The notes: generated from the letters alone by a model not told the origin. Shown: positions 1 to 64,000, counted from the stretch's first letter. The stretch is 64,000 nucleotides of DNA from Chlamydiia bacterium (GCA_963804085.1 CAWDOQ010000016.1:32001-96000), one strand, 5' to 3'. Translations and numbers: made by a program.

Positions 1-132
1 GGCCGCGCCTGCACTTGCCCTCTCCATCACAAGTCAAACCAACAACCCTCTTGCACCCGCCTTCCTTCTAATGACTTGTGCCATCATCTCTTTATGCGCT
101 CTTCTCTCCATCAAAGAAAAAAAGGTTGTACT

Positions 133-468
133 ATGAAAAAAATGTTAATTCTACTCCTCTTGCTTTCGGGTTGTGTCGAAGTTAAAAAAATGAACGAGAA
201 CATAAATGAGAGCAGTGTCGCCATTCAGACGAATAAGGCCGCCATCGATGCGAATACTGCTTCGATCAATCAAAATGCGCAGGCGATTCAAACAAGCACA
301 GACGTGATCCAAAAAAGCTCTAAAGCTCTCCAACTACTCTCAGAGTTTTCGCCACTTCTGTTTTTCGTAGTAGTTGTCTTCGTGTTTGGCCCCTTCTTTC
401 TCCTGCTCCTCTTCATGCAGAGATTGGATAAAAAATTGGACCGCTTTTTGAGTAAAAGGAAGCGTTGA
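133..468 (+). CDS. Small lipoprotein with heptad coiled coil and C-terminal TM helix
   Basis: MKKMLILLLLLSGC lipobox; N/I heptad repeats; hydrophobic C-terminal stretch; stop overlaps the next gene. Confidence 0.7.
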   Translation: MKKMLILLLLLSGCVEVKKMNENINESSVAIQTNKAAIDANTASINQNAQAIQTSTDVIQKSSKALQLLSEFSPLLFFVVVVFVFGPFFLLLLFMQRLDKKLDRFLSKRKR

Positions 469-1691
469 CAGTGCAAAAAAAGTCCACTTTTTTCACTCTC
501 TACTTTCTCTTCTTTTTAGATCTTGCAGGAACCATGTTGATCTACGTTCTCTTTTCGCCGCTGATCATTGACCCGGAAGGGGGAATGCTTCCACACGCGG
601 TCCCGTTCTCTACTCGCGATCGCATCGTAGACATCTTATTTGCTTCTTATCCACTTGCTCTCTTCTTGGCTGCTCCCATTTTAGGCGAACTTTCAGACCG
701 CTGGGGAAGAAGACCTCTTCTCCTCTATTCTACGATAGGAACAACAGGCGCCTACATCCTATCCGCAATCGCTATCTTGGTAACATCCCTTCCACTTCTC
801 TTTCTCAGCCGCATTCTGGCAGGCTTAGCGGCAGGCAACATGACCGTTGCACAAGCCACTGTTGCCGATCTTACCACTGAAAAGACACGCCCTCGCTATA
901 TGGCTCTTTTTGCCGCAGTAGGTGGCGGTGGATGGGTGATCGCCCCCTACTTTAGCTCGCTGTTAACTACTCCCACACTGTTTCTTGCTTTACATGTCAC
1001 AGTCCCCTGTTTGATCGTGGCGTTCTTGTTTTTCTGCATATCTGCCTTCATTCTCTTTAAATTCCAAGAAACTCATCCGATTAACAAGAAAATCCCTCTT
1101 AACCTCTTTAAGATCCTTCACAAGCTTTTAACCATGCTTAAGGCCTATAAGGTTTCCACACCTCTTCTTCTCTCCATAGTCAGCGTGACGGGCTGGATGC
1201 TCTACTACGGATTTATGCCAACCTTTTTAGAAGTGCGTTTTCAGATAAAAGAAAAAGAGATGACCTACATTTTTTTCTACTTTTCTATCTGGTGGATGGT
1301 GGGCGGTCTTGTTGCCAACCGCTGGCTCCTCAAAAAGTTCTCGCCAACTAAAACCGCTGTACTACCTCTCTTTCTTGTACCACTCTTCATCTTCTCCTTT
1401 CTGATTTTTAAAGATCTCTCATGGATCTGGTTTGCAAGTGGTATGGCCAACTTCTTTCAAGCGATCACCATCTCCTGCTTCTTCGCGCTTTTTTCTACTC
1501 TGGCCACTAAAGAGATCCAGGGTAAGGCGTTCGGCTTGTGGAACGCAGGCTTTGCACTCACTAGCGCTCTCTCCCCCTTCATCGCAGACCTGGTCCACTA
1601 CTATCAAATCTTTCTTCCATTTACCCTTGCAGCTCTCGTCCTATTTGGATGCGCACTATTCTATTCGCGCTGGCAATCACTTAAAATATAA
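465..1691 (+). CDS. MFS transporter, TetA/DHA1-like efflux
   Basis: About 12 TM segments; GELSDRWGRRP MFS motif A. Confidence 0.85.
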   Translation: MTVQKKSTFFTLYFLFFLDLAGTMLIYVLFSPLIIDPEGGMLPHAVPFSTRDRIVDILFASYPLALFLAAPILGELSDRWGRRPLLLYSTIGTTGAYILSAIAILVTSLPLLFLSRILAGLAAGNMTVAQATVADLTTEKTRPRYMALFAAVGGGGWVIAPYFSSLLTTPTLFLALHVTVPCLIVAFLFFCISAFILFKFQETHPINKKIPLNLFKILHKLLTMLKAYKVSTPLLLSIVSVTGWMLYYGFMPTFLEVRFQIKEKEMTYIFFYFSIWWMVGGLVANRWLLKKFSPTKTAVLPLFLVPLFIFSFLIFKDLSWIWFASGMANFFQAITISCFFALFSTLATKEIQGKAFGLWNAGFALTSALSPFIADLVHYYQIFLPFTLAALVLFGCALFYSRWQSLKI

Positions 1692-1748
1692 TTTTATTAA
1701 GTAATTTATACAGTTTTGATTTAATCTTAAATTACTTAAAATGTTTGC

Positions 1749-3791
1749 ATGTCTGTTAATTTAACATTAGATGCAAACAGAAGAATTGACCCTCTTTTGC
1801 ACGACACCTCTCTTCTTTCCCCGGAAACGGTCGAGCGGACACTCGCGATCGCGCTCCCCCTCATCAACTTACATGCCACTACCGGTGCTATCGCCTCCGT
1901 CGGAATGGGCAGCTACCAAGCCTACTCGCTTGCGGTTGACATTCACGCACGCTACATGGAAGGCAATTGGACCGAGTGCGGCAAACAGTCGCTGCAGCTC
2001 ATTTTAGTCGTAAGCGCTACCGCTTTTGCGCTCCTCATGCCCCTTGTTCAATTCGCTATCTCTAACACCTATCAGACTGCTGTATGCGTCCATACCCTTG
2101 CAATCGATCTATGGCAAGGAAAGTGGCAGGAAAGCGCAAAAGACCTTACCCAGCTTCTTCATCAACTTGTCTATATCACCTCTGTCTTTATCGCCTCTCC
2201 CGGCTGGCTCGCCCTCTCGCTTCTTTCGCAAGCAATTTTTGAGGTAAAGCAAGCCTATCAGGAGTTTGCAGACAAGGGGCTCGAACACCTTCCTGAGATC
2301 TGTCTGCACCTCTTTCTTGCCGGCCTTCGCGTACGCGCAGCTATGCCCCAAATACAGACACTCCACCGCAACTACTTCGGCAAAGAGCTTTCAGAACAAG
2401 AGTGGCAAGAGATCTATAACATCTATACGCATCGGGGTAGAACAGAAGCGCTTTTTGATCTGGAAGAGGAGCTAATCAAACGAGGCATCTCCAGCCATAT
2501 CCAAAAGATAGATTTTAAACCCACTTACAACCTCAGTCGCTTCTACTTACACGATCTCTACTTTAACGAGTGCGACTTCACAGGTGTCGATTTTGAAAAG
2601 AGCCGATTTGAACGTGTCACTTGCGACTCCTGCCTCTTTGTGCATGCGACCTGGATCCATGCTGTTGTGCAAGACAGCTATTTCAATCAGTGCAATTTCC
2701 AGTTTGCCGCAATGGTCTCTTCCTACCTGAATAACGTCTCTTTTTCTTCCTGCAACCTCACAAAGGTCTGCTTTAACGACTCTTTCCTTCAACACCTCTC
2801 TATCGACCAGTGCCAGATGCTCGAGACAAGCTTTTTGGCTACTCACGTAGTAAAAGGAGTGATCTCGAGGTGCGATCTCACCGACTGCCTACTGCTCGAC
2901 CAAGAAAAAGTATTTAAGCTTAAAGATTGCACAGAGGTTAAACTTACTAGACCCGTTGTAGGCTTTACATGGAACTTTAAACAAAAAGGGGTCTTCAACC
3001 CCATCATGTATGAGGCTCTCTCTGACAATGGCGCGATTGGTCTGAGATTTGAATACTTGCCAGACGATATCGATATAAATCTTCTCGATCAAGAGGTGAC
3101 AGAAGCCATCGGCAATATTCAGCAAAACAAACCTGCCAGCATGCTGAGCATCCCCGATGAGATTTTAAAAAGAGCAAAAAGTGAATCCCAGATCGCTAAG
3201 ATCAAAGAGAAGACCGCCTATTACATGCAGTTCTGCGATGGCCTATCGCTTCCGGGCGGATCAGATATACACCCCGAATTTTATGGAAAAGAAAGAGAAG
3301 AACACACCCTTCCCGATTGGGACTACAGACGGAGCATGGTCGAATTTGCATTAATTGCGAACGCAAACGAGCAAAAAGTGGTCACCATGGGCACCTGCCG
3401 CGGCTCGCAGATGATCAACGTCTATTTCGGCGGCACGATGAAGCAGCACGTGCCCGATCAGTGGGGCTTCCGGAAAATAGATATCGTAGACTCTTCGCGA
3501 AAAGAGGAGATGCGCCGGCTAGTCGGAGATGAGTTTATCGCCTTCTCTGCGCACCATCAAGCAGCAGACAGGATGGGCAAAGATCTAGAGGTTGTCATGA
3601 GAGCAGACGATGTCGTCAAGTTCTTCATCAGCCAAGATGGCAACTTTATCGGCAGCCAGATCCACCCCGAGGTCTATCAGACCTTCGATCCCGAAACAGA
3701 TTACGAAATGTTCGATTTGGACATCAAAAAAATCCGCGAATCCAACAAGAACATCTACAAAATGTTCATCGATAGAGTAAGAGGTAATTAG
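1749..3791 (+). CDS. Membrane N-terminus + pentapeptide repeats + peptidase C26/class I glutamine amidotransferase-like fusion
   Basis: Pentapeptide-like F/L-x4 repeats mid-protein; LPGGSDIHP, GTCRGSQ, HHQA and QIHPE (Cys-His-Glu triad) motifs. Confidence 0.75.
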   Translation: MSVNLTLDANRRIDPLLHDTSLLSPETVERTLAIALPLINLHATTGAIASVGMGSYQAYSLAVDIHARYMEGNWTECGKQSLQLILVVSATAFALLMPLVQFAISNTYQTAVCVHTLAIDLWQGKWQESAKDLTQLLHQLVYITSVFIASPGWLALSLLSQAIFEVKQAYQEFADKGLEHLPEICLHLFLAGLRVRAAMPQIQTLHRNYFGKELSEQEWQEIYNIYTHRGRTEALFDLEEELIKRGISSHIQKIDFKPTYNLSRFYLHDLYFNECDFTGVDFEKSRFERVTCDSCLFVHATWIHAVVQDSYFNQCNFQFAAMVSSYLNNVSFSSCNLTKVCFNDSFLQHLSIDQCQMLETSFLATHVVKGVISRCDLTDCLLLDQEKVFKLKDCTEVKLTRPVVGFTWNFKQKGVFNPIMYEALSDNGAIGLRFEYLPDDIDINLLDQEVTEAIGNIQQNKPASMLSIPDEILKRAKSESQIAKIKEKTAYYMQFCDGLSLPGGSDIHPEFYGKEREEHTLPDWDYRRSMVEFALIANANEQKVVTMGTCRGSQMINVYFGGTMKQHVPDQWGFRKIDIVDSSRKEEMRRLVGDEFIAFSAHHQAADRMGKDLEVVMRADDVVKFFISQDGNFIGSQIHPEVYQTFDPETDYEMFDLDIKKIRESNKNIYKMFIDRVRGN

Positions 3792-3870
3792 CTCCTTTCC
3801 CTTGCCCTTGCCCTTGCCCGATCCGGATTAACGAAGAGATCGGGCAAGGGCAAGGGCATGGAGGGCGAGC
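3791..3870. repeat. REP-like palindrome, family copy 1
   Basis: (cttgcc)n arms around cccgatccggattaa...atcggg; lies between convergent genes. Confidence 0.8.
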
Positions 3871-3871
3871 C

Positions 3872-4234
3872 CTATTTGTAGAATTTCTCTTTGTGGAACT
3901 TGCGCCAAGGGCGCGGAGGAAGATGGCAGTTGCTGGGCAACACCGCCAATATCAGAAAGAGAAGACCGAGGGCGAGGTAGTTCTCGAGCGGCGGCGTCGC
4001 CTCCATCGGAAAGTTGCAATAGCTCAGCACCATCAGCCAGAGGGCTACTAGAAGCGTAAAGAGATGCATCTTGTTTAATTTATCTGCAAATGAAAGCAGT
4101 GCAAAAAGCGCGATAAGTGTTGCGCAAACCAGATCATTCTTCCAGAGAAAGCTCTCTTCCGGAGAATAGTGAAAAATAAAGCGGCTAATCGCAAGCCAGC
4201 ACGCCAACATAAATTCGACTACACGCGCAAACAT
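3872..4234 (-). CDS. SPW-repeat-like small membrane protein
   Basis: WLAISRFIF motif; 4 TM segments; adjacent to VKOR genes. Confidence 0.65.
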   Translation of the reverse strand: MFARVVEFMLACWLAISRFIFHYSPEESFLWKNDLVCATLIALFALLSFADKLNKMHLFTLLVALWLMVLSYCNFPMEATPPLENYLALGLLFLILAVLPSNCHLPPRPWRKFHKEKFYK

Positions 4235-4237
4235 ACG

Positions 4238-4855
4238 CTACCTTTGTTTCATCCCTTTTTTTATAGCCCGCTCTCTTGCGATCTCTTGAGCTGCAACATA
4301 CGCAATCTCAGAGGCTCTTCCCCAAAATGTGTCCCATACAAGTTTGCGATCACGACTCTTCGTCCAGACCCTATGCAAGTAGAGAACGCAACACCGAACC
4401 TCATCATAGGCAAGGACGATCAGAATCAGAGAGATAAACGCTGTGATCCAGCAGGGAAAGCACCAGGCTCCTACCACCGTTCCTTGCATGAAGACTAAAA
4501 TAACACTGACTACGCCCACCGGGATCACATCGATGCCAAAGAGGATGACGAGCCAAGGACGGTCCTGCCACCTGTATGTAGAACCTGCAAGCGAAAAGAT
4601 CACATCGCCTAAGTAGGCCACCGCCCCAAAAATCGCATCGGGGATGCGCATCCATTTGCGCATCTCGTGCGAAAGATCAGAATGTAATACATTATGCGTC
4701 TGGTTGCCAAAGACGGGGTCCCACACATGGTCGATCAGATGCCACTGGTAAAGGCCCATATAAGTGGCGATCAAGACAGCTACCCAAGCAATAAGAGCGA
4801 TGTAGATCCGCTGCTTCCATGTCGAAGGATTGTAGAGAGGAGCGTTTTGTTCCAT
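4238..4855 (-). CDS. Vitamin K epoxide reductase (VKOR) family protein
   Basis: YNPS-W, VWDPVFG, IPDA and WCFPC (CxxC) motifs. Confidence 0.8.
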
Positions 4856-4898
4856 ACCCTCCTCATAACCGATCTTCTAATTTAGGCATAGAAGAGCT

Positions 4899-6281
4899 CT
4901 ATTTTATACATCTATCCCAGGAAGCATATCGTTCTATGATGACCCCTTTTGGTATCGAGGCAATAATCAATACAACAGCACTGACGATACCGCTAATCAA
5001 TATTGCCGTAGATCCCGATGAAAAGACAAGAGTCAGTATAAGCACTACCACCCCAGCAATTACATTAACAAAACGTGCTGTTCGAGTTACTTCAGCAGTA
5101 GCTATCGCAGCTACAGTAACTATAATTGCTCCCATCCAGTGATCGCAATTAGCGCTCTCGATATTGAAAGGCAAGATATTCGGCCGCGCCATTAGCCAAA
5201 CGCCAACAATAGCCTGCAAAATTATGAGCCAAGGCAACGAAATTCCCTGATAGCTTGCTGCCCAACGTTGTCTAATAGACCAACGTTTACGATCCGGATC
5301 TTTACCTTCATAACCAAGTGCATTGCCGCCCAACCAAAAAAATGACCAGAAGCTTTTCTTTTGTTTATAGGCCAGCACCAAAAACTGTCCTACCGCTATA
5401 GACTCATGCACTGCTAATGGTACAGAAATTAGTAATGCAGCAGCATTGATTAAACAAAAGCCGCACCAGGCACCCACGACAACCGGCTGCATAATAACTA
5501 ATAATATACTTGTTGCACCTAAAGGTATAACAAGCAAAACAAACGAAACTACAATGAAAGGGGCAGTACGCCAGCGCGCACGACTACCCATAAAACCTAT
5601 CAGCACCTCCAACACATAAGCAACTGCACCGAAACCAGCATCGGATATGGGAAAAGACTTCGATAATGCAGAGCCTGTTACTAGATCAGAGCCGTTGCCA
5701 AAAAATGGATCCCATACATGAGGTATATAACCTAGCTGATGAGCTGCTAAATAGCGTGAGAGGAAGAAGCCAATCAGTGCTAGAGCAATGCCAAGCCAAC
5801 GCCTAATCCATGAGGAAGGATTATAGGACCAGTCAGGAGGTTTGTCAGGTCCTGATAATTGAATACCGGCCCGCCCCGGCAGTCCGGGGATGAGTACAGC
5901 AAATGCAATGAATAAGCAAGCCACTAACGTATCAACCAAATACGTAATAGGGGTTGGCGACCAAAATATAAGCGGTGCAAGCAATAACCAAAACGCTACA
6001 ACAGCTGTACCCCACCTGAGCAAAGCGAATCTAGGAACAAATGCAATTATTTCTACAAGAATAACAATGACACCGGATATGATGTCACTCTTCATTAAAG
6101 CCGCGCTCTTATAGTCTAAAAGAAAAGGCTGGCTGATAAGCCATATCGCCAATATGCCATTAACCACATAGGTCCAAAGCGTTTTGTAGTTATAAAGCCT
6201 TATTTCTTCTAAAAACTGCTGTGCGTCTTTGCCTAGCGCTTCTCTAAAACTTCGGATTTCAAAAGGAGTGTTTTGTTCCAT
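4899..6281 (-). CDS. SPW-repeat + VKOR domain membrane protein
   Basis: SPW-like helices flank YNPSSW, VWDPFFG, ISDAG and WCGFC motifs. Confidence 0.8.
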   Translation of the reverse strand: MEQNTPFEIRSFREALGKDAQQFLEEIRLYNYKTLWTYVVNGILAIWLISQPFLLDYKSAALMKSDIISGVIVILVEIIAFVPRFALLRWGTAVVAFWLLLAPLIFWSPTPITYLVDTLVACLFIAFAVLIPGLPGRAGIQLSGPDKPPDWSYNPSSWIRRWLGIALALIGFFLSRYLAAHQLGYIPHVWDPFFGNGSDLVTGSALSKSFPISDAGFGAVAYVLEVLIGFMGSRARWRTAPFIVVSFVLLVIPLGATSILLVIMQPVVVGAWCGFCLINAAALLISVPLAVHESIAVGQFLVLAYKQKKSFWSFFWLGGNALGYEGKDPDRKRWSIRQRWAASYQGISLPWLIILQAIVGVWLMARPNILPFNIESANCDHWMGAIIVTVAAIATAEVTRTARFVNVIAGVVVLILTLVFSSGSTAILISGIVSAVVLIIASIPKGVIIERYASWDRCIK

Positions 6282-6307
6282 ACCCCCCTCATAACCAATC
6301 GCCTAAT

Positions 6308-7426
6308 TTAGGTATAGATTCTTGGGATGCGTTCGTTGAAGAGGCAGAGAATTTCGTAGGGGATCGTGTCGCAAAGGCGCGCCACCTCCATAAGCGAGAT
6401 CTCCTCATTGCCCTGTTTGCCAATTAGGACAACCTCATCGCCGACAAAGACCTCCTGATCGCCCACATCGACCATAAACTGGTCCATGCAGATCGACCCT
6501 ACGATCGGGAAGCGTTTGCCACGGATCAGCACGGAGCCCTTATTGGAAAGAGAGCGTCTATACCCATCTCCATAACCGATTGGAATGGTGACTATGCGTG
6601 TCTTTGCTTTTGTGTAGTAGGTGTGCCCATAGCTCACCCCTTCTCCCTTTTCTAGCACTTTAAAGTAGGAGACCTTTGCTTTGAGAGAGAAGCAGGGAGC
6701 GATCCCCTGCATAGACTCCGGAAGCGTATCAGGCGGATAGCCAAAGACGATGATCGCAGGTCTTACCATATCCATCTGCGAATCGGAAAAGTAGGCCACG
6801 CCACCCGAACCTGCCAGATGGCGGATGAGTGAAGCGCCTCCAAAAATTTCTGAGCGCAAAAGAGAGGAGAAGGTCTCGATCTGCTTACGAGCAAAGGGAT
6901 CATTCGGACGGTCTGCCGTTGCCAGATGCGAGTAGATGCCCACAATCTCAAAGTGGCCGAGCGCCTTTAGATGCTCAAAAAGCGTAATGGCTGTTGCACA
7001 GCGCACGCCCGTTCTTTGCATGCCCGTATCCACCTCTAGATGGACGCGGCACCTCTGCCCTATCTTTTTACACTTCTCCGCGACAAGATCGGCTTTAAAC
7101 TTGGAGCTAATTGTAAATTCTAGATTGAAGTGGATGAGATCCAAGATCTGATCCTCGTGGATCGCACCCAACACCAGAATCGGAATCCGCACACCAGCTT
7201 CTCGCAGCGCAATCCCCTCCTGAAGGTGAGCCACCCCCAAATAGTCGACGCCCGCCTCTTCAGCCGCCTTCCCCATCGCACAAAGACCATGGCCGTAAGC
7301 GTTTGCCTTCACAGGCAGACAGAAGAGCGTATTGCCGATAGCGCGCCTTACAATCGCAATGTTCTTACGAAACTGCTCTAGATCTACATGGATCCAAGAG
7401 GGGTGGGCATATTTTTGCGGGTGCAT
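6308..7426 (-). CDS. alr: Alanine racemase
   Basis: VKANAYGHG PLP-lysine motif; DTGMQRTG; GYGDG; ICMDQ; TIPYE. Confidence 0.95.
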   Translation of the reverse strand: MHPQKYAHPSWIHVDLEQFRKNIAIVRRAIGNTLFCLPVKANAYGHGLCAMGKAAEEAGVDYLGVAHLQEGIALREAGVRIPILVLGAIHEDQILDLIHFNLEFTISSKFKADLVAEKCKKIGQRCRVHLEVDTGMQRTGVRCATAITLFEHLKALGHFEIVGIYSHLATADRPNDPFARKQIETFSSLLRSEIFGGASLIRHLAGSGGVAYFSDSQMDMVRPAIIVFGYPPDTLPESMQGIAPCFSLKAKVSYFKVLEKGEGVSYGHTYYTKAKTRIVTIPIGYGDGYRRSLSNKGSVLIRGKRFPIVGSICMDQFMVDVGDQEVFVGDEVVLIGKQGNEEISLMEVARLCDTIPYEILCLFNERIPRIYT

Positions 7427-7519
7427 ATAGGTAAATCTAACATTCGCATAAGATTAAACGCAAAGAAGAGGGCCCAGTGGACACTGGTCTTTAGTGGACG
7501 TTGTGGACTTTAATAAATT

Positions 7520-8596
7520 TTACCCGGGATAGGCACAGCAAAACAAACAACAGACAAGTTTATAAATCTCTACAAAAATGCCCCAAATCCTATCGAAAAG
7601 AGAGGGAAAGAGCGCATAGGCGTCTTTGCCGAGTATCCCGTTCGGATGGTCGTTAGTGTGGATCATGCAATTGGGATGCTGCGAGGCAAGGGCATAGAGC
7701 GCTGGGTCTTCGCGTTCGTTTAAACCAAGATACTGGTTAGTAAAATCAGAGTTGCTAGGTCTTTTTCCATACTTGACAACTTGAAGATCTGGGCATTTAT
7801 TAGCAATCTCTGCTATTCCCTCCAAAACTTCTGAAGAAGGAAGACCTCGTGGTTGCGTAACATCTAACGTTTTAAGATGGGGGCAGCCTGTAGCAATCTC
7901 TTTTAGACCCACAAGAGTTCCAGAAGTAAAAGTGATATGTAAATGTTCTAAAAACCGGCACTTAGCAAGAGGGATCACACTAGAACTCCATGGAGTAACA
8001 CCTGCTTGCAAAGAGCGCAGCCGCGTGCAAGAATTGGATAGTGTCTCTAATTCTTCTGCGGTTAGAAGATGACTCTCTCGATTCACACTTTCTAAGTTGA
8101 CATGCCCTTGAAAGAACTCTGTCAAAGACCTGATTCGAAGAGCGTCAAAACGGACCTTTCTTAATGCAGGCCAGCTGCTTAATAAAAATTCATTGGTCAC
8201 GTGTCTGTTGACAGCATCATTCCCGCAAAGAGCAACAGATTCCAATGTCTTAGCATGTGCAGATAAAAGCGCGACGATGGGCGCTTCTTTGTGTAGCTCT
8301 TCTCCTTTACGATATACAGGCGACTCATTGCCTATGACACGGATCTCTCTCAGCTTTAACGTAGTCGCGGCAGTCATAGAGCCAAAAGCAAGTAGAGTCA
8401 CATGATCGTGCTTAAAAACTAAGCTACAGATTTTGCTGTAGTTTTCTGGATCGGGCTTTATCTCAGTCCCAAAGGTCACTCTTTGCGTAGAGCCGCGCAA
8501 ACCCCTATTTACCTCATTCATCCGGACATGCTCCTCAAGAGGCAGGAAGCTGCGCATCTGATTTATAAGTGGCGGTGGTAAAGCTAGTAATGACAT
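7520..8596 (-). CDS. F-box-like/LRR-like protein, candidate effector
   Basis: N-terminal LLALPPPLINQMRSFL...VNR; CPHLKTLDV and CPDLQVV LRR-like units. Confidence 0.6.
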   Translation of the reverse strand: MSLLALPPPLINQMRSFLPLEEHVRMNEVNRGLRGSTQRVTFGTEIKPDPENYSKICSLVFKHDHVTLLAFGSMTAATTLKLREIRVIGNESPVYRKGEELHKEAPIVALLSAHAKTLESVALCGNDAVNRHVTNEFLLSSWPALRKVRFDALRIRSLTEFFQGHVNLESVNRESHLLTAEELETLSNSCTRLRSLQAGVTPWSSSVIPLAKCRFLEHLHITFTSGTLVGLKEIATGCPHLKTLDVTQPRGLPSSEVLEGIAEIANKCPDLQVVKYGKRPSNSDFTNQYLGLNEREDPALYALASQHPNCMIHTNDHPNGILGKDAYALFPSLFDRIWGIFVEIYKLVCCLFCCAYPG

Positions 8597-8729
8597 GCGG
8601 CAATTTTAACAAATTCTCAGATTAATTCACAGTAAACATATGTTAAGTAAATATTTTAGTATTATTTTCTTTTAATTACATTTGTTATATAATCTTAGCA
8701 ATTAACAAACAAATGGAGTTAAAATAATT

Positions 8730-9359
8730 ATGTCTTTTGATTTTACACAAATAAAGCCTCACAAAGTAGATGTAGTAACGACAGATTTTAGAGATGCTCA
8801 GTTAGAAACATGCGATACTTGGACAGAAAATACATGCTGCGACTTCATGGAAACATATGGAGAGCTTTTGCAAGGCCGCTGGAGTGTAAAGCTCGTAAGC
8901 AAATTCTCCAGAGTCGATCTGGACGATGTGATGTTTAAAACAGGGATTTTTGGCTGTAACCAATCCTTCCTTCAAATACCGGCATGTTCTGCAGCCAACC
9001 TAGACTCCCCTTGTCCCTTCCCCCTTACACGAGTGGTGGTTCCTGGCAATAAGTTGCATGAAGAGGTGCGAATTGAAGGAGCAAACGGTACCTTTTTTAA
9101 AATTAGTAAAATGTGGAATATGACCATTATCACAAGGTTCTCAGCGCAAACGAGCCCTTCCTGTGAACTTTTAAAATCCCCTCAAATGTTTAGAGAAGTC
9201 CACGAAACGATTCAAAACCATCGCAGAAAGGCGGCTCTTACGCAAAAGAGTCTCTCTTCTCTACGCCTACCTGCTGGTGTCGCGCGTATCGTTGTGGCCT
9301 ACTCAGGCTATCCAGCGCCCAAGGAAGCTGCTGCAAACAATCTAAAAAGCAAACTATAA
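8730..9359 (+). CDS. Hypothetical protein (distant paralog of next gene)
   Basis: SD ggag upstream; shares MxKxGIFG...FxQIP with 9372..10292. Confidence 0.6.
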   Translation: MSFDFTQIKPHKVDVVTTDFRDAQLETCDTWTENTCCDFMETYGELLQGRWSVKLVSKFSRVDLDDVMFKTGIFGCNQSFLQIPACSAANLDSPCPFPLTRVVVPGNKLHEEVRIEGANGTFFKISKMWNMTIITRFSAQTSPSCELLKSPQMFREVHETIQNHRRKAALTQKSLSSLRLPAGVARIVVAYSGYPAPKEAAANNLKSKL

Positions 9360-9371
9360 TCGAGGCGTCTT

Positions 9372-10292
9372 ATGGCATTAACACTAGATACTGTTAAAAA
9401 CTTCGCCGAGTGGGACCGGTCCCACTGGCGCACCTTCTTTCAGACGCACGGGGATACTTTAGCGCACAGAGAGATCCCTCATGAAGTCGGAGAGTGTGTG
9501 ATGAGTAAAGAGTTCCAAGAGACGATGGTCAAGGTGGGAATCTTTGGTAGCAAGCTCCTCTTCGAGCAGATTCCTAGCGTTTGGAATGTCGAACTTAACA
9601 ATAAAATACCTCCTCTCGCCACTTATGGCGAGCCACGCCATTTTACAAGTGTCACTCTCCTAGCGACACGCCTGATGTTGGACAGGACAGATTTTGATGA
9701 GGCGCTCCTCATAAAACAAGAAGCTGCCGAACCCTTCATGCTCGTGCGTATGGGAAACACCTGGTATGTCAATTTAAATGCAACTATAGATGGGGATCTC
9801 AGCGGAGGATTTAGCTACAGCAGGAACGAGACACGCCTTGTAGGATCATGGGAAGAGTTCGAAAGCATAGCTAAAATCTACGCAGATGAAAGCATGAGAA
9901 AAACACGCGTAGTGGAGCATCTGACCCGATACCACTCTTTTTCGTCTTCTCTTGCTAACTTGGTAGCCTCTTATTCCGAGCAGGTTTCAGATAAGCATGC
10001 CCAAGATAAGCGCGATCTTAGAAAAGTTCTCTATGTTGAATTCAATAAACGCCCCTCTTGTCATGGAGATTGGATAAATGACACTCAAAACGCCGCAAAG
10101 ATGGCTTCAGGCATCATCGCAGGATATTTAGACGAGCCTGAAAATTACCGCAAAGAGCCAGAACCCACTCAAAAATCAGTACTAGAAACCCTGCCTCCAC
10201 TTGAGGAACCCAAAAAAACCGAAAGCTGCTGGGACTCTTTCTGCGCCTACATTAATTCCTGGGCCAACTGGTTCTTCTCTTTGTTTACTTAA
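9372..10292 (+). CDS. Hypothetical protein
   Basis: 306-aa ORF with SD gagg; amphipathic aromatic C-terminus. Confidence 0.6.
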   Translation: MALTLDTVKNFAEWDRSHWRTFFQTHGDTLAHREIPHEVGECVMSKEFQETMVKVGIFGSKLLFEQIPSVWNVELNNKIPPLATYGEPRHFTSVTLLATRLMLDRTDFDEALLIKQEAAEPFMLVRMGNTWYVNLNATIDGDLSGGFSYSRNETRLVGSWEEFESIAKIYADESMRKTRVVEHLTRYHSFSSSLANLVASYSEQVSDKHAQDKRDLRKVLYVEFNKRPSCHGDWINDTQNAAKMASGIIAGYLDEPENYRKEPEPTQKSVLETLPPLEEPKKTESCWDSFCAYINSWANWFFSLFT

Positions 10293-10412
10293 CCCAAGTT
10301 AAGACCGTTGCATTACTTATTGAGCTTTCTTCCTCTGTGGCCTCCTGTCTCGATTTTAGGTAATTTTTAAGCAGTAACCATCAGGAGAATCAGCTTTTCT
10401 AATTAGCCCAAA

Positions 10413-10690
10413 AATTTCATAAACGCAGAGAAAAAAACGAGACACTAAAACGCTGAGAAATGCGAGGGACTTAAACAGAATGCATAGGAGCTCCAATCGT
10501 CCCTTTTGAACGAAGTTCAAACAGTAGAAGAACGAAATGTTTTTTAGAAAGCAAGGAAGCTAATCACCGGAAAAAACCATTAAACTTCCTTGCTTTCTAA
10601 AAAACATTTCGTTCTTCTACTGTTTACTATGTAAAAGGGGAGATCTCAGCGTCTTAGTGTCTCGGGCGTCTCCTCTGCGTTTATGAAATT
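10413..10690. repeat. Nested inverted-repeat (fold-back/MITE-like) element
   Basis: Perfect 41-bp IR 10519-10559/10585-10625 inside an imperfect IR 10413-10458/10644-10690. Confidence 0.8.
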
Positions 10691-10761
10691 GAAGAACATC
10701 CTGCGTAAACGCAGGAGATTCTCCCCATGTATTGATTCTGCTATGAGTTATGCAGTATCTA

Positions 10762-11433
10762 TTACTTAACGACAGCCCAGATCTTGTACTTCTTCGAAGA
10801 TTTGATGAGAGCGACAGGCTTGTTCTTGCTTCGGAAAAAGTCGGTCACAGCCGCGGCTACCTCGGGCATCCAGTAGTCATCACCCGCCATCGTTCCTCCC
10901 CTCTTGAGCTTCGGGTACCACTGCTTAAGGTCGTTTAGCACCTGCTCATAGCGATGATTGCCATCGATAAAGATGCAGTCGAGGCTCTCATCGGCAAAGT
11001 CTAAAGCTGCTTCCACAGAAGGCTTACGGATCAGTGTGAATTTGGATTTGTACTTCTCCAAGCGGATATCTTTGATCCAAGAGTGCAGAAAATCAAAGTT
11101 GGTCTGCCCATCGTGCTTGTCGCTAAGCGTTCCAATCGTCCCATTAAACCCATCTGTCACATCGTAGTTATACTGGAAGGGATCCACGCCATAGTAAGCA
11201 TCGATGTTGCAGCTCTTTAGAATCTGTTCTGCATGTCCGCCATAGCCCAGTCCCACCTCTACGATCTTCTTGTATCCCCTCTCCTTGATCAGCTTTGGCA
11301 TCACATCATAGTAGAGTCCGCGCCAAGCCGATCCAGAATCCATCTGCTCCAGCTTACTCACCACATTCTGCGGCACATCATGCGCCATAAGCGTCAAGGG
11401 CAAGAGCAAGAGAAACAAGAGCTGCTTTTTCAT
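10762..11433 (-). CDS. Class I SAM-dependent methyltransferase (Methyltransf_24-like) with signal peptide
   Basis: VEVGLGYGG, GVDPF, IFIDGNHRYE and GDDY motifs; MKKQLLFLLLLPLTLMA leader. Confidence 0.8.
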   Translation of the reverse strand: MKKQLLFLLLLPLTLMAHDVPQNVVSKLEQMDSGSAWRGLYYDVMPKLIKERGYKKIVEVGLGYGGHAEQILKSCNIDAYYGVDPFQYNYDVTDGFNGTIGTLSDKHDGQTNFDFLHSWIKDIRLEKYKSKFTLIRKPSVEAALDFADESLDCIFIDGNHRYEQVLNDLKQWYPKLKRGGTMAGDDYWMPEVAAAVTDFFRSKNKPVALIKSSKKYKIWAVVK

Positions 11434-11551
11434 TGGCCGAGGTCTCCTTTGTAAAATCAGGCAACTCTACAAAAGCGCCCAAAATCAAGCAATGAGATTT
11501 TATTTGCTCGCTTGCTTGCTCTTTTTATTCACATCTTCTAAAAGGAGGGAT

Positions 11552-14197
11552 ATGCCCGAAAGCGCACACGAACAGTCACGCCTAAAAGAGCCCTTCACAA
11601 CCGTGGTTCCCCCTTGGCAAAAGTGGGGGCCCTACGTAGCTGAAAGAGCTTGGGGAACGGTGCGCGAAGATTACAGCTGGAATGGAGACGCTTGGAGCTA
11701 TTTTCCTCAAGACAAGGCGATCTCAAAAGTCTTTCGTTGGGGAGAAGATGGGATCGCGGGCTGGTGCGACCGGTATCAAGTGATTGCGTTTGCTCCTGCT
11801 TTTTGGAATGGCAAAGACCCGATCTTAAAAGAGAGGCTGTTTGGATTATCTGCGCATGAAGGGAACCATGCCGAGGATGTGAAAGAGTGCTACTACCACC
11901 TCGATGGGACGCCTACCCACTCCTACATGAAATACCTCTACAAGTATCCGCAAAATCGGTTTCCCTATGAAGAGCTCGTGCAGGAAAACCAAAAAAGAGC
12001 AACGAATCAGCCGGAGTATGAGCTAGTCGATACAGGGGTTTTTGCAGACAACCGCTACTTCGATATTTTTATCGAGTATGCTAAGGGATCACCTGAAGAT
12101 ATTTGCATTAAGATAGAGGCATTTAACCGCTCATCAGAAGAGTCCTCTTTGGATATTATCCCCCACCTCTGGTTCCGCAACCAGTGGACATGGGGAGATA
12201 CGCCTCTTCCCGAACCGACCATTGTAAAGGGCTCGAAAACTAAAGATGCTTTATGTCTGGTTGCTGATGACAGCAAGATGCTCTCTCCTCCTAGCCTTAC
12301 GTTTGATTACCATCTGGGAAAACGCTTTCTCTATGCATCTCTTGGCGCAGAATCTCTATTTACCAACAATGAGAACCACTGGGCCAATCACAGCTATTTC
12401 AAAGATGGGTTCCACAAAAAAATCGTCCATAAAGAGAACACAACCAATCCCGAAGAGAAGGGTACAAAGGCGTGTTTTCACTACTCAAAAAAAATCGCTC
12501 CCCATGAGTCTTATGTTGTCTATTTGAGGCTTACGCCTCAGGAGATGGCGCATCCACTCGAAGATATCGAATCCATTATCCAAAAGAGAAAAAAAGAGGC
12601 GGACGCATTCTACGAGACCGTGCATCCCAAAAAAGCAACAGCTGAAGAGAAGATGATCCAGAGACAGGCATTTGCAGGGCTTCTTTGGAGTAAGCAGATC
12701 TACCTTTACGATGTCAATGCCTGGCTAGAGGGCGATAGCGGCTATGCGCGTCCTCCGGATACGCGCCTTGCCATTCGCAACCAGCACTGGCGCCATCTCA
12801 ACTCGATGCGCATCCTCTGCATGCCGGATAAGTGGGAGTACCCCTGGTTTGCGGCCTGGGACCTTGCCTTCCACTGCGTGACGCTTGCTCTCATCGATAT
12901 GGAATTTGCAAAAGAGCAGCTCTGGCTGCTTATGTTCGATCAGTTCCAACATCCCAATGGACAGATCCCCGCTTACGAGTGGGAATTCTCCGATCTCAAT
13001 CCTCCCGTTCAGGCTTGGGCAGCTCTGCGTATCTATGCGATGGAAAAGGAGCGCTTTGGCAGAGAGGATCGCGAGTTTTTAAAACGCTGCTTGCCCAAGC
13101 TACTGATGAATTTTGCATGGTGGGTAAACCGAGTCGATAGCGCCGGCAATAACGTCTTCGAAGGGGGATTTTTAGGCCTAGATAATATCGCCCTCATCGA
13201 CCGCTCTACAAAATTTGCAGAGGGGGTACGCCTGCAGCAGTCGGATGGAACGGGGTGGATGGCGATGTTCTGCCTCAACTTGATGCGTATCTCTCTTGAG
13301 CTTGCACAAGACGATCCCACCTACGAGTCGCTTGCGACAAAGTTTTTTCAACACTTCATCTACATCGCCCACGCGATGAAGATGCGCGGCAACCAGCGTT
13401 ACGAACTCTGGAGCGAAAAAGATGGCTTTTTTTACGACGTGCTCACCTTCCCCGACGGCCAGTTTGCCAAGTGCCGCATCCGCTCCCTTGTAGGGCTTAT
13501 CCCCCTTTACGCCGTAGATATTTTAGACGAAGACGAACTGGAAAAATTTCCGGAGTTTCGCAGAAATTTCGAATGGTTCATCCAGATGCGCTCTAAACTC
13601 GTAGAAGACTGCATCATTCTAACTACGCATGAGAAGAAAAAGAGATACGTCTTAACTCTAGTCGACCAAGAGCATCTTTCACGCATCTTGCGCTATGTCT
13701 GGGATCCCAAAGAATTTAGATCAGAGTTCGGGCTAAGAAGTCTATCAAAAATCCACGAAGGCAACCCCTTCGTCTTTAAAGATAGATCGATCGGCTATGA
13801 GCCCGCAGAATCCCTCTACAAAGTAAAAGGCGGCAACTCCAACTGGCGCGGCCCCATCTGGTTTCCGACAAGCTATCTTCTCATCCAGTCGCTTAGAACA
13901 TTCGGCAACGCTTTTAAAGAGGAGATCAAAATAGAGCTGCCAGATGAAAAAGCGGCCGACCTCAAAACAATGGCCCACTCCTTCAGCGACCGGCTAATCT
14001 CCCTTTTCAAAAAAGACAGCAAGGGGATCCGCCCCTTTTTGGGCCACCAGTTTCCCTTCGCCAAAGACCCCCACTGGAAAGACCACATCCTCTTCTATGA
14101 GTACTACCACGGAGACAACGGCAAGGGCCTCGGCGCCTCCCACCAGACCGGCTGGAGCGCGCTTGTCGCCAATCTCATCGACGAGCACCACCGCTAA
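11552..14197 (+). CDS. GH63/MGH1-like glucosidase (YMR196W-like family)
   Basis: [43 protein letters not shown] and GASHQTGW motifs; SD aggagg before ATG 11552. Confidence 0.85.
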
Positions 14198-15066
14198 TGG
14201 ACACTCCAATTTGCGTTTTTCAATCGGAAGCAATTCTTGGTGAATCTCCGATATGGGATAGAGAAAAGCAGCTTCTCTTTTGGGTAGATACACCTTCTTG
14301 CATAGTGTATAGCTTCGACCCTTCTACGAGAGAAGCCAGCCGCCGTTCTTTTCCAGAGCCCATAGCCGCCATTTCATTGAGAAAGCAAGGAGGCTTAATC
14401 CTAGTAATGCGAAACCGTGTTGGAGCTTTTGATGGCAAAAAGACAACAACCCTAGTAAGTTTACAAGAAAATCCTCTAGTGAATTACCTGAACGACGCAA
14501 AATGTGACAGACGAGGCCGCCTTTGGTGTGGGACAAAAAATCATCTATCTCCAGGAACTCCCTCTGCAGCTCTCTATTACTTGGATGCAGAACATCATCT
14601 ACATTGTGCACAAAAACAGGTGGCTCAATCAAACGGTACGGGATGGAGTCCAGATAATAAAATCCTGTATCACACTGAAACGATGCACCACACAATTTTC
14701 GCCTATGATTTCGATAGCTCAACGGCGTCTTTATCTAATCGAAGAACTTTTGCAAAAATTGATCCCAAAGATGGGGTGCCCGATGGCCTGACAGTAGATG
14801 CAGAAGGATGTGTGTGGAGTGCGCTATATGGTAAGGGAAAAATCATGCGCTTTACGCCAAATGGCAAGCAGGACCGTGTTGTTCAACTGATAGTACCTCA
14901 TGTCACAAATTGCACGTTTGGCGGCAATAAATTAGACACTCTTTACATCACCACTGCTAGAGAAAATTTATCGGATAGTGAAGTTCGAAACTACCCATTA
15001 TCTGGAAGCATATTTGCGCTCAAAGCAGGCGTCGTAGGGTTGCCCGAACCAAGGTACGCGGGCTAA
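14197..15066 (+). CDS. SMP-30/gluconolactonase/LRE family protein
   Basis: LGESPIW, NDAKCD, SNGTGWSPD and PDGLTVD motifs. Confidence 0.9.
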   Translation: MDTPICVFQSEAILGESPIWDREKQLLFWVDTPSCIVYSFDPSTREASRRSFPEPIAAISLRKQGGLILVMRNRVGAFDGKKTTTLVSLQENPLVNYLNDAKCDRRGRLWCGTKNHLSPGTPSAALYYLDAEHHLHCAQKQVAQSNGTGWSPDNKILYHTETMHHTIFAYDFDSSTASLSNRRTFAKIDPKDGVPDGLTVDAEGCVWSALYGKGKIMRFTPNGKQDRVVQLIVPHVTNCTFGGNKLDTLYITTARENLSDSEVRNYPLSGSIFALKAGVVGLPEPRYAG

Positions 15067-15070
15067 AACT

Positions 15071-15469
15071 TTAAGTCTTGATATGTCCGCCAAATGCGAG
15101 AAATTCTACCATCTCCTCTCCCGTATTGATGATAGAATGAGGAGTGTGCGTGGGTATGTAGATCGCATCCCCTTCTCTAAACTGGCTTGTCTCCTTGCCA
15201 ATTTTAATCGTGCCCTTACCTGCTATGATGTAATACACCTCTTCGTGATCGGCATGCTCATGAGATTCATAAGCAAGAGTAGGTTGCAAGCGTGCTAAAG
15301 AAACATAGGTAATCGTCTTTAAACAGCGAAATTTCGCTTCCACTTCCGCTTCAATGTCACCATGAGTTTTAGGCCCTGCCATAGAGAGCAGTCTCCAATC
15401 CAATCCAGCTTTGTGCGCAATCGTCGGATGTGCATTACGCCAGTTTTTTATTATCATAAACCTCCTCAT
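15071..15469 (-). CDS. Cupin domain protein
   Basis: HEHADHEEVYYIIAGKG and GDAIYIPTHTPHSI cupin motifs. Confidence 0.85.
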   Translation of the reverse strand: MRRFMIIKNWRNAHPTIAHKAGLDWRLLSMAGPKTHGDIEAEVEAKFRCLKTITYVSLARLQPTLAYESHEHADHEEVYYIIAGKGTIKIGKETSQFREGDAIYIPTHTPHSIINTGEEMVEFLAFGGHIKT

Positions 15470-17741
15470 AGCTTATTTTTTTTGGCTTGTCATTCACATA
15501 AATAGTAATGGGCTTGCCTTCAAGAAGTTTTACGCTCATTTCCTCATGGCTGATCGCAACAAGTAACCGTCTTCCTTTGAAATACAAGGTAAATTCTAGT
15601 GTTTCCCACTTTTTAGGCAGAAGCGGGCGAAGATGCAGATGATCTTTAATTATCCGGAGTCCTGCAAAACCATAAGTGCAGCACATCCACGTTCCACCAA
15701 GACATGCCGTGTGGAGACCATAATAAGTGTTATGGAGAATGTCATCGAGATCCAAACGGGCAGTTTGTTGAAAATAGTCAAACGCTTTTTTGCGATCTTT
15801 AATTCGCGAAGCCATAATGCTGAAAATAGAGTGAGACAACGACGAGTCGTGAGTGGTGATTTTCTCGTAGTAGTGATAGCTATTCTTCATGATATCAAAA
15901 GTGGTTTCCTCTTCTCGCAACATATGTGCAAGAGTGGTATCCGCTTGTCCAGAAATTTGGAAACGGTTGAGGAATAGAGGTGGATAGTGAATGAAAAGGG
16001 GATAATTTTGTTTCGGAGTCTTTTTGAAATCCCAACGTTTTTTAGTTAAAAAAGAATCATCTTCTGCACAAATTTGTAAGCGTTTGTCAAAAGGAAGCTT
16101 CATATTCTTAGCTGCAAGCAGAAACTCTTTGATCTCACTTTCCTGGAACTGGATCTTTTTCTTTAGTTTAGCAAATTCCTGCGGCTTTTTCTTTTTTAGC
16201 AAATCCCACACCTGCTTACATGCAGTGAAGTGAAATTTGGTCATGAGATTTGTGTAATAGTTGTTGTTTATCAGGACAGAATATTCATCAGGACCTGTCA
16301 CAATATTGAGTACGAAAGTACCATCTGCACAAAAATTACCCGCGTCATACATCACTCTTGCAGTCTCTAGGATGATTTCCGCTCCAAAATCTGCTAGGAA
16401 ATCCAGATCCTCTGTGACCTGATAGTATTGCATCACAGCATAGGCAATATCGGGATTGATGTGATATTTAGCGCTACCGAGTGGATAATATTGAGCGCAC
16501 TCTGATCCGGTCATTGTCCGCCAAGGGAACAGAGCGCCCTTCGGATGGCACATCTCTTTTGCTCGCTTTTTTGCCGCGGGCAAGGTGTTATAGCGGAAAA
16601 GAAGCAGTTTTTTTGCAAATTGCGGATGGGTGAAGAGGAAAAATGGAACCATGTAGATCTCTGTATCCCAATAGTAATGGCCTTCATAACCCGTACCGGA
16701 CAACCCTTTGGCCCCTATGTTTGTAATGCCATCTGTGCCTGCAGACTGGAGAAGTTGATACATGCTATATCTCAACGCAGCTTGATTCGAAGGATCGCCC
16801 TCGATAAGGACATCCGCATATTGCCAAAATTTATCAAGGTATTTTTTTTGTAGTCTTGCGTAGTGCGAAAAGCCATTTTTTATTACCTGCTGCATAACTT
16901 TTTTATTGTCATTCAGCACATCTTTATGACGCCTACTCTCTGTATAAACCGCGTATTTATCAAATTCTACAACCTCTTTTGGGCGCACAGAAACCTCGTA
17001 ATCAAAAACGACCTCTCGTTCTCTTATAAAAAGCTCATGCTTGCCCTGTTTGGAGAGATGGTGTGCCACACTGCAGGCTAAATGGAGATTGGACTTCTTG
17101 GTCTTAGACAAAACATAACCGATATTGTCTTCTTTGAAGACCTTTTCTGTATCCATACACACTTTAGCTGCATTGCCAACACGCAAATCTATTTTTCCCG
17201 AGGCATCGTAGGGAATGGAGACAACTTGATTCGTATTACTCACTGTTGAACTCAGCCTGATTTTACCAGTAAAATTAACGCTCTCGATAACATAATGAAT
17301 GATGAACAGCTCCCTTTGCTCGAAAGAAACAAAGCGCTGGATAGTAAGCTTAACTCTTTTTTTGTGAGGAGACTCCCAATCCACAGTCCGGGTGACCACC
17401 CCGTCTCGCATATTTAACGTTCTTTCATAACCTAAAACTGTACCGTCAAATAGTGAGAACTTCTCATCATCGAGCCAAAGCTCGATAGTCTGAGCATCTG
17501 TGAGGTTAATTATAGTCTCGGTAAAGTCAGGATCTGCTGGGTTTTTTCTATTATATTGGATTGGATACTGCTCATAAAAACCATTGATGTAACAGCCGCG
17601 TGTAGAGGGAATTCCTTTACCAATACCTTCCTCAAAACTGCCTCTAACACTGAGGTAGCCATTAGCTGTATGAAAAAGCGTTTCATTACCCTGTATCTTG
17701 TCTTTTTCTAGCTTTCGTTCATAAATTTCCCAAGCTTTCAT
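15435..17741 (-). CDS. Glycoside hydrolase family 65 (disaccharide phosphorylase/hydrolase)
   Basis: ANGYLSVRG, AKGLSGTGYEGHYYWDTE, TGPDEY and HDSSLS motifs. Confidence 0.9.
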   Translation of the reverse strand: MKAWEIYERKLEKDKIQGNETLFHTANGYLSVRGSFEEGIGKGIPSTRGCYINGFYEQYPIQYNRKNPADPDFTETIINLTDAQTIELWLDDEKFSLFDGTVLGYERTLNMRDGVVTRTVDWESPHKKRVKLTIQRFVSFEQRELFIIHYVIESVNFTGKIRLSSTVSNTNQVVSIPYDASGKIDLRVGNAAKVCMDTEKVFKEDNIGYVLSKTKKSNLHLACSVAHHLSKQGKHELFIREREVVFDYEVSVRPKEVVEFDKYAVYTESRRHKDVLNDNKKVMQQVIKNGFSHYARLQKKYLDKFWQYADVLIEGDPSNQAALRYSMYQLLQSAGTDGITNIGAKGLSGTGYEGHYYWDTEIYMVPFFLFTHPQFAKKLLLFRYNTLPAAKKRAKEMCHPKGALFPWRTMTGSECAQYYPLGSAKYHINPDIAYAVMQYYQVTEDLDFLADFGAEIILETARVMYDAGNFCADGTFVLNIVTGPDEYSVLINNNYYTNLMTKFHFTACKQVWDLLKKKKPQEFAKLKKKIQFQESEIKEFLLAAKNMKLPFDKRLQICAEDDSFLTKKRWDFKKTPKQNYPLFIHYPPLFLNRFQISGQADTTLAHMLREEETTFDIMKNSYHYYEKITTHDSSLSHSIFSIMASRIKDRKKAFDYFQQTARLDLDDILHNTYYGLHTACLGGTWMCCTYGFAGLRIIKDHLHLRPLLPKKWETLEFTLYFKGRRLLVAISHEEMSVKLLEGKPITIYVNDKPKKISYEEVYDNKKLA

Positions 17742-17751
17742 ATTTTCACCT

Positions 17752-19065
17752 TTATTTTTCTTGATCGCTGATGCGGAGATTAAAAACTGCTGCTACAATA
17801 AAAAGGAAGCCGGCAAAAGAAACGACTTCAACGACATGATTATTTAACAGATGTTTGATGATGGGTGCTAATGAGAGTCCGGCGATAATTTGAGCCGAAG
17901 TAACGCCTACGTTGAATATTCCCAAATAGAGTCCCATTTTCTCTTTTGCTAGGTTCGATGCTACCATGGCAAAGTGAATGGGAGCGCTACTCCCCCAAGC
18001 AAATCCTAGAGCAATTGCTGCAGGTATGAAATACTGGGATGGATTGAGCATAATCGCAAGCAAGCCGAGCCCCGCAATCACCAAGTTAATAGACAGCAGT
18101 TTTTTTCGATGTATATATCGGGTGAAGATGGGAATCATTATGGCTGTAAATAAGCTGCTCAACTGAAAACAGACAAAGCATAGGCTACTATAAACCGTAG
18201 CTTTTTCTGCGATCGCCTTATATTGGGGATTTGCCATGACATCTGCGCCAGGCGGCAGACCCAATATTTCTGCAATGCTGAGATTGAAATAAGCCAAGAA
18301 AATAAAATAACCAGACCAGATGAAAAACTCTGTGATTGAGATCTGTCTCAACACTTTAGGCATCGCAAAGAAGTGGCTCAAAATATCGCGGAAGCCTGTG
18401 AATAGGGCAAGCTTGCCCTCTACTTTCTTTATCGGATCTGTCGCTTCTGGAGTTCTGATGCACGTCCAGGCGCCTGTACATACAGCAACTGCACCGCAAA
18501 TAAAAAAGGCGATAGCAAGAAATGTAGGCTGATGAACCAACGGAATGCTCGTATTTGGGTTGAGCCATTTATTTAAAAGCCATGGAAGTGCAGAAGCACA
18601 AGTGGCGCCAATACCCAAAAAAATAGCCTGCACGGAAAAACCAAAGGTAAGCTGATGCTTGGGTATGGTCTCTGCGACTAAAGAACGCATAGGTACTTGC
18701 GCTAAGTTGACGACAGCCACCAATAATCCTAAAACTATGGCACTCGACAAAAGCGATCCACAAAAAGGCAGCAAAAAGCTGAAAAGCAAAATGGATAGGA
18801 TAGCTATCAGAATATAGGGTCTTCTTTTTCCGTATTTGCTCACCGTGCGATCGCTTACATGTCCAATTATAGGTTGCAGGATAAGCCCTACCATAGGTGG
18901 AATGAGCCAAAGATAGGCAACCATTGAAGGTTCTGCCCCTAGAAAGACGAAAACCATACTCGTATATGGGTAAAAAATGGCGGTACAAAATGCTATTCCT
19001 AAGAGGCCAAAGTTAACGTTGATGATGTGGCTAAGGCTTGCTCTCGGCTCTATTTTAGGATCCAT
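17752..19065 (-). CDS. MFS sugar transporter (maltose/sucrose-type)
   Basis: QPIIGHVSDRT-GKRRPY and MGLYLGIFN motifs; 12 TM segments. Confidence 0.85.
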   Translation of the reverse strand: MDPKIEPRASLSHIINVNFGLLGIAFCTAIFYPYTSMVFVFLGAEPSMVAYLWLIPPMVGLILQPIIGHVSDRTVSKYGKRRPYILIAILSILLFSFLLPFCGSLLSSAIVLGLLVAVVNLAQVPMRSLVAETIPKHQLTFGFSVQAIFLGIGATCASALPWLLNKWLNPNTSIPLVHQPTFLAIAFFICGAVAVCTGAWTCIRTPEATDPIKKVEGKLALFTGFRDILSHFFAMPKVLRQISITEFFIWSGYFIFLAYFNLSIAEILGLPPGADVMANPQYKAIAEKATVYSSLCFVCFQLSSLFTAIMIPIFTRYIHRKKLLSINLVIAGLGLLAIMLNPSQYFIPAAIALGFAWGSSAPIHFAMVASNLAKEKMGLYLGIFNVGVTSAQIIAGLSLAPIIKHLLNNHVVEVVSFAGFLFIVAAVFNLRISDQEK

Positions 19066-20020
19066 AGACTCTCTTAATGACAGCTTCCGTTTCTTTTAGG
19101 TTTTTAAAGACGCTAAAGTCTGTCCCTTGCGTGCGAAAAGCGCCGCAAATATTGCCATACTGACAAGCTTTGATCAGATTTTTAGTTTTTAAGTAACCAA
19201 AGCCCAGGCCTCCATTGAATGAATCGCCGCATCCTGTTGTGTCTACGACGTGATCTACTTTCATAGCTGGGACCAGCTCATGTTTGAGCACTCCTCCCTC
19301 CTTGTAAAATGCATGGCAGCCTGTTGTATCGGCTGTGACGACCAACGATTTAAGTCCGAGAGAGAAAAAGGAGGCAGCTACCTCCTCCATGGGCACTTTC
19401 TTCTTATCGGTAAGCTCTTGCCAACCATACTCTTTTTTATACCTGCAGTTTTCTAGCTCTTCTCTATTCATTTTTAAGATATCTATGTAAGGCAACCATG
19501 CTTCCACATCGACCCAAGCCTTTAGTGCGCGATCCCCTTTCGTTGTCACGGTACATGTTGGTCCATGCGCATCAAAAATAATGGTTCCTTTAGAATTTTT
19601 TTTGAGATAGCTGACAGTTTCTAAACCTACTTCAAAATCTGTAACGGGAAGGATGATAAACATATCGCAATCGAGTAGATCTTCTAGATCAGTGGGTCTG
19701 ATTGGATGCATAAAGCCGCACTGTTTTTCTAGACGCTTATTTTGATCGACAAACTTAAGTTCGATGATGTCTCCCCTGTCATGTTCGCTCTCAATGTGGC
19801 TTAGGTCGACATTTGAATAGTCAGAAAAGATATCGCCAATTGCATCAAGGTCCTTCTTGCGCACATGTGTTACCGGAATAATCCTATCGCTCTCTTGCAA
19901 TAATTTAGCGAGGATGATGACGGTGTGAGTGATCGCTCCATAACGCGTGATATGCTTGTTTTGATAGGTTGTGATGGAGTCCCTAGGAATCGGACCTAAT
20001 ACAGCGATTTTATATGGCAT
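19055..20020 (-). CDS. PfkB family carbohydrate kinase
   Basis: VVDTTGCGDSFNGG signature; LKMNREE. Confidence 0.9.
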   Translation of the reverse strand: MPYKIAVLGPIPRDSITTYQNKHITRYGAITHTVIILAKLLQESDRIIPVTHVRKKDLDAIGDIFSDYSNVDLSHIESEHDRGDIIELKFVDQNKRLEKQCGFMHPIRPTDLEDLLDCDMFIILPVTDFEVGLETVSYLKKNSKGTIIFDAHGPTCTVTTKGDRALKAWVDVEAWLPYIDILKMNREELENCRYKKEYGWQELTDKKKVPMEEVAASFFSLGLKSLVVTADTTGCHAFYKEGGVLKHELVPAMKVDHVVDTTGCGDSFNGGLGFGYLKTKNLIKACQYGNICGAFRTQGTDFSVFKNLKETEAVIKRVYGS

Positions 20021-21134
20021 ATTTTTCCCCGTTTGTACTCCATGTAATCACGGTTTTTATCCCTTCTTTGTTCGCATGCAAGTCGGTTGTAGGGAATTTT
20101 TCGAAGGGGACTTGCGAGGTAAGAAGAGCTCCAAGCGCCTTATTCCATTTTAAACTAGCTTCATTAAGATCTTTGACCGCCATCTCCCAATGTTTTTTGG
20201 AAGCGTTAACACTTCCAAGAGCGATCTGATTTTTTAGGACAAAGTTATGAATCAGATGCCCGCCATTGATTTCAAAATGCTCATTGTGCGGAACACCGGT
20301 AAGCACGTAGCAGCCATTGATGGCCAATAGATCAAACAACTCAAATTCTAAACGAGCTGTTCCCGCTGCTTCAAAAATCAGGTCGATCTGTCCAAATTGT
20401 TCTGGTATCTCTTTGAGAGGAGTTTTTCTAGAATCGATGTAGGTACCTCCAATCTCCTCCACTATTTTGGCACGTGGGGAATTTGGTTCTACTCTATCAA
20501 CACCAACTACTTGAAAATTACGCAGACGGAGCACGATGCATGCAAGCAAACCAATAGGTCCTAAACCTGCAACGAGCGCTCTTTTGGTTTTGTACATCGA
20601 AGCATCATGCCAATCAGGAAGTCTCGCTTTCTGCACGTTGAGCAATTCATCGAGGGCCTTTTCTACGACAGATAGGGGCTCGGTTAAGACACCATAAACT
20701 CTTAAACTAAGAGGGGCTTTTACAACGTTCTTTTCTTGGTCAACGACATACTCTGCCATAAAACCATGGAGACCTTTGATGCCGCGTTCAAGATAGTCGC
20801 CACTTGAGCACATATCATAGCGCTTGTTCTGGCAAGAATAGCACTTCTCACAGCCTCTCCTAACCGTAACAATGCCAAGATCGCCCTTTTTAAAGTGGGT
20901 CACTTTTTTACCGACTTCAACCACCTCTCCGATCATCTCATGGCCGAGTATGAGTTCGGTTTCTCCTTGAGGGGGGTGGGCTCTTCCATGGACTCGGATA
21001 GCTTCGCGATCTGTGCCGCAAATGCCCACTTCTAGAACTTTCAGCTTTACTTCATCGTCAGTTTTAATTATGGGTTCAGGCTTGTCTTGAAGCGAAAGTT
21101 TATTCGTCTTTGTGTTGAATGCAATGACTTTCAA
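20010..21134 (-). CDS. Zn-dependent glucose 1-dehydrogenase (MDR family)
   Basis: GICGTD, LGHE, TVRRGC..C..C...DMC, ERGIKGLHGF, GLGPIG and GSVNA motifs. Confidence 0.85.
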   Translation of the reverse strand: MKVIAFNTKTNKLSLQDKPEPIIKTDDEVKLKVLEVGICGTDREAIRVHGRAHPPQGETELILGHEMIGEVVEVGKKVTHFKKGDLGIVTVRRGCEKCYSCQNKRYDMCSSGDYLERGIKGLHGFMAEYVVDQEKNVVKAPLSLRVYGVLTEPLSVVEKALDELLNVQKARLPDWHDASMYKTKRALVAGLGPIGLLACIVLRLRNFQVVGVDRVEPNSPRAKIVEEIGGTYIDSRKTPLKEIPEQFGQIDLIFEAAGTARLEFELFDLLAINGCYVLTGVPHNEHFEINGGHLIHNFVLKNQIALGSVNASKKHWEMAVKDLNEASLKWNKALGALLTSQVPFEKFPTTDLHANKEGIKTVITWSTNGEKYAI

Positions 21135-21189
21135 TTGAACTACCCCCCAACCCTCCTTTTAAGAACCCAGCAATATTATTGCAATGGGG

Positions 21190-22161
21190 TTAGTGTTTCT
21201 CGGCGAAGTATTCGGCGCCGAGGAGGGCGGTGTTGGGGTTTAGGACGACTTTGATGGGGATCTGGGATAGGAGTGGGGCGAATCTGCCTTTGGCGGTAAA
21301 GGCCTTCATGAAGGCGTTTTTCTGGAGGACGGGGAGGATTTTTGGGGCGATGCCGCCGCCGAGGAAGAGTCCTCCGGTGGCGAGGAATTTTAGAGCGACA
21401 TTGCCACACTCGGCGCCAAGGAGGGAGGAGAACCATTCTAGGGTGCGGATGCATGTTTTATTTTCATCCTTTAATGCTTGCTCTGTAATCGTGCGGGCAG
21501 GGTCGCCTTTGGCGAGGGCTTGGGTGACTGCATCCGATGGCTTTTCTAGGTTCATATCGATGAGAAAGTGGTAAAGATTGTAGAGGCCGGGCCCGGACAG
21601 GATTCTTTCGTAAGAGACGTGGCTGCCAAAGCGCTCTTTCAAGTAGCGCAAGAGTTCCATTTCAAGTTCGTCGCGAGGGCCAAAATCGGTATGCCCTCCT
21701 TCGGAAGAGAAGGGGTGGTGCTCTTTGCCATCCCAGAAGAGGCCGGCTTCACCAAGTCCTGTCCCTGCAGAGACGATTGCTTGATTGCCAACGCTTTCCG
21801 GGCTCCCCGGGTTGATCACGGCAAACTCATCAGGTGCAAGTCGCCGCAGTCCATAGCCGTTGGCCACAAGATCGTTAATCAGAAACACCTGCTTCGTGCC
21901 GAGCTCTTGCACAAACGTAGAAGTCTCGATGATCCAGGGAAGGTTTGTCGCGGTGCAGCGCCCATGCACGATTGGCCCAGCTATTCCAAAACAGGCTCTA
22001 GAAATGGGGGTGGGGTGCTCCTTTAAGAACTCTTTTACGATATCCAAAAGCGAGGAGTACTCTTTGCTCGCGAACTTCTTTTCAAAGAGGATCTTGTGCC
22101 TCTCTCCAAAAAGAGCGAGGTGGGTCTTTGTGCCTCCAATATCTCCTGCGAGGATTGTCAT
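21190..22161 (-). CDS. glk: Glucokinase
   Basis: LAGDIGGTKT, AGTGLGEA, SEGGH, ERILSGPGL and GGGIAPK motifs. Confidence 0.93.
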   Translation of the reverse strand: MTILAGDIGGTKTHLALFGERHKILFEKKFASKEYSSLLDIVKEFLKEHPTPISRACFGIAGPIVHGRCTATNLPWIIETSTFVQELGTKQVFLINDLVANGYGLRRLAPDEFAVINPGSPESVGNQAIVSAGTGLGEAGLFWDGKEHHPFSSEGGHTDFGPRDELEMELLRYLKERFGSHVSYERILSGPGLYNLYHFLIDMNLEKPSDAVTQALAKGDPARTITEQALKDENKTCIRTLEWFSSLLGAECGNVALKFLATGGLFLGGGIAPKILPVLQKNAFMKAFTAKGRFAPLLSQIPIKVVLNPNTALLGAEYFAEKH

Positions 22162-23459
22162 CGATATGCTCCCTGATGTGTTTGGTGTTTATCTTTGATC
22201 CAAAAAAGGGCGCCCCAGGACAGGAGGCTGGTAATGATCAAGAAAAAGATGGGTACTAGGTAGTTCTCTGTCACATTGCTGAGGATTAGAGTGAAAAACG
22301 GGGCTCCCCCTCCTAGAAAAACGCTGCAAAAGTTGTAGCTAACGCCGACACCGGTGTAGCGGACGTGAGTAGGAAAGAGTCCACAGATGAGCATCGGTAA
22401 AAGAGAGTATTGGATGGTGAACAAAATAGAAGCTAAGGCCCGCAAAAACACTTCTAACGCAAAGGAGTCATGCGATACGAAGAGCGGATAGGCCAGGAGG
22501 ATCCCTCCAAAGCAACTTATGCTCCATAGAATTTTGGTGTAGCCCTTGTCCGCCAAAATGCCAAAGATGGGCAAACAGAGGTTAGAAAGCACGATCATCC
22601 CTAAAAGCATCAGCATCTGTTCACTGAAGTCTCTGTTTAAAATTTGAGCCGAATAGACGGGTGCATAGATAAAAACCAGATACCAGCCGGCCAATAAAAA
22701 AGCACAGAGCAGAAACGACTTTATCATGGGGATTTTGTGATGCCTAAATGTATCTATAATCGGAAGTGTCGTGATCTTTCCCTCTTTTTGGAGTGCCATA
22801 AAAGGCGGGGTCTCTTTTAGTTTTTTCCGTAGATACCAGCCGATGAGTCCAATCAAGCCGCCGACAATAAAGGTGATGCGCCACCCCCATTCTGCCAGGT
22901 GGTGCTCGCTCACAAAGTTATCCAAAACGAGAAATTCGGAAATGCTTAAAATGGCGCCAATTTGAGATCCAAAAAACACCCAACTGCCCATTATTCCCCT
23001 TTTATCTGGAGCAGCAAATTCAGTTAAATAGCACATAGCACCGGTAAATTCCCCACCCGTTGACACTCCCTGCAAAAAACGCAAGCAGGCCATCAGAACC
23101 GCAGCCATGATGCCAATCGTTGCATAGGTCGGGAGCAGACCGATACACAAGGTGGGAAATGTCATGAGCAAGATCGAACTGATCAGGGCTATGCGTCTTC
23201 CAAATCTATCGCCGATATGGCCAAAGAACAGGGTCCCGAAAGGACGCGCGATAAAACCGACGCCAAAGATCAAAAATGTACCTACGATCGCCGCTTTGCG
23301 TGAATAGGTGGGGAAAAAAAGAGCAGTGAAAATAGGAGCAAACTGCACAAAAAGATAAAACTCATACCACTCGAGCGTATTACCGATCAAAGTGGCACTG
23401 ACGATGAGGCGTAATTTGGCGCGTGAGACATGCATAGTCGCAAGAATACTCATCCGCAC
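22158..23459 (-). CDS. MFS metabolite:H+ symporter (ProP-like)
   Basis: GNTLEWYEF, GDRFGRR, GGEFTGA and WGWR motifs. Confidence 0.88.
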   Translation of the reverse strand: MRMSILATMHVSRAKLRLIVSATLIGNTLEWYEFYLFVQFAPIFTALFFPTYSRKAAIVGTFLIFGVGFIARPFGTLFFGHIGDRFGRRIALISSILLMTFPTLCIGLLPTYATIGIMAAVLMACLRFLQGVSTGGEFTGAMCYLTEFAAPDKRGIMGSWVFFGSQIGAILSISEFLVLDNFVSEHHLAEWGWRITFIVGGLIGLIGWYLRKKLKETPPFMALQKEGKITTLPIIDTFRHHKIPMIKSFLLCAFLLAGWYLVFIYAPVYSAQILNRDFSEQMLMLLGMIVLSNLCLPIFGILADKGYTKILWSISCFGGILLAYPLFVSHDSFALEVFLRALASILFTIQYSLLPMLICGLFPTHVRYTGVGVSYNFCSVFLGGGAPFFTLILSNVTENYLVPIFFLIITSLLSWGALFWIKDKHQTHQGAYR

Positions 23460-23484
23460 AATTATGGCAAGTCGCTTATGTCCA

Positions 23485-24378
23485 GAGCCTTTCCCGCTGT
23501 GACTGATTTTGATTTTTGTTAAAAACTAAGACTTTATATAGTGCCTCCAGAGACATGTCGGGTTTCACGCCACTATCGTTGTCTTGTAAGCCTTTGCAAG
23601 CCTGGTACAGCATCGAGCAAGGGCATTCTCTACTGCTTCGCAAATCAAATGTGCCGTCAGGCACATTTGCTTGTCTTCGCAGCCCCCGCGACCCCTCTTG
23701 AGCTTCAATCTGCTTTGATAAATCGCATCCTCGTCGGAGGGGCGTGTATAACACGGCCCCCCACGCGCTTCGCGCGCTCCTGCGGGTGCAATTTCTCTGT
23801 GCAGATTGAAGCCGTTGGCTGCTCGCGCGCTCACTTCCCGCCGGACTTACGTCTCGGGGGCGGGTCCCTTCTCGCGTCGTGTCGCAGAGCCATTCTCAAA
23901 GAGTAGTCACAGCGGTTTGAAGTACAACAACTTGCAAGCATCTCTTTAAGAACACCGCGATTCTCGCGGTGGTGAAAAAAGAATGGGCACTGCGACACGA
24001 CGCGAGAAAGGGGCCCCGCCCGAGACGCAAGTCCGCGGGGCTGCGAAGACAAGCTGAAGTGCCAGGCGGCACTTCGGCTTTGCAAAGCAGGGGAGGGTTT
24101 TAACCCGACCTGGGGACGAGCGCGCGAGCAGCCAATCGACTCAGATCGCACAGCAAAATCGTACCACAGGAGAGTGCAAAGCACGTTCGGGGCTGTGTTA
24201 TACACGCCCCGACTCCGAGGACACGATTTGGCAAAGCGAGGTGGGGCGCAAGGGGGCAAGCAGGGGGTGCGGAGAGGGACACGAAGTGCTCTCCCGTACC
24301 CCCGACATGTCTCTAGAGGCACTATATAAAGCCTTAGTTTTTAACAAAAATCAAAATCAGCCACAGCGGGAAAGGCTC
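23485..24378. mobile_element. ~0.9 kb non-coding fold-back element with 78-bp terminal inverted repeats (MITE/REP mosaic)
   Basis: TIR 23485-23562/24301-24378 (3 mismatches) plus several internal IR pairs; no credible ORF. Confidence 0.7.
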
Positions 24379-24453
24379 GATAATAAAAAACTCTTTTAAT
24401 TTTTTTGATGATCAGGGTAGGCTGCGGTAAGGTTTACAAAAAAGGAGGCACAA

Positions 24454-25407
24454 ATGAGTTCAGTTAAAGAAGTCTACACGAAGAAAAAATGTGAAGAAGT
24501 TACGGCATTTGTTTCTGCACAAGAGGTCACTAAAGAGCCTGCGATTACAGAGAAGTATTATGATCTCGTGACCGATTTTTTCGAATTCGGATGGGGAAAA
24601 TCTTTTCATTTTGCGCCTCAATTTCCTGGCGAAAAGATGAAAGATGCGATTTTGCGCCATGAGTATAAACTGATCGATGCTCTTAAGCTCAAACCCAAGA
24701 TGAGGGTGCTAGATGTAGGCTGCGGAATTGCGGGTCCTATGAAAAATATCGCAGAAAAGAGTGGAGCAGACTTCGTTGGACTCAACATCAATGCCTACCA
24801 GATTAAAAAATGCAAAGAGTACATCAAAGAGAGCGGATTGGAAAAAACATGCACCTTCCATGAAGGCAACTTCATGCACGTGGATATGCCCGATGCATCC
24901 TTTGACGCGATCTATTCGATTGAAGCCACACCTCATGCACCGGATAAAACCCTCTGCTTTAAAGAGATGTATCGCCTGCTGAAGCCAGGCGCATGCTATG
25001 CGGGGTTTGAGTATGCTCTTCTTCCCAACTACGATGCGAACAATCCTGAGCATGTGAAGATCATGGATGGTTTAGAGCACGGAGGAGGTTTACAAAAAAC
25101 ACTGCCTTGGGAAGAGCTAAAACAGTGCTTTATCAATGCGGGTTTTAAAGTGATCACCATGCAAGATGAGTGTAAAGAAGGCATGAGCTGGACACTTCCT
25201 TTAGAGAAAGGTTTGAGAAGTTCTAAGCCGGGACGAGCGATCACCAACGTCTTCGTCAGACTCTTAGAGTTTTTAAAAATCGCTCCCGAAGGGTCTACTA
25301 GCGTGAGCAGCTTTTTAAATAGCGGCGCTGATGCTTTCGTGGAAGCTGGAAAGCGCAAGCTCTTTACAACTTGCGTCCTCTTTGTGGTCCAAAAGCCGCA
25401 TAAATAA
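24454..25407 (+). CDS. Sterol 24-C-methyltransferase-like protein (ERG6/SMT family)
   Basis: YYDLVTDFFEFGWGKSFHFAP (SMT region I), VLDVGCGIAGP, YSIEATPHAP and LKPG motifs. Confidence 0.85.
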   Translation: MSSVKEVYTKKKCEEVTAFVSAQEVTKEPAITEKYYDLVTDFFEFGWGKSFHFAPQFPGEKMKDAILRHEYKLIDALKLKPKMRVLDVGCGIAGPMKNIAEKSGADFVGLNINAYQIKKCKEYIKESGLEKTCTFHEGNFMHVDMPDASFDAIYSIEATPHAPDKTLCFKEMYRLLKPGACYAGFEYALLPNYDANNPEHVKIMDGLEHGGGLQKTLPWEELKQCFINAGFKVITMQDECKEGMSWTLPLEKGLRSSKPGRAITNVFVRLLEFLKIAPEGSTSVSSFLNSGADAFVEAGKRKLFTTCVLFVVQKPHK

Positions 25408-25413
25408 AAAAGG

Positions 25414-26187
25414 ATGGAAGAGGATCTTTATTTTTCGTTTTGCAAGTGGACTAAAGGGAGTTCACCTCAAGGCGACGGGCTTTTAGTTGCCTCTGATATC
25501 TCACAAGAGTGGCTCCTCCCCTGGTGGTGGGGCCACTATATCCGCCATAATACCTACCCAGTCACTTTTGTTGATCTTGGCATGTCACAAGAGATGAAAG
25601 AGTGGTGCAAGGAGCGTGGGAATTTTGTCCGACTTGCTGCCCCCGATCTCTTTGTTAAAGAAAAGGAGGAGATAAAAGATCCTCTTATCCTTGAGTGGGA
25701 GAACAGCTATGGACGCAAATTCTGGCCTCGGAGACAAGCCTGGTTTAAAAAGCCGATGGCCTGCTTAAAATCCCCCTATTTGCGCACCGTCTGGTGCGAC
25801 CTCGATTGTGAAATCCGCGCTCCCTTATCTGAGCTCTTCTCATTTTGCGAAAATAGCGCAGGGATCTCACTAGCACGCGAGAAGCATGACCCTCTTTCTC
25901 AAAAATCGGGATTTAATTCCGGAGTGGTCGTTTATAAACATGGTCTTGCTCTTATTGAGGAGTGGGCAAAACTTGCGGTAAGCTCTAATGAGCTATTTCC
26001 GGGAGATCAAGATCTCCTCTCTCTTCTGATCTTGGAACAAAAACTCCCAATCGTAGAGCTTCCCTACATCTACAATTGGAGCCGTCTTAGCGAGGAGAAC
26101 GCCGATGCCAAAATCTTCCATTGGCATGGCGATCATGGAAAAGCAGTGATCGAGTTTCAGATCACGCGAGCGAATCAACCATTCTAA
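25414..26187 (+). CDS. Putative glycosyltransferase (GT-A fold, GT8-like)
   Basis: WFKKP, WCDLDC (DxD), FNSGV, GDQD and HWHG motifs. Confidence 0.65.
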   Translation: MEEDLYFSFCKWTKGSSPQGDGLLVASDISQEWLLPWWWGHYIRHNTYPVTFVDLGMSQEMKEWCKERGNFVRLAAPDLFVKEKEEIKDPLILEWENSYGRKFWPRRQAWFKKPMACLKSPYLRTVWCDLDCEIRAPLSELFSFCENSAGISLAREKHDPLSQKSGFNSGVVVYKHGLALIEEWAKLAVSSNELFPGDQDLLSLLILEQKLPIVELPYIYNWSRLSEENADAKIFHWHGDHGKAVIEFQITRANQPF

Positions 26188-26203
26188 ATTTTATAAATTT
26201 TTC

Positions 26204-26232
26204 TTGACAACGAGCCCGCTCTGCTTTAGAAA
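26204..26232 (+). promoter_or_regulatory. sigma70/sigma66-type promoter
   Basis: TTGACA-17 bp-TAGAAA about 20 bp upstream of the ORF at 26253. Confidence 0.5.
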
Positions 26233-26252
26233 AATGCAAAAAGGGGTATGTC

Positions 26253-26555
26253 ATGAATATCAAGCGTCTCATTGGTTTTGTTATGTTAGCAGTGGGTATC
26301 TATCTCGTCTTTTTCTCTATGCACGCCATGGAACAGATGCGAGAAACCACAGGGTTTATCAATAATATACAGGATTCTTTCAGAAATAGCCCTGCTTGGA
26401 ACTCTATCGTGAAGTTTTTTGGAGGTAAGGCTCAAGAGAAGGTCGCCTCTTATCATCTTCCAGTGCTCTTGACTCTTATCGCCGGAATTGCGCTCACTAT
26501 CTCTGGAACAGTGGTCAGTATTTTAGCTAAGAAAAAAAAGGAGAAAAAAAGATGA
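26253..26555 (+). CDS. Small two-TM membrane protein
   Basis: N- and C-terminal TM helices; basic tail. Confidence 0.6.
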   Translation: MNIKRLIGFVMLAVGIYLVFFSMHAMEQMRETTGFINNIQDSFRNSPAWNSIVKFFGGKAQEKVASYHLPVLLTLIAGIALTISGTVVSILAKKKKEKKR

Positions 26556-26902
26556 AAACAAAAACAGTTGCTTTCACAATGCTCGCGTTATCAGCTAGCT
26601 TTTGCATAAGCACGAACGAAGTCGCTTGGGAAAGAAAAGCGATGTCCGATTGCAAAAAAGAAGAGAAGAGCTGCACCGATAGCCCCTCTTCATGCAAAAA
26701 AGAAGCCGAAGAGTGCAAACAAGATGCGCACAAAACAGATGAAGGCTCTTTTTATCATAAACTCAGCCCCGTCTATAGATCTATGTTCAAAGGCTTCAAT
26801 GCTAAGCAGAAAGTACAAGCTATGGACATGGCAGATAAAAACAAGATGTCGCCGGACGATGCCGTAGCAAAAGTGGCTAGCACTCCTAAAAATAAGAAAT
26901 AA
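26552..26902 (+). CDS. Small secreted protein (paralog of 35127..35441)
   Basis: Signal peptide; shared LSP...F..F...QK..AM....NxMSPDxA motif. Confidence 0.65.
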   Translation: MKTKTVAFTMLALSASFCISTNEVAWERKAMSDCKKEEKSCTDSPSSCKKEAEECKQDAHKTDEGSFYHKLSPVYRSMFKGFNAKQKVQAMDMADKNKMSPDDAVAKVASTPKNKK

Positions 26903-27191
26903 TAGCAGTAAGTTTAATTCCTTTTTTGTTAGACTATTCGCATTAGTCAAATGGTTTGGCTAACAAAAAAGGAAAAAACGAATGAATATCAATGATTTAA
27001 GTATTAGGGAGCGCCGATCTGGCATAGTGCCTAGAAAGCTCTCCTCCGTGTCCTCTGTTTCTATTCTTCTCTCTTCCCCTCTTTCTCATTCTTATCATTA
27101 TCACGCTTAATTTTTTCTCTCTTGCTTTCTAGCCGAAGCTAGTTAAACTTTTTATTTTATTTATTTTTAACTTTTTAATTAGGAGTATTTT

Positions 27192-27485
27192 ATGTCTGCT
27201 TGTACAGATATTTCTTTAAGTAAAGGCACAACTGTTGTGCCTCAAAACGGGATAGAGAAAATCCCTGAGAGAGTTAAGCTCGCCGTTCTATTTCCCTTCC
27301 TGGGAGGCAAAGACCTAGCAAATCTTTGCGCCAGCAAGAAAGAGTGGCAAGTTAAACTGGTGACCGTCCAAGTATCGGATGGCCGGAATATGCGAGAATT
27401 AAGGCTAGCAATCAGGGTGGCCCAGTTGGACTGGATTGACAAAAAAAACCCAGACTACAGCCAACTATTGCGTAGCATCCACTAA
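27192..27485 (+). CDS. Small F-box-like protein
   Basis: IEKIPERVKLAVLFPFLGGKDLANLCASKKEW; SD aggag. Confidence 0.5.
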   Translation: MSACTDISLSKGTTVVPQNGIEKIPERVKLAVLFPFLGGKDLANLCASKKEWQVKLVTVQVSDGRNMRELRLAIRVAQLDWIDKKNPDYSQLLRSIH

Positions 27486-27494
27486 GTTCTCTTT

Positions 27495-27525
27495 GCTCGC
27501 CTGCGCACATGTGCAGGCGAGCTTT
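27495..27525 (+). terminator. Intrinsic terminator-like hairpin
   Basis: gctcgcctgc...gcaggcgagc followed by ttt, just after the stop. Confidence 0.55.
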
Positions 27526-27577
27526 ATCTCATTAACATTGAAGGTATTAACACGTCAGTGTTGCACAATTCTTTTTT

Positions 27578-27658
27578 AACGTGCCTCTGCCTGTGCCTTT
27601 GCCCGATCTTACTCTTCAAATAATCCGGATCAGGCACGGGCACAGGCAGAGGCACGTT
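27578..27658. repeat. REP-like palindrome, family copy 2
   Basis: aacgtgcctctgcctgtgcc...taatccggatc...ggcacaggcagaggcacgtt. Confidence 0.8.
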
Positions 27659-27728
27659 GAAGAGTTATGCAGCACAGTCCATTAACACGAAATTCGAGTA
27701 AATGATAGCATGATATTCGAGTAAATAG

Positions 27729-28568
27729 ATGGATCAGACCAATCACATGGAAACTCCCTTACTCCCTTCTCTTCGGCTGCAATCGCCTTACGTGGGACGG
27801 ATTCTTTCGTTATGGAATGATTATCGTGAAAAGGTGATCCCTTATTTCAAAGAGATGCCGAGTAAGCCACAGGCTGAGGAGTATTTCGCTCATCTCGAAG
27901 AGATCTACGAACAGGATGCCTACAACTCTTTATCGATTGAGGGGTATCAGGTAGATGAGGATCTTGTGCAGCGTGTCCAAAATGATGGATGGAATCCGGA
28001 GAAACATGCAGAAGACATGCAAGAGAGAAATGCTCTTGCTGCACGAGGCTACTACGAGGCATTTTTAGAGGTGAAAAAAAGCCTGCGCGCTTTGCTCGAT
28101 GGAAAAAACCCGGGTGCAATCCTAGAAAAGGATTTGAAAAAGTGGTACCAACATCTCTTTTCTCCTCTTGCTCGTGCAGGAATCATACGTCAAGAAGATC
28201 TGTTTGGATATCGTAAAGGTCCGGTTTATATCCGCAATTCACGCCATGTCCCTCTTCCAAAAGAGGCTCTTATCGATGCAATGGATACGCTTTTTGAGTG
28301 TTTGAAAACAGAGAAGCACGCTGCCGTGCGTGCGGTCTTGGGTCACTATATCTTTGTATATATTCACCCCTACCTGGATGGCAATGGCCGTTTGGGTCGA
28401 TTCCTGATGAATGCGATGTTCGCTTCAGGCGGGTATCCTTGGACGATCATTCGCGTTAAAAATCGGACGCAATACTTGAATGCTTTAGAAAGCGCCGGGC
28501 CCGATAGGAATATCGAGCCCTTTGCCGAGTTTATCGCTCAAGAGATGCGAGCATCTCTTAAGCTGTAG
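27729..28568 (+). CDS. Fic family protein (possibly N-terminally truncated)
   Basis: HPYLDGNGRLGR Fic motif; SLSIEGY. Confidence 0.85.
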   Translation: MDQTNHMETPLLPSLRLQSPYVGRILSLWNDYREKVIPYFKEMPSKPQAEEYFAHLEEIYEQDAYNSLSIEGYQVDEDLVQRVQNDGWNPEKHAEDMQERNALAARGYYEAFLEVKKSLRALLDGKNPGAILEKDLKKWYQHLFSPLARAGIIRQEDLFGYRKGPVYIRNSRHVPLPKEALIDAMDTLFECLKTEKHAAVRAVLGHYIFVYIHPYLDGNGRLGRFLMNAMFASGGYPWTIIRVKNRTQYLNALESAGPDRNIEPFAEFIAQEMRASLKL

Positions 28569-29361
28569 GAGCGATCAGCTCTTTGCTTGCGGTGTAGATG
28601 AGCTCGTACTGCTCTACTTCTTGCACCATCCCGTTTCTGCCTGTCTCAAGACCGCGCATGTGCGCTACGGTGTTATAGATGAGGTCGGGATTACGGTTAC
28701 CTTGCAGGTAGAGATCATACACCTCGTAGGTTGCCGCGAATGTTCCTGAACGGCCAATGCCTGCGCTGCAGTGGGTCACAACTGGTCCGCGGTGCTGTTT
28801 CACATGGTCATGCACTGCCTGAACATGGCGGGCAAGCACCTTCTTTGGAACAACATCACGGTCGGGCCAGTTTTGCAGATCGAACTGGGTGATTTGCCTT
28901 CTCTCTTTTCCTTTTTGCATCTCGATGACGCGTTTAACGGTACGCGGAGCGTCGGGTTTTCTTTTTGAATCGGGAACTTCATTCTCCGGCACGAGGATCT
29001 CTTCGCTGATGATCTTTATCTTAAGTCCATTGGCTAAGGTGGCTGCTAACCAGTAGATAGCGCATTTATCGCGACTATCTTCAACAGGATTTACAAGTTT
29101 TACAATTGCAGAAGCCTTGGAATCCCAGATCATCTCCCAAAATTCGGTGATCTCTTCAGGTTTTGGGCCTTGCGAGGCTAAGATCTTGCCGCCTAAAATC
29201 CAGTTGGCGTTGAAGTAGAACTTATCATCTGTAGAGTGTTTAAAGCGTGTGGCATTGTTGGGGAGAATATTATCATAACGATTGCGATCCGGTAGCTTTG
29301 CTCCTTCGCTAAAGGCGGGATGCGTCTCTGCATCTACGATGAGTTTATCCAGCTCATTCAA
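28558..29361 (-). CDS. Classical protein tyrosine phosphatase (eukaryote/YopH-like)
   Basis: RNRY, FNANW, SQGP, FWEMIW, WPD loop, HCSAGIGRSG P-loop and MVQ..EQY Q-loop. Confidence 0.9.
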   Translation of the reverse strand: MNELDKLIVDAETHPAFSEGAKLPDRNRYDNILPNNATRFKHSTDDKFYFNANWILGGKILASQGPKPEEITEFWEMIWDSKASAIVKLVNPVEDSRDKCAIYWLAATLANGLKIKIISEEILVPENEVPDSKRKPDAPRTVKRVIEMQKGKERRQITQFDLQNWPDRDVVPKKVLARHVQAVHDHVKQHRGPVVTHCSAGIGRSGTFAATYEVYDLYLQGNRNPDLIYNTVAHMRGLETGRNGMVQEVEQYELIYTASKELIAPTA

Positions 29362-29674
29362 ATTCGCTTTCTATGCGGCCAGAGTTAAACGCGCCGAACC
29401 AAGCGGGATGAGCAGTTTCTAGCTGAACCGCACCAAATTTGATTGCACACCCTACGGCAGCAAGAAAATAGGAGGCGATTGTGGCTATAGCAAGAAGGAC
29501 GATTGTGCCTAGACGATAGGTCACATCTGTTAAACCTGCGTCAGGCTCAAATTTGCCGAGCACGACTTGCCAATTACGGTGACAAGAGCGCATAGGAGCG
29601 ATCAGGCTATCTCCTGTTCTATCATCCCACTGGCACAGGTTGCAAATTCCGGGAACTTCTGAAAGACCGCTCAT
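29354..29674 (-). CDS. Hypothetical membrane protein
   Basis: SD aggag before ATG 29674; hydrophobic hairpin; overlaps the PTP start. Confidence 0.5.
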   Translation of the reverse strand: MSGLSEVPGICNLCQWDDRTGDSLIAPMRSCHRNWQVVLGKFEPDAGLTDVTYRLGTIVLLAIATIASYFLAAVGCAIKFGAVQLETAHPAWFGAFNSGRIESEFE

Positions 29675-29741
29675 GGCATTTCTCCTTTTTTTAATGGAAA
29701 GATTATAGCACGCAATTGGTTTAAAAAGGTAGGGTGAAAAC

Positions 29742-31460
29742 ATGGATAAACATGAGATCGCTCGTATCTTAAATGAGATCAGCCTTCTCCTTGCCTTTCA
29801 GGGGGAGAACCCTTTTAAAATTCGCGCTTACCAAAATGCCGCACGTACAATTGAGAGTCTGGATGAGGATTTAGAGACTCTGATTCAAAAAAAGGAGTTA
29901 CAAAATCTTCCTGGAATTGGCGCGCATATCGCAGAAAAGATCACCATCTTGGTCCAAAAGAGGCGCCTTCCCTACTACGAAGATTTAAAAAAATCTGTAC
30001 CAAGCGGTCTTTTGGAGCTTTTGAATATCCCCGGACTTGGTCCCAAAAAGTTAAAGATTTTATACGACAAGCTGAAAATTAAGAGCCTCGAAGATCTGGT
30101 TAAAAACTGCGAGCAGGGAAAGGTGGCTAAACTGCGCGGCTTTGGCGCCAAGACGCAGGCCTCTCTTTTAAACGGGGTCGCTAAGTTTAAAAGCTATGGC
30201 AAACGGCTGCTCTGGTGGAGTGCCGGCGCTATTGCTCAGCCGATCTTAGGTGCGCTTCTCAAGCAGAAGGAGGTGAAGCGTGCAGAAATTGCAGGGAGCT
30301 ATAGACGCAAGTTGGAAACTGTGGGCGACCTAGATTTTGTCGCGAGCAGCAATTCTGCTGCCCGTACAATCGACTGGTTTGTCAAACAGCCTGCTGTGGA
30401 AAAGGTGGTTGCGAAAGGTCCGAGCAAAGCCTCCGTACGATTTAAAGGCGGCCTGCAAGCAGATATCCGCGTGGTCCCAGATAGCGAGTATGCTTATGCG
30501 CTGCTCTATTTCACAGGATCTAAAGAGCACAACATCGAATTAAGAAAGAGGGCGCTTTCGCGTGGCTTTAGCTTGAGTGAATATGGCTTAGAGCCTCTAA
30601 AAAAGAAGACGCGCCCTGCGAAAAAAGAGCAGACGGAAGAGGCGATCTACCAAACGCTGGGCCTTAACTACATCCCTCCGGAACTCCGTGAAAATATGGG
30701 AGAGATCGCAGCCGCTGAAAAAGGAAAATTGCCTAAGCTTATCGAGGAGCGTGACATTCGAGGGGCCTTTCACTGCCACACAACAGATTCTGATGGGCAT
30801 AACACGTTAGAAGAGATGGTGAGAGCAGCTTGTGATCTCAAGTGGGAGTATTTGGGGATATCGGATCACTCCCGTTCAAGCATTCAGGCTCATGGGATGC
30901 ATGAGGAGGACCTATTTGATCAAGTGAAACGGATCCGCAAGCTAAACAGCTCCGGCAAGTTCTCCACACACGTTTTTGCAGGGCTTGAGTGTGACATTCT
31001 GCCGAATGGCAACCTCGATTTTGCAAGCGATGTATTAAAAGAGCTGGATTTTGTCATCGTCTCTGTTCACCAAAGCTTTAAACTAGATGAGAAAGCAATG
31101 ACAGCAAGGCTGATCCGTGCGATTGAAAATCCCTACACAACGATGGTAGGACATTTGACGGGACGTCTCTTGCTCAAAAGGGAGGGCTACTCGGTGAACA
31201 TTCCGAAAATTATCGACGCCTGCATTGCGAACAAGAAGATCATCGAGCTAAATGCGCATCCGATGCGGCTGGATATGGACTGGCGCTTTTGGCATAAGGC
31301 AAAGGAGAAGGGGCTTAAATGCAGCATCAATCCCGATGCGCATAGCACATCTGATCTCCTCTTTTTCCGCACAGGAATCAACATCGCGCGCAAGGGCTGG
31401 CTCGAGAAACAAGATGTTATCAATACCCTCCCATTAGCAAAAATTAAATCTCTGTTTTAA
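29742..31460 (+). CDS. polX: DNA polymerase X / PHP 3'-5' exonuclease
   Basis: GENPFKIRAY, GSYRR...GDLD, YFTGSKEHN, HCHTTDSDG and DAH motifs. Confidence 0.93.
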   Translation: MDKHEIARILNEISLLLAFQGENPFKIRAYQNAARTIESLDEDLETLIQKKELQNLPGIGAHIAEKITILVQKRRLPYYEDLKKSVPSGLLELLNIPGLGPKKLKILYDKLKIKSLEDLVKNCEQGKVAKLRGFGAKTQASLLNGVAKFKSYGKRLLWWSAGAIAQPILGALLKQKEVKRAEIAGSYRRKLETVGDLDFVASSNSAARTIDWFVKQPAVEKVVAKGPSKASVRFKGGLQADIRVVPDSEYAYALLYFTGSKEHNIELRKRALSRGFSLSEYGLEPLKKKTRPAKKEQTEEAIYQTLGLNYIPPELRENMGEIAAAEKGKLPKLIEERDIRGAFHCHTTDSDGHNTLEEMVRAACDLKWEYLGISDHSRSSIQAHGMHEEDLFDQVKRIRKLNSSGKFSTHVFAGLECDILPNGNLDFASDVLKELDFVIVSVHQSFKLDEKAMTARLIRAIENPYTTMVGHLTGRLLLKREGYSVNIPKIIDACIANKKIIELNAHPMRLDMDWRFWHKAKEKGLKCSINPDAHSTSDLLFFRTGINIARKGWLEKQDVINTLPLAKIKSLF

Positions 31461-31488
31461 TGCGATATATTGGATGAGTCTTCTTCGT

Positions 31489-31569
31489 ACGTGCCCGCTG
31501 TGCGCGCCCGCATGCCCGCGCCCGAATTAATCCGGATCGGGCGCGCATGCGGGCGCGGAACGGGCACGT
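31489..31569. repeat. REP-like palindrome, family copy 3
   Basis: GC-rich arms around cccgaattaatccggatcggg; lies between convergent genes. Confidence 0.8.
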
Positions 31570-31583
31570 GTTGGAGAAAAGCT

Positions 31584-31868
31584 TTAATGCTTGTGGCCGC
31601 CGCCTCCACCACCGCCTCCGCCATGTCCCTGCCCCCCATGATGGCCACCTTCGTGGTGGTCATCTCCGTGGCGGTCGCCTCGACCGCGATTGCCGTGGTT
31701 GCGATGCTCACGGTAGCGGCGGCTGTAATAGCAATTTCCATACGGATCGCAATCATCATAGTAGCTACCATAGTAGCCGCCATAGTAGCCGTAGCTTCCG
31801 CTATAGTCTCCGCCAGAGGCGCACGACGCTAAAACAAACAGCGTTGAAATGAGATAGAACGCCTTCAT
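31584..31868 (-). CDS. Small Gly/Tyr/His-rich lipoprotein
   Basis: LASC lipobox; SD ggag; low-complexity tail. Confidence 0.6.
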   Translation of the reverse strand: MKAFYLISTLFVLASCASGGDYSGSYGYYGGYYGSYYDDCDPYGNCYYSRRYREHRNHGNRGRGDRHGDDHHEGGHHGGQGHGGGGGGGGGHKH

Positions 31869-31946
31869 ACTTTTCTCTCCTTACTTTGCATTAAACTTAC
31901 CTCTTCCCTTAACATGAGGTGCGAGAAAAACAAAAGGTTTTAAAAG

Positions 31947-32878
31947 ATGCTCTCTCCCATTCGTGTCTGGCTTGCATTTTTTATAATGGGAGGAGTCATT
32001 GCTTCTCTTCTCTTTACCGACTGCCGGACCACTCATAAAAAACGGATGGTTGCTTTAAGAGAAGCCAAGTGGATGGGATTTGAAGAGAGCATGGGCAAGC
32101 GCGATTTCTCTTTTTTGTCCCGTTTTTTTGCTAGGCAGATGAAAAAGCGCGCCGACTGGATGGTAGTAAAAAGGCTATATCAGAAGAATGTGCTGCAAGC
32201 CTCCCTGTCCCCTCAAGTGCGCATCCCGAAAATCATCCACCAGATCTGGCTAGGCAGTCCGCTTCCACAAAAATACATCCAGTTGCAAAAGAGTTGGCAG
32301 GAGAAACACCCCGACTGGGAGTACCGTCTCTGGACGGATGAGAGCGTTAAAAATTTCAAAATGCAGAACCAGGCTCTTTTTGAAAGCGCCACAAACTGGG
32401 GCGAAAAGGCGGACATTTTGCGTTACGAGATTCTCTACCAGATCGGCGGGCTCTACGTAGATACAGACTTTGAATGCGTGCGTTCTTTTGACACGCTGCA
32501 CCATCTTTGCGATTTTTACGTGGGGCTTGAGACTCTTGAGCATAACATGCGTGAGCGCGCATGGGCAATGCCCTTATCGGTACTGTTCCAGGCCATCCGA
32601 TTTTAAAGCTCTGTTTGGAGAGTATGCAAGGAGACGGAGCAAGGGATAACTAGGATCTCATCCAGACACGAACAGGTCCTGGACATCTCGCCCGCTGCTT
32701 TTTTAAAGCATATAATGTGGGTAATTTTAAGAACATCGCTCTTCCCTTTACCTACTTCTATCCCCTTCCTGATACCCAGCGCGATGGCACCTTAGGCGGC
32801 GCCATCAAGACGCGCTGGATCCAAGATGAATCCTTTGCAATTCACTACTGGGACACCAGCTGGATTCCCAAGAAGTGA
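31947..32878 (+). pseudogene. GT32-like glycosyltransferase, disrupted (frameshift ~32560 plus in-frame TAG)
   Basis: IPKIIHQIWLG, DILRYEIL and GGLYVDTD; a second frame continues NALIG..PGHP, TGPG, FYP and HYWDTSW to TGA at 32878. Confidence 0.7.
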
Positions 32879-33010
32879 TCTTAGAAGTCTAGGCGTGCAC
32901 TTATCGAATAGGAGAAAGAGCTCTTAGCTGAATGATTATTGCACCACCATCATTGCGCGCGAGGCCTTCCGATCGGAAATATATTTTGTTCAATAGTTTT
33001 TTTCAGGAAT

Positions 33011-33406
33011 TTATGACTTTCGGCAACGAAGTGTATAAGCCTTCTTAATGACAAACCCGAATTTTTGAGAAAACGGCTCGACAGAGAAATCTTTTGGCGA
33101 TTCTTTAAATCCCCCATTTGTAAGAGGACAAACCTCTTGCAAGAATGCAACAACTGGATCAGTTTTATCAAGAATGACAACGCGAGAGAATTGTAAAAGC
33201 TCTGAAGCACTCAATGCAGCTTGAATTTTTGATACCACCATTTTATATGCTTCTTTTTCACTCGAACTCAACCAAGGAGCGGAAACAACTATATCCCACT
33301 TTTCTAAGGAATCTTCTCTTAAAAAAAGAGCAAAAAGCCAAATAGACCCATGTTCTTTTTCAAGAGCTTGGACAACCAATTTAAGTTTATCTAAAATTTC
33401 TTTCAT
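33011..33406 (-). CDS. Hypothetical protein, putative partner/antitoxin of the HEPN protein
   Basis: Overlaps the HEPN gene stop; AT-rich; WDIVVSAPW. Confidence 0.5.
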   Translation of the reverse strand: MKEILDKLKLVVQALEKEHGSIWLFALFLREDSLEKWDIVVSAPWLSSSEKEAYKMVVSKIQAALSASELLQFSRVVILDKTDPVVAFLQEVCPLTNGGFKESPKDFSVEPFSQKFGFVIKKAYTLRCRKS

Positions 33407-33798
33407 AATTTTTTCAGCAATGTATCAGCAGACTCTAACAATAGTTTTGTGGTTTGCTCAGCTTGTTTTTGCGATGAATAACGTATTTCTGGATCCCAAG
33501 AAGCAACAATAGACCATTCTGTAAATATCTCCTCCTTAATCCGATTCTCAACTCCTGAAAGGTGAAGCAACGTGTCTAAGTCGTGTATTTTAAGGAGAGG
33601 CTTCAACTTCTTAAACTCATTTTCTGTGCTTGGAAATCCCTTCCATCCTAACGTCTCGCACATTTTCCTTTTTAATCCAAGTTCAACTGCATATCCACAA
33701 ATATAAAAAGCGCCATCATAGCGTCCTGCCTTATAAAGAGCCTGAGCATCTTCGAGTCGATCTCTAGAAAGAGTTTGCAATTCTTCTAATGTAATCAC
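33403..33798 (-). CDS. HEPN domain protein
   Basis: RLEDAQAL...GAFYICGYAVELGLK...HDL...RY pattern; probable GTG start at 33798. Confidence 0.75.
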   Translation of the reverse strand: MITLEELQTLSRDRLEDAQALYKAGRYDGAFYICGYAVELGLKRKMCETLGWKGFPSTENEFKKLKPLLKIHDLDTLLHLSGVENRIKEEIFTEWSIVASWDPEIRYSSQKQAEQTTKLLLESADTLLKKL

Positions 33799-33890
33799 AG
33801 TGTTCGGTTTACAAATGCTCAGCTTATGGGTTACCGAAAACAGAAGATTATACAACGCTTTTGCAAATTTTGATAGCTTTTTCTATACTG

Positions 33891-34994
33891 TCAAAAGTCT
33901 AAGCGTGTACCAAACGTCCAGCCTTGCAACGCGAGGTCTTTGTTATCAAAACGCGTGTTGATCGCTGGAAAGCCTGAAGTGTTTAGGTAGAACTGGTTCT
34001 GGCCGAAAAAGAGGTGGTGCTCCCAGCCTGCTTGCAACCTAAGATGGAGCCGCTCAACAAAGCTGTGATCCCATCTGAGACCGATTGCCAGGTCGGTGAT
34101 CGCACGCGTCGTATTGAATGGATCTTTTGTGCGCAGGGCAAGAGGATTCGCACCGGTAGAAGTAAATGCGATCTCCTCTTTCACATCGAAATGTCCATAG
34201 AGCAGCGAAAGAGCGAGGTTTCCATAAATCGATATCTCTTTAAAGACGCCCCATTGCGTGTCTAAGCCGCCTCTGACGCCTAAGCCCCAAAACTCATTCT
34301 TCATTTGGATCGCATAAGCGAGCGTATTGGGTGGATCTATCGCTGCATAGGCTATCTGATACTTTTGGTTTATCCACGCGGACCTAAGTCCCAAGTGGGG
34401 CCTTAATGTCAGCCATTTGCTGACAAAAAACTGGCGGCCGATCTCAAAGTCGAGAAGATTTAAATGAAGGCGCCACCGTGCTGCGGAAGCGAGAATGACC
34501 GCAGTTGTGTCAAAGTTTGAAAGAACAGTCCCATCGACCCAGACAGGATAGAGGAGCGTCCCACTTGCTCCTGTTGGGACAAAGTTTTGTACATCGGTTC
34601 TCTTTGCAGTAGTACAAACGTGGGTCCAATTGAGGAGAAGATCCCACTTATCGTGCGGTAGATTGTAGCCGACCCCGACCCTATAACCCCAATCCCACTT
34701 AAATTTAAGCTCCTGATACTTCCCTTCAATAGCAGTAGCCCCATTGTTTACTACCCTCTCTCCCCTCATCACAGGAGCCAGTCCATTTTCAGTGGCTCTC
34801 CAATAGAGCGCATCCCCCTGCACAAAGAGGTTGCTTCCTTTTCTAGGTTGAGGAGAGCCGCTAGGAAGAACCGTCCCATTAGACTCATTCAGAGGGTTAG
34901 ATTTTGGAGGAGGAGGCTGTGCCTGTCCTCTTCTAGAGTTTACTGCATTTAAAGAAGATAGCGCAAAAAGAGAGAGGAGAAGATAGCTTCGCAT
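33891..34994 (-). CDS. Lpg1974/MOMP-like outer membrane beta-barrel porin
   Basis: Signal peptide; ALYW, WDWGYRVGVGY, GWEH motifs; C-terminal LDF. Confidence 0.8.
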   Translation of the reverse strand: MRSYLLLSLFALSSLNAVNSRRGQAQPPPPKSNPLNESNGTVLPSGSPQPRKGSNLFVQGDALYWRATENGLAPVMRGERVVNNGATAIEGKYQELKFKWDWGYRVGVGYNLPHDKWDLLLNWTHVCTTAKRTDVQNFVPTGASGTLLYPVWVDGTVLSNFDTTAVILASAARWRLHLNLLDFEIGRQFFVSKWLTLRPHLGLRSAWINQKYQIAYAAIDPPNTLAYAIQMKNEFWGLGVRGGLDTQWGVFKEISIYGNLALSLLYGHFDVKEEIAFTSTGANPLALRTKDPFNTTRAITDLAIGLRWDHSFVERLHLRLQAGWEHHLFFGQNQFYLNTSGFPAINTRFDNKDLALQGWTFGTRLDF

Positions 34995-35126
34995 AGTTAT
35001 CCTTGGTTTTTAGACGATTGTACGAATTAATTTATTTTTATACCATGTCCACAAATTTGTCCTTGAGGTTATCTAGGAGGAAAAATACAATTTCGCTCAA
35101 GTACGCTATGTAACTTTGAGGACACG

Positions 35127-35441
35127 ATGAGACAACAAAAATGGCTAAAATTAAGCCTTATTGCTTTTTGCGCACTAGCTTCTGCAAATGTTTTTGCCGG
35201 ACATGGCGCATGGAAAGGCGGCGGATCAGGAACTCCTGCAAAAAGAGCGCCCTCCCAAGCTGAAGTGACCAAGATGAACGAGAACGATTTTATCTCTTCT
35301 CTCAGTCCTTATCACCGCAAAAAATTCATGAACTTCTCTCAAGCGCAAAAAAGAGCTGCTATGCTCTACATGGAGAAGAATAACATGTCCCCTGACAACG
35401 CCATTGAGCAAGCACTGCGCGACCATATCTACAAACGCTAA
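35127..35441 (+). CDS. Small secreted protein (paralog of 26552..26902)
   Basis: Signal peptide; shared C-terminal motif. Confidence 0.65.
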   Translation: MRQQKWLKLSLIAFCALASANVFAGHGAWKGGGSGTPAKRAPSQAEVTKMNENDFISSLSPYHRKKFMNFSQAQKRAAMLYMEKNNMSPDNAIEQALRDHIYKR

Positions 35442-35465
35442 GAAATAGCGTACAACCTCCTCTTA

Positions 35466-35546
35466 TTCGCGCCCGCTTCCGCGCCCGCGTGCGTGCCCGA
35501 TCCGGACTAATTCGGGCACGCACGCGGGCGCGGAAGCGGGCTCGAA
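35466..35546. repeat. REP-like palindrome, family copy 4
   Basis: Arms around cccgatccggactaattcggg; lies between convergent genes. Confidence 0.8.
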
Positions 35547-35561
35547 CTTTTAAAGAATGTC

Positions 35562-36161
35562 TCAAATGATCTTAGCTCCCTTAGCCATCATCTCAGAGAG
35601 GGCCCGCTCGACATCGCCCGGATAGAGATTAATCCCCCGACAAGCATCTTTAATCACGGTGACGCCAAGGCCTAAATCTAGAGCATCGATTACAGAGTAG
35701 AGCACACAGTAGTCGGTCGCAACTCCTGCGATATGGATCTCTCTTACCGAACGCGATGCAAGATAATCAAAAAGCCCTGTCGATTTTCTTCTGGCATTGT
35801 CAAAAAAGGCACTATAACTATCAATCCACTTATCGGTGCCTTTATAAAAAACCGCTTCTATCTTCTCTTTGTTTAGCTTTGCAACCAGCTCAGCACCCTG
35901 TGTGTTTCGCACGCAGTGCACGGGCCATAAGATCTGCGAAATGCCTTGGCCTTCGACGATATCTCCTGCTTTTTTTCCCGGATGATTTTGCGCAAAGCTG
36001 ACATGATCTTGCGGGTGCCAGTCTTGTGTGGCAAGGACATGCGCAAATTGGGGCATAAGCGAGTTGAGGATGGGCACAATGCGATCTGCTTCAGGCACAC
36101 CGAGCGAACCGCCCGGCATAAAGTCATTTTGCATGTCTACGACTAGAAGTGTGCCTTTCAT
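35562..36161 (-). CDS. pncA: Nicotinamidase/pyrazinamidase
   Basis: VDMQNDF, QDWHP, WPVHC, YSAF and ATDYCV motifs. Confidence 0.92.
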   Translation of the reverse strand: MKGTLLVVDMQNDFMPGGSLGVPEADRIVPILNSLMPQFAHVLATQDWHPQDHVSFAQNHPGKKAGDIVEGQGISQILWPVHCVRNTQGAELVAKLNKEKIEAVFYKGTDKWIDSYSAFFDNARRKSTGLFDYLASRSVREIHIAGVATDYCVLYSVIDALDLGLGVTVIKDACRGINLYPGDVERALSEMMAKGAKII

Positions 36162-37624
36162 GCATTCATTTTAATATCTTCGATCATTTTTAGCTTGGTC
36201 TCATGCAGGCTCTTTTCCAAACCGGTGAAGTAGGGCTGTGGATTGAGAAAACGGCGCATGCTTGCAGGGAGTTTCTCTAGTTCGTGTATAGATCTTGCGC
36301 GCATCTCGCTGAGCTTGGGATGCGTGTAGATCCGCTTTCCTCTTTTAAAAATTGGCACGAGTAGGTCAACCGATGCGACTTGGGGAGAGATGCGCCTTTT
36401 TGCACTCGCATCAAATGGATCGACAATCACAATCTCCTTTCCAAGGGGTGTATGGATATCATAAAGCATGTCTGCGATATATCCATTTTCGTCAGAAAAA
36501 CGACGCACCTGCAAAACGCCGGGATCTGTAACTTTGGCGATCTGCTCGGAGATTTTGATCTTCTGCTGCCATTTGCCTTGCGCATCTTGAATAGCCGTTA
36601 GTTTATAGACGCCATCGAGAGCCGGCTGATCTTTTCCTGTCACTAAATTGGTGCCGACTCCCCAAATGGTGATCTTGGCGCCTTGGCGTTTAAGATCAGT
36701 CACAATGTGTTCGTCGAGCTCGTTGCTGGCCATAATTTTGACATCAGAAAAACCCGCCGCATCCAGCAGCTTGCGGATCTCGATGCTCAAATGCGCAAGA
36801 TCGCCTGAGTCTAAACGAACTCCGAAAAGTCTCTTTCCTCGTCTTTGGAGCTCCTTTGCGACCTGTATCGCATGCCGGGTGCCCTTGACGCTGTCGTAAG
36901 TGTCGACTAGTAAGATACAATTGTCCGGCATGATCTCTACAAAAGCACGAAAGGACTCCTCCTCCTCGTTAAAAGCCATTATCCAGCTATGCGCTTGGGT
37001 CCCCTTTACGGGAATACCGAATAATTTTCCCGCGAGCACGTTGGATGTGCTGTGGCAGCCGCCTATGTGTGCCGCACGACTAGCCGATATCGCACCGTCG
37101 ATCCCTTGCGCCCGCCTTAAACCAAACTCCACGACCTCATCCGGTTTTGCAGCATAGCATATGCGCGCAGCTTTCGTGGCGATGAGCGACTGAAAATTGA
37201 TGATGTTCAAAAGGATGCTCTCGAGCAGCTGCGCATCGAGAATCGGGCCTTGCACGCGCAAGAGAGGCTCGTAAGGAAAGACAGGAGTGCCCTCCGGCAT
37301 CGCATGGAGATCACAGCGGAAGCGAAAGTTTTTGAGATAATCTAAAAACTTCTTATCAAAAAGAGGCTTATCTCCCGATTGTAAAGAAGCAAGATAGGCT
37401 AAATCATCCTCTTCGAAACGAAAGTTTTCGATGTAGCTACATGCTTGCTCAAGACCTGCAGCTATGGCAAAACTTCCTCCAAAAGGCTTTTTGCGAAATG
37501 AGAGGTGAAAAACCGCCTCTCTATCCGCCATCCCTTTCATCCAGTAGCCATAGGCCATAGTGAGTTCGTAAAGGTCTATCAAAAGCGCAAGAGAGTTGGT
37601 GCGGTACAAGGGTTGCATAGACAC
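36158..37624 (-). CDS. pncB: Nicotinate phosphoribosyltransferase
   Basis: DLYELTM, EFGLRRAQG, GTQAHSW, LVDTYD and RLDSGD motifs. Confidence 0.93.
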   Translation of the reverse strand: MSMQPLYRTNSLALLIDLYELTMAYGYWMKGMADREAVFHLSFRKKPFGGSFAIAAGLEQACSYIENFRFEEDDLAYLASLQSGDKPLFDKKFLDYLKNFRFRCDLHAMPEGTPVFPYEPLLRVQGPILDAQLLESILLNIINFQSLIATKAARICYAAKPDEVVEFGLRRAQGIDGAISASRAAHIGGCHSTSNVLAGKLFGIPVKGTQAHSWIMAFNEEEESFRAFVEIMPDNCILLVDTYDSVKGTRHAIQVAKELQRRGKRLFGVRLDSGDLAHLSIEIRKLLDAAGFSDVKIMASNELDEHIVTDLKRQGAKITIWGVGTNLVTGKDQPALDGVYKLTAIQDAQGKWQQKIKISEQIAKVTDPGVLQVRRFSDENGYIADMLYDIHTPLGKEIVIVDPFDASAKRRISPQVASVDLLVPIFKRGKRIYTHPKLSEMRARSIHELEKLPASMRRFLNPQPYFTGLEKSLHETKLKMIEDIKMNA

Positions 37625-37677
37625 AAAAGTGAAATTAAATTACGCTTCACAATACAAATAGTCTTGAGTTTTGAGCA

Positions 37678-38571
37678 ATGAATCATTGTAAACACACACA
37701 AGAGCATGCGCAGAGTAGAGCCGTGCAAACCGCTCTATGGATCGCCTTTGTTTTCATGCTGATCGAAGTAGTCGGCGGCTGGATCGCAAACAGCTTGGCC
37801 CTGATCAGCGATGCGCTTCACATGTTTACCGACGTAGGGGCTTTCCTCTTAACCTTAATTGCATTGCGCATCGCAAGAAGGCCGCGCACATCTTCTATGA
37901 GCTTTGGCTACCACCGCGCCGAAATTCTAGGCGCACTCGCAAGCGCCATCTCCTTGTGGGCTCTTTCGGGAGTGCTGATCTATGAAGCGATAAGGCGCCT
38001 CATCCATCCACCCGAAGTAGAAGGCTCCATTGTCTTTTTCATTGCCCTTGTCGGCCTCATCGCGAATCTCTTTATGATGCGCGCTCTACACCCCTGCCAC
38101 ACACACAACTTGAGCGTAAAGGCAGCCTACTTACATGTGATCGGCGATATTTTGGGAAGCGCAGGAGTCATCTTGAGCGGTGCCATCTTATGGTTCACCC
38201 ATTGGACACCCATCGATCCAATCATCACGATACTCTTTACGACGCAGATTCTTTACAGCTCAGGCAAACTCATAAAACAGACTGTCCGGATTCTGATGGA
38301 AGCGGCGCCTGTGGGAATCGATGTCGATGCGCTCCAAAGAGATTTAGCCGCCCTGCCAAACGTAAAAGAGGTACATGACCTGCACATCTGGTCGGTCTCA
38401 AGCACCCGAGCTGCTCTTTCCGTGCATATCATTTCTGATACCCCTCATAAAACTTTGAATGATGCCCATCGCCTCATCGAAAATAAGCATAAGATCCATC
38501 ATATGACCATTCAGGTCGAAGATCCCGCCCACTTCGAACCAAAATTTTGTTATGACCGTAACCAGTTGTAA
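37678..38571 (+). CDS. Cation diffusion facilitator (Zn/Co/Cd efflux, CzcD/ZitB-like)
   Basis: SLALISDALHM, HVIGD, HDLHIW and HMTIQVE motifs. Confidence 0.9.
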   Translation: MNHCKHTQEHAQSRAVQTALWIAFVFMLIEVVGGWIANSLALISDALHMFTDVGAFLLTLIALRIARRPRTSSMSFGYHRAEILGALASAISLWALSGVLIYEAIRRLIHPPEVEGSIVFFIALVGLIANLFMMRALHPCHTHNLSVKAAYLHVIGDILGSAGVILSGAILWFTHWTPIDPIITILFTTQILYSSGKLIKQTVRILMEAAPVGIDVDALQRDLAALPNVKEVHDLHIWSVSSTRAALSVHIISDTPHKTLNDAHRLIENKHKIHHMTIQVEDPAHFEPKFCYDRNQL

Positions 38572-38603
38572 AATAATAACTAATATTTGAGACTTAAACC
38601 TCA

Positions 38604-39395
38604 ATGGCGTATTCTAGTGCTATGCGCGCCTTTCTTTTTGCACTCCTCGCGCTATGCATTTGTAGTAGCTTCACCTTAAAGAGCAAGCTTCTCAAAGCCG
38701 AGCTAGGAGATTACATTGTAACCGAACAGGACAAGATTGTTTCTGTCCTGCTCGTCCGCTCACTTACTGCGAGCAAACTCGTGCTCGAAGAGATCAGCGC
38801 ACCTTTGAGTGAGATCAAAGCCCCCGCCTCATGGGCCAAATGGGTACAGGAGCGTGCTCCCGGCCACACTTCATGGACACTTTACGAGATCGACTTAAAA
38901 ACCAATCAGCTCTCTTCCTGCTACTCTGTGTCGCAAAAAATTTGGATACGCATAGAGGAGTCCGAACTCTTCTTTCCTAAACTGCTCTCTCTTCCTTTAG
39001 CGCCTGTTGCACAAGAGCGCAGGAAGCGGATTGGCCCTGCACCGCAAGGAGATGAGGCGGACCATCGCGCCCTCTGGATCCCCGCGGTCACAAGCGAAGG
39101 GAAAAAAGTGGATAAGCCGATTTGTGAAGTGTATCAGGCAAGATGGCCCGAAGATGACTCTCTTCTCTCTTTATGCGCGATAGAACTCTACTTTACTCCT
39201 TCCCTTTCTTTTCCCTACTGGATCGAGTTATCCAATGGCCACTACACAGTTAAGATCCGTACTATCGATTCCGGGAAGGGACTAGTATCGCCGTTTCAGC
39301 CCCAATTGAACGTGCCCCTGCCCGTGCCCTTGCCTTGCCCGATCCGGATTAATTCGGGCACAGGCAGAGGCAGAGGCACGTTTTTAAAACGATAA
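38604..39395 (+). CDS. Secreted hypothetical protein upstream of lepB; C-terminus encoded by a REP copy
   Basis: Signal peptide; GDYIV motif; last ~28 codons read through the palindrome. Confidence 0.65.
   Translation: MAYSSAMRAFLFALLALCICSSFTLKSKLLKAELGDYIVTEQDKIVSVLLVRSLTASKLVLEEISAPLSEIKAPASWAKWVQERAPGHTSWTLYEIDLKTNQLSSCYSVSQKIWIRIEESELFFPKLLSLPLAPVAQERRKRIGPAPQGDEADHRALWIPAVTSEGKKVDKPICEVYQARWPEDDSLLSLCAIELYFTPSLSFPYWIELSNGHYTVKIRTIDSGKGLVSPFQPQLNVPLPVPLPCPIRINSGTGRGRGTFLKR
39309..39382. repeat. REP-like palindrome, family copy 5 (intragenic)
   Basis: Arms around cccgatccggattaattcggg. Confidence 0.8.
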
Positions 39396-39614
39396 ACCCT
39401 TGGTTATGAACAAGCTTTCAACTTCAAGTCCATCTTCTCCTCTATGCCATAGAGAAAACCTCTCTTTGCACGCGAACCGATTAAACTTATCCCGCTTAAA
39501 ACCAAAAACTTACAACCACTCTTTAAATGGAATTCACAAATCGCTTTTTTATTTCTTAACATTTGCCTCTCTCTCCTCTGAAGGAGGCATCTTATCAACA
39601 AGCTTTCCACAATC

Positions 39615-40175
39615 ATGATCTACACACTAGAAAACGGGATCCAGATCACTTATCAACCGATGCCAAGCGCTCTTCCCGAAGAGTTCTTTGCACAGGTTCA
39701 GGCAGATCCGAAACAAGCCAAAGAGAGACTTGAAGGCTTTTACAAAACCCATCCAAAGCTTCCCGAAATCGCCAGCCTTTTGACATTTGTTTACATCCAA
39801 CTCAAAGAGGTTAAAAAAGCAGAGGCGCTTATTTTAGAGACCTACAAAAGACATCCGACACACCTCATTGCAAAGATTAACTACGCCGACCAGTGTTTGC
39901 GCAAGAAGAAAAAAGAGCTGATCCCCGCGATCTTCGAAAATACTTTTGATCTTTTCAAGCTCTATCCCGAAAAAAAACTCTTTCATATCTCCGAGTACCG
40001 CGGCTTTTTAGTCGTGATGGGTTTCTACCATTTAGCCATCAAAGAGAGAGCAAAGGCAGAAGAGTACCACCTGCTCGCCTGCCGTGCGGATCTTACACAT
40101 CCCAGCGTCATGGCTTTAGAAAAAAAGCTATTTCGCTTCCGTTTATTGCATAAATTTATTAGATTACAGCGCTAA
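39615..40175 (+). CDS. Hypothetical helical (TPR-like) protein
   Basis: Helical repeat pattern; coupled to lepB. Confidence 0.55.
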   Translation: MIYTLENGIQITYQPMPSALPEEFFAQVQADPKQAKERLEGFYKTHPKLPEIASLLTFVYIQLKEVKKAEALILETYKRHPTHLIAKINYADQCLRKKKKELIPAIFENTFDLFKLYPEKKLFHISEYRGFLVVMGFYHLAIKERAKAEEYHLLACRADLTHPSVMALEKKLFRFRLLHKFIRLQR

Positions 40176-42050
40176 TGAAATTGCCCTTTGCTCCTCCTAG
40201 ACCCTATTCTCTTCGCAAGTGCAAACAGATCTTGCACCAGGTCTATCACGTCTATAAAAAACGGGAAAAAACTCTCTCCCCTCCAGTAAGAGAGGAGATC
40301 AAAGCAGCGCTACTCTCTTTGCAAGAGGAGATCAACAAACAGAACCGGATGCAAGCCACACAGCTCGCAGAGCATCTTGAAACCCTCTGTAAACTCCACC
40401 TCAAAAAGAGCTTCTTTGAACAGATACGCGGTTTGGTAGGCGCGCTCGCTTTTGCACTAATCATTGCTGTGCTCGTCCGTCAAATCTGGTTTGAATTCTA
40501 CGAGATCCCTTCCGGTTCTATGCGCCCCACTTTGAAAGAGCAAGATAGACTGGTCGTCTCTAAAACAGATTTTGGCATCAACCTCCCCCTTACCACCGAC
40601 CACCTCTATTTCGATCCCGATCTAGTAAAGCGAAGCGGCATCTTTATCTTCACCGGCGAAAACATGGATATCCGCGATGTCGACACCCTCTACTTCTACC
40701 TCTTTCCCGGCAAGAAGCAATACATCAAGCGTCTAATGGGAAAACCGGGCGACACTCTCTATTTCTACGGCGGCAAAATTTTTGGAATAGACAAACAGGG
40801 AAACGACATCTCAGACGAGCTCAACCTCGCCTCATTAGATGCGATCGAACACATCCCTTTCCTCCATTTTGAAGGAAGAGTGTCGACCCCCAACTCCCCT
40901 GTCAACGGGATCTACTCCCCTGTCACCTTGCATCAAATGAATGAAGCGATCGCTCGCCTCTATGTCTTTGGGCAAAATGAGGCACGCGGGGAGATGTTAA
41001 AGGGAGCAGACAAAGGACAACTAGATTTTGGCGACCTTTGGGGCATGAAACATTTTGGCATGACCAGACTTCTCACCTCTCAGCAGATGAAGCAACTCTC
41101 AGACTATCCACTAGATGGCGCGGAAGATGCACCTCTGTATTTGGAGATTAGACACCACCCTTCGCTCGCATCATTGAAGATTGGACGCGATGAGTATATG
41201 CGCCTAAGACCTCTTTTAGGGACAAGCGCCTCTTATATCCCCTTGCAAGAGGCACACCTGCATGCACTTTTTGACAATCTCTACACAGCACGTTTTATCG
41301 TAAAAAATGGCTTTGTGATGCGTTACGGCATGAGTCAATCGCAAGCAGCAAGAGATCCCTTTTTGCCCCACCTTCCGGGCATCTCCGATGGCTGCTACGA
41401 GTTCTACAATGGAAAAGCCTACAAGATAAAGTGGCAAGGGATCACAGAAGAGCTCCCTCCATCTCACCCACTCTACCACTTCGATCCGCTGCGCCTGCAG
41501 CTTTTCTACAACGTGGGAATCGAGTTTGACATGCGTTTTGCTCCGCAGACAAAAAACCAGAGACTTCTTCCCGGACGTTATACCTACTTCCGCGACGGCG
41601 ACCTCTATCTTCTCGGCGCACCCAGTCATTAAAAAAGAGGATCCAACGCTTGTCCAATTTTTAGAAAGAGAAGAGAGGCTGGCAGCAAGCGCGCCCCACT
41701 ACAAAGCCTTTAAAGATGCAGGCCCTCCCTTCATAGCAGATGGCAAACTCGACGTAGAGCTCATCAAACAGTTCGGCCTTGTAATCCCCTCTGAGATGTA
41801 CCTCGCACTAGGCGACAACCACGCCATGAGCGCAGATAGCCGCGACTTCGGCTTTGTCCCGCAAGGCAACTTGCGCGGCGGACCCCTCTTCATCTTCTGG
41901 CCACCCGGCCCGCGCTGGGGTCTTCCCAACCAGCCCGCATACCCCTTCTTCAATCTTCCGCGCAGCCTTGTCTGGCTCTCGATCGCAATCGCGGTCGGCC
42001 TCTGGTACGCCTGGCACCGCAAGCGCATGCAGCGTCCCATCCAACTTTAA
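40175..42050 (+). CDS. lepB: Signal peptidase I, long chlamydial type; split by a frameshift near 41622
   Basis: IPSGSMRPTL and YIKRLMGKPGD in the first frame; LGDNHAMSADSRDFGFVP in the second frame. Confidence 0.88.
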
Positions 42051-42052
42051 CA

Positions 42053-45000
42053 TTATGATTTTGTAAGGAAGACAGTAGCAGGCTGGCCGTTGAGGTCCCA
42101 CTCTGTTCCTTCACAATCTGTGAAGGTGACGGAGGTGGCGAGCGTCTCATGTTCGATATAGGGCTTATGGAGACGGAAGCTCTCCTTTACCCGATCGGTG
42201 GTTTTGATTTTGATGTCGATCCGATCGGTTACGGCAAAGCCCATATCTCTTCGCATCGTGTTGATCTTGTTGACAAACTCGCGCGCAAGACCTTCGAGAA
42301 GAAGCGGCTCATCGAGGCTTGTGTCTAGCGCCACTGTGATCCCCTCGACCGTCATGGCAATTGTCCCTTCTAGCACCTTGCGCTCGACCGCGACATCTTC
42401 AGGAGTGAGAGTTAGCTTCTCGCCTTCCACCGTAATCTCGATCGCTTTTCCATTCATGAGCGAGGCGAGCTCTTTCTGGGGCAGCTCCTGCACCTTCTTT
42501 TGCACCGCATTCATCAGCTTGCCCACTTTTTTCCCGAGCACCCGGAAGTTGGGTTTGGGCACAAGAGAGACAAAGTCGGTCTCGTCTGCAAGATAGATGA
42601 GATCTTTCACATTTAGCTCGTCTGCGATCAGACTCTTCTGGTCTTTGAGCGCGCTTAAGACGCTCTCATCTGCTGCAATCACATGGGCTTTAGAAAGGGG
42701 CTGGCGCACCTTCACTTTATGCTCTTTTCTCAGCGAGTGGCCGGCGCTTACAACCGTTTGGACATAGGCCATCTCTTTTTCTAAAAGCTCATCACGCAGC
42801 TCAGCTTTGTATTCGGGATAATCACAGAGATGGACAGAAAGTGGATCGCTCTTTTTGCGCAGACTTAAAAAAATCGCATCGCTTAAAAAAGGAATAAAAG
42901 AGCAGGAGATCTTTGCAACCGTTGTGAGCACCGTGTAGAGCGTATGAAACGCCTCGTCGCGATCTTGCGTCGCCTCATCTGCCCAAAATCTGCCGCGGCT
43001 TCTTCTGATGTACCAGTTGGTGAGCTGATCGATAAAGCCGACAAAAGGAGCTACTGCTTCTGCAAGCTCATAACGGTTCATGGCGCTCTCGACAGTTTGT
43101 GTGAGCTTTTGCAAAAGCGAAAGGATCCAGCGATCGATGGCAGCAACAGGTGTTGCTGGGAGCTCATTTTTTGGCTCCCACTTGTAGATTCTTGCGTAGG
43201 TGGCCAGAAAGTGGTAGGAGTTCCAAAGAGGGATGAGCACCTGCCGCATCACAAGCTCCACTCCCCTTTCGGAAAAGCGCAGATCATCGCCTTGCACGGC
43301 AGGGCTGTTGAGCAGATAGAGGCGTACAGCATCTGCACCATACTGATTGAACATCACGTCAGGTTCCGGATAATTCTTTAGCCGCTTGGACATCTTGTTG
43401 CCATCTTCGGCAAGCAGTATCCCGTTTACGACCACATTCTTGAAGGCGGGTTTATCGAAGAGCGCAACAGAGAGCACCGTAAGCGTATAGAACCAGCCAC
43501 GCGTCTGATCGAGACCTTCTGCAATAAAGTCTGCCGGAAAGCCATCTTCCGTCTCTTTGCGATTTTCAAATGGATAGTGGTTTTGCGCGTAAGGCATCGA
43601 GCCCGACTCAAACCAGCAGTCGAACACTTCGGGAATGCGTTTAAAAACAGTTCCATTCTCAGTAAAAGTGAGATCGTCGATGAAGTGTCGGTGTAGATCG
43701 TCCAGTTTTTTCCCGATGCGATCTTCCAACTCTTTTTTCGAGGAGATGACGATACAATCGCCTCTCTCATTTCTCCAGATCGGGATCGGCGTGCCCCAGT
43801 AGCGATTTCTGGAGATCGCCCAGTCGCGTGCATTTTCTAGCCACTTGCCAAAACGTCCATCTTTTATGTGCTCCGGCACCCAGTGAATCTCTGCGTTAGC
43901 GGATAAAAGCCTCTCTTTGATCTTCTCAACTGCAACAAACCAAGTTTTCACAGCTTTGTAGATGAGTGGCGTGTCCGAGCGCCAGCAAAAGGGATAGCGG
44001 TGGCGGATCTGGCCGTGATGGAAAACCTTCTTTTCCGCTTTAAGACGCTTGATGATCTCCTTGTCTGCGTCTTTTACGAACATCCCCTCGTAGTCGGGAA
44101 CCTCGCGCGTGTATTTGCCGTTGTGATCGATTGGACAGACAACCTGAATCCCTTCGCGCGCGCAAACGTAAAAGTCGACCTCTCCAAATCCCGGAGCTGC
44201 ATGTAAAACCCCCGTTCCCTCTTCGCTCGACACACACTCGTCTACGAGAATGTGGAACGCCTTTTTGTCTTTCATCGTTGCAAAATAGGAAAAGAGCGGC
44301 TCGTAGCGTTTACCCTTGAGAGACTCTCCCTTAAAACGTGCAAGAACTTCGTAGGAAGCCGGATCTGAAAAATAGGTGGCGAGACGCGAGGCTGCCAGGA
44401 TGTAGATATTTCCTGTTTTAGCCTCTTTGATCTTCACATACTCCAGATCTCCACGGACGATTAGAGCCAAATTCATCGGAAGTGTCCAAGGAGTCGTCGT
44501 CCAGACAAGAAGCGTAGTGTCCGGCTCCTCTTGCAGTTGGAAGCGCACAGTTAAAGAGGGATCGTCTACATCTTTGTAGTTGAGATTCGCTTCAAAGTTA
44601 GAAAGAGGTGTGCCCAGCTGTGCAGAGAAGGGCATCACCTTAAACCCTTCGTAAACTAACCCGCGCGCATAGAGTTCGCCAAAGACCCACCAGACAGACT
44701 CCATGAAAGAGGTGTCCATCGTGTGCCAGGTGCGAGAAAAGTCGACCCAGCGCCCCATGCGATTGACTGTCCTCTCCCACTCCTGCGTGTAGCGAAGGAC
44801 GATCTTGCGGCACTCCTCGTTAAACGCAGCTATTCCAAACGTCTCAATCGATGCTGCGCCCGAGAGCTCTTTTGCTTTTTCAATCTCATTTTCTACGGGA
44901 AGACCGTGGCAGTCCCAGCCAAAACGGCGCGGCACATAAAAGCCCTGCATCGTGCGAAAACGCAAAACGACGTCCTTAATCGTGCCCGCTAAAATGTGAC

Positions 45001-45166
45001 CGTAGTGAGGAAGCCCCGTTGCAAACGGAGGACCATCATAGAAGGAAAAGAGAGGCGAGCCTTTGCGTCCAAGAAGAGATTTTTGGAAGATCTCCTCCCG
45101 TTTCCAAAAGCTCAGAATGCGCTCTTCTCTTACAGAAAAACTCTCGTCTGTGTGTGTCTCAAACAT
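42053..45166 (-). CDS. ileS: Isoleucine--tRNA ligase (type 2, eukaryote-like)
   Basis: DGPPFATGLPHYGH, GWDCHGLP, WTTTPWT, ISRNRYWG and KMSKR motifs. Confidence 0.95.
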   Translation of the reverse strand: MFETHTDESFSVREERILSFWKREEIFQKSLLGRKGSPLFSFYDGPPFATGLPHYGHILAGTIKDVVLRFRTMQGFYVPRRFGWDCHGLPVENEIEKAKELSGAASIETFGIAAFNEECRKIVLRYTQEWERTVNRMGRWVDFSRTWHTMDTSFMESVWWVFGELYARGLVYEGFKVMPFSAQLGTPLSNFEANLNYKDVDDPSLTVRFQLQEEPDTTLLVWTTTPWTLPMNLALIVRGDLEYVKIKEAKTGNIYILAASRLATYFSDPASYEVLARFKGESLKGKRYEPLFSYFATMKDKKAFHILVDECVSSEEGTGVLHAAPGFGEVDFYVCAREGIQVVCPIDHNGKYTREVPDYEGMFVKDADKEIIKRLKAEKKVFHHGQIRHRYPFCWRSDTPLIYKAVKTWFVAVEKIKERLLSANAEIHWVPEHIKDGRFGKWLENARDWAISRNRYWGTPIPIWRNERGDCIVISSKKELEDRIGKKLDDLHRHFIDDLTFTENGTVFKRIPEVFDCWFESGSMPYAQNHYPFENRKETEDGFPADFIAEGLDQTRGWFYTLTVLSVALFDKPAFKNVVVNGILLAEDGNKMSKRLKNYPEPDVMFNQYGADAVRLYLLNSPAVQGDDLRFSERGVELVMRQVLIPLWNSYHFLATYARIYKWEPKNELPATPVAAIDRWILSLLQKLTQTVESAMNRYELAEAVAPFVGFIDQLTNWYIRRSRGRFWADEATQDRDEAFHTLYTVLTTVAKISCSFIPFLSDAIFLSLRKKSDPLSVHLCDYPEYKAELRDELLEKEMAYVQTVVSAGHSLRKEHKVKVRQPLSKAHVIAADESVLSALKDQKSLIADELNVKDLIYLADETDFVSLVPKPNFRVLGKKVGKLMNAVQKKVQELPQKELASLMNGKAIEITVEGEKLTLTPEDVAVERKVLEGTIAMTVEGITVALDTSLDEPLLLEGLAREFVNKINTMRRDMGFAVTDRIDIKIKTTDRVKESFRLHKPYIEHETLATSVTFTDCEGTEWDLNGQPATVFLTKS

Positions 45167-45201
45167 GCCTGCACATACTAACAAAAGTTAATAGATAAAA
45201 T

Positions 45202-45714
45202 CTAGCGAGCGTCGCCTAAAAAATTACGAATCCCCTCTTTGCTCTCCCATAAACAATCCGCAAGATTCTTGTAGACCCGGTCAGCCAAAGTGGGAGAAAA
45301 GAGCCCTAAAACACAAATACCTATGGAAGCTCCTGACATACCTGAAACTAGAAGCAGCTGCTTGGCTGTGAAATTGATCTTCGGATCCTTGCATAAACTC
45401 ACTAAAGCCGAGAGAGCAAAAATAAGAGCTAAAATGCAATTGTGCACCAGGCAGACAAACGAGATAAACCCCGCCTCAAAATGGTGCGCACGCGAGGTTA
45501 GCAATGCCGGATCCCAGCCGCTTACCTCTCTACTTAAATAATCTTCATTTTTTTCGGAGACTCGAGACACTGTGTGTAGTGCGACAGAACCGATCATTTG
45601 ATGTAAGGTTGCATTTTTAGCCTCTAGACTAGTCAGAGCTTTTTCGCCTAACTCCTCTACTTTTTTTAGTACTTGTGTAGCCGTGTCTACTACTCCTGGA
45701 ACAGCCGTTGTCAT
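45202..45714 (-). CDS. Hypothetical membrane protein
   Basis: 170-aa ORF with two hydrophobic segments; SD gagg. Confidence 0.55.
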   Translation of the reverse strand: MTTAVPGVVDTATQVLKKVEELGEKALTSLEAKNATLHQMIGSVALHTVSRVSEKNEDYLSREVSGWDPALLTSRAHHFEAGFISFVCLVHNCILALIFALSALVSLCKDPKINFTAKQLLLVSGMSGASIGICVLGLFSPTLADRVYKNLADCLWESKEGIRNFLGDAR

Positions 45715-45816
45715 ATTTCCATCTCCTCATTGTAATTAATTAAGCTACAGAGCATTATAGGCAAAACTCTCATTTATTGAGAGAATTAAATTATTGCTTT
45801 TGTTATGTTAATTTGT

Positions 45817-46187
45817 GGGGGTGTAAAGGTTTCGACTTAGGGACAAAGTATCAGTGGCATGCGGAGGATGTCGGTTGGCCTCCTTAATCATCCGATAAAA
45901 AAAGAATTGATACTAACGAAGAATATCAATTAGCTGCTTAAGACCTAACAGTCTTAAACGCTCGTGTAATCTAGTGCCTGACCAGGAGCGCTAGAACTAC
46001 ATGTCATCAACCCTGGTATGAACCTGCTCTGTCCTGCTTTTACAGAGTAGAATTCGAGACAGAAAAAGCAAGGCGGCCCGAAGTGGGGCGTCTTTCAGCA
46101 CGGCCGCCTAAAACTACAAAGACGATAAGCATGTAGTCATTGATATAGAGTTTGCTAAGGACGAGAGTTCGATTCTCTCCACCTCCA
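45817..46187 (+). ncRNA. ssrA: tmRNA; tag ORF 45909-45941 encodes (A)DTNEEYQLAA
   Basis: 5' GGGGGTGTAAAGGTTTCGAC; 3' T-arm GAGAGTTCGATTCTCTC followed by CACCTCCA; tag ends LAA-stop. Confidence 0.93.
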
Positions 46188-46226
46188 AAATTCAGACTAA
46201 ACCAAATCAAATAAGATTAAGATCAT

Positions 46227-46260
46227 AAGGGACTTACGGGAAACCGATAAGTCCCTTTTT
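46227..46260 (+). terminator. Intrinsic terminator downstream of ssrA (element-supplied)
   Basis: aagggactta...taagtccc followed by ttttt. Confidence 0.7.
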
Positions 46261-46530
46261 ATTTCTTTAAGCTACTTTTTTCCGGCCAAGTGCGTAAAAT
46301 TTGCGTAATCGAAAACCCTTCGACTGGAGGGACTCATATCGCGTCCTCCTCTCTATCAATTTTTCAAAGAGGAACCATGTCCATAAAACTGAATTTCAAA
46401 CCGAAAACCCTTAAGTATGACCTAAATGCTAAGGATTACTCGCCGCTCATTCTGGGCGAGGCTACCGAACTCATCCCCGATATCGAAAAGTACCGAGAGA
46501 AATTTCCGAACAATTCAAACTGTTTTCTGT

Positions 46531-47130
46531 TTATGTGAAATTGGCATACCCTATGTAGATGGCTGTTGCAATCAATAATAAACCAGTCAAAAGATTAAAT
46601 ATGCGCAAACGAAACCGACTCTTTAATAACAAAGATAGTTTCTCCCCCAAAAATGCCCAAATAGCCAGTGAAATATAACAAATAAAAAAATAGATGCTAA
46701 CGAATGTTAAAAAAGATCCGTAACTTTCTGGGTTAGAAAAGATTGAAACACCAGATACACATGCAATCCATGCTTTAGGATTTACCCACTGAAGCACAAA
46801 GCCTTCATAAAATTTAGGGATATCCGTTTTTTTTACTTTTATTTCAGGATGTGAAGAAGCTATTTTATATCCCATATAAATAATATATAAAACCCCCGCA
46901 ACAGAAATGAAGGTGAGCAGAAATGGGTACGCTTCAATAAATTTTTTAAAAAAAAGTCCCACAAAAAGCAAGAGCAACGTAAAGCCTATCGTTGCTCCTG
47001 ATACATAAGGAATTGTTTTCTTTACGCCATAATCAACACCAGATGAAAGAATAATCATGTTCACGGGTCCTGGGGAAATTGACATTGCTAAAGAAAACGA
47101 AAACATTGCAAATATAAGGGAAAGGGACAT
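46531..47130 (-). CDS. LysE family translocator
   Basis: ISPGPVN and QWVNPKAW motifs. Confidence 0.88.
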   Translation of the reverse strand: MSLSLIFAMFSFSLAMSISPGPVNMIILSSGVDYGVKKTIPYVSGATIGFTLLLLFVGLFFKKFIEAYPFLLTFISVAGVLYIIYMGYKIASSHPEIKVKKTDIPKFYEGFVLQWVNPKAWIACVSGVSIFSNPESYGSFLTFVSIYFFICYISLAIWAFLGEKLSLLLKSRFRLRIFNLLTGLLLIATAIYIGYANFT

Positions 47131-47251
47131 CAGTACTCCTACGTGTTTTCTTTTTCGACTTTGTGTAATTTGGTGATCAACTCGCTACTAGAATCGAGGA
47201 GATCGGAAAAATGCAGGTCAGTCAAATCGAAAGCTATGATGAATGAATCAA

Positions 47252-47662
47252 TCATCTGAGCAACCCCAGCGAACCTGTATATTTATTGACGAGTTTGCGA
47301 TTGCCATAAATGGCGATACCGTAATAGTTCAAGACCTCTTTTGCGCTCTTTTTCAGCTGCGCGGCATATTCCTCATAGGAAGCAGTGTTTGAAGTTGCGT
47401 CAATTAAATCTACCACTGTCAATTCTCCTTCATGAAGTTTAAGCCCCTCCCGAATTTCTTTGAGCTTGCCTGCTCCTTTTAAGACGGGCAGAGGTACAGT
47501 TGTGATCCCCTGATGCTCATGGCCCGAGCCATCCTCTAAATTGCGGCCGACTAAATCGGGGTGGAGCTTGCCAATACTCATCATTAGAACGGCGGCCGAA
47601 TTCACCAACAGACCTAAGGACAGGTTCTCATCTAACACTATAACACATTTATTCTCCGACAT
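47252..47662 (-). CDS. DUF2000-like (PTH2-fold) protein
   Basis: KCVIVLDENL.GL..N.AAV, HQGI...P and VNKYTGSLGLLR pattern. Confidence 0.7.
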   Translation of the reverse strand: MSENKCVIVLDENLSLGLLVNSAAVLMMSIGKLHPDLVGRNLEDGSGHEHQGITTVPLPVLKGAGKLKEIREGLKLHEGELTVVDLIDATSNTASYEEYAAQLKKSAKEVLNYYGIAIYGNRKLVNKYTGSLGLLR

Positions 47663-47752
47663 GCTTCCCCCTGTTTTTTCTCCACTCTACCATGTTGTAG
47701 ATTAAGTGATAATATGCTATAACTTGAATTCACTGTTTTATGAGATCGATCA

Positions 47753-48625
47753 ATGTTTGATGAACTTAGGGCGATTGCCGTCTTCGCCAAAACTATTGAG
47801 ACTGGCTCTTTTAGGGGATGCGCTAAAGCTTTAGGACTATCTCCTTCTGTAGTGAGCCATCACATTGCACAACTCGAGCACAAACTAGGTCTGACCCTTT
47901 TATATCGCTCCACGCGCAAAATGTCTTTAACAGCGGAAGGAGAACAGCTTTATGAAGCATCAAAAAAAATGCTAGAAGCTATCGAATTTGGCCTCGACGC
48001 AATCTTACCAGCAGCAAAAAAGCCTTCTGGAACATTAAAAGTGACTATGCCTTCGATTCTGGTGCGCAGCGGCCTGATGCAGAAAATTGCCCAGTTTTGT
48101 TGTGAGCTTCCGAATGTCAAACTTGATCTCAACTTTACCGATAAAACCGTTGATTTAATAGAAGAGAGGTTCGATATCGGAATTAGGATTGGCACACTCA
48201 AAGAGAGCGGTTTAATGGCAAAAAAATTATTCTCCTTTGGCCGAAAGCTCGTCTGTTCCCCTTTGTTTTTTAAAAAACAGGCCAAGGCTAAAATACCTGA
48301 AGATCTGGGCACTTGGCGTTGGATCGGGACGAGATGCGCCCCTTTGTCGCGCCGGTTTAGAAACAGCGCAGGACAGAGTGTTGTTGTCGACTACCAACCG
48401 AATTTAATGTGCGATTCAGTGGATGCCGCCTACCAGCTTGCCGTTGCAGGGGTCGGTTTGAGTTCGCCTCCCGATTTCTTGGTTGAGAAAGATATCAAAG
48501 AAGGAAAACTCGTGGAAGTTCTTCCGGAATGGCAAATGGAGCCGTTGAATGTCTATGCAATCTGGCCCAAAAACCTCTTAAAAAACAACCTAGCTTCCAG
48601 ATTTAGATGCAGTCTTGCAAGCTAA
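47753..48625 (+). CDS. LysR family transcriptional regulator
   Basis: GSFRGCAKALGLSPSVVSHHIAQLE...LLYRSTR HTH; divergent from DUF2000/LysE. Confidence 0.92.
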   Translation: MFDELRAIAVFAKTIETGSFRGCAKALGLSPSVVSHHIAQLEHKLGLTLLYRSTRKMSLTAEGEQLYEASKKMLEAIEFGLDAILPAAKKPSGTLKVTMPSILVRSGLMQKIAQFCCELPNVKLDLNFTDKTVDLIEERFDIGIRIGTLKESGLMAKKLFSFGRKLVCSPLFFKKQAKAKIPEDLGTWRWIGTRCAPLSRRFRNSAGQSVVVDYQPNLMCDSVDAAYQLAVAGVGLSSPPDFLVEKDIKEGKLVEVLPEWQMEPLNVYAIWPKNLLKNNLASRFRCSLAS

Positions 48626-48714
48626 TTCTGATCAATATGTCCTGTGTGCACCGCTTGTTATAAGAGCCGTATACCATCTTCTTCCAGGGGATTACAATGA
48701 ATGGTGTTCTATGC

Positions 48715-48966
48715 TTAAGACTCTTGAAATTGAAATAATACATCTTTGCTAGTTTTGATGAGTTCCATTACCTCTTTATGCTTTGCCTTGGCTTCTTTGG
48801 TATAACCCCCATGCTTGATAACAGAGCGACGTGCCCTTTCTTTGCCTGCTTGAGATCTAGGCCCTCTAGAACGCCCACCGTGCATCCGACAGGTTGACTT
48901 CTTCCGGATAGCCCAATTTCGACATTGCCGTCTTGATCTTTTGCTGGTAGCTGTACACTGTCCCAT
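48715..48966 (-). CDS. HGGxSTG-domain protein
   Basis: C.A.SKR....C........CRMHGGRSRGPRS..GK.......KHG. Confidence 0.8.
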   Translation of the reverse strand: MGQCTATSKRSRRQCRNWAIRKKSTCRMHGGRSRGPRSQAGKERARRSVIKHGGYTKEAKAKHKEVMELIKTSKDVLFQFQES

Positions 48967-48978
48967 GATGCAAGGGGT

Positions 48979-49608
48979 TTAATCCAAGGATTTTTTCCCA
49001 ATCCCTCCCCCAGCCGCCGAAACGTTCTGAGCAACAATTGCCTGCCCCTCATTGTAAACATGGACTACTTGCACGGTTTGTTGCCCCTTGGATCGATATT
49101 TCAACAGGGCTTGCATAGTCTGATTTGCCACGTTGAAGAGTTTGGTCGCTAAATTGATGTAGCGCTCTATATGGTAAAAACCCTCTTGAAAGTGAGCTTG
49201 GCGTAAGCAGTCCATAGCCGAGTTTTGCAAAGTCAAAAATTGTCCTGCAAGGAGTGCCTCAGTCTCATCTTGTGGCCTGAGCGTTGGAAGCAAAGAGGAC
49301 ATGCGTGTCAAGCGCTGTTCTTCCGTCGAGTCACACATACCACGGGATACTTGAGCAAGCAGAGCAACGGAATAGTTGAAATCACCAGTACCCGTTGTTT
49401 TTTTGAAAGCCTCAACAAACCGTCCCTTTGATTCGTGGGTCAGTCTCGTACCATCTGACAAAACTAAATCCAACTGCCCCTTGCTTGATTTATCATCCGA
49501 TCCTTTCTGAAATTTTAGGGATGGCCCTAACGGCTCTACACTCATCGGTAACTTTTGCGTAAGGTCAGCATTAACAACAGCCTTTTGCTCTTGTACATTC
49601 TCTTTCAT
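48979..49608 (-). CDS. Hypothetical mobile-element protein
   Basis: PQDETEALLAGQ...L.KYR.KGQQTVQVVHVYNEGQAIV; sits directly upstream of the HGGxSTG gene. Confidence 0.6.
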   Translation of the reverse strand: MKENVQEQKAVVNADLTQKLPMSVEPLGPSLKFQKGSDDKSSKGQLDLVLSDGTRLTHESKGRFVEAFKKTTGTGDFNYSVALLAQVSRGMCDSTEEQRLTRMSSLLPTLRPQDETEALLAGQFLTLQNSAMDCLRQAHFQEGFYHIERYINLATKLFNVANQTMQALLKYRSKGQQTVQVVHVYNEGQAIVAQNVSAAGGGIGKKSLD

Positions 49609-49864
49609 ATTTTTCGCTCCCTCGGTAACGCTTCAAAGTTACCGCTTAACAGTTTCATAAATAATATATTACACATGTCGGTAGCTGGTAACATCAACTT
49701 ACACCTGTTCTTTGCACAATGTGGCAGTAACCTTAACCCGCGCCTCCCTTTCGCTTTGCCACAGACATTCTCTGCTACCGCGCTACCGAAAAAACATAAC
49801 AATCTAAAAAAACAATACATTACACCTAAAAATCAAGCGTTACTCTGGGGTAACATAGTAGCGC

Positions 49865-51781
49865 TCACACTCCCAAAACCCGTTCCACAGGAATCAAGAC
49901 ACACCGCTGATTGACACCGGCCATTTTCACCTGGGCACTCCCGACTGCTCCTTCGATCCTTGCTAAAGGACTTCGGATGTCCAAGACAGCGTACTCCGTA
50001 TCCTTGAGCAGATGCCTCGTCACACTCTCACATCGAAGTGCCAAAAAATCTTTCGATTTGTGCATTACGATTTTCAGTCCGTGCCGCTCTAATTCATCAA
50101 CATAGCGCCCGGCTTTTTGTAGCATCTCCCCGACAGAAACCTTGTTGCCTTCGACATAAATAAGGCTCGCTAAAATCGTATCAAGGAGCTTATCACCGTC
50201 ATCTTCTGATTGAAGGGTCGCCCATCTTGGAAAAATATCCTCTATTCCCTCAGGGGCCGCTATCGCTAACAGCGCAGAAGCATACATGAAGTTTTCCACA
50301 GTACGAACCTCGATCCCCTGCTGCTCTTGTATGAATACCTGTCGATCTGCATTGATCTCTTGCGCCTTTGCCTCAATCTCAAGCCACGCAAGAATCATTG
50401 TCACCACGATTTTGGCTGCAATAACAGCCCCTTCTCCAACACCAAATCGTTCAAGAGGAGGCGAAGCATTCGTCAGCTTTTTCAGCTCAAATTTGATCAT
50501 CCTCGATTCCTGTGCTGCATCCTGCATGACCTTCTTAGGCAAATAGATCGACCCGAACCAAGGTATGTGATGCAAATGAAACCGATGTGCCTTATCAGAC
50601 CCCGTGCCGCTGGTTTTTTGACCACCTCGGTTGAAGAGTTTAGCCAGCTCAAGGATGTCTGGAATATGCTTATGCTTCTCGAACTCGTCGAACACGGGAA
50701 TGCGACCGCTGTTGCCGATGGTTTGGGCAGTAGCATGTGCCGTACTCTTATCCAAACGCTCAACTTGCCCGCCATAGATGCCCTGCAAAATGTCCTCGAA
50801 AAAAGTGGACTTGCCGGTTGACTTCGCCCCCGTTAGATAAATCCAAGGCCGCCAGGGCATGGCTTGTTGCATAATCGACAACATGACAAAAGCCGTTACA
50901 AAGGCACTCATTGATGGGTCTAACCAATTCCACTGTTTTACCCTGGCATAAATAAGACTGAAAACGCTCTTTAGGTCGCTCTGCTCCATTCGCATAGCCT
51001 CTTCAACTATTGACCAATTCAACCAAGACGCCCCTTCTGTTTCGATCAATTTACCTTCAAAGATAGGCTCTTCGAGATACTGCAACCGATTTCCTTCGAC
51101 AATGGCAGCTTTCTTGCCAGAGATAATCAACCACCTCTTATTGATGTACCAAACACCCGCTTTCAAAGGCGCCTGATCGTCGATAAATCCCTTCTTATGC
51201 GCCGTGTCGATCAGTTGGAGCTTGAGTGCCTTTTCTGCACCCTCCTCCCGAAACCATTCGGAATCGCCCCCAACGTAGAGCCGAAGTTCATCCTTGTTCA
51301 ACCTCCCTGCAGGAAGCGCTATGAGACGTCCATCCTTCCAAATCAAAATCTCGCGTTGGGCATTATGGCCAAGGACATAGAAAGGTAGCTTGACCTCCGT
51401 CTCTTCAGCCATCTCAAGCAACCGCACACTATTCCGCAGCTCTATGATTTCTTCCATCAAAACACCCTGCTCTTTGTCGCGGACATCCAATTGTTCCGAC
51501 CTCATTTTTACGTCAGGGTCTTCTAGAGAAAGTCCTCTTGCCTCCATCTCGCGTTCAAAGGCCGTGCGATCAACGAGCAAGGCGGTAGATTCAACGTAAT
51601 GCCTCTTCTCCAAGATATCGATTTGCGTCCATACTTTGTCCGCTTGTTGACCTCTCTCATCCTTGCAAAAATAGTCATCCTGAAAAGACGTTAAGGTAAC
51701 ACCAATGTGCTTCTCATTTAAAAATGCTTCAATCGTCTCTTTAGTCCTCGAGGGACAGCTCCACGCTCCTGCTGCCATCAT
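49865..51781 (-). CDS. Replication helicase/primase-associated P-loop ATPase; N-terminus probably extends to 51920 across a frameshift
   Basis: WRPWIYLTGAKSTGKST Walker A; PVFDEFE Walker B; ESR arginine-finger-like. Confidence 0.7.
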   Translation of the reverse strand: MMAAGAWSCPSRTKETIEAFLNEKHIGVTLTSFQDDYFCKDERGQQADKVWTQIDILEKRHYVESTALLVDRTAFEREMEARGLSLEDPDVKMRSEQLDVRDKEQGVLMEEIIELRNSVRLLEMAEETEVKLPFYVLGHNAQREILIWKDGRLIALPAGRLNKDELRLYVGGDSEWFREEGAEKALKLQLIDTAHKKGFIDDQAPLKAGVWYINKRWLIISGKKAAIVEGNRLQYLEEPIFEGKLIETEGASWLNWSIVEEAMRMEQSDLKSVFSLIYARVKQWNWLDPSMSAFVTAFVMLSIMQQAMPWRPWIYLTGAKSTGKSTFFEDILQGIYGGQVERLDKSTAHATAQTIGNSGRIPVFDEFEKHKHIPDILELAKLFNRGGQKTSGTGSDKAHRFHLHHIPWFGSIYLPKKVMQDAAQESRMIKFELKKLTNASPPLERFGVGEGAVIAAKIVVTMILAWLEIEAKAQEINADRQVFIQEQQGIEVRTVENFMYASALLAIAAPEGIEDIFPRWATLQSEDDGDKLLDTILASLIYVEGNKVSVGEMLQKAGRYVDELERHGLKIVMHKSKDFLALRCESVTRHLLKDTEYAVLDIRSPLARIEGAVGSAQVKMAGVNQRCVLIPVERVLGV

Positions 51782-51984
51782 GCCAATGACAACCGGCCGC
51801 CTTTAAATCATCCTTTACCACCTTTAAAGCCTTCACTGCCCCTTTCTTAGGTTGGATCAAAAAGGCCTTTGCCGATATTGGGTCTGGTGGTGTATCCGTA
51901 GGTGTAGTATTATTGGTCATTAAAAATCTCGTTCTTGTGGTTGATAAAAGTCCCTCCCAAGTTGACGCTTGGGAGGAACAAGGC

Positions 51985-52146
51985 TTAAAGTCCTAAGATT
52001 TCAGCCACTTTGCGCGCTTCAGTTTCGTACTTTTCTGGGCACTGACTGAGGCGCTTTTTTTGCCATTCGTATTCGATCCAGACACTTTTACGAGTGCTGT
52101 GCACAACCCGATTGTATCTTGATCTTTCCTGACATTTCCTTAGCAT
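51985..52146 (-). CDS. Small hypothetical protein (53 aa, below the ORF-track cutoff)
   Basis: SD ggagg; MLRKCQ...WIEYEWQKKRLSQCPEKYETEARKVAEILGL*. Confidence 0.5.
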   Translation of the reverse strand: MLRKCQERSRYNRVVHSTRKSVWIEYEWQKKRLSQCPEKYETEARKVAEILGL

Positions 52147-52411
52147 CCTCTACCTCCTTTATGGGCATATTGGTTTTGAGTTGAGAAAGACGAGCCAAAC
52201 AGGCATCCCATGCAACCTGATCGATAAGAACCCGTCTGTGATATCTGAGAATAGCGGAGGCAAAAGGACTTTGCGCCCCTTGTTGAACGATGGCACGCAC
52301 TGCGTGCTCGCTAGAAGGCCATGCCCCCGTCTCACGGTTTTTTTGGCAAAACTCGCGTACAGTGCGAACGATTTTGTTATTGGTAATTTCTAATGTTTGA
52401 ATTGTTGTCAT
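52088..52411 (-). CDS. Putative excisionase-like DNA-binding protein
   Basis: TVREF...WPSSEHAVR...RRVLID winged-helix-like pattern; position within the element. Confidence 0.55.
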   Translation of the reverse strand: MTTIQTLEITNNKIVRTVREFCQKNRETGAWPSSEHAVRAIVQQGAQSPFASAILRYHRRVLIDQVAWDACLARLSQLKTNMPIKEVEDAKEMSGKIKIQSGCAQHS

Positions 52412-52713
52412 TACACGCTCCTTTATTTGATTTTTCCGCGTATGCCCTCATTTTACTTATTTTAGGCCAGCGGCAAAGGAGTCGTCTAAAAATAGACGTT
52501 TAAATAGGAGGGGATTGCATAGAGAGGAAAATTTTTATAAAAAATCCCCTCTTCTAAATTTAAACACCCCCCTCTTCGATAGAATAGCCTTTCTTGAAGC
52601 CTAGGCAACGACCGTTTTCCCAATGACGAGGATCGGTTGCTTTGGCCGCTTTAGCATAACGAGAAGACACATCACGGTACAAGTCGAATACCACGAGCTT
52701 TAACCTCTTTATT

Positions 52714-53844
52714 CTATGCGCTGATACTATATTTCGCGATTTCGTTCTGAGAGAGGTTCTTTAGCGCTTGCAACGGAACGTTCTGTACGGCCTGACGCCA
52801 AATTTCCTTGCCAATGGAAAAAAGCACTTTTTGATCGGCTTCTTCTTTCCACGTATGACCATGCGACTTTTTAGCGACATCGGATGAAGCTGGCTCTACA
52901 CTCTCTTGCGAAGTAGATTGTGTTGTTGCTGCACCCGTCTTCGTTCTCTCTGAAAAGAAAAAGAATTGATTGATGACAATATTGACCTGTATGGGAGATT
53001 TTCCATCGTTCGGTGTATCAAACTCAAGCCTTTGCTCGAGCATATACAGAAACCGATCTATCCATTTGATCAATTCGACAATGGATAGAGGATGCTTCCT
53101 AGAGTCGGGCGATCTGAATGCGCTGAGGTAATACCCTACAGTAGCTTGGTATTGCCTCTCCTCCAATTGGAGTAGATTTTTTGGCAAACTATCGATAGTC
53201 GGTCGAGCTGGTAGTGTAAGAGGGGTGAACGTTGGATAGAGAGATAATATTTTCAAAAATCGAAGTAGGCACGGTAGAGAAGTATCCGCCTTTTCTTTCC
53301 ATTGGCGCAACTGTTGATCAGGAGGAAGTGAGTTAAGGCTCTTGTCCACATAATCGGGCCAATCAAAAACCTCCACAGAGCAACCACGCTTTTTCTCGGT
53401 CCGCATCCAACCTTCGAATAGGAGGCAATTTTTTTCTTCTTTGGCAACTTCCGAATACAAGTGTCTGAGTTGAAAAAGAAGGCTGCCAGCATAGCCATTG
53501 GCATTAAGAGACAGGGTATGAAAGTTGAGCAGCGCGTTTACATCAGCCATTGCAAATGAGTCAGGCGCCCATTTGACGTGCGGCAACAAAATTTTGATTT
53601 TCTCATGGAACCATGCCACGGCTTTTTCGAGATTTTCAAAAGCAATGCGATCTTCTTCTGCTAGCTCGGTTTCTGCGGAAGCTATGATACAATCGATATG
53701 GGGCTGGCGGCGAACCTTTGCAATGAGAACCCCGAGATGGGTTAGCGCCCCTCCAATCGTTTCCGAGGTTTTGATGAGGTTGAATTCCGTAGAGATCGCA
53801 TCTCGTAAACAGCGCCTATCCTTTTGCTTCGCTTCCATTGCCAC
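52714..53844 (-). CDS. Hypothetical protein coupled to the integrase
   Basis: 376-aa ORF starting 2 bp after the integrase stop. Confidence 0.55.
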   Translation of the reverse strand: MAMEAKQKDRRCLRDAISTEFNLIKTSETIGGALTHLGVLIAKVRRQPHIDCIIASAETELAEEDRIAFENLEKAVAWFHEKIKILLPHVKWAPDSFAMADVNALLNFHTLSLNANGYAGSLLFQLRHLYSEVAKEEKNCLLFEGWMRTEKKRGCSVEVFDWPDYVDKSLNSLPPDQQLRQWKEKADTSLPCLLRFLKILSLYPTFTPLTLPARPTIDSLPKNLLQLEERQYQATVGYYLSAFRSPDSRKHPLSIVELIKWIDRFLYMLEQRLEFDTPNDGKSPIQVNIVINQFFFFSERTKTGAATTQSTSQESVEPASSDVAKKSHGHTWKEEADQKVLFSIGKEIWRQAVQNVPLQALKNLSQNEIAKYSISA

Positions 53845-53846
53845 TC

Positions 53847-54911
53847 CTAATTCAATAAATTTGCCTGTGTGCGTTCCATCACGTTTGCGATGTGCTTTTG
53901 GCTATAGTGGGCATACCGCCTAGTCATTGTCGGCGTTTTATGTCCCAGAATGGCCATTAATTCCCCTTGCGTCGCGCCACTCATTGCTAAAAAAGACGCA
54001 GCAGCATGCCTGAGGTCGTGAAACCGAAAATTTGGAATTTTTGCTCGATGAAGAGCTTTTACAAACGCATTCCGAATGTCTACCAACCCTGATCGATTGG
54101 TTGGACTGGTCGGTTTGAAAATTAGACCAGATGCTATATCGGTCTTCTGCCAATTGACCAAAATCTTTTCTACCGTATCAGTTAAAGGGAGAATTCTTCT
54201 TTCCCCATTTTTTGTTTTTTCAAGAGTGATAGTCCGATTCTGACGATCGACGTCTTCCCACTTCAATCCAACAATTTCTCCAAATCGCATGCCTGTCAAA
54301 AGCGCCAAAGAAACAATAGGAAAAAGATGGGGATTAGGGGAAAGCTTGCATTCTTGTAAAAGACGATCTTTCTCCTCTAAACTAAGAAGACGATTCCTTC
54401 CATTCCCTTCAGATGGCTTTGAGACTTTTCTCATGGGGGTATCATCAATCCAGCCCCACTCTTTCATCGCAATAGTCAAAGCCCTGGAAAAAGCAGCTAA
54501 ATATCGATTCACCGTCGCTGGGTTTCGTAATTTTTGCCTAGTAGTGACCTCCGAGAGCAAAGCATCTCTCGCTTCAGCGATAACGGCTGGAGTTAAATCC
54601 GCTAGGAGCAAATGGCCAAGCCTCTCTTTCCACCAAGCAAGATAAGCCGTTTGTCTCACTACCCTATCAGGAAACTGTGGCAACCACTGAGAAATGAATC
54701 TATCTATTAAATCTTTAACTGTGTGCTTTTTGGCTTCGGCGATTCGAAAATGCCTACCGTCTCGAATCGACGATTCCGTGTCTTGAATCCATTTCTTTGC
54801 TAATGTCCTGGTTCGGAAATTCTCCCTTTGAGGAGGGTAACCTTTTAGGCGGACTTCTGCATGGTAAGTGATTGTTCCGTCGTCCTTCTTGTACTCCCGA
54901 ATTGTTGCCAT
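53847..54911 (-). CDS. Tyrosine recombinase/phage integrase
   Basis: TGMRFGE, KTKNG, HDLRH and LGHKTPTMTRRY catalytic residues. Confidence 0.93.
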   Translation of the reverse strand: MATIREYKKDDGTITYHAEVRLKGYPPQRENFRTRTLAKKWIQDTESSIRDGRHFRIAEAKKHTVKDLIDRFISQWLPQFPDRVVRQTAYLAWWKERLGHLLLADLTPAVIAEARDALLSEVTTRQKLRNPATVNRYLAAFSRALTIAMKEWGWIDDTPMRKVSKPSEGNGRNRLLSLEEKDRLLQECKLSPNPHLFPIVSLALLTGMRFGEIVGLKWEDVDRQNRTITLEKTKNGERRILPLTDTVEKILVNWQKTDIASGLIFKPTSPTNRSGLVDIRNAFVKALHRAKIPNFRFHDLRHAAASFLAMSGATQGELMAILGHKTPTMTRRYAHYSQKHIANVMERTQANLLN

Positions 54912-55247
54912 GATCCTCCAGATGCAAATGGATCATTCTAGAAAACACTGGAATAAACAGCAACAAGAGACGAATATTCTCACAGCCTTCAAGATGCATA
55001 TACCTGATATTCAATGATAAATAGATATTGCTATGTGCTGATTACGCACTTATTACGCATTACAAGAATGTTTTACCATGTCCTATCGCAAGGATTCCAG
55101 AGGGAGATGCTAAATCTCCGAAAAACGAGTTGTTAAAATTCCTATCCTTGTATACCATCGTATTTAGCTGTTTTTGAGACACTTACAATATTTTGTGTTA
55201 AACTTTTAACGCTACGGATGTTAAAGACCGAAGGGAAGGGATGTTAA

Positions 55248-56405
55248 ATGACAAAGGCCGAATTTAAACACTATGACTTGACTTTGGTAGAGCCTACTTT
55301 TGACTCTCCTCTAACAGACCTTATTATCGATTTGAACCATCTTCGGAAAAAACGTTTAGATGGGACGACTCCTTCCCAGGTTTTTTTCAATCTCAAGAGC
55401 ATTTTCCATATGCTGGAGAGTATCGGCTCGGCGCGCATCGAGGGAAATAACACTTCGCTTCTTGAGTATATAGAGACCAAGCTGGAAGAGAAGGTTGATG
55501 TGCCTATGGGAGTCAAAGAGATCCAAAACATCGAAAGTGCCATGGATTTCATTGAAAACAACGTAAAAAAGCATCCGATCAATCGAGCTTTTGTCAGCGA
55601 AATTCATAGGATGGTTGTCGAGGGATTACCCACTTCGCCAAAGGGAGAGGGGGATAAAACTCCAGGTCAATACAGGAAGTCAAATTTACAAATCACAAAA
55701 TCTAAGCATCTACCGCCAGAGTGGGTACTCGTTGATGAATATATGAATGAATTATTCGACTTCATCAATCAGGACAGCGGCGCAAAATTCGATCTGTTAA
55801 AAACAGCGATTGCTCACCATCGATTCGTATGGATACATCCATTTGGCAATGGCAACGGACGGACAGTACGTTTATTCACTTACGCAATGTTGATCAAGCT
55901 CGGCTTCAATGTAAACGTAGGGAGAATCATCAATCCTACGGCCGTTTTCTGTAATCACCGAAATAATTACTACAAGTATCTCGAGCAGGCTGATACTGGA
56001 GAAAAATCGGGCATTCTGGCTTGGTGTGAATACGTACTCCGTGGTCTAAAAGAGGAGATCGAAAAAATCGACAAGCTTCTCGACTATGACTATCTGGCCA
56101 AGGAAATTTTGGTGCCCACAATCAACTATTCTCTCGAAAGAAAGTATATCACAGATGTCGAAGCAAAAATATTGAAAATGGCTGTCGAGAAAAAAATGAT
56201 CCAATCGAGTGACTTAAAAGAGATCTTTCAAGGAAAACACGGCGCAGAACTATCCCGACAAATCAAGAGGCTTGTGGATAAGAAAATGCTTCAACGCATC
56301 GGCTTCAAAGACTACGTCATCAGTTTCGGCGACAACTACCTGCTTCGGGGCATCATGAAGGTGCTGGGAGAAAAGGATTTTCTGCCTCACCTTGATGGAA
56401 AATAG
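55248..56405 (+). CDS. Fic family protein with N-terminal inhibitory motif
   Basis: SARIEGN and HPFGNGNGRTVR motifs. Confidence 0.88.
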   Translation: MTKAEFKHYDLTLVEPTFDSPLTDLIIDLNHLRKKRLDGTTPSQVFFNLKSIFHMLESIGSARIEGNNTSLLEYIETKLEEKVDVPMGVKEIQNIESAMDFIENNVKKHPINRAFVSEIHRMVVEGLPTSPKGEGDKTPGQYRKSNLQITKSKHLPPEWVLVDEYMNELFDFINQDSGAKFDLLKTAIAHHRFVWIHPFGNGNGRTVRLFTYAMLIKLGFNVNVGRIINPTAVFCNHRNNYYKYLEQADTGEKSGILAWCEYVLRGLKEEIEKIDKLLDYDYLAKEILVPTINYSLERKYITDVEAKILKMAVEKKMIQSSDLKEIFQGKHGAELSRQIKRLVDKKMLQRIGFKDYVISFGDNYLLRGIMKVLGEKDFLPHLDGK

Positions 56406-56551
56406 AAGATTTTTCGAGAAAATTTTACTCCAGTTTCACCCTATTGAGTGCGTAAAAATTGCGTAAATGAATGGCATGAAATTTCGAGTTGAGTTGTCTA
56501 TGGAAAATAAATAGATACAAAAAAGCGTTCGATTCTCTCCACCTCCAATCG

Positions 56552-56583
56552 AAAAGGCTAGGCCCACAGGCCTAGCCTTTTTT
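56552..56583 (+). terminator. Intrinsic terminator after attR (probably the pre-insertion ssrA terminator)
   Basis: aaaaggctaggcc...ggcctagcc followed by tttttt. Confidence 0.7.
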
Positions 56584-56800
56584 ATTGGAGGCGAGCAAGC
56601 GAACAGTTTGGCTCGCGAGAAAATCGAGTTCAGCTCGATGTTTTGCCTTGCAAAACCGAAGCGAAAGATCCGCCAGCCGGAAGACTAAGGGGCAACCGCC
56701 CCGAGCGCGAGGGCTTTCCTTAAAGTCAAAAATCAGAATGCAAAATGAGAAGTAAGCCCGGGAAAAGATTGGCCTGTTTAACGATTAGAATAACAATTTA

Positions 56801-57078
56801 AGGCCCGAAGGGCTGCAATACCATAGCCCAGGTCGAAGCGCAGCGGAGGCCTGGGTTTCGGAAAAGTTTATCGAACCATTTTTAGGCCCGAAGGGCTGCA
56901 ATACCACGAGGTCGTAGCGCAGCGGAGGCCGGGATTCGAAAACCTACTTGAGTTGGAGGACGGTATTTTTAATCGATAAGATGAAAATGCTGTCTTAACA
57001 GGACTCCAGATGGATTATTTGTAAACGAGACTTTCGCTGTGCTTCAACCTGGGCTATGATATTATAGCTCTTTGGGCC
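56801..57078. repeat. Second REP/REPIN-like repeat family
   Basis: aggcccgaagggctgcaata at 56801, 56884 and 58147; degenerate inverted copy ending at 57078. Confidence 0.7.
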
Positions 57079-57269
57079 GAAAAACAGGAATCTTTTCTGC
57101 TAAACGGGGAGCTAATTTAAGAAAATTCCTAGTTTTTTCAAGTCAAAGCTTCGAATGGAAAAGGAAAAAGTAAAGCCCAGGCCATTGGAGATAAAATATT
57201 TTAATAGTTATAAAAAAACCGCCTTCAGTAAAAGACAAAGGCAGAAATTTTAATTAATCAGAGAAAATT

Positions 57270-58145
57270 ATGACGTCGATTGTAAAAAACAGTTCAAAAT
57301 TAGCATGGAACGGAATGTTTCAAAAAGTTGGGCACGATATCGATCGGATCGTGACCTCTTATTTGGACGAAAAAGGTTTGAATGTAGCACTTACTGTATG
57401 CAAAAGATGGAGAGACAACACCCCTTTGGCTTCGTTGAAAAAGCGCTGCATCGTCGAATGGCGCAAAGACCAAGCCGCCATTGCCGCTGGTTGCGATGAA
57501 TTGCTAGTCAAATTCTTACGTAGAAATCACATCTGCTTCTGGGACCTGCCTCTTCATCCACACGATTGCTGGCCTACGTAACGACCAAATTGATATGCCG
57601 ATAATCAACAACACGTCTTGTTCAATTGCCAAAGTCTACAGTCGCGCAAGGGATAGTGTGGGGCTCATACTTGCTCTACAAAGCAAAAAAAGCGGGGTGT
57701 TGTAGCGGACCTCTGGAATTTGTCCGCCATCTTGAGAAACTATCGATAGGACATCCACATTATTATCTCCAGGAAAGATCGAACCAGAACCAATATTGAA
57801 CTCCCCCCTCTAGTTTATATAATGCCAGTCAGCCATTTGATGAGATTTACCGCGCATCGCACAGCCTCGAATGACGGCCCGATTTATTTAAAATGGTACG
57901 GTAGCTCTTCTTCGTGCCATTGCTCCTCTTTATCCGACACAAACCAGGAAATTGGCCTTGCTAACAGAGTAATGCACGTTTTGCCCGAAAATTCACCGCC
58001 GATCCCAGACGCTATCCCGCTCTTCCTCCCACGGTCAACCAGCTCTACCACTTTTACCAAGAAAAACATCGTTGCCATCTTGCTTGTCTTATGCCTTGCG
58101 AGCTTCATCCGGTTCCATTGGAATCTTTCCAGAGAAGATTTGTAA
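57270..58145 (+). pseudogene. Fragmented paralog of 59745..60629
   Basis: Near-identical N- and C-terminal segments, interrupted by frameshifts. Confidence 0.75.
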
Positions 58146-58605
58146 AGGCCCGAAGGGCTGCAATAACATAGACCAGGTCGAAGCCTGGGTATTCTCGAAA
58201 ACCCATCTTGAGTCCGGCAAGAGCCACTTGCAAGAATATCTTGCCCCAGAAAAATCGAAGATTTTGAGTCGGTTTGCCGGGGCTGCAAAGCAGCCAGAAT
58301 CCCGCTATTGGGACATACTCGATGAAGAGTAGGACCCCATGGCGGCACGGGAAATGGCTCAAAAGGGCGATTTCGCTGCGGCGGGAATTTTGGAAGTGGC
58401 TCTGTAAGGACGGCATTTCTAATCTCATAGATACTTTTCATCATAATCGACTTGCGCTCGAGCAACATGTTCAAAAAGGCCCGTTCCATTTTCCGTTCAT
58501 TTTTCGCTCTCAAAGTCATTCTTCCATACTTTTCACGCCTAAAAATGTCTTGCAACTCACACAATTTTTGAATATTCTGTGGGGCAACTAAAATAGGGAG
58601 TTGAA

Positions 58606-59678
58606 ATGGATAAAGTTTTTCGTTTTTTTGCGGGCGCGTTAACTATCATTGCATGCGCAGGATTTGCGGAATCTGCTCAGAATCCAAAGATAGATTGTTG
58701 TAAAGCTAGCTGTCCTTCTATTAGGCCTGATCTTAAATGCGATGTGGGGATTTCATTCTCCTCCGATTTTCTCTATTGGCAAACGAGCCAAACTGGGAAC
58801 TGGTATGGCCAGGTTGCTAATTTCCATACGTCGATTCCGAACCCAGCCGGCGGCGACAACAATTTTTTTGGTGATTACAAGAACCCCAAATATAAATTCG
58901 ATCCAGGAGTACGCGTTTCTTTGGGATTTAGACCGCACTATGATCACTGGCAAATCGACTTTGTCTGGACTCACATGAATTCGAAAGCTTTGGGATTTTC
59001 TGATCTCCCTGGGCATTTGAAACCTCGGTCATAATCCCGAATCCTCTTTTTTTCGTTCCTCAAATTCTTAACAATAACAGCGTGAACGCAAACGCTATCT
59101 GGAGATCTAACTACAATACGATCGATTTGGATATCAACAGAGAGATTCCCTTGGGTAAATATTTTGGACTCAAAGGCCACTTTGGTCTTAAAAATCTATG
59201 GCTCAATGAAAAATATCATATTTTTGCCCTCGCCGCTTACACAGCTGAACTTCCCGAACCACTCTTTGTCGTCAATTCCGAATCCAATATGGTGCAAAAG
59301 ATCTGGGGAATAGGTCCTATGGTTGGTTTGGACTCGTATTGGAAGGTCTATAAAGGGTTCAATCTGTTCGGAAAAGCTGCGGTTTCTCTGGTATGGAGCC
59401 ATGTCAAATCTACTGTTTTGGGACAATTTTTTAATGGAACCGAGCCCGTTGTCGTTACAGCTATGACCTCAAATTTCCACACTGTTTTACCTGAGATCGA
59501 TCTAATTGTAGGCGGAGAATACGATATCAACTTTTGCGACAACAGATATCACCTAACTCTCCGGGCCGGATGGGAATTGATCACTCTATTCAATGCAAAC
59601 TTTCTGGGAGCTTCCTACAGTTCACTTGGCGATTTCAACATGAGCGGATTGACTACTGGCTTCATCTTTAATTTCTAG
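58606..59678 (+). CDS. Lpg1974/MOMP-like porin split by a frameshift near 59012
   Basis: FLYWQ and FDPGVRVSLG in frame 1; GIGP, GWE and terminal FNF in frame 2. Confidence 0.75.
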
Positions 59679-59744
59679 AGAGTGTAGTAGACCCGCTTTT
59701 CAGCAAAATACAAAGTGCGAATTTTTAATTAACCTGAGAAAATT

Positions 59745-60629
59745 ATGGCGTCGATTGTAAAAAACAGTTCAAAATCAGCTTGGGATGGAATGTTTCAAAA
59801 AGTCGGGCACGATATTGATCGGATCGTGACCTCTTATTTCGACGTAAAAGATTTGAATGTACTTGCTGTATGCAAAAGATGGAAAGATAACGCCTCTTTG
59901 GCTTCATTGAAAGGGCGCTGTATTCTCGAATGGCGCAAAGACCAAGCCGCCATTGCTGCTGGTTGCAATGAATGGCTAGTCCAATTCTTACGTGGAAATA
60001 ACATCTGCTTCTGGGATCTACCTCTTCATGCACACGATGGCTCTCCCCTACCCAAGACGAAAATTGATATGCCGATAATCAACGGCACATCTTGTTCAAT
60101 TGCCCAATTCAGAAATGGAAGGGATCTTGTGGGGCTCGTGTTTGCTCTACAAAGCAAAAAAAAGGGGTTTATTTTAGCGGACCCTCTGGGATTTGTCAGC
60201 CGCCGTCGTTACGAAAAATTTAAATTGCAATTCACATTACTCTCTCCAGAAAATATTGAACCAGGAACCAACATTGAGAATCCCCTTCAAGTTTATATAA
60301 TGCCAGTCATGGGGGGGACGAGAATGATGATGAAATTTACCGCGTACCACACAGCACCGTGTTGTTTAGATGTTAGTTCTTTAGATGCTTGGGAAGCTCT
60401 TGACGCCATTGCTCCTCTTTTATCCAACACACACCAGGAAATTGGCCTTGCTAACAGAGTAATGCACGTTTTGCCCGAAAATTCACCGCCGATCCCAGAC
60501 GCTATCCCCCTCGTTCTTCCACGGCCAACCAGCTCTACCACTTTCACCAAGAACAACATTGTTGCCATCCTGCTTGGCTTATGCCTTGCGAGCTTCATCC
60601 GGTACCTTTGGAATCTTTCCAGAGAGTAA
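59745..60629 (+). CDS. F-box-like protein with C-terminal TM anchor
   Basis: DIDRIVTSYFDVKDLNVLAVCKRW; hydrophobic C-terminus. Confidence 0.6.
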   Translation: MASIVKNSSKSAWDGMFQKVGHDIDRIVTSYFDVKDLNVLAVCKRWKDNASLASLKGRCILEWRKDQAAIAAGCNEWLVQFLRGNNICFWDLPLHAHDGSPLPKTKIDMPIINGTSCSIAQFRNGRDLVGLVFALQSKKKGFILADPLGFVSRRRYEKFKLQFTLLSPENIEPGTNIENPLQVYIMPVMGGTRMMMKFTAYHTAPCCLDVSSLDAWEALDAIAPLLSNTHQEIGLANRVMHVLPENSPPIPDAIPLVLPRPTSSTTFTKNNIVAILLGLCLASFIRYLWNLSRE

Positions 60630-60793
60630 TCTCCTATCAAAAGTTCTGAATGCATCTCGCAAAACCGAGCGAGGCCGCCGGTCCGGAAGACTAGGGGCAA
60701 CCGCCCCTAGCGCGAGGGCTTCTCTCCAAGCCTCGCAAAAAATAATGACAAAAGGCACACATTAGGCTACACTAGGTTAAAAGGTGGAGGTTG

Positions 60794-61113
60794 ATGCCAA
60801 TTTACATTTTTTCTCCTGAAAAAACCTAGCACTGATAGAAGAGAGAAATATTAGTTTTGATGAAGTGATTGCCGCCATTGAAAATGATCAAATATTGGAT
60901 ATTGTGGAGCACCCGAATAAGCAAAAGTATGGAAATCAAAAAATGTACGTGATTTGGGTAAAAGAATATGTATACCTGGTTCCATTTGTGATTGATATGA
61001 ATGGAGATATCTTCCTTAAAACCATTATCCCAAGCAAAAAGCAAAACGAAAATATATTCAGGAGCACTGATGAAAAAAAGCAGAAAATCGATGCGAAAAA
61101 AACTCGATCCTGA
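60794..61113 (+). CDS. BrnT-like toxin (frameshift in A-run near 60825)
   Basis: MPIYIFSPEK/NLALIEERNISFDEV...HPN..KY..Q...YVYLVPFV...FLKTIIPS. Confidence 0.65.
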
Positions 61114-61360
61114 TGAGAATGATCTCCTATCCTCTTTTGAAAAAGGTGAATGGAAAACAGTAACCAATGTTAAAAAAGAAAAATCGCGTGCACGAAAAGC
61201 TGCAGCAAAAACACTCCGAAAGGACATACGAATTAATATTCGACTATCCAGCAGCGATGTCATGAATATTAAACAAATAGCAGCTTATGAAGGGTTACCC
61301 TATCAAACGCTTATCGCCAGCGTTTTACATAAATATGCTGCAGGGCATTTGGCCCTCTAA
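61070..61360 (+). CDS. CopG/BrnA-like antitoxin
   Basis: INIRLS..D...IK..A..EGLPYQTLIASVLH RHH-like motif. Confidence 0.75.
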   Translation: MKKSRKSMRKKLDPDENDLLSSFEKGEWKTVTNVKKEKSRARKAAAKTLRKDIRINIRLSSSDVMNIKQIAAYEGLPYQTLIASVLHKYAAGHLAL

Positions 61361-61472
61361 TCTTTCTTGTTTGATAGAAGATACAGTGGCTGGCTGGATG
61401 CAACTGCAGTAAAAACTATTTAATTTTCACTTCTTTCCTGTTAAACTTCCCGACTTACACCAAGAGAACAAA

Positions 61473-61991
61473 ATGCCATCTAATACAATCGAAAAAGTTC
61501 AAGCTACAGCCCTCAAAGAATACAAAGCTTTTTTCAAAGAGATTAAAGAAAAAATCCTAACTTCCCAGGTAAAAGCTGCCTTAGCTGTAAATCACGAACT
61601 CATCAATCTTTACTGGGAAATAGGTTCTAAGATTCATCTCAAACAAAAAGATGAAGGCTGGGGTGCCAAGACCGTCGAAAATTTAGCCAAGGACCTCAAA
61701 TCTACCTTTCCAGAGATGAAGGGATTCTCTCTAACAAACATCAAATACATGGTTCAATTCGCAAAGGAATATCCAGAATTTGCAATTAGCCAACAGGTTG
61801 TTGGCCAAATTCCATGGGGTCACAACATCCTTCTCCTTCAAAAACTTGAAACTCTCCAGGATAGGCTCTGGTATGCCCATAAAACAATTGAACATGGATG
61901 GAGTCGAAACGTCTTAATGCATTGGCTAGATAGCGTCTCTCCACCTCCAAGTGAAGAAAGTCAAAAGTCAGAATGCAAAATGCAGAACTAA
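61473..61991 (+). pseudogene. DUF1016/YhcG N-terminal domain, truncated at an att-like site
   Basis: VNHELINLYWEIG, WGAK, GFS..N and IPWGHN motifs; homology ends at tctctccacctccaa. Confidence 0.75.
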
Positions 61992-62014
61992 AGGCCGGAA
62001 AATTCCGAGCCTTT

Positions 62015-63274
62015 TTAATGAAATAGCAGCCATTTCCAAATGGGAATCACTGAAATCACAAAACCATTCATCTTGATTGTATCTTGTTCATTTTCCGTGA
62101 GAATGATCCCTTCCCGTAAGTGATACGTATTCATGGCTTCAATCACTCCTTCGATTTCCCGTTTTTTGGTTTCGGGATCTTCGAGGGTTTTTGCCACTTG
62201 GATGGCTTGAACGATTTGATTCCCTTCTCTCAGGATAAAATCACATTCTTTCTTCTCTTTGTGGAAGTAGATTTCCTTCGTCTGCATTCTCAGGTGAAGA
62301 AATACAATATTTTCCAATAGACGTCCCCGGTCTTCGCTCACCCGAAATCCGGTTATTCGAATCAGAGCCGGATCAATCATGTAACACTTTTTGTTATATT
62401 GAATTTGTTTTTTGAGGGAGTGGCTGTAGCGGTTGACAAAGAAGTAGAGATAACATTGCTCCAAATAGTTGCAATAGTTCGCAATGGTGTGAGGACTGCT
62501 CAGCCCAACAGTTTTAGCTAGATTTGTGTAGCTAAATTCTTTTCCAATATTGCTCGCTAAATAGTAGACCGTTTCTCGCAATGCTTTTTCATCCTGAATT
62601 TTGTAACGCACAATGATGTCGCGGTAGAGAATGCCTTCCAGCAGGTCTTTCAAATATTCTGTTTTTTCAAACTTTACATACTCTGGAATTCCACCATTTT
62701 TTAAATAATTGGAAAAATGATGCAGAATCATGCCGATATCGGTCGTCGATAGAGCTTTTTTAGAAAGCACTTCAGGGTAGTTATGATCTATGATTTCCCG
62801 AAAGGAGAGCGGATACACCTCAAGTTGAATATACCTGCCTGTTAAATGGGTACCCAATTCCATGCTCAAGAGTCTTGCATTCGATCCGGTAATGTAGATC
62901 TTTTTCCCCTGCTCATACAATCTTCGGATAAAACGTTCCCATCCTTCGATATTTTGGATTTCATCAAAGTAAAAAGTGGACTGATCCCCGAACAGTTCGA
63001 TGAGAACCTCCAACAGCATTTGAAAATCCTTCACTTGAAACTGCACGAGCCGTTCATCATCGAAGTTAAAATAGTAATCTGATTTGGCCAATTCCAATTG
63101 CAACATGCGTTGAATTGTAGATTTTCCAGATCTTCTGAGGCCGCTGATGATGATGATGTTTGGGTCGGCTACAAAACGGTGGACGGTTTCGGTCAATGTC
63201 CGGGTATAAAAATTCTTTGGGGGTCTATACTCCTGTTGATCGGCGATGATTTGTTTGAGGGTCTCCCGTTCCAT
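62015..63274 (-). CDS. AAA_14 ATPase with DUF4143 domain
   Basis: GLRRSGKS, FDEIQ, ITGSN, LTGR, GGIPE and ECDF motifs. Confidence 0.88.
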   Translation of the reverse strand: MERETLKQIIADQQEYRPPKNFYTRTLTETVHRFVADPNIIIISGLRRSGKSTIQRMLQLELAKSDYYFNFDDERLVQFQVKDFQMLLEVLIELFGDQSTFYFDEIQNIEGWERFIRRLYEQGKKIYITGSNARLLSMELGTHLTGRYIQLEVYPLSFREIIDHNYPEVLSKKALSTTDIGMILHHFSNYLKNGGIPEYVKFEKTEYLKDLLEGILYRDIIVRYKIQDEKALRETVYYLASNIGKEFSYTNLAKTVGLSSPHTIANYCNYLEQCYLYFFVNRYSHSLKKQIQYNKKCYMIDPALIRITGFRVSEDRGRLLENIVFLHLRMQTKEIYFHKEKKECDFILREGNQIVQAIQVAKTLEDPETKKREIEGVIEAMNTYHLREGIILTENEQDTIKMNGFVISVIPIWKWLLFH

Positions 63275-63511
63275 GCTTCTTCTTCCTTTTTCTGGATTAT
63301 ATCATAAAACCGTGCATTGTCAACGCACGGTTTTGCTTTATAACCATGCATTATTAGCGCACGATATTCGTAAGTTTTTGTTTTCTAAGACGTTACAAGC
63401 ATACCACGATTCTTTTCCACCTCCAATTTGGAAGAGGCCCCAACGGACACACGGACTTCCACGGAGAAAACACGGACGTCCGTTCTCTAGAAGGAATTTC
63501 CAGCTCTGAGC

Positions 63512-63889
63512 TTATGACGAGCTGAGGTTCAAATTAGGAATATTCCATACGCCTAGGACTTGCTGAAGATTTAGATTTTCTGGCTGCCCCTCGATTTTAT
63601 CAGCCAATCCACAAAGGCTCATGATAAATTGTTGTTGTGCTTCAGTAAAAGAATCGGGGCTGCCTGCGCGCAAACTGCTAACAATGCTATCAAATGCTCG
63701 ATAGTAATGCAAAAAAGCTCCCGGATCATCATCGAATTGAAACTCTCCGCGTTCACCCATCTCGCAGGTTTTCTCACGAGGTGTAATCAAATCTGCAAAT
63801 TTCACCAGTCTGTTAGAAGCGTGTATATTCACGTTTCCTTCTTCCGATGCAATTTCGTTAAGGCAAATGACATTGATCGCCGAAATCAC
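63512..63889 (-). CDS. Hypothetical protein or C-terminal gene fragment
   Basis: 125-aa ORF with no recognised motif. Confidence 0.35.
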   Translation of the reverse strand: MISAINVICLNEIASEEGNVNIHASNRLVKFADLITPREKTCEMGERGEFQFDDDPGAFLHYYRAFDSIVSSLRAGSPDSFTEAQQQFIMSLCGLADKIEGQPENLNLQQVLGVWNIPNLNLSSS

Positions 63890-64000
63890 AATATTTGTCT
63901 TACTCTTAATCGGAGCTAAAAGAACCAGACTCCAGCTTTCACAGTACAGTCGAATTGGCCCAAGTGATTCTAAAGGAGAATGAAGAATGGCAAAAATGGA

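Follow-up and report, generated by a model that had tools for sequence, protein, structure and literature searches.

Within the 64,000-nucleotide stretch of DNA analysed here (GCA_963804085.1 CAWDOQ010000016.1:32001-96000; the window), which comes from an uncultured chlamydia-like bacterium, the tmRNA gene carries a 10.4-kb island (10,382 bp) bracketed by perfect 22-bp repeats. This island is probably a small 'hitcher' in its integrated form, site-specific and self-replicating, which encodes no means of transfer and behaves like PICI-type satellites and tycheposons, and it belongs to a large, apparently undescribed family of small self-replicating elements. The features on which this reading is built are listed in Table 1. 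The whole analysis draws on genomes assembled from metagenomes, of which G000 has 91% completeness and 5% contamination.

Table 1. Features of the island and its surroundings; positions are counted from the first nucleotide of the window
Feature	Position	Strand	Evidence or remark
ssrA (tmRNA), integration target	45817-46187	+	ARAGORN; tag peptide DTNEEYQLAA
attL, 22-bp core equal to the ssrA 3' end	46167-46188		perfect direct repeat with 56527-56548
Cargo: LysE-family exporter	46531-47130	-	PF01810, E 8e-20
Cargo: DUF2000 protein	47252-47662	-	PF09391, E 7e-37
Cargo: LysR-type regulator	47753-48625	+	PF00126 and PF03466
Basic HGGxSTG protein of 83 aa, encoded at the end of the backbone operon	48715-48966	-	NF041373, 36.1 bits (cut-off 29)
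209-aa conserved helical protein, family marker	48979-49608	-	181 homologues, all unnamed
Primase/helicase-like P-loop ATPase gene	49865-51920	-	phrog_35358 'DNA primase', E 9.5e-16
53-aa ORF	51985-52146	-	tblastn 70-94% identity in related elements; only a weak PHROG match
107-aa winged-helix protein	52088-52411	-	hhalign to positional equivalents in sister elements
376-aa fast-evolving all-helical protein	52714-53844	-	no family match; 54 homologues
Tyrosine integrase	53847-54911	-	PF00589, E 5e-28; phrog_1, E 4e-67
Cargo: Fic, SoFic defence type	55248-56405	+	PF02661; PADLOC SoFic, E 2.1e-47
attR	56527-56548		identical to attL over all 22 bp
Older decayed island in tandem	56549-61950		third att remnant 61936-61950, 15/15 nt

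An earlier note on this DNA had described perfect 22-bp att repeats in ssrA that enclose a 10.4-kb element, and both repeats were re-found at the positions given in Table 1. Their core is composed of the final 21 nt of ssrA and one further base, and the chance expectation for a perfect 22-mer pair within 13 kb is about 5e-6. ARAGORN calls a single tmRNA gene; the direct repeats duplicate its 3' end and enclose a tyrosine integrase gene, which is the arrangement that defines islands targeting tRNA or tmRNA genes. The same arrangement is found in the genomes G169 and G180, in which the two att repeats are separated by 10.0 and 10.7 kb, respectively. All backbone genes, i.e., those of the integrase, the 376-aa and 107-aa proteins, the 53-aa ORF, the ATPase, the 209-aa protein and the HGGxSTG protein, are on the minus strand, and this integrase operon points toward ssrA, with the Fic gene separating the integrase from attR. 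A search of the island found neither an iteron array nor an origin. The DNA beyond attR contains gene fragments (a Legionella_OMP fragment, a truncated DUF1016/YhcG gene and F-box-like ORFs) and ends in an att remnant, which shows an older, decayed island lying in tandem.

The homologous backbone on which the earlier note had made its reading depend is present in related Chlamydiota genomes. It adjoins ssrA in 5 of 400 other sampled genomes, and the order integrase, slot protein (the occupant of the 376-aa position), 107-aa protein, 53-aa ORF, ATPase, 209-aa protein and HGGxSTG protein is kept in 5 of 7 genome loci. In the loci L017-L021, a tmRNA gene lies beside the backbone, as does one and the same flanking gene of 1043 aa, and 12 of 69 loci from two other collections contain matches to the integrase, the 107-aa protein, the ATPase and the 209-aa protein in the same order. 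The segment 48746-56407 of the island matches the locus L032 over 7,667 nt with 95.2% identity, whereas the flanking gene and ssrA reach only 72.8% and 75.2%, respectively, and this difference between island and flanks indicates that the element moved recently. The copy in G389 is 94.2% identical up to attR. Each island copy keeps the backbone and has different cargo, with both ends swapped. Here, the LysE/DUF2000/LysR cassette at one end stands against a SoFic-type Fic gene at the other; blastn found no match to the cassette block (46189-48745) in eight related loci, and the Fic protein has counterparts of 98% identity in the copies of G132 and G389. At a broader scale, the 209-aa gene was detected in 85 of 401 Chlamydiota genomes and the HGGxSTG gene in 113 of 400; these genes mostly adjoin an integrase gene and often a tRNA gene, and the replication modules are interchangeable.

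The integrase gene is intact, and its product is 90-98% identical across the other ssrA copies. Translationally coupled to it through a 4-nt overlap is the gene of the 376-aa protein, a possible regulator or sensor, whose slot holds a replacement protein of about 20% identity in other ssrA copies; its model is all-alpha (pLDDT 84), and its top fold match has a Z score of 7.5. The 107-aa protein is likely an excisionase or AlpA-type regulator, judging from its profile alignment with the small proteins in the same position of sister elements (hhalign, 95.8%, E 7.7e-9), two of which are Pfam HTH_17 proteins; the 107-aa protein itself has no direct Pfam match even at E values up to 5.

The P-loop ATPase appears to be a replication protein of primase/helicase type. 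In a tblastn search it matched 12 phage records, 8 of which are annotated as primase, helicase or CHC2, some of its relatives are fused to Toprim or RepB_primase, and the motifs GxxxxGK and DEFE are invariant in the alignment. The same slot is occupied in 12 of 16 Pfam-scanned sister loci by DUF5906, DUF3987 or AAA_25 helicases, by DnaG- or PrimPol-type primases, or by PolA. The kinship with replication proteins that the earlier note had proposed is thus borne out by the phage matches and by the occupants of the slot. The Pfam scan of the ATPase was empty and yielded no recognisable primase domain, only the P-loop part being matched; its profile aligns with the sister DUF5906 helicases at the Walker A motif only (probability 11%) and gives no alignment at all with DUF3987 helicases. 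In the present copy, a 1-nt insertion relative to G169 and L051 interrupts the gene near 51781 and separates a 59-aa 5' part (51741-51920) from a 638-aa ORF (49865-51781), while relatives encode 684 aa. The insertion is common to L032 and is absent from G169, L051 and the contigs of three runs. What the earlier note had listed as a separate small ORF is this 5' end of the ATPase gene; the remainder of its inventory, from the integrase to the HGGxSTG gene and including the cargo, stands as it was given.

Four residues, Cys4, Cys15, Cys26 and His29 (Cys3His), are invariant in a 19-sequence alignment of the HGGxSTG protein. The earlier note had spoken of an HGGxSTG pair; the 83-aa gene does carry the motif, and the other gene does not. 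Four phages have small terminases or gene-1 proteins whose N-terminus is homologous to the HGGxSTG domain: the chlamydial profile matches gp63 of Rossellomorea phage phiT1 (41.2 bits), annotated as a small terminase, the gene of which immediately precedes those of TerL and portal; gene 1 of Bacillus phage Flasso (62.5 bits), located beside an annotated pac site; gene 1 of Arthrobacter phage Mimi (30.7 bits); and gp01 of Pelagibacter phage HTVC028P (37.0 bits). The protein also matches phrog_9231 'terminase small subunit' weakly (E 4e-4). Because of this homology, the suggestion of the earlier note gains some support in so far as it places the HGGxSTG gene in a packaging slot. The 209-aa protein gave no TerS match in sequence or fold searches. 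This protein is without a Pfam, NCBIfam or PHROG match, the fold search with its model (pLDDT 80, helical hairpin core) gave nothing informative, and its profile does not match the remainder of the HGGxSTG-bearing phage proteins, the likeness being confined to the DNA-binding domain. Structure modelling predicts that the 209-aa and HGGxSTG proteins bind each other. The best control scored 0.13 and the complex 0.76, a mark attained by 116 of 157 solved complexes and by 2 of 215 mismatched pairs, and the prediction runs had at least 69% of contacts in common and a partner pLDDT of at least 61.

In the life cycle that we propose, the integrase, aided by the 107-aa winged-helix protein, would excise the island as a circle and later reinsert it into ssrA, and the ATPase would replicate the excised circle. 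A search of contigs for excision junctions gave only joints with 20-21-nt sides, none at the att core. The 209-aa and HGGxSTG proteins would form a DNA-binding complex, in which the C-terminal helix of the latter docks on the helical hairpin while its Cys3His domain stays free, and which may mark the element DNA for packaging, transfer or maintenance. The integrase-coupled, fast-evolving helical protein could act as regulator or sensor, and the cargo, which comprises an exporter cassette as well as a SoFic-type defence gene, may repay carriage. Among the 15 ORFs scanned, all of at least 40 aa, there is no Pfam or PHROG match to capsid, tail, portal, large terminase, relaxase or T4SS proteins, in agreement with the earlier note, and a vehicle, possibly a phage, must therefore be borrowed. 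Neither the capsid nor the packaging ATPase of a prophage was found, and the helical 209-aa and 376-aa models (pLDDT 80-84) are not capsid-like. As vehicle, uptake of naked or vesicle-borne circles is a real possibility, hijacked phage capsids are a more tentative candidate, and conjugative mobilisation is very improbable.

If the island were a phage satellite, a chlamydial tailed helper would induce it, the 209-aa/HGGxSTG complex would be a two-chain small-terminase-like factor that feeds the TerL and capsids of the helper, and the integrase-adjacent protein would sense the helper. This account, a narrower version of the hitcher reading that we consider plausible but tentative, draws on the matches of the HGGxSTG protein to phage TerS/gene-1 N-termini and to phrog_9231 and on the presence of tailed-phage large terminases in 32 of 401 Chlamydiota genomes, where they lie at decayed prophage-like loci. 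Moreover, the set of integrase, AlpA-like protein and primase/replicase is what SatelliteFinder terms 'Type C PICI', and defence-type cargo lies between integrase and att as described for PICIs (PMC10085698). However, the helper that the earlier note had implied did not turn up in six host genomes (searched in sets of five, completeness 91-96%): PF03354, PF05065, PF04466, PF04860 and PF05876 were each found in 0 of 5, and PF03237 in 1 of 5, as a TerL remnant in G202. Among the matches listed, which are all but 27, no HGGxSTG gene lies within 3 kb of a chlamydial TerL gene, the closest being 19 kb away in G107; the domain is absent from 13 chlamydial TerL loci, and the 162-aa gene preceding the common chlamydial TerL is without the motif. 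TerL and the 209-aa gene co-occur in 8 genomes versus 6.8 expected, i.e., without enrichment, and IMG/VR viral contigs contained no relative of the island. The link to phages through the HGGxSTG protein concerns a DNA-binding domain only. That the pair is a two-chain small-terminase analogue and its carriers phylum-wide phage satellites can be advanced only tentatively, and an undescribed satellite with a helper, as the earlier note proposed, is plausible but to be held loosely, given hosts with a single TerL remnant and distant relatives that are plasmid-like. Elements with the pair occur in between about one-fifth and one-quarter of the sampled Chlamydiota genomes. Were the two-chain terminase reading true, these would be satellites spread across the phylum, tailed phages that infect these obligate intracellular bacteria would have to exist in large numbers and have escaped notice, and the pair would constitute a new packaging-hijack module.

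It is also quite possible that the island is a helper-independent integrative plasmid or gene shuttle, the circle of which replicates, spreads as naked or vesicle-borne DNA within shared host cells and integrates; the 209-aa/HGGxSTG complex would then be an origin-binding, partition or transcription factor and not a packaging factor. Five plasmid-like metagenome contigs (6.6-11.8 kb), closed by terminal overlaps of 112-127 nt, encode distant ATPase relatives (28-42% identity) together with integrase, HTH_17, ParA, ParE and primase domains and are without virion families, and the 11.4-kb L055 encodes a 53%-identical ATPase, homologues of both the 209-aa and the HGGxSTG protein, an integrase and ParA. 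This account also agrees with host genomes in which neither helper nor conjugation genes were found, and with the description of cargo-carrying tycheposons as enriched in vesicles, with none found in phage fractions (bioRxiv 10.1101/2020.12.28.424599). Against it, the ssrA-type backbone has no ParA or toxin-antitoxin maintenance genes, and the chlamydial elements themselves were not seen as circles. An integrative mobilisable element, the alternative of the earlier note, would depend for its transfer on a conjugative type IV secretion system whose genes lie outside it. The small size, the integrase and the excisionase-like gene would suit it, and some chlamydial plasmids and islands are described as carrying conjugative T4SS genes (PMC7846284), but the island ORFs encode no relaxase or coupling-protein family and PF02534, PF03135, PF03432 and PF11130 were each found in 0 of 5 element-carrying host genomes, which leaves this alternative unsupported and highly improbable. 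Finally, the family may be mobile while the present copy is a stranded relic, in which the frameshifted ATPase blocks replication and which will decay like its downstream neighbour. With the frameshift, replication of the present copy may be poor or absent; L032 has the same insertion, the ATPase gene of G389 is broken into four or more pieces, and a decayed island is already present in tandem. Yet the insertion makes an ATG exactly at the break, so that translation can still yield a 638-aa protein in which every conserved motif is retained. Both att sites are perfect, the integrase is intact, and the one-base difference might have arisen in assembly; we regard a stranded relic as improbable.

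The closest known systems to the proposed hitcher are tycheposons and 'Type C' PICI-like elements, and the resemblance to PICI/P4-like satellites asserted in the earlier note is upheld by size, gene order and the missing virion and conjugation genes. Delta/Ogr of P4 is a zinc-finger activator, and the island has, as P4 does, a small basic protein, here of putative zinc type, whereas its ATPase is without the P4-alpha Pfam domains. P4-like elements also share the integrase, a counterpart of the putative AlpA-like protein, a replication protein of primase-helicase type and a median size of about 10 kb, but their psu-delta-sid operon and epsilon, as described, have no Pfam or PHROG match in the 15 ORFs scanned (PMC10085698). 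The class (iii) elements of Kazlauskas et al. (2018; PMC5862659) are, in the available text, att-flanked and integrated in tRNA genes, one of them in a tmRNA gene, and like the island they encode primase-helicase proteins (DUF3987, VirE, DUF927) and no phage or conjugation genes; that survey differs in being organised around AEP primases, and its available text includes Chlamydiae only with RepE/RepS-family primases. PICIs, as delimited by SatelliteFinder (de Sousa et al., 2023; PMC10085698), share the integrase, a counterpart of the putative AlpA-type regulator, the primase/replicase, a size of about 10 kb, the absence of structural and lysis genes and the accessory or defence genes between att and integrase. 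Common to both is also a small DNA-binding protein related to small-terminase N-termini. They differ in that at most 3 of 5 core components are recognisable in the island, a 'Type C' level that is termed ambiguous in that study (PMC10085698), the main text of which does not contain the word stem 'chlamydi'. Moreover, the island has no full TerS, Ppi/Rpp or capsid-morphogenesis gene and no helper was found for it, and its backbone is one co-directional block without a divergent repressor switch.

Tycheposons of Prochlorococcus, which comprise a PICI-like and a cargo-carrying subtype (Hackl et al., bioRxiv 10.1101/2020.12.28.424599), belong to another phylum and lifestyle than the obligate intracellular Chlamydiota, and the available text of their description contains neither a 209-aa/HGGxSTG pair nor an integrase-coupled helical protein. 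They have been assayed in vesicle and phage fractions, whereas the chlamydial island is known from genome sequence alone. Nevertheless, as described there, tycheposons are likewise small, integrate at tRNA genes and the tmRNA gene, encode a tyrosine recombinase, an excisionase and a primase/helicase, carry variable cargo and no conjugation genes, and leave decayed remnants that accumulate beside the target gene into islands (bioRxiv 10.1101/2020.12.28.424599). Compared by published description, the chlamydial island has the same architecture, with these hallmarks at the tmRNA gene, cargo and decayed remnants beside it.

The tmRNA gene is the only one of its kind in the window (ssrA, 45817-46187, plus strand; ARAGORN) and is the target of an integrative island. 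Its last 21 nt plus one base (46167-46188, attL) are repeated perfectly at 56527-56548 (attR), whereas the chance expectation for a perfect 22-mer pair within 13 kb is about 5e-6 by our own arithmetic. The perfect 22-bp repeats and the size of 10.4 kb claimed in an earlier note are thus borne out, with 10,382 bp bracketed by the duplicated 3' end of ssrA. Cargo lies at both ends, the G+C content reaching its minimum at the left cargo (0.37-0.39 vs 0.42-0.51 around it), and the backbone block between them is on the minus strand, with transcription directed towards ssrA in the order integrase, 376-aa protein, 107-aa protein, 53-aa ORF, ATPase, 209-aa protein and HGGxSTG (HGG) protein. The gene map needed correction at three points. 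The integrase does not adjoin an att site, being separated from attR by the Fic gene; the HGGxSTG motif, ascribed to a pair of genes, occurs in one of the two only; and the supposedly separate small ORF belongs to the ATPase gene as its 5' end; in relatives this gene encodes 684 aa in a single frame. The claim that genes for capsid, tail, relaxase and type IV secretion system (T4SS) are lacking stands, as none of the 15 ORFs scanned matches a capsid, portal, tail, large-terminase, relaxase or T4SS family (Pfam, NCBIfam, PHROGs). Iterons and tandem arrays were looked for in the backbone and none were found, just short repeat pairs at 52523-52577 and 55038-55059. A third att remnant (61936-61950, 15/15 nt) lies further downstream, and an older island therefore follows in tandem (56549-61950), with a gene content of fragments only. 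Just beyond attR, a unit of about 80 bp is present in two copies (56794-56936; paired repeats of 30 nt and 28 nt, spacing 79-83 nt, identity 89-93%).

Genes of the ssrA element and of the decayed tandem island
Feature	Coordinates	Strand	Remark
LysE-family exporter	46531-47130	-	left cargo
DUF2000 protein	47252-47662	-	left cargo
LysR regulator	47753-48625	+	left cargo
HGGxSTG protein, 83 aa	48715-48966	-	NF041373, 36.1 bits, cut-off 29
209-aa protein	48979-49608	-	backbone
P-loop ATPase	49865-51781, plus 59-aa piece 51741-51920	-	backbone
53-aa ORF	51985-52146	-	backbone
107-aa protein	52088-52411	-	backbone
376-aa protein	52714-53844	-	start overlaps integrase stop
Tyrosine integrase	53847-54911	-	first backbone gene in transcription order
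Fic	55248-56405	+	between integrase and attR
F-box-like ORFs, two, related	57270-57581, 59745-60629		decayed tandem island
Legionella_OMP fragment	59082-59678		decayed tandem island
DUF1016/YhcG gene, truncated	61473-61991		decayed tandem island

All genomes compared are MAGs, including that of the window (G000; 2.13 Mb in 24 contigs, the window being its contig 16; completeness 91%, contamination 5%); genes in relatives are our own longest-ORF calls, and counts over related genomes are not independent of each other. The ATPase is present in 11/401 sampled Chlamydiota genomes, G000 included. A search for the backbone in related MAGs, suggested by the earlier note, was successful: the complete order from integrase to HGG gene, with a slot protein in the position of the 376-aa protein, recurs in five of the seven loci fetched (genomes G169, G202, G132, G117 and G389). 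The G180 locus lacks the 209-aa and HGG genes, and that of G319 holds just the ATPase at 47% identity, with integrases at 40-47%, adjoining tRNA-Thr. In 5/7 loci the element adjoins a tmRNA gene and one and the same chromosomal gene (1043 aa, 63-70% identity). Paired att repeats were found in G169 (24 bp, spacing 10.0 kb) and G180 (22 bp, spacing 10.7 kb), attL was found in G202 and G132 with no attR within ~19 kb, and the G389 copy begins at a contig end. Just past the right-hand cargo of G202 lies a gene for a 1927-aa RHS-repeat protein (L024:14087-19870). In two further collections, same-order matches to integrase, 107-aa protein, ATPase and 209-aa protein were obtained in 12/69 loci.

The element is inserted site-specifically in ssrA and has moved horizontally in recent times. 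Positions 48746-56407 of the window are 95.2% identical to the related locus L032 over 7,667 nt (blastn), whereas outside the backbone the flanking gene and ssrA reach 72.8% and 75.2% identity, and the G389 copy is 94.2% identical as far as attR. The divergence of these hosts thus greatly predates the presence of the element in them. Between copies, integrases are 90-98% and ATPases 64-95% identical, and the slot protein can be swapped for one of about 20% identity, which makes the backbone itself a mosaic. In the G389 copy (L026/L023, G389:C1:2758-4669; 94% identity with the window copy), which is decaying, the ATPase gene is broken into four or more pieces and the 376-aa gene into two.

Cargo is not alike in any two copies, and includes MFS or LysE transporters, a metallo-beta-lactamase-fold protein, LD-carboxypeptidase, GNAT, SDR, Cass2, an ISL3 transposase and defence-type genes. 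The Fic protein of the window is a SoFic (E 2.1e-47), and the defence cargo of other copies comprises AbiEi/AbiEii, PDC-S02 (YhcG), PDC-S05 (RhuM), HEC-09 (NYN) and an HNH nuclease (all PADLOC).

The ATPase of the window has no Pfam or NCBIfam match and finds nothing meaningful in the PDB by sequence-profile search. It matches two PHROGs families, phrog_35358 'DNA primase' (E 9.5e-16, residues 185-371) and phrog_21086, and by tblastn 12 phage records (21-28% identity, E 4e-8 to 7e-4), eight annotated as primase, primase/helicase or CHC2 zinc-finger, two hypothetical and two unannotated. Scanning IMG/VR contigs with the ATPase alignment gave no relatives of the family. Among the 31 aligned members, GxxxxGK (318-324) and DEFE (365-368) are invariant, RepB_primase occurs in two members and Toprim in one, and weak DUF5906 or VapE matches occur in single members. 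A profile of the family aligns with DUF5906 proteins of sister elements (other chlamydial islands with the 209-aa/HGG pair) over the Walker A motif alone (probability 11%), and not at all with their DUF3987 proteins. The strongest argument for a replication protein is its position, because it occupies the same slot as the recognised replication genes of the sister elements. The gene carries an extra base near 51781, present in the window and in L032 and absent from G169, the related locus L051 and the contigs of three public runs, which could be an assembly error. It is improbable that the window copy is already crippled by this frameshift: the inserted base creates an ATG at the break point, so that a 638-aa protein with every conserved motif is still possible.

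Upstream of the ATPase, the 107-aa protein has no direct family match. Its profile aligns with the small proteins in the same position of sister elements (95.8%, E 7.7e-9), two of which belong to Pfam HTH_17, and three scanned equivalents have sub-threshold matches to HTH_17, DUF6462 or AlpA; on these profile matches, the 107-aa protein is read as a putative excisionase/AlpA-type winged helix. The 376-aa protein, with 54 homologues, falls into no family; its predicted structure is all-alpha with one hairpin (pLDDT 84), for which a VIA wide search was uninformative (best Z 7.5). Sequence-profile search of the PDB gave nothing meaningful for the 376-aa, 209-aa and HGG proteins. The 209-aa model is a helical bundle (pLDDT 80) with a conserved core in which two short strands come after a long hairpin (115-172), and VIA wide returned generic helical hairpins only (best Z 9.9 over 66 residues). 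The Foldseek check proposed for the unknown proteins was run on these two models and found no match at E <= 0.001 (PDB for both, also BFVD for the 209-aa protein), while the ESM Atlas held no usable match or unnamed clusters only. Judged from the models, neither protein resembles a capsid protein. A hidden non-tailed virus (corticovirus-like or pleolipovirus-like) was considered and rejected, since neither model has a beta-rich fold and a packaging ATPase is absent.

In the HGG protein, Cys4, Cys15, Cys26 and His29 are invariant and a second HG motif is present; we infer a putative zinc site. Four phage proteins are matched at their N-terminal ends by a profile built from 19 chlamydial HGG proteins. 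The highest score (62.5 bits) goes to gene 1 of Bacillus phage Flasso, which adjoins the annotated pac site. Next come gp63 of Rossellomorea phage phiT1 (41.2 bits), annotated as a small terminase and encoded immediately ahead of large terminase and portal, then Pelagibacter phage HTVC028P gp01 (37.0 bits) and Arthrobacter phage Mimi gene 1 (30.7 bits); bit scores are quoted because the local HMM E-values refer to a small target set. This match is limited to the DNA-binding domain, and the remainder of the phage proteins is not matched by the 209-aa profile either. Structure prediction supports binding between the 209-aa and HGG proteins, with a complex score of 0.76 against 0.13 for the best control, a value attained by 116/157 solved complexes and 2/215 mismatched pairs. 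The runs have at least 69% of contacts in common (partner pLDDT at least 61), and the C-terminal helix of the HGG protein (55-81) is predicted to lie on the hairpin of the 209-aa protein (119-171).

This pair marks a wider family. For the 209-aa protein, 181 homologues were found, all lacking a functional name, and its gene is present, often in several copies, in 85/401 sampled genomes (65/212 genera). The HGG_STG model matches 113/400 genomes (82/212 genera), with open frames of about 70-150 aa in nearly all cases, and a search for longer proteins bearing the domain returned none. Sixteen further loci were fetched around 209-aa homologues; in 14 the HGG gene is directly downstream, in 14 an integrase match lies within 7.5 kb, and in 10 there is a tRNA gene (five Met, two Leu, one each Ser, Phe and Asn). 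Complete sister loci are ordered as integrase, a 200-500-aa protein, a 66-108-aa protein, replication genes, 209-aa and HGG genes, and a recognised replication gene stands between integrase and 209-aa gene in 12 of the 14 loci (of the 16 fetched) scanned by Pfam. The module may be a DUF5906 helicase with a DnaG-type primase, a DUF3987 helicase alone or fused to a RepB_primase or NrS-1-type PrimPol domain, or an AAA_25 helicase fused to a CHC2 zinc finger, with a family A DNA polymerase in addition in two kinds of element. The family exhibits replication modules exchanged inside a fixed frame, and its islands give a first context to the HGGxSTG domain and the 209-aa protein, both orphan families. 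The polymerase, unusual for an integrative element of this size, was seen in L140 (G153:C6) and L146 (G158:C1) as a protein of 638-669 aa with a 3'-5' exonuclease domain, encoded between helicase and 209-aa gene. In a sister element of G092, a Schlafen AlbA_2/HATPase_c_4 protein is encoded between primase and 209-aa gene (L132:8180-9637); therefore, cargo can enter the backbone too.

In all, the comparison shows a site-specific, recently moved element with a conserved backbone, swapped cargo and modules, and no transfer genes, and it is probably a mobile, self-replicating island without a vehicle of its own. In the proposed mechanism, the integrase and the 107-aa winged helix would excise the element as a circle, which the ATPase would replicate; the 209-aa/HGG complex may bind element DNA, and the integrase-coupled, fast-evolving 376-aa helical protein may regulate or sense.

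How such an island would travel was approached through its hosts. Six genomes with the ssrA element (completeness 91-96%, so that hallmarks may have been missed) were tested in sets of five, with the controls detected in every search, and the phage hallmarks PF03354, PF05065, PF04466, PF04860 and PF05876 were each found in 0/5 genomes, PF03237 in 1/5 (G202). The helper phage implied by the earlier note was therefore not found in these host genomes, PF03237 in G202 being the one hallmark present. More widely, a Terminase_6N large terminase (TerL; phrog_979, E ~1e-160) is encoded in 32/401 Chlamydiota genomes (25/212 genera). In G202 (L162, G202:C2:1644500-1664400) and G111 (L163, G111:C1:797500-817400) it stands in an IS-riddled cassette of ParB-methyltransferase, 162-aa protein and TerL, with a portal fragment and a Holliday-junction resolvase also in G111. 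Such loci look like decayed prophages, and tailed phages have therefore met chlamydiae, which speaks for a true phage satellite. This reading is plausible without being probable; against it, the 162-aa protein preceding the chlamydial TerL lacks the HGG motif, the HGG domain is absent from 13 chlamydial TerL loci and, among the HGG matches listed, none lies within 3 kb of a TerL match. TerL and the 209-aa gene occur together in 8 genomes, against 6.8 expected by our own count.

A helper-independent shuttle, in which the island would move as naked or vesicle-borne circles, is a genuine possibility short of being probable. Five metagenome contigs of 6.6-11.8 kb (L059, L060, L061, L093 and L094), closed by terminal overlaps of 112-127 nt, encode distant ATPase relatives with integrase, HTH_17, ParA, ParE and primase domains and no virion family, and appear to be small circular integrative plasmids; a further locus, L055, combines such a gene set with 209-aa and HGG homologues. 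The wider family therefore includes plasmid-like circles. Among public sequencing runs, the best match shares 27% of the words, all matches being to Logan contigs and none of those listed to an RNA run; the contigs of four runs contain related backbone fragments and no att-core junctions with sides longer than 21 nt. Conjugative mobilisation is highly improbable, and the hallmarks PF02534, PF03135, PF03432 and PF11130 were each found in 0/5 of the same host genomes (completeness 91-96%).

Chlamydiota are obligate intracellular bacteria. As far as the portions of the literature covered here extend, their described mobile DNA consists mainly of plasmids, a few conjugative islands and small single-stranded phages. 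With a presence in 85/401 genomes and 65/212 genera, such a family of small, recently moved, self-replicating islands would amount to a major path of gene transfer within the phylum that has so far gone unreported, bringing defence genes, transporters and other cargo into its hosts. It also raises the testable question of whether tailed phages hunt chlamydiae and are exploited by these islands, or whether the islands travel free of particles. No description of the family was met in the parts covered of the literature on Chlamydiae islands, phage satellites and integrase/primase elements, and none of the HGGxSTG domain was found in the literature searched. For chlamydiae, Köstlbacher et al. (PMC7846284) report plasmids, a T4SS set and a phage-derived set with a terminase in it; small elements integrated at tRNA or tmRNA genes are not mentioned in the portions covered. 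Kazlauskas et al. (PMC5862659) describe cryptic elements that are integrated and encode primase-helicases, and one of these lies in a tmRNA gene. Under the SatelliteFinder scheme, the element would rank no higher than 'Type C' PICI (integrase, AlpA, primase/replicase), a level ambiguous for its authors; in the portions covered, the same source reports satellites mostly from Proteobacteria and Firmicutes, and its main text is without 'chlamydi' (PMC10085698). The nearest described kind, likened by architecture and from the portions available, is the tycheposon, with tRNA/tmRNA targets, integrase, excisionase and primase/helicase, cargo, and decayed remnants that build up islands; PICI-like forms of tycheposons occur in viral fractions and cargo forms in vesicles, according to the available part of the preprint (bioRxiv 10.1101/2020.12.28.424599). 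What sets the chlamydial element apart from tycheposons and PICI, by description, is its conserved 209-aa/HGG pair and its integrase-coupled helical protein.
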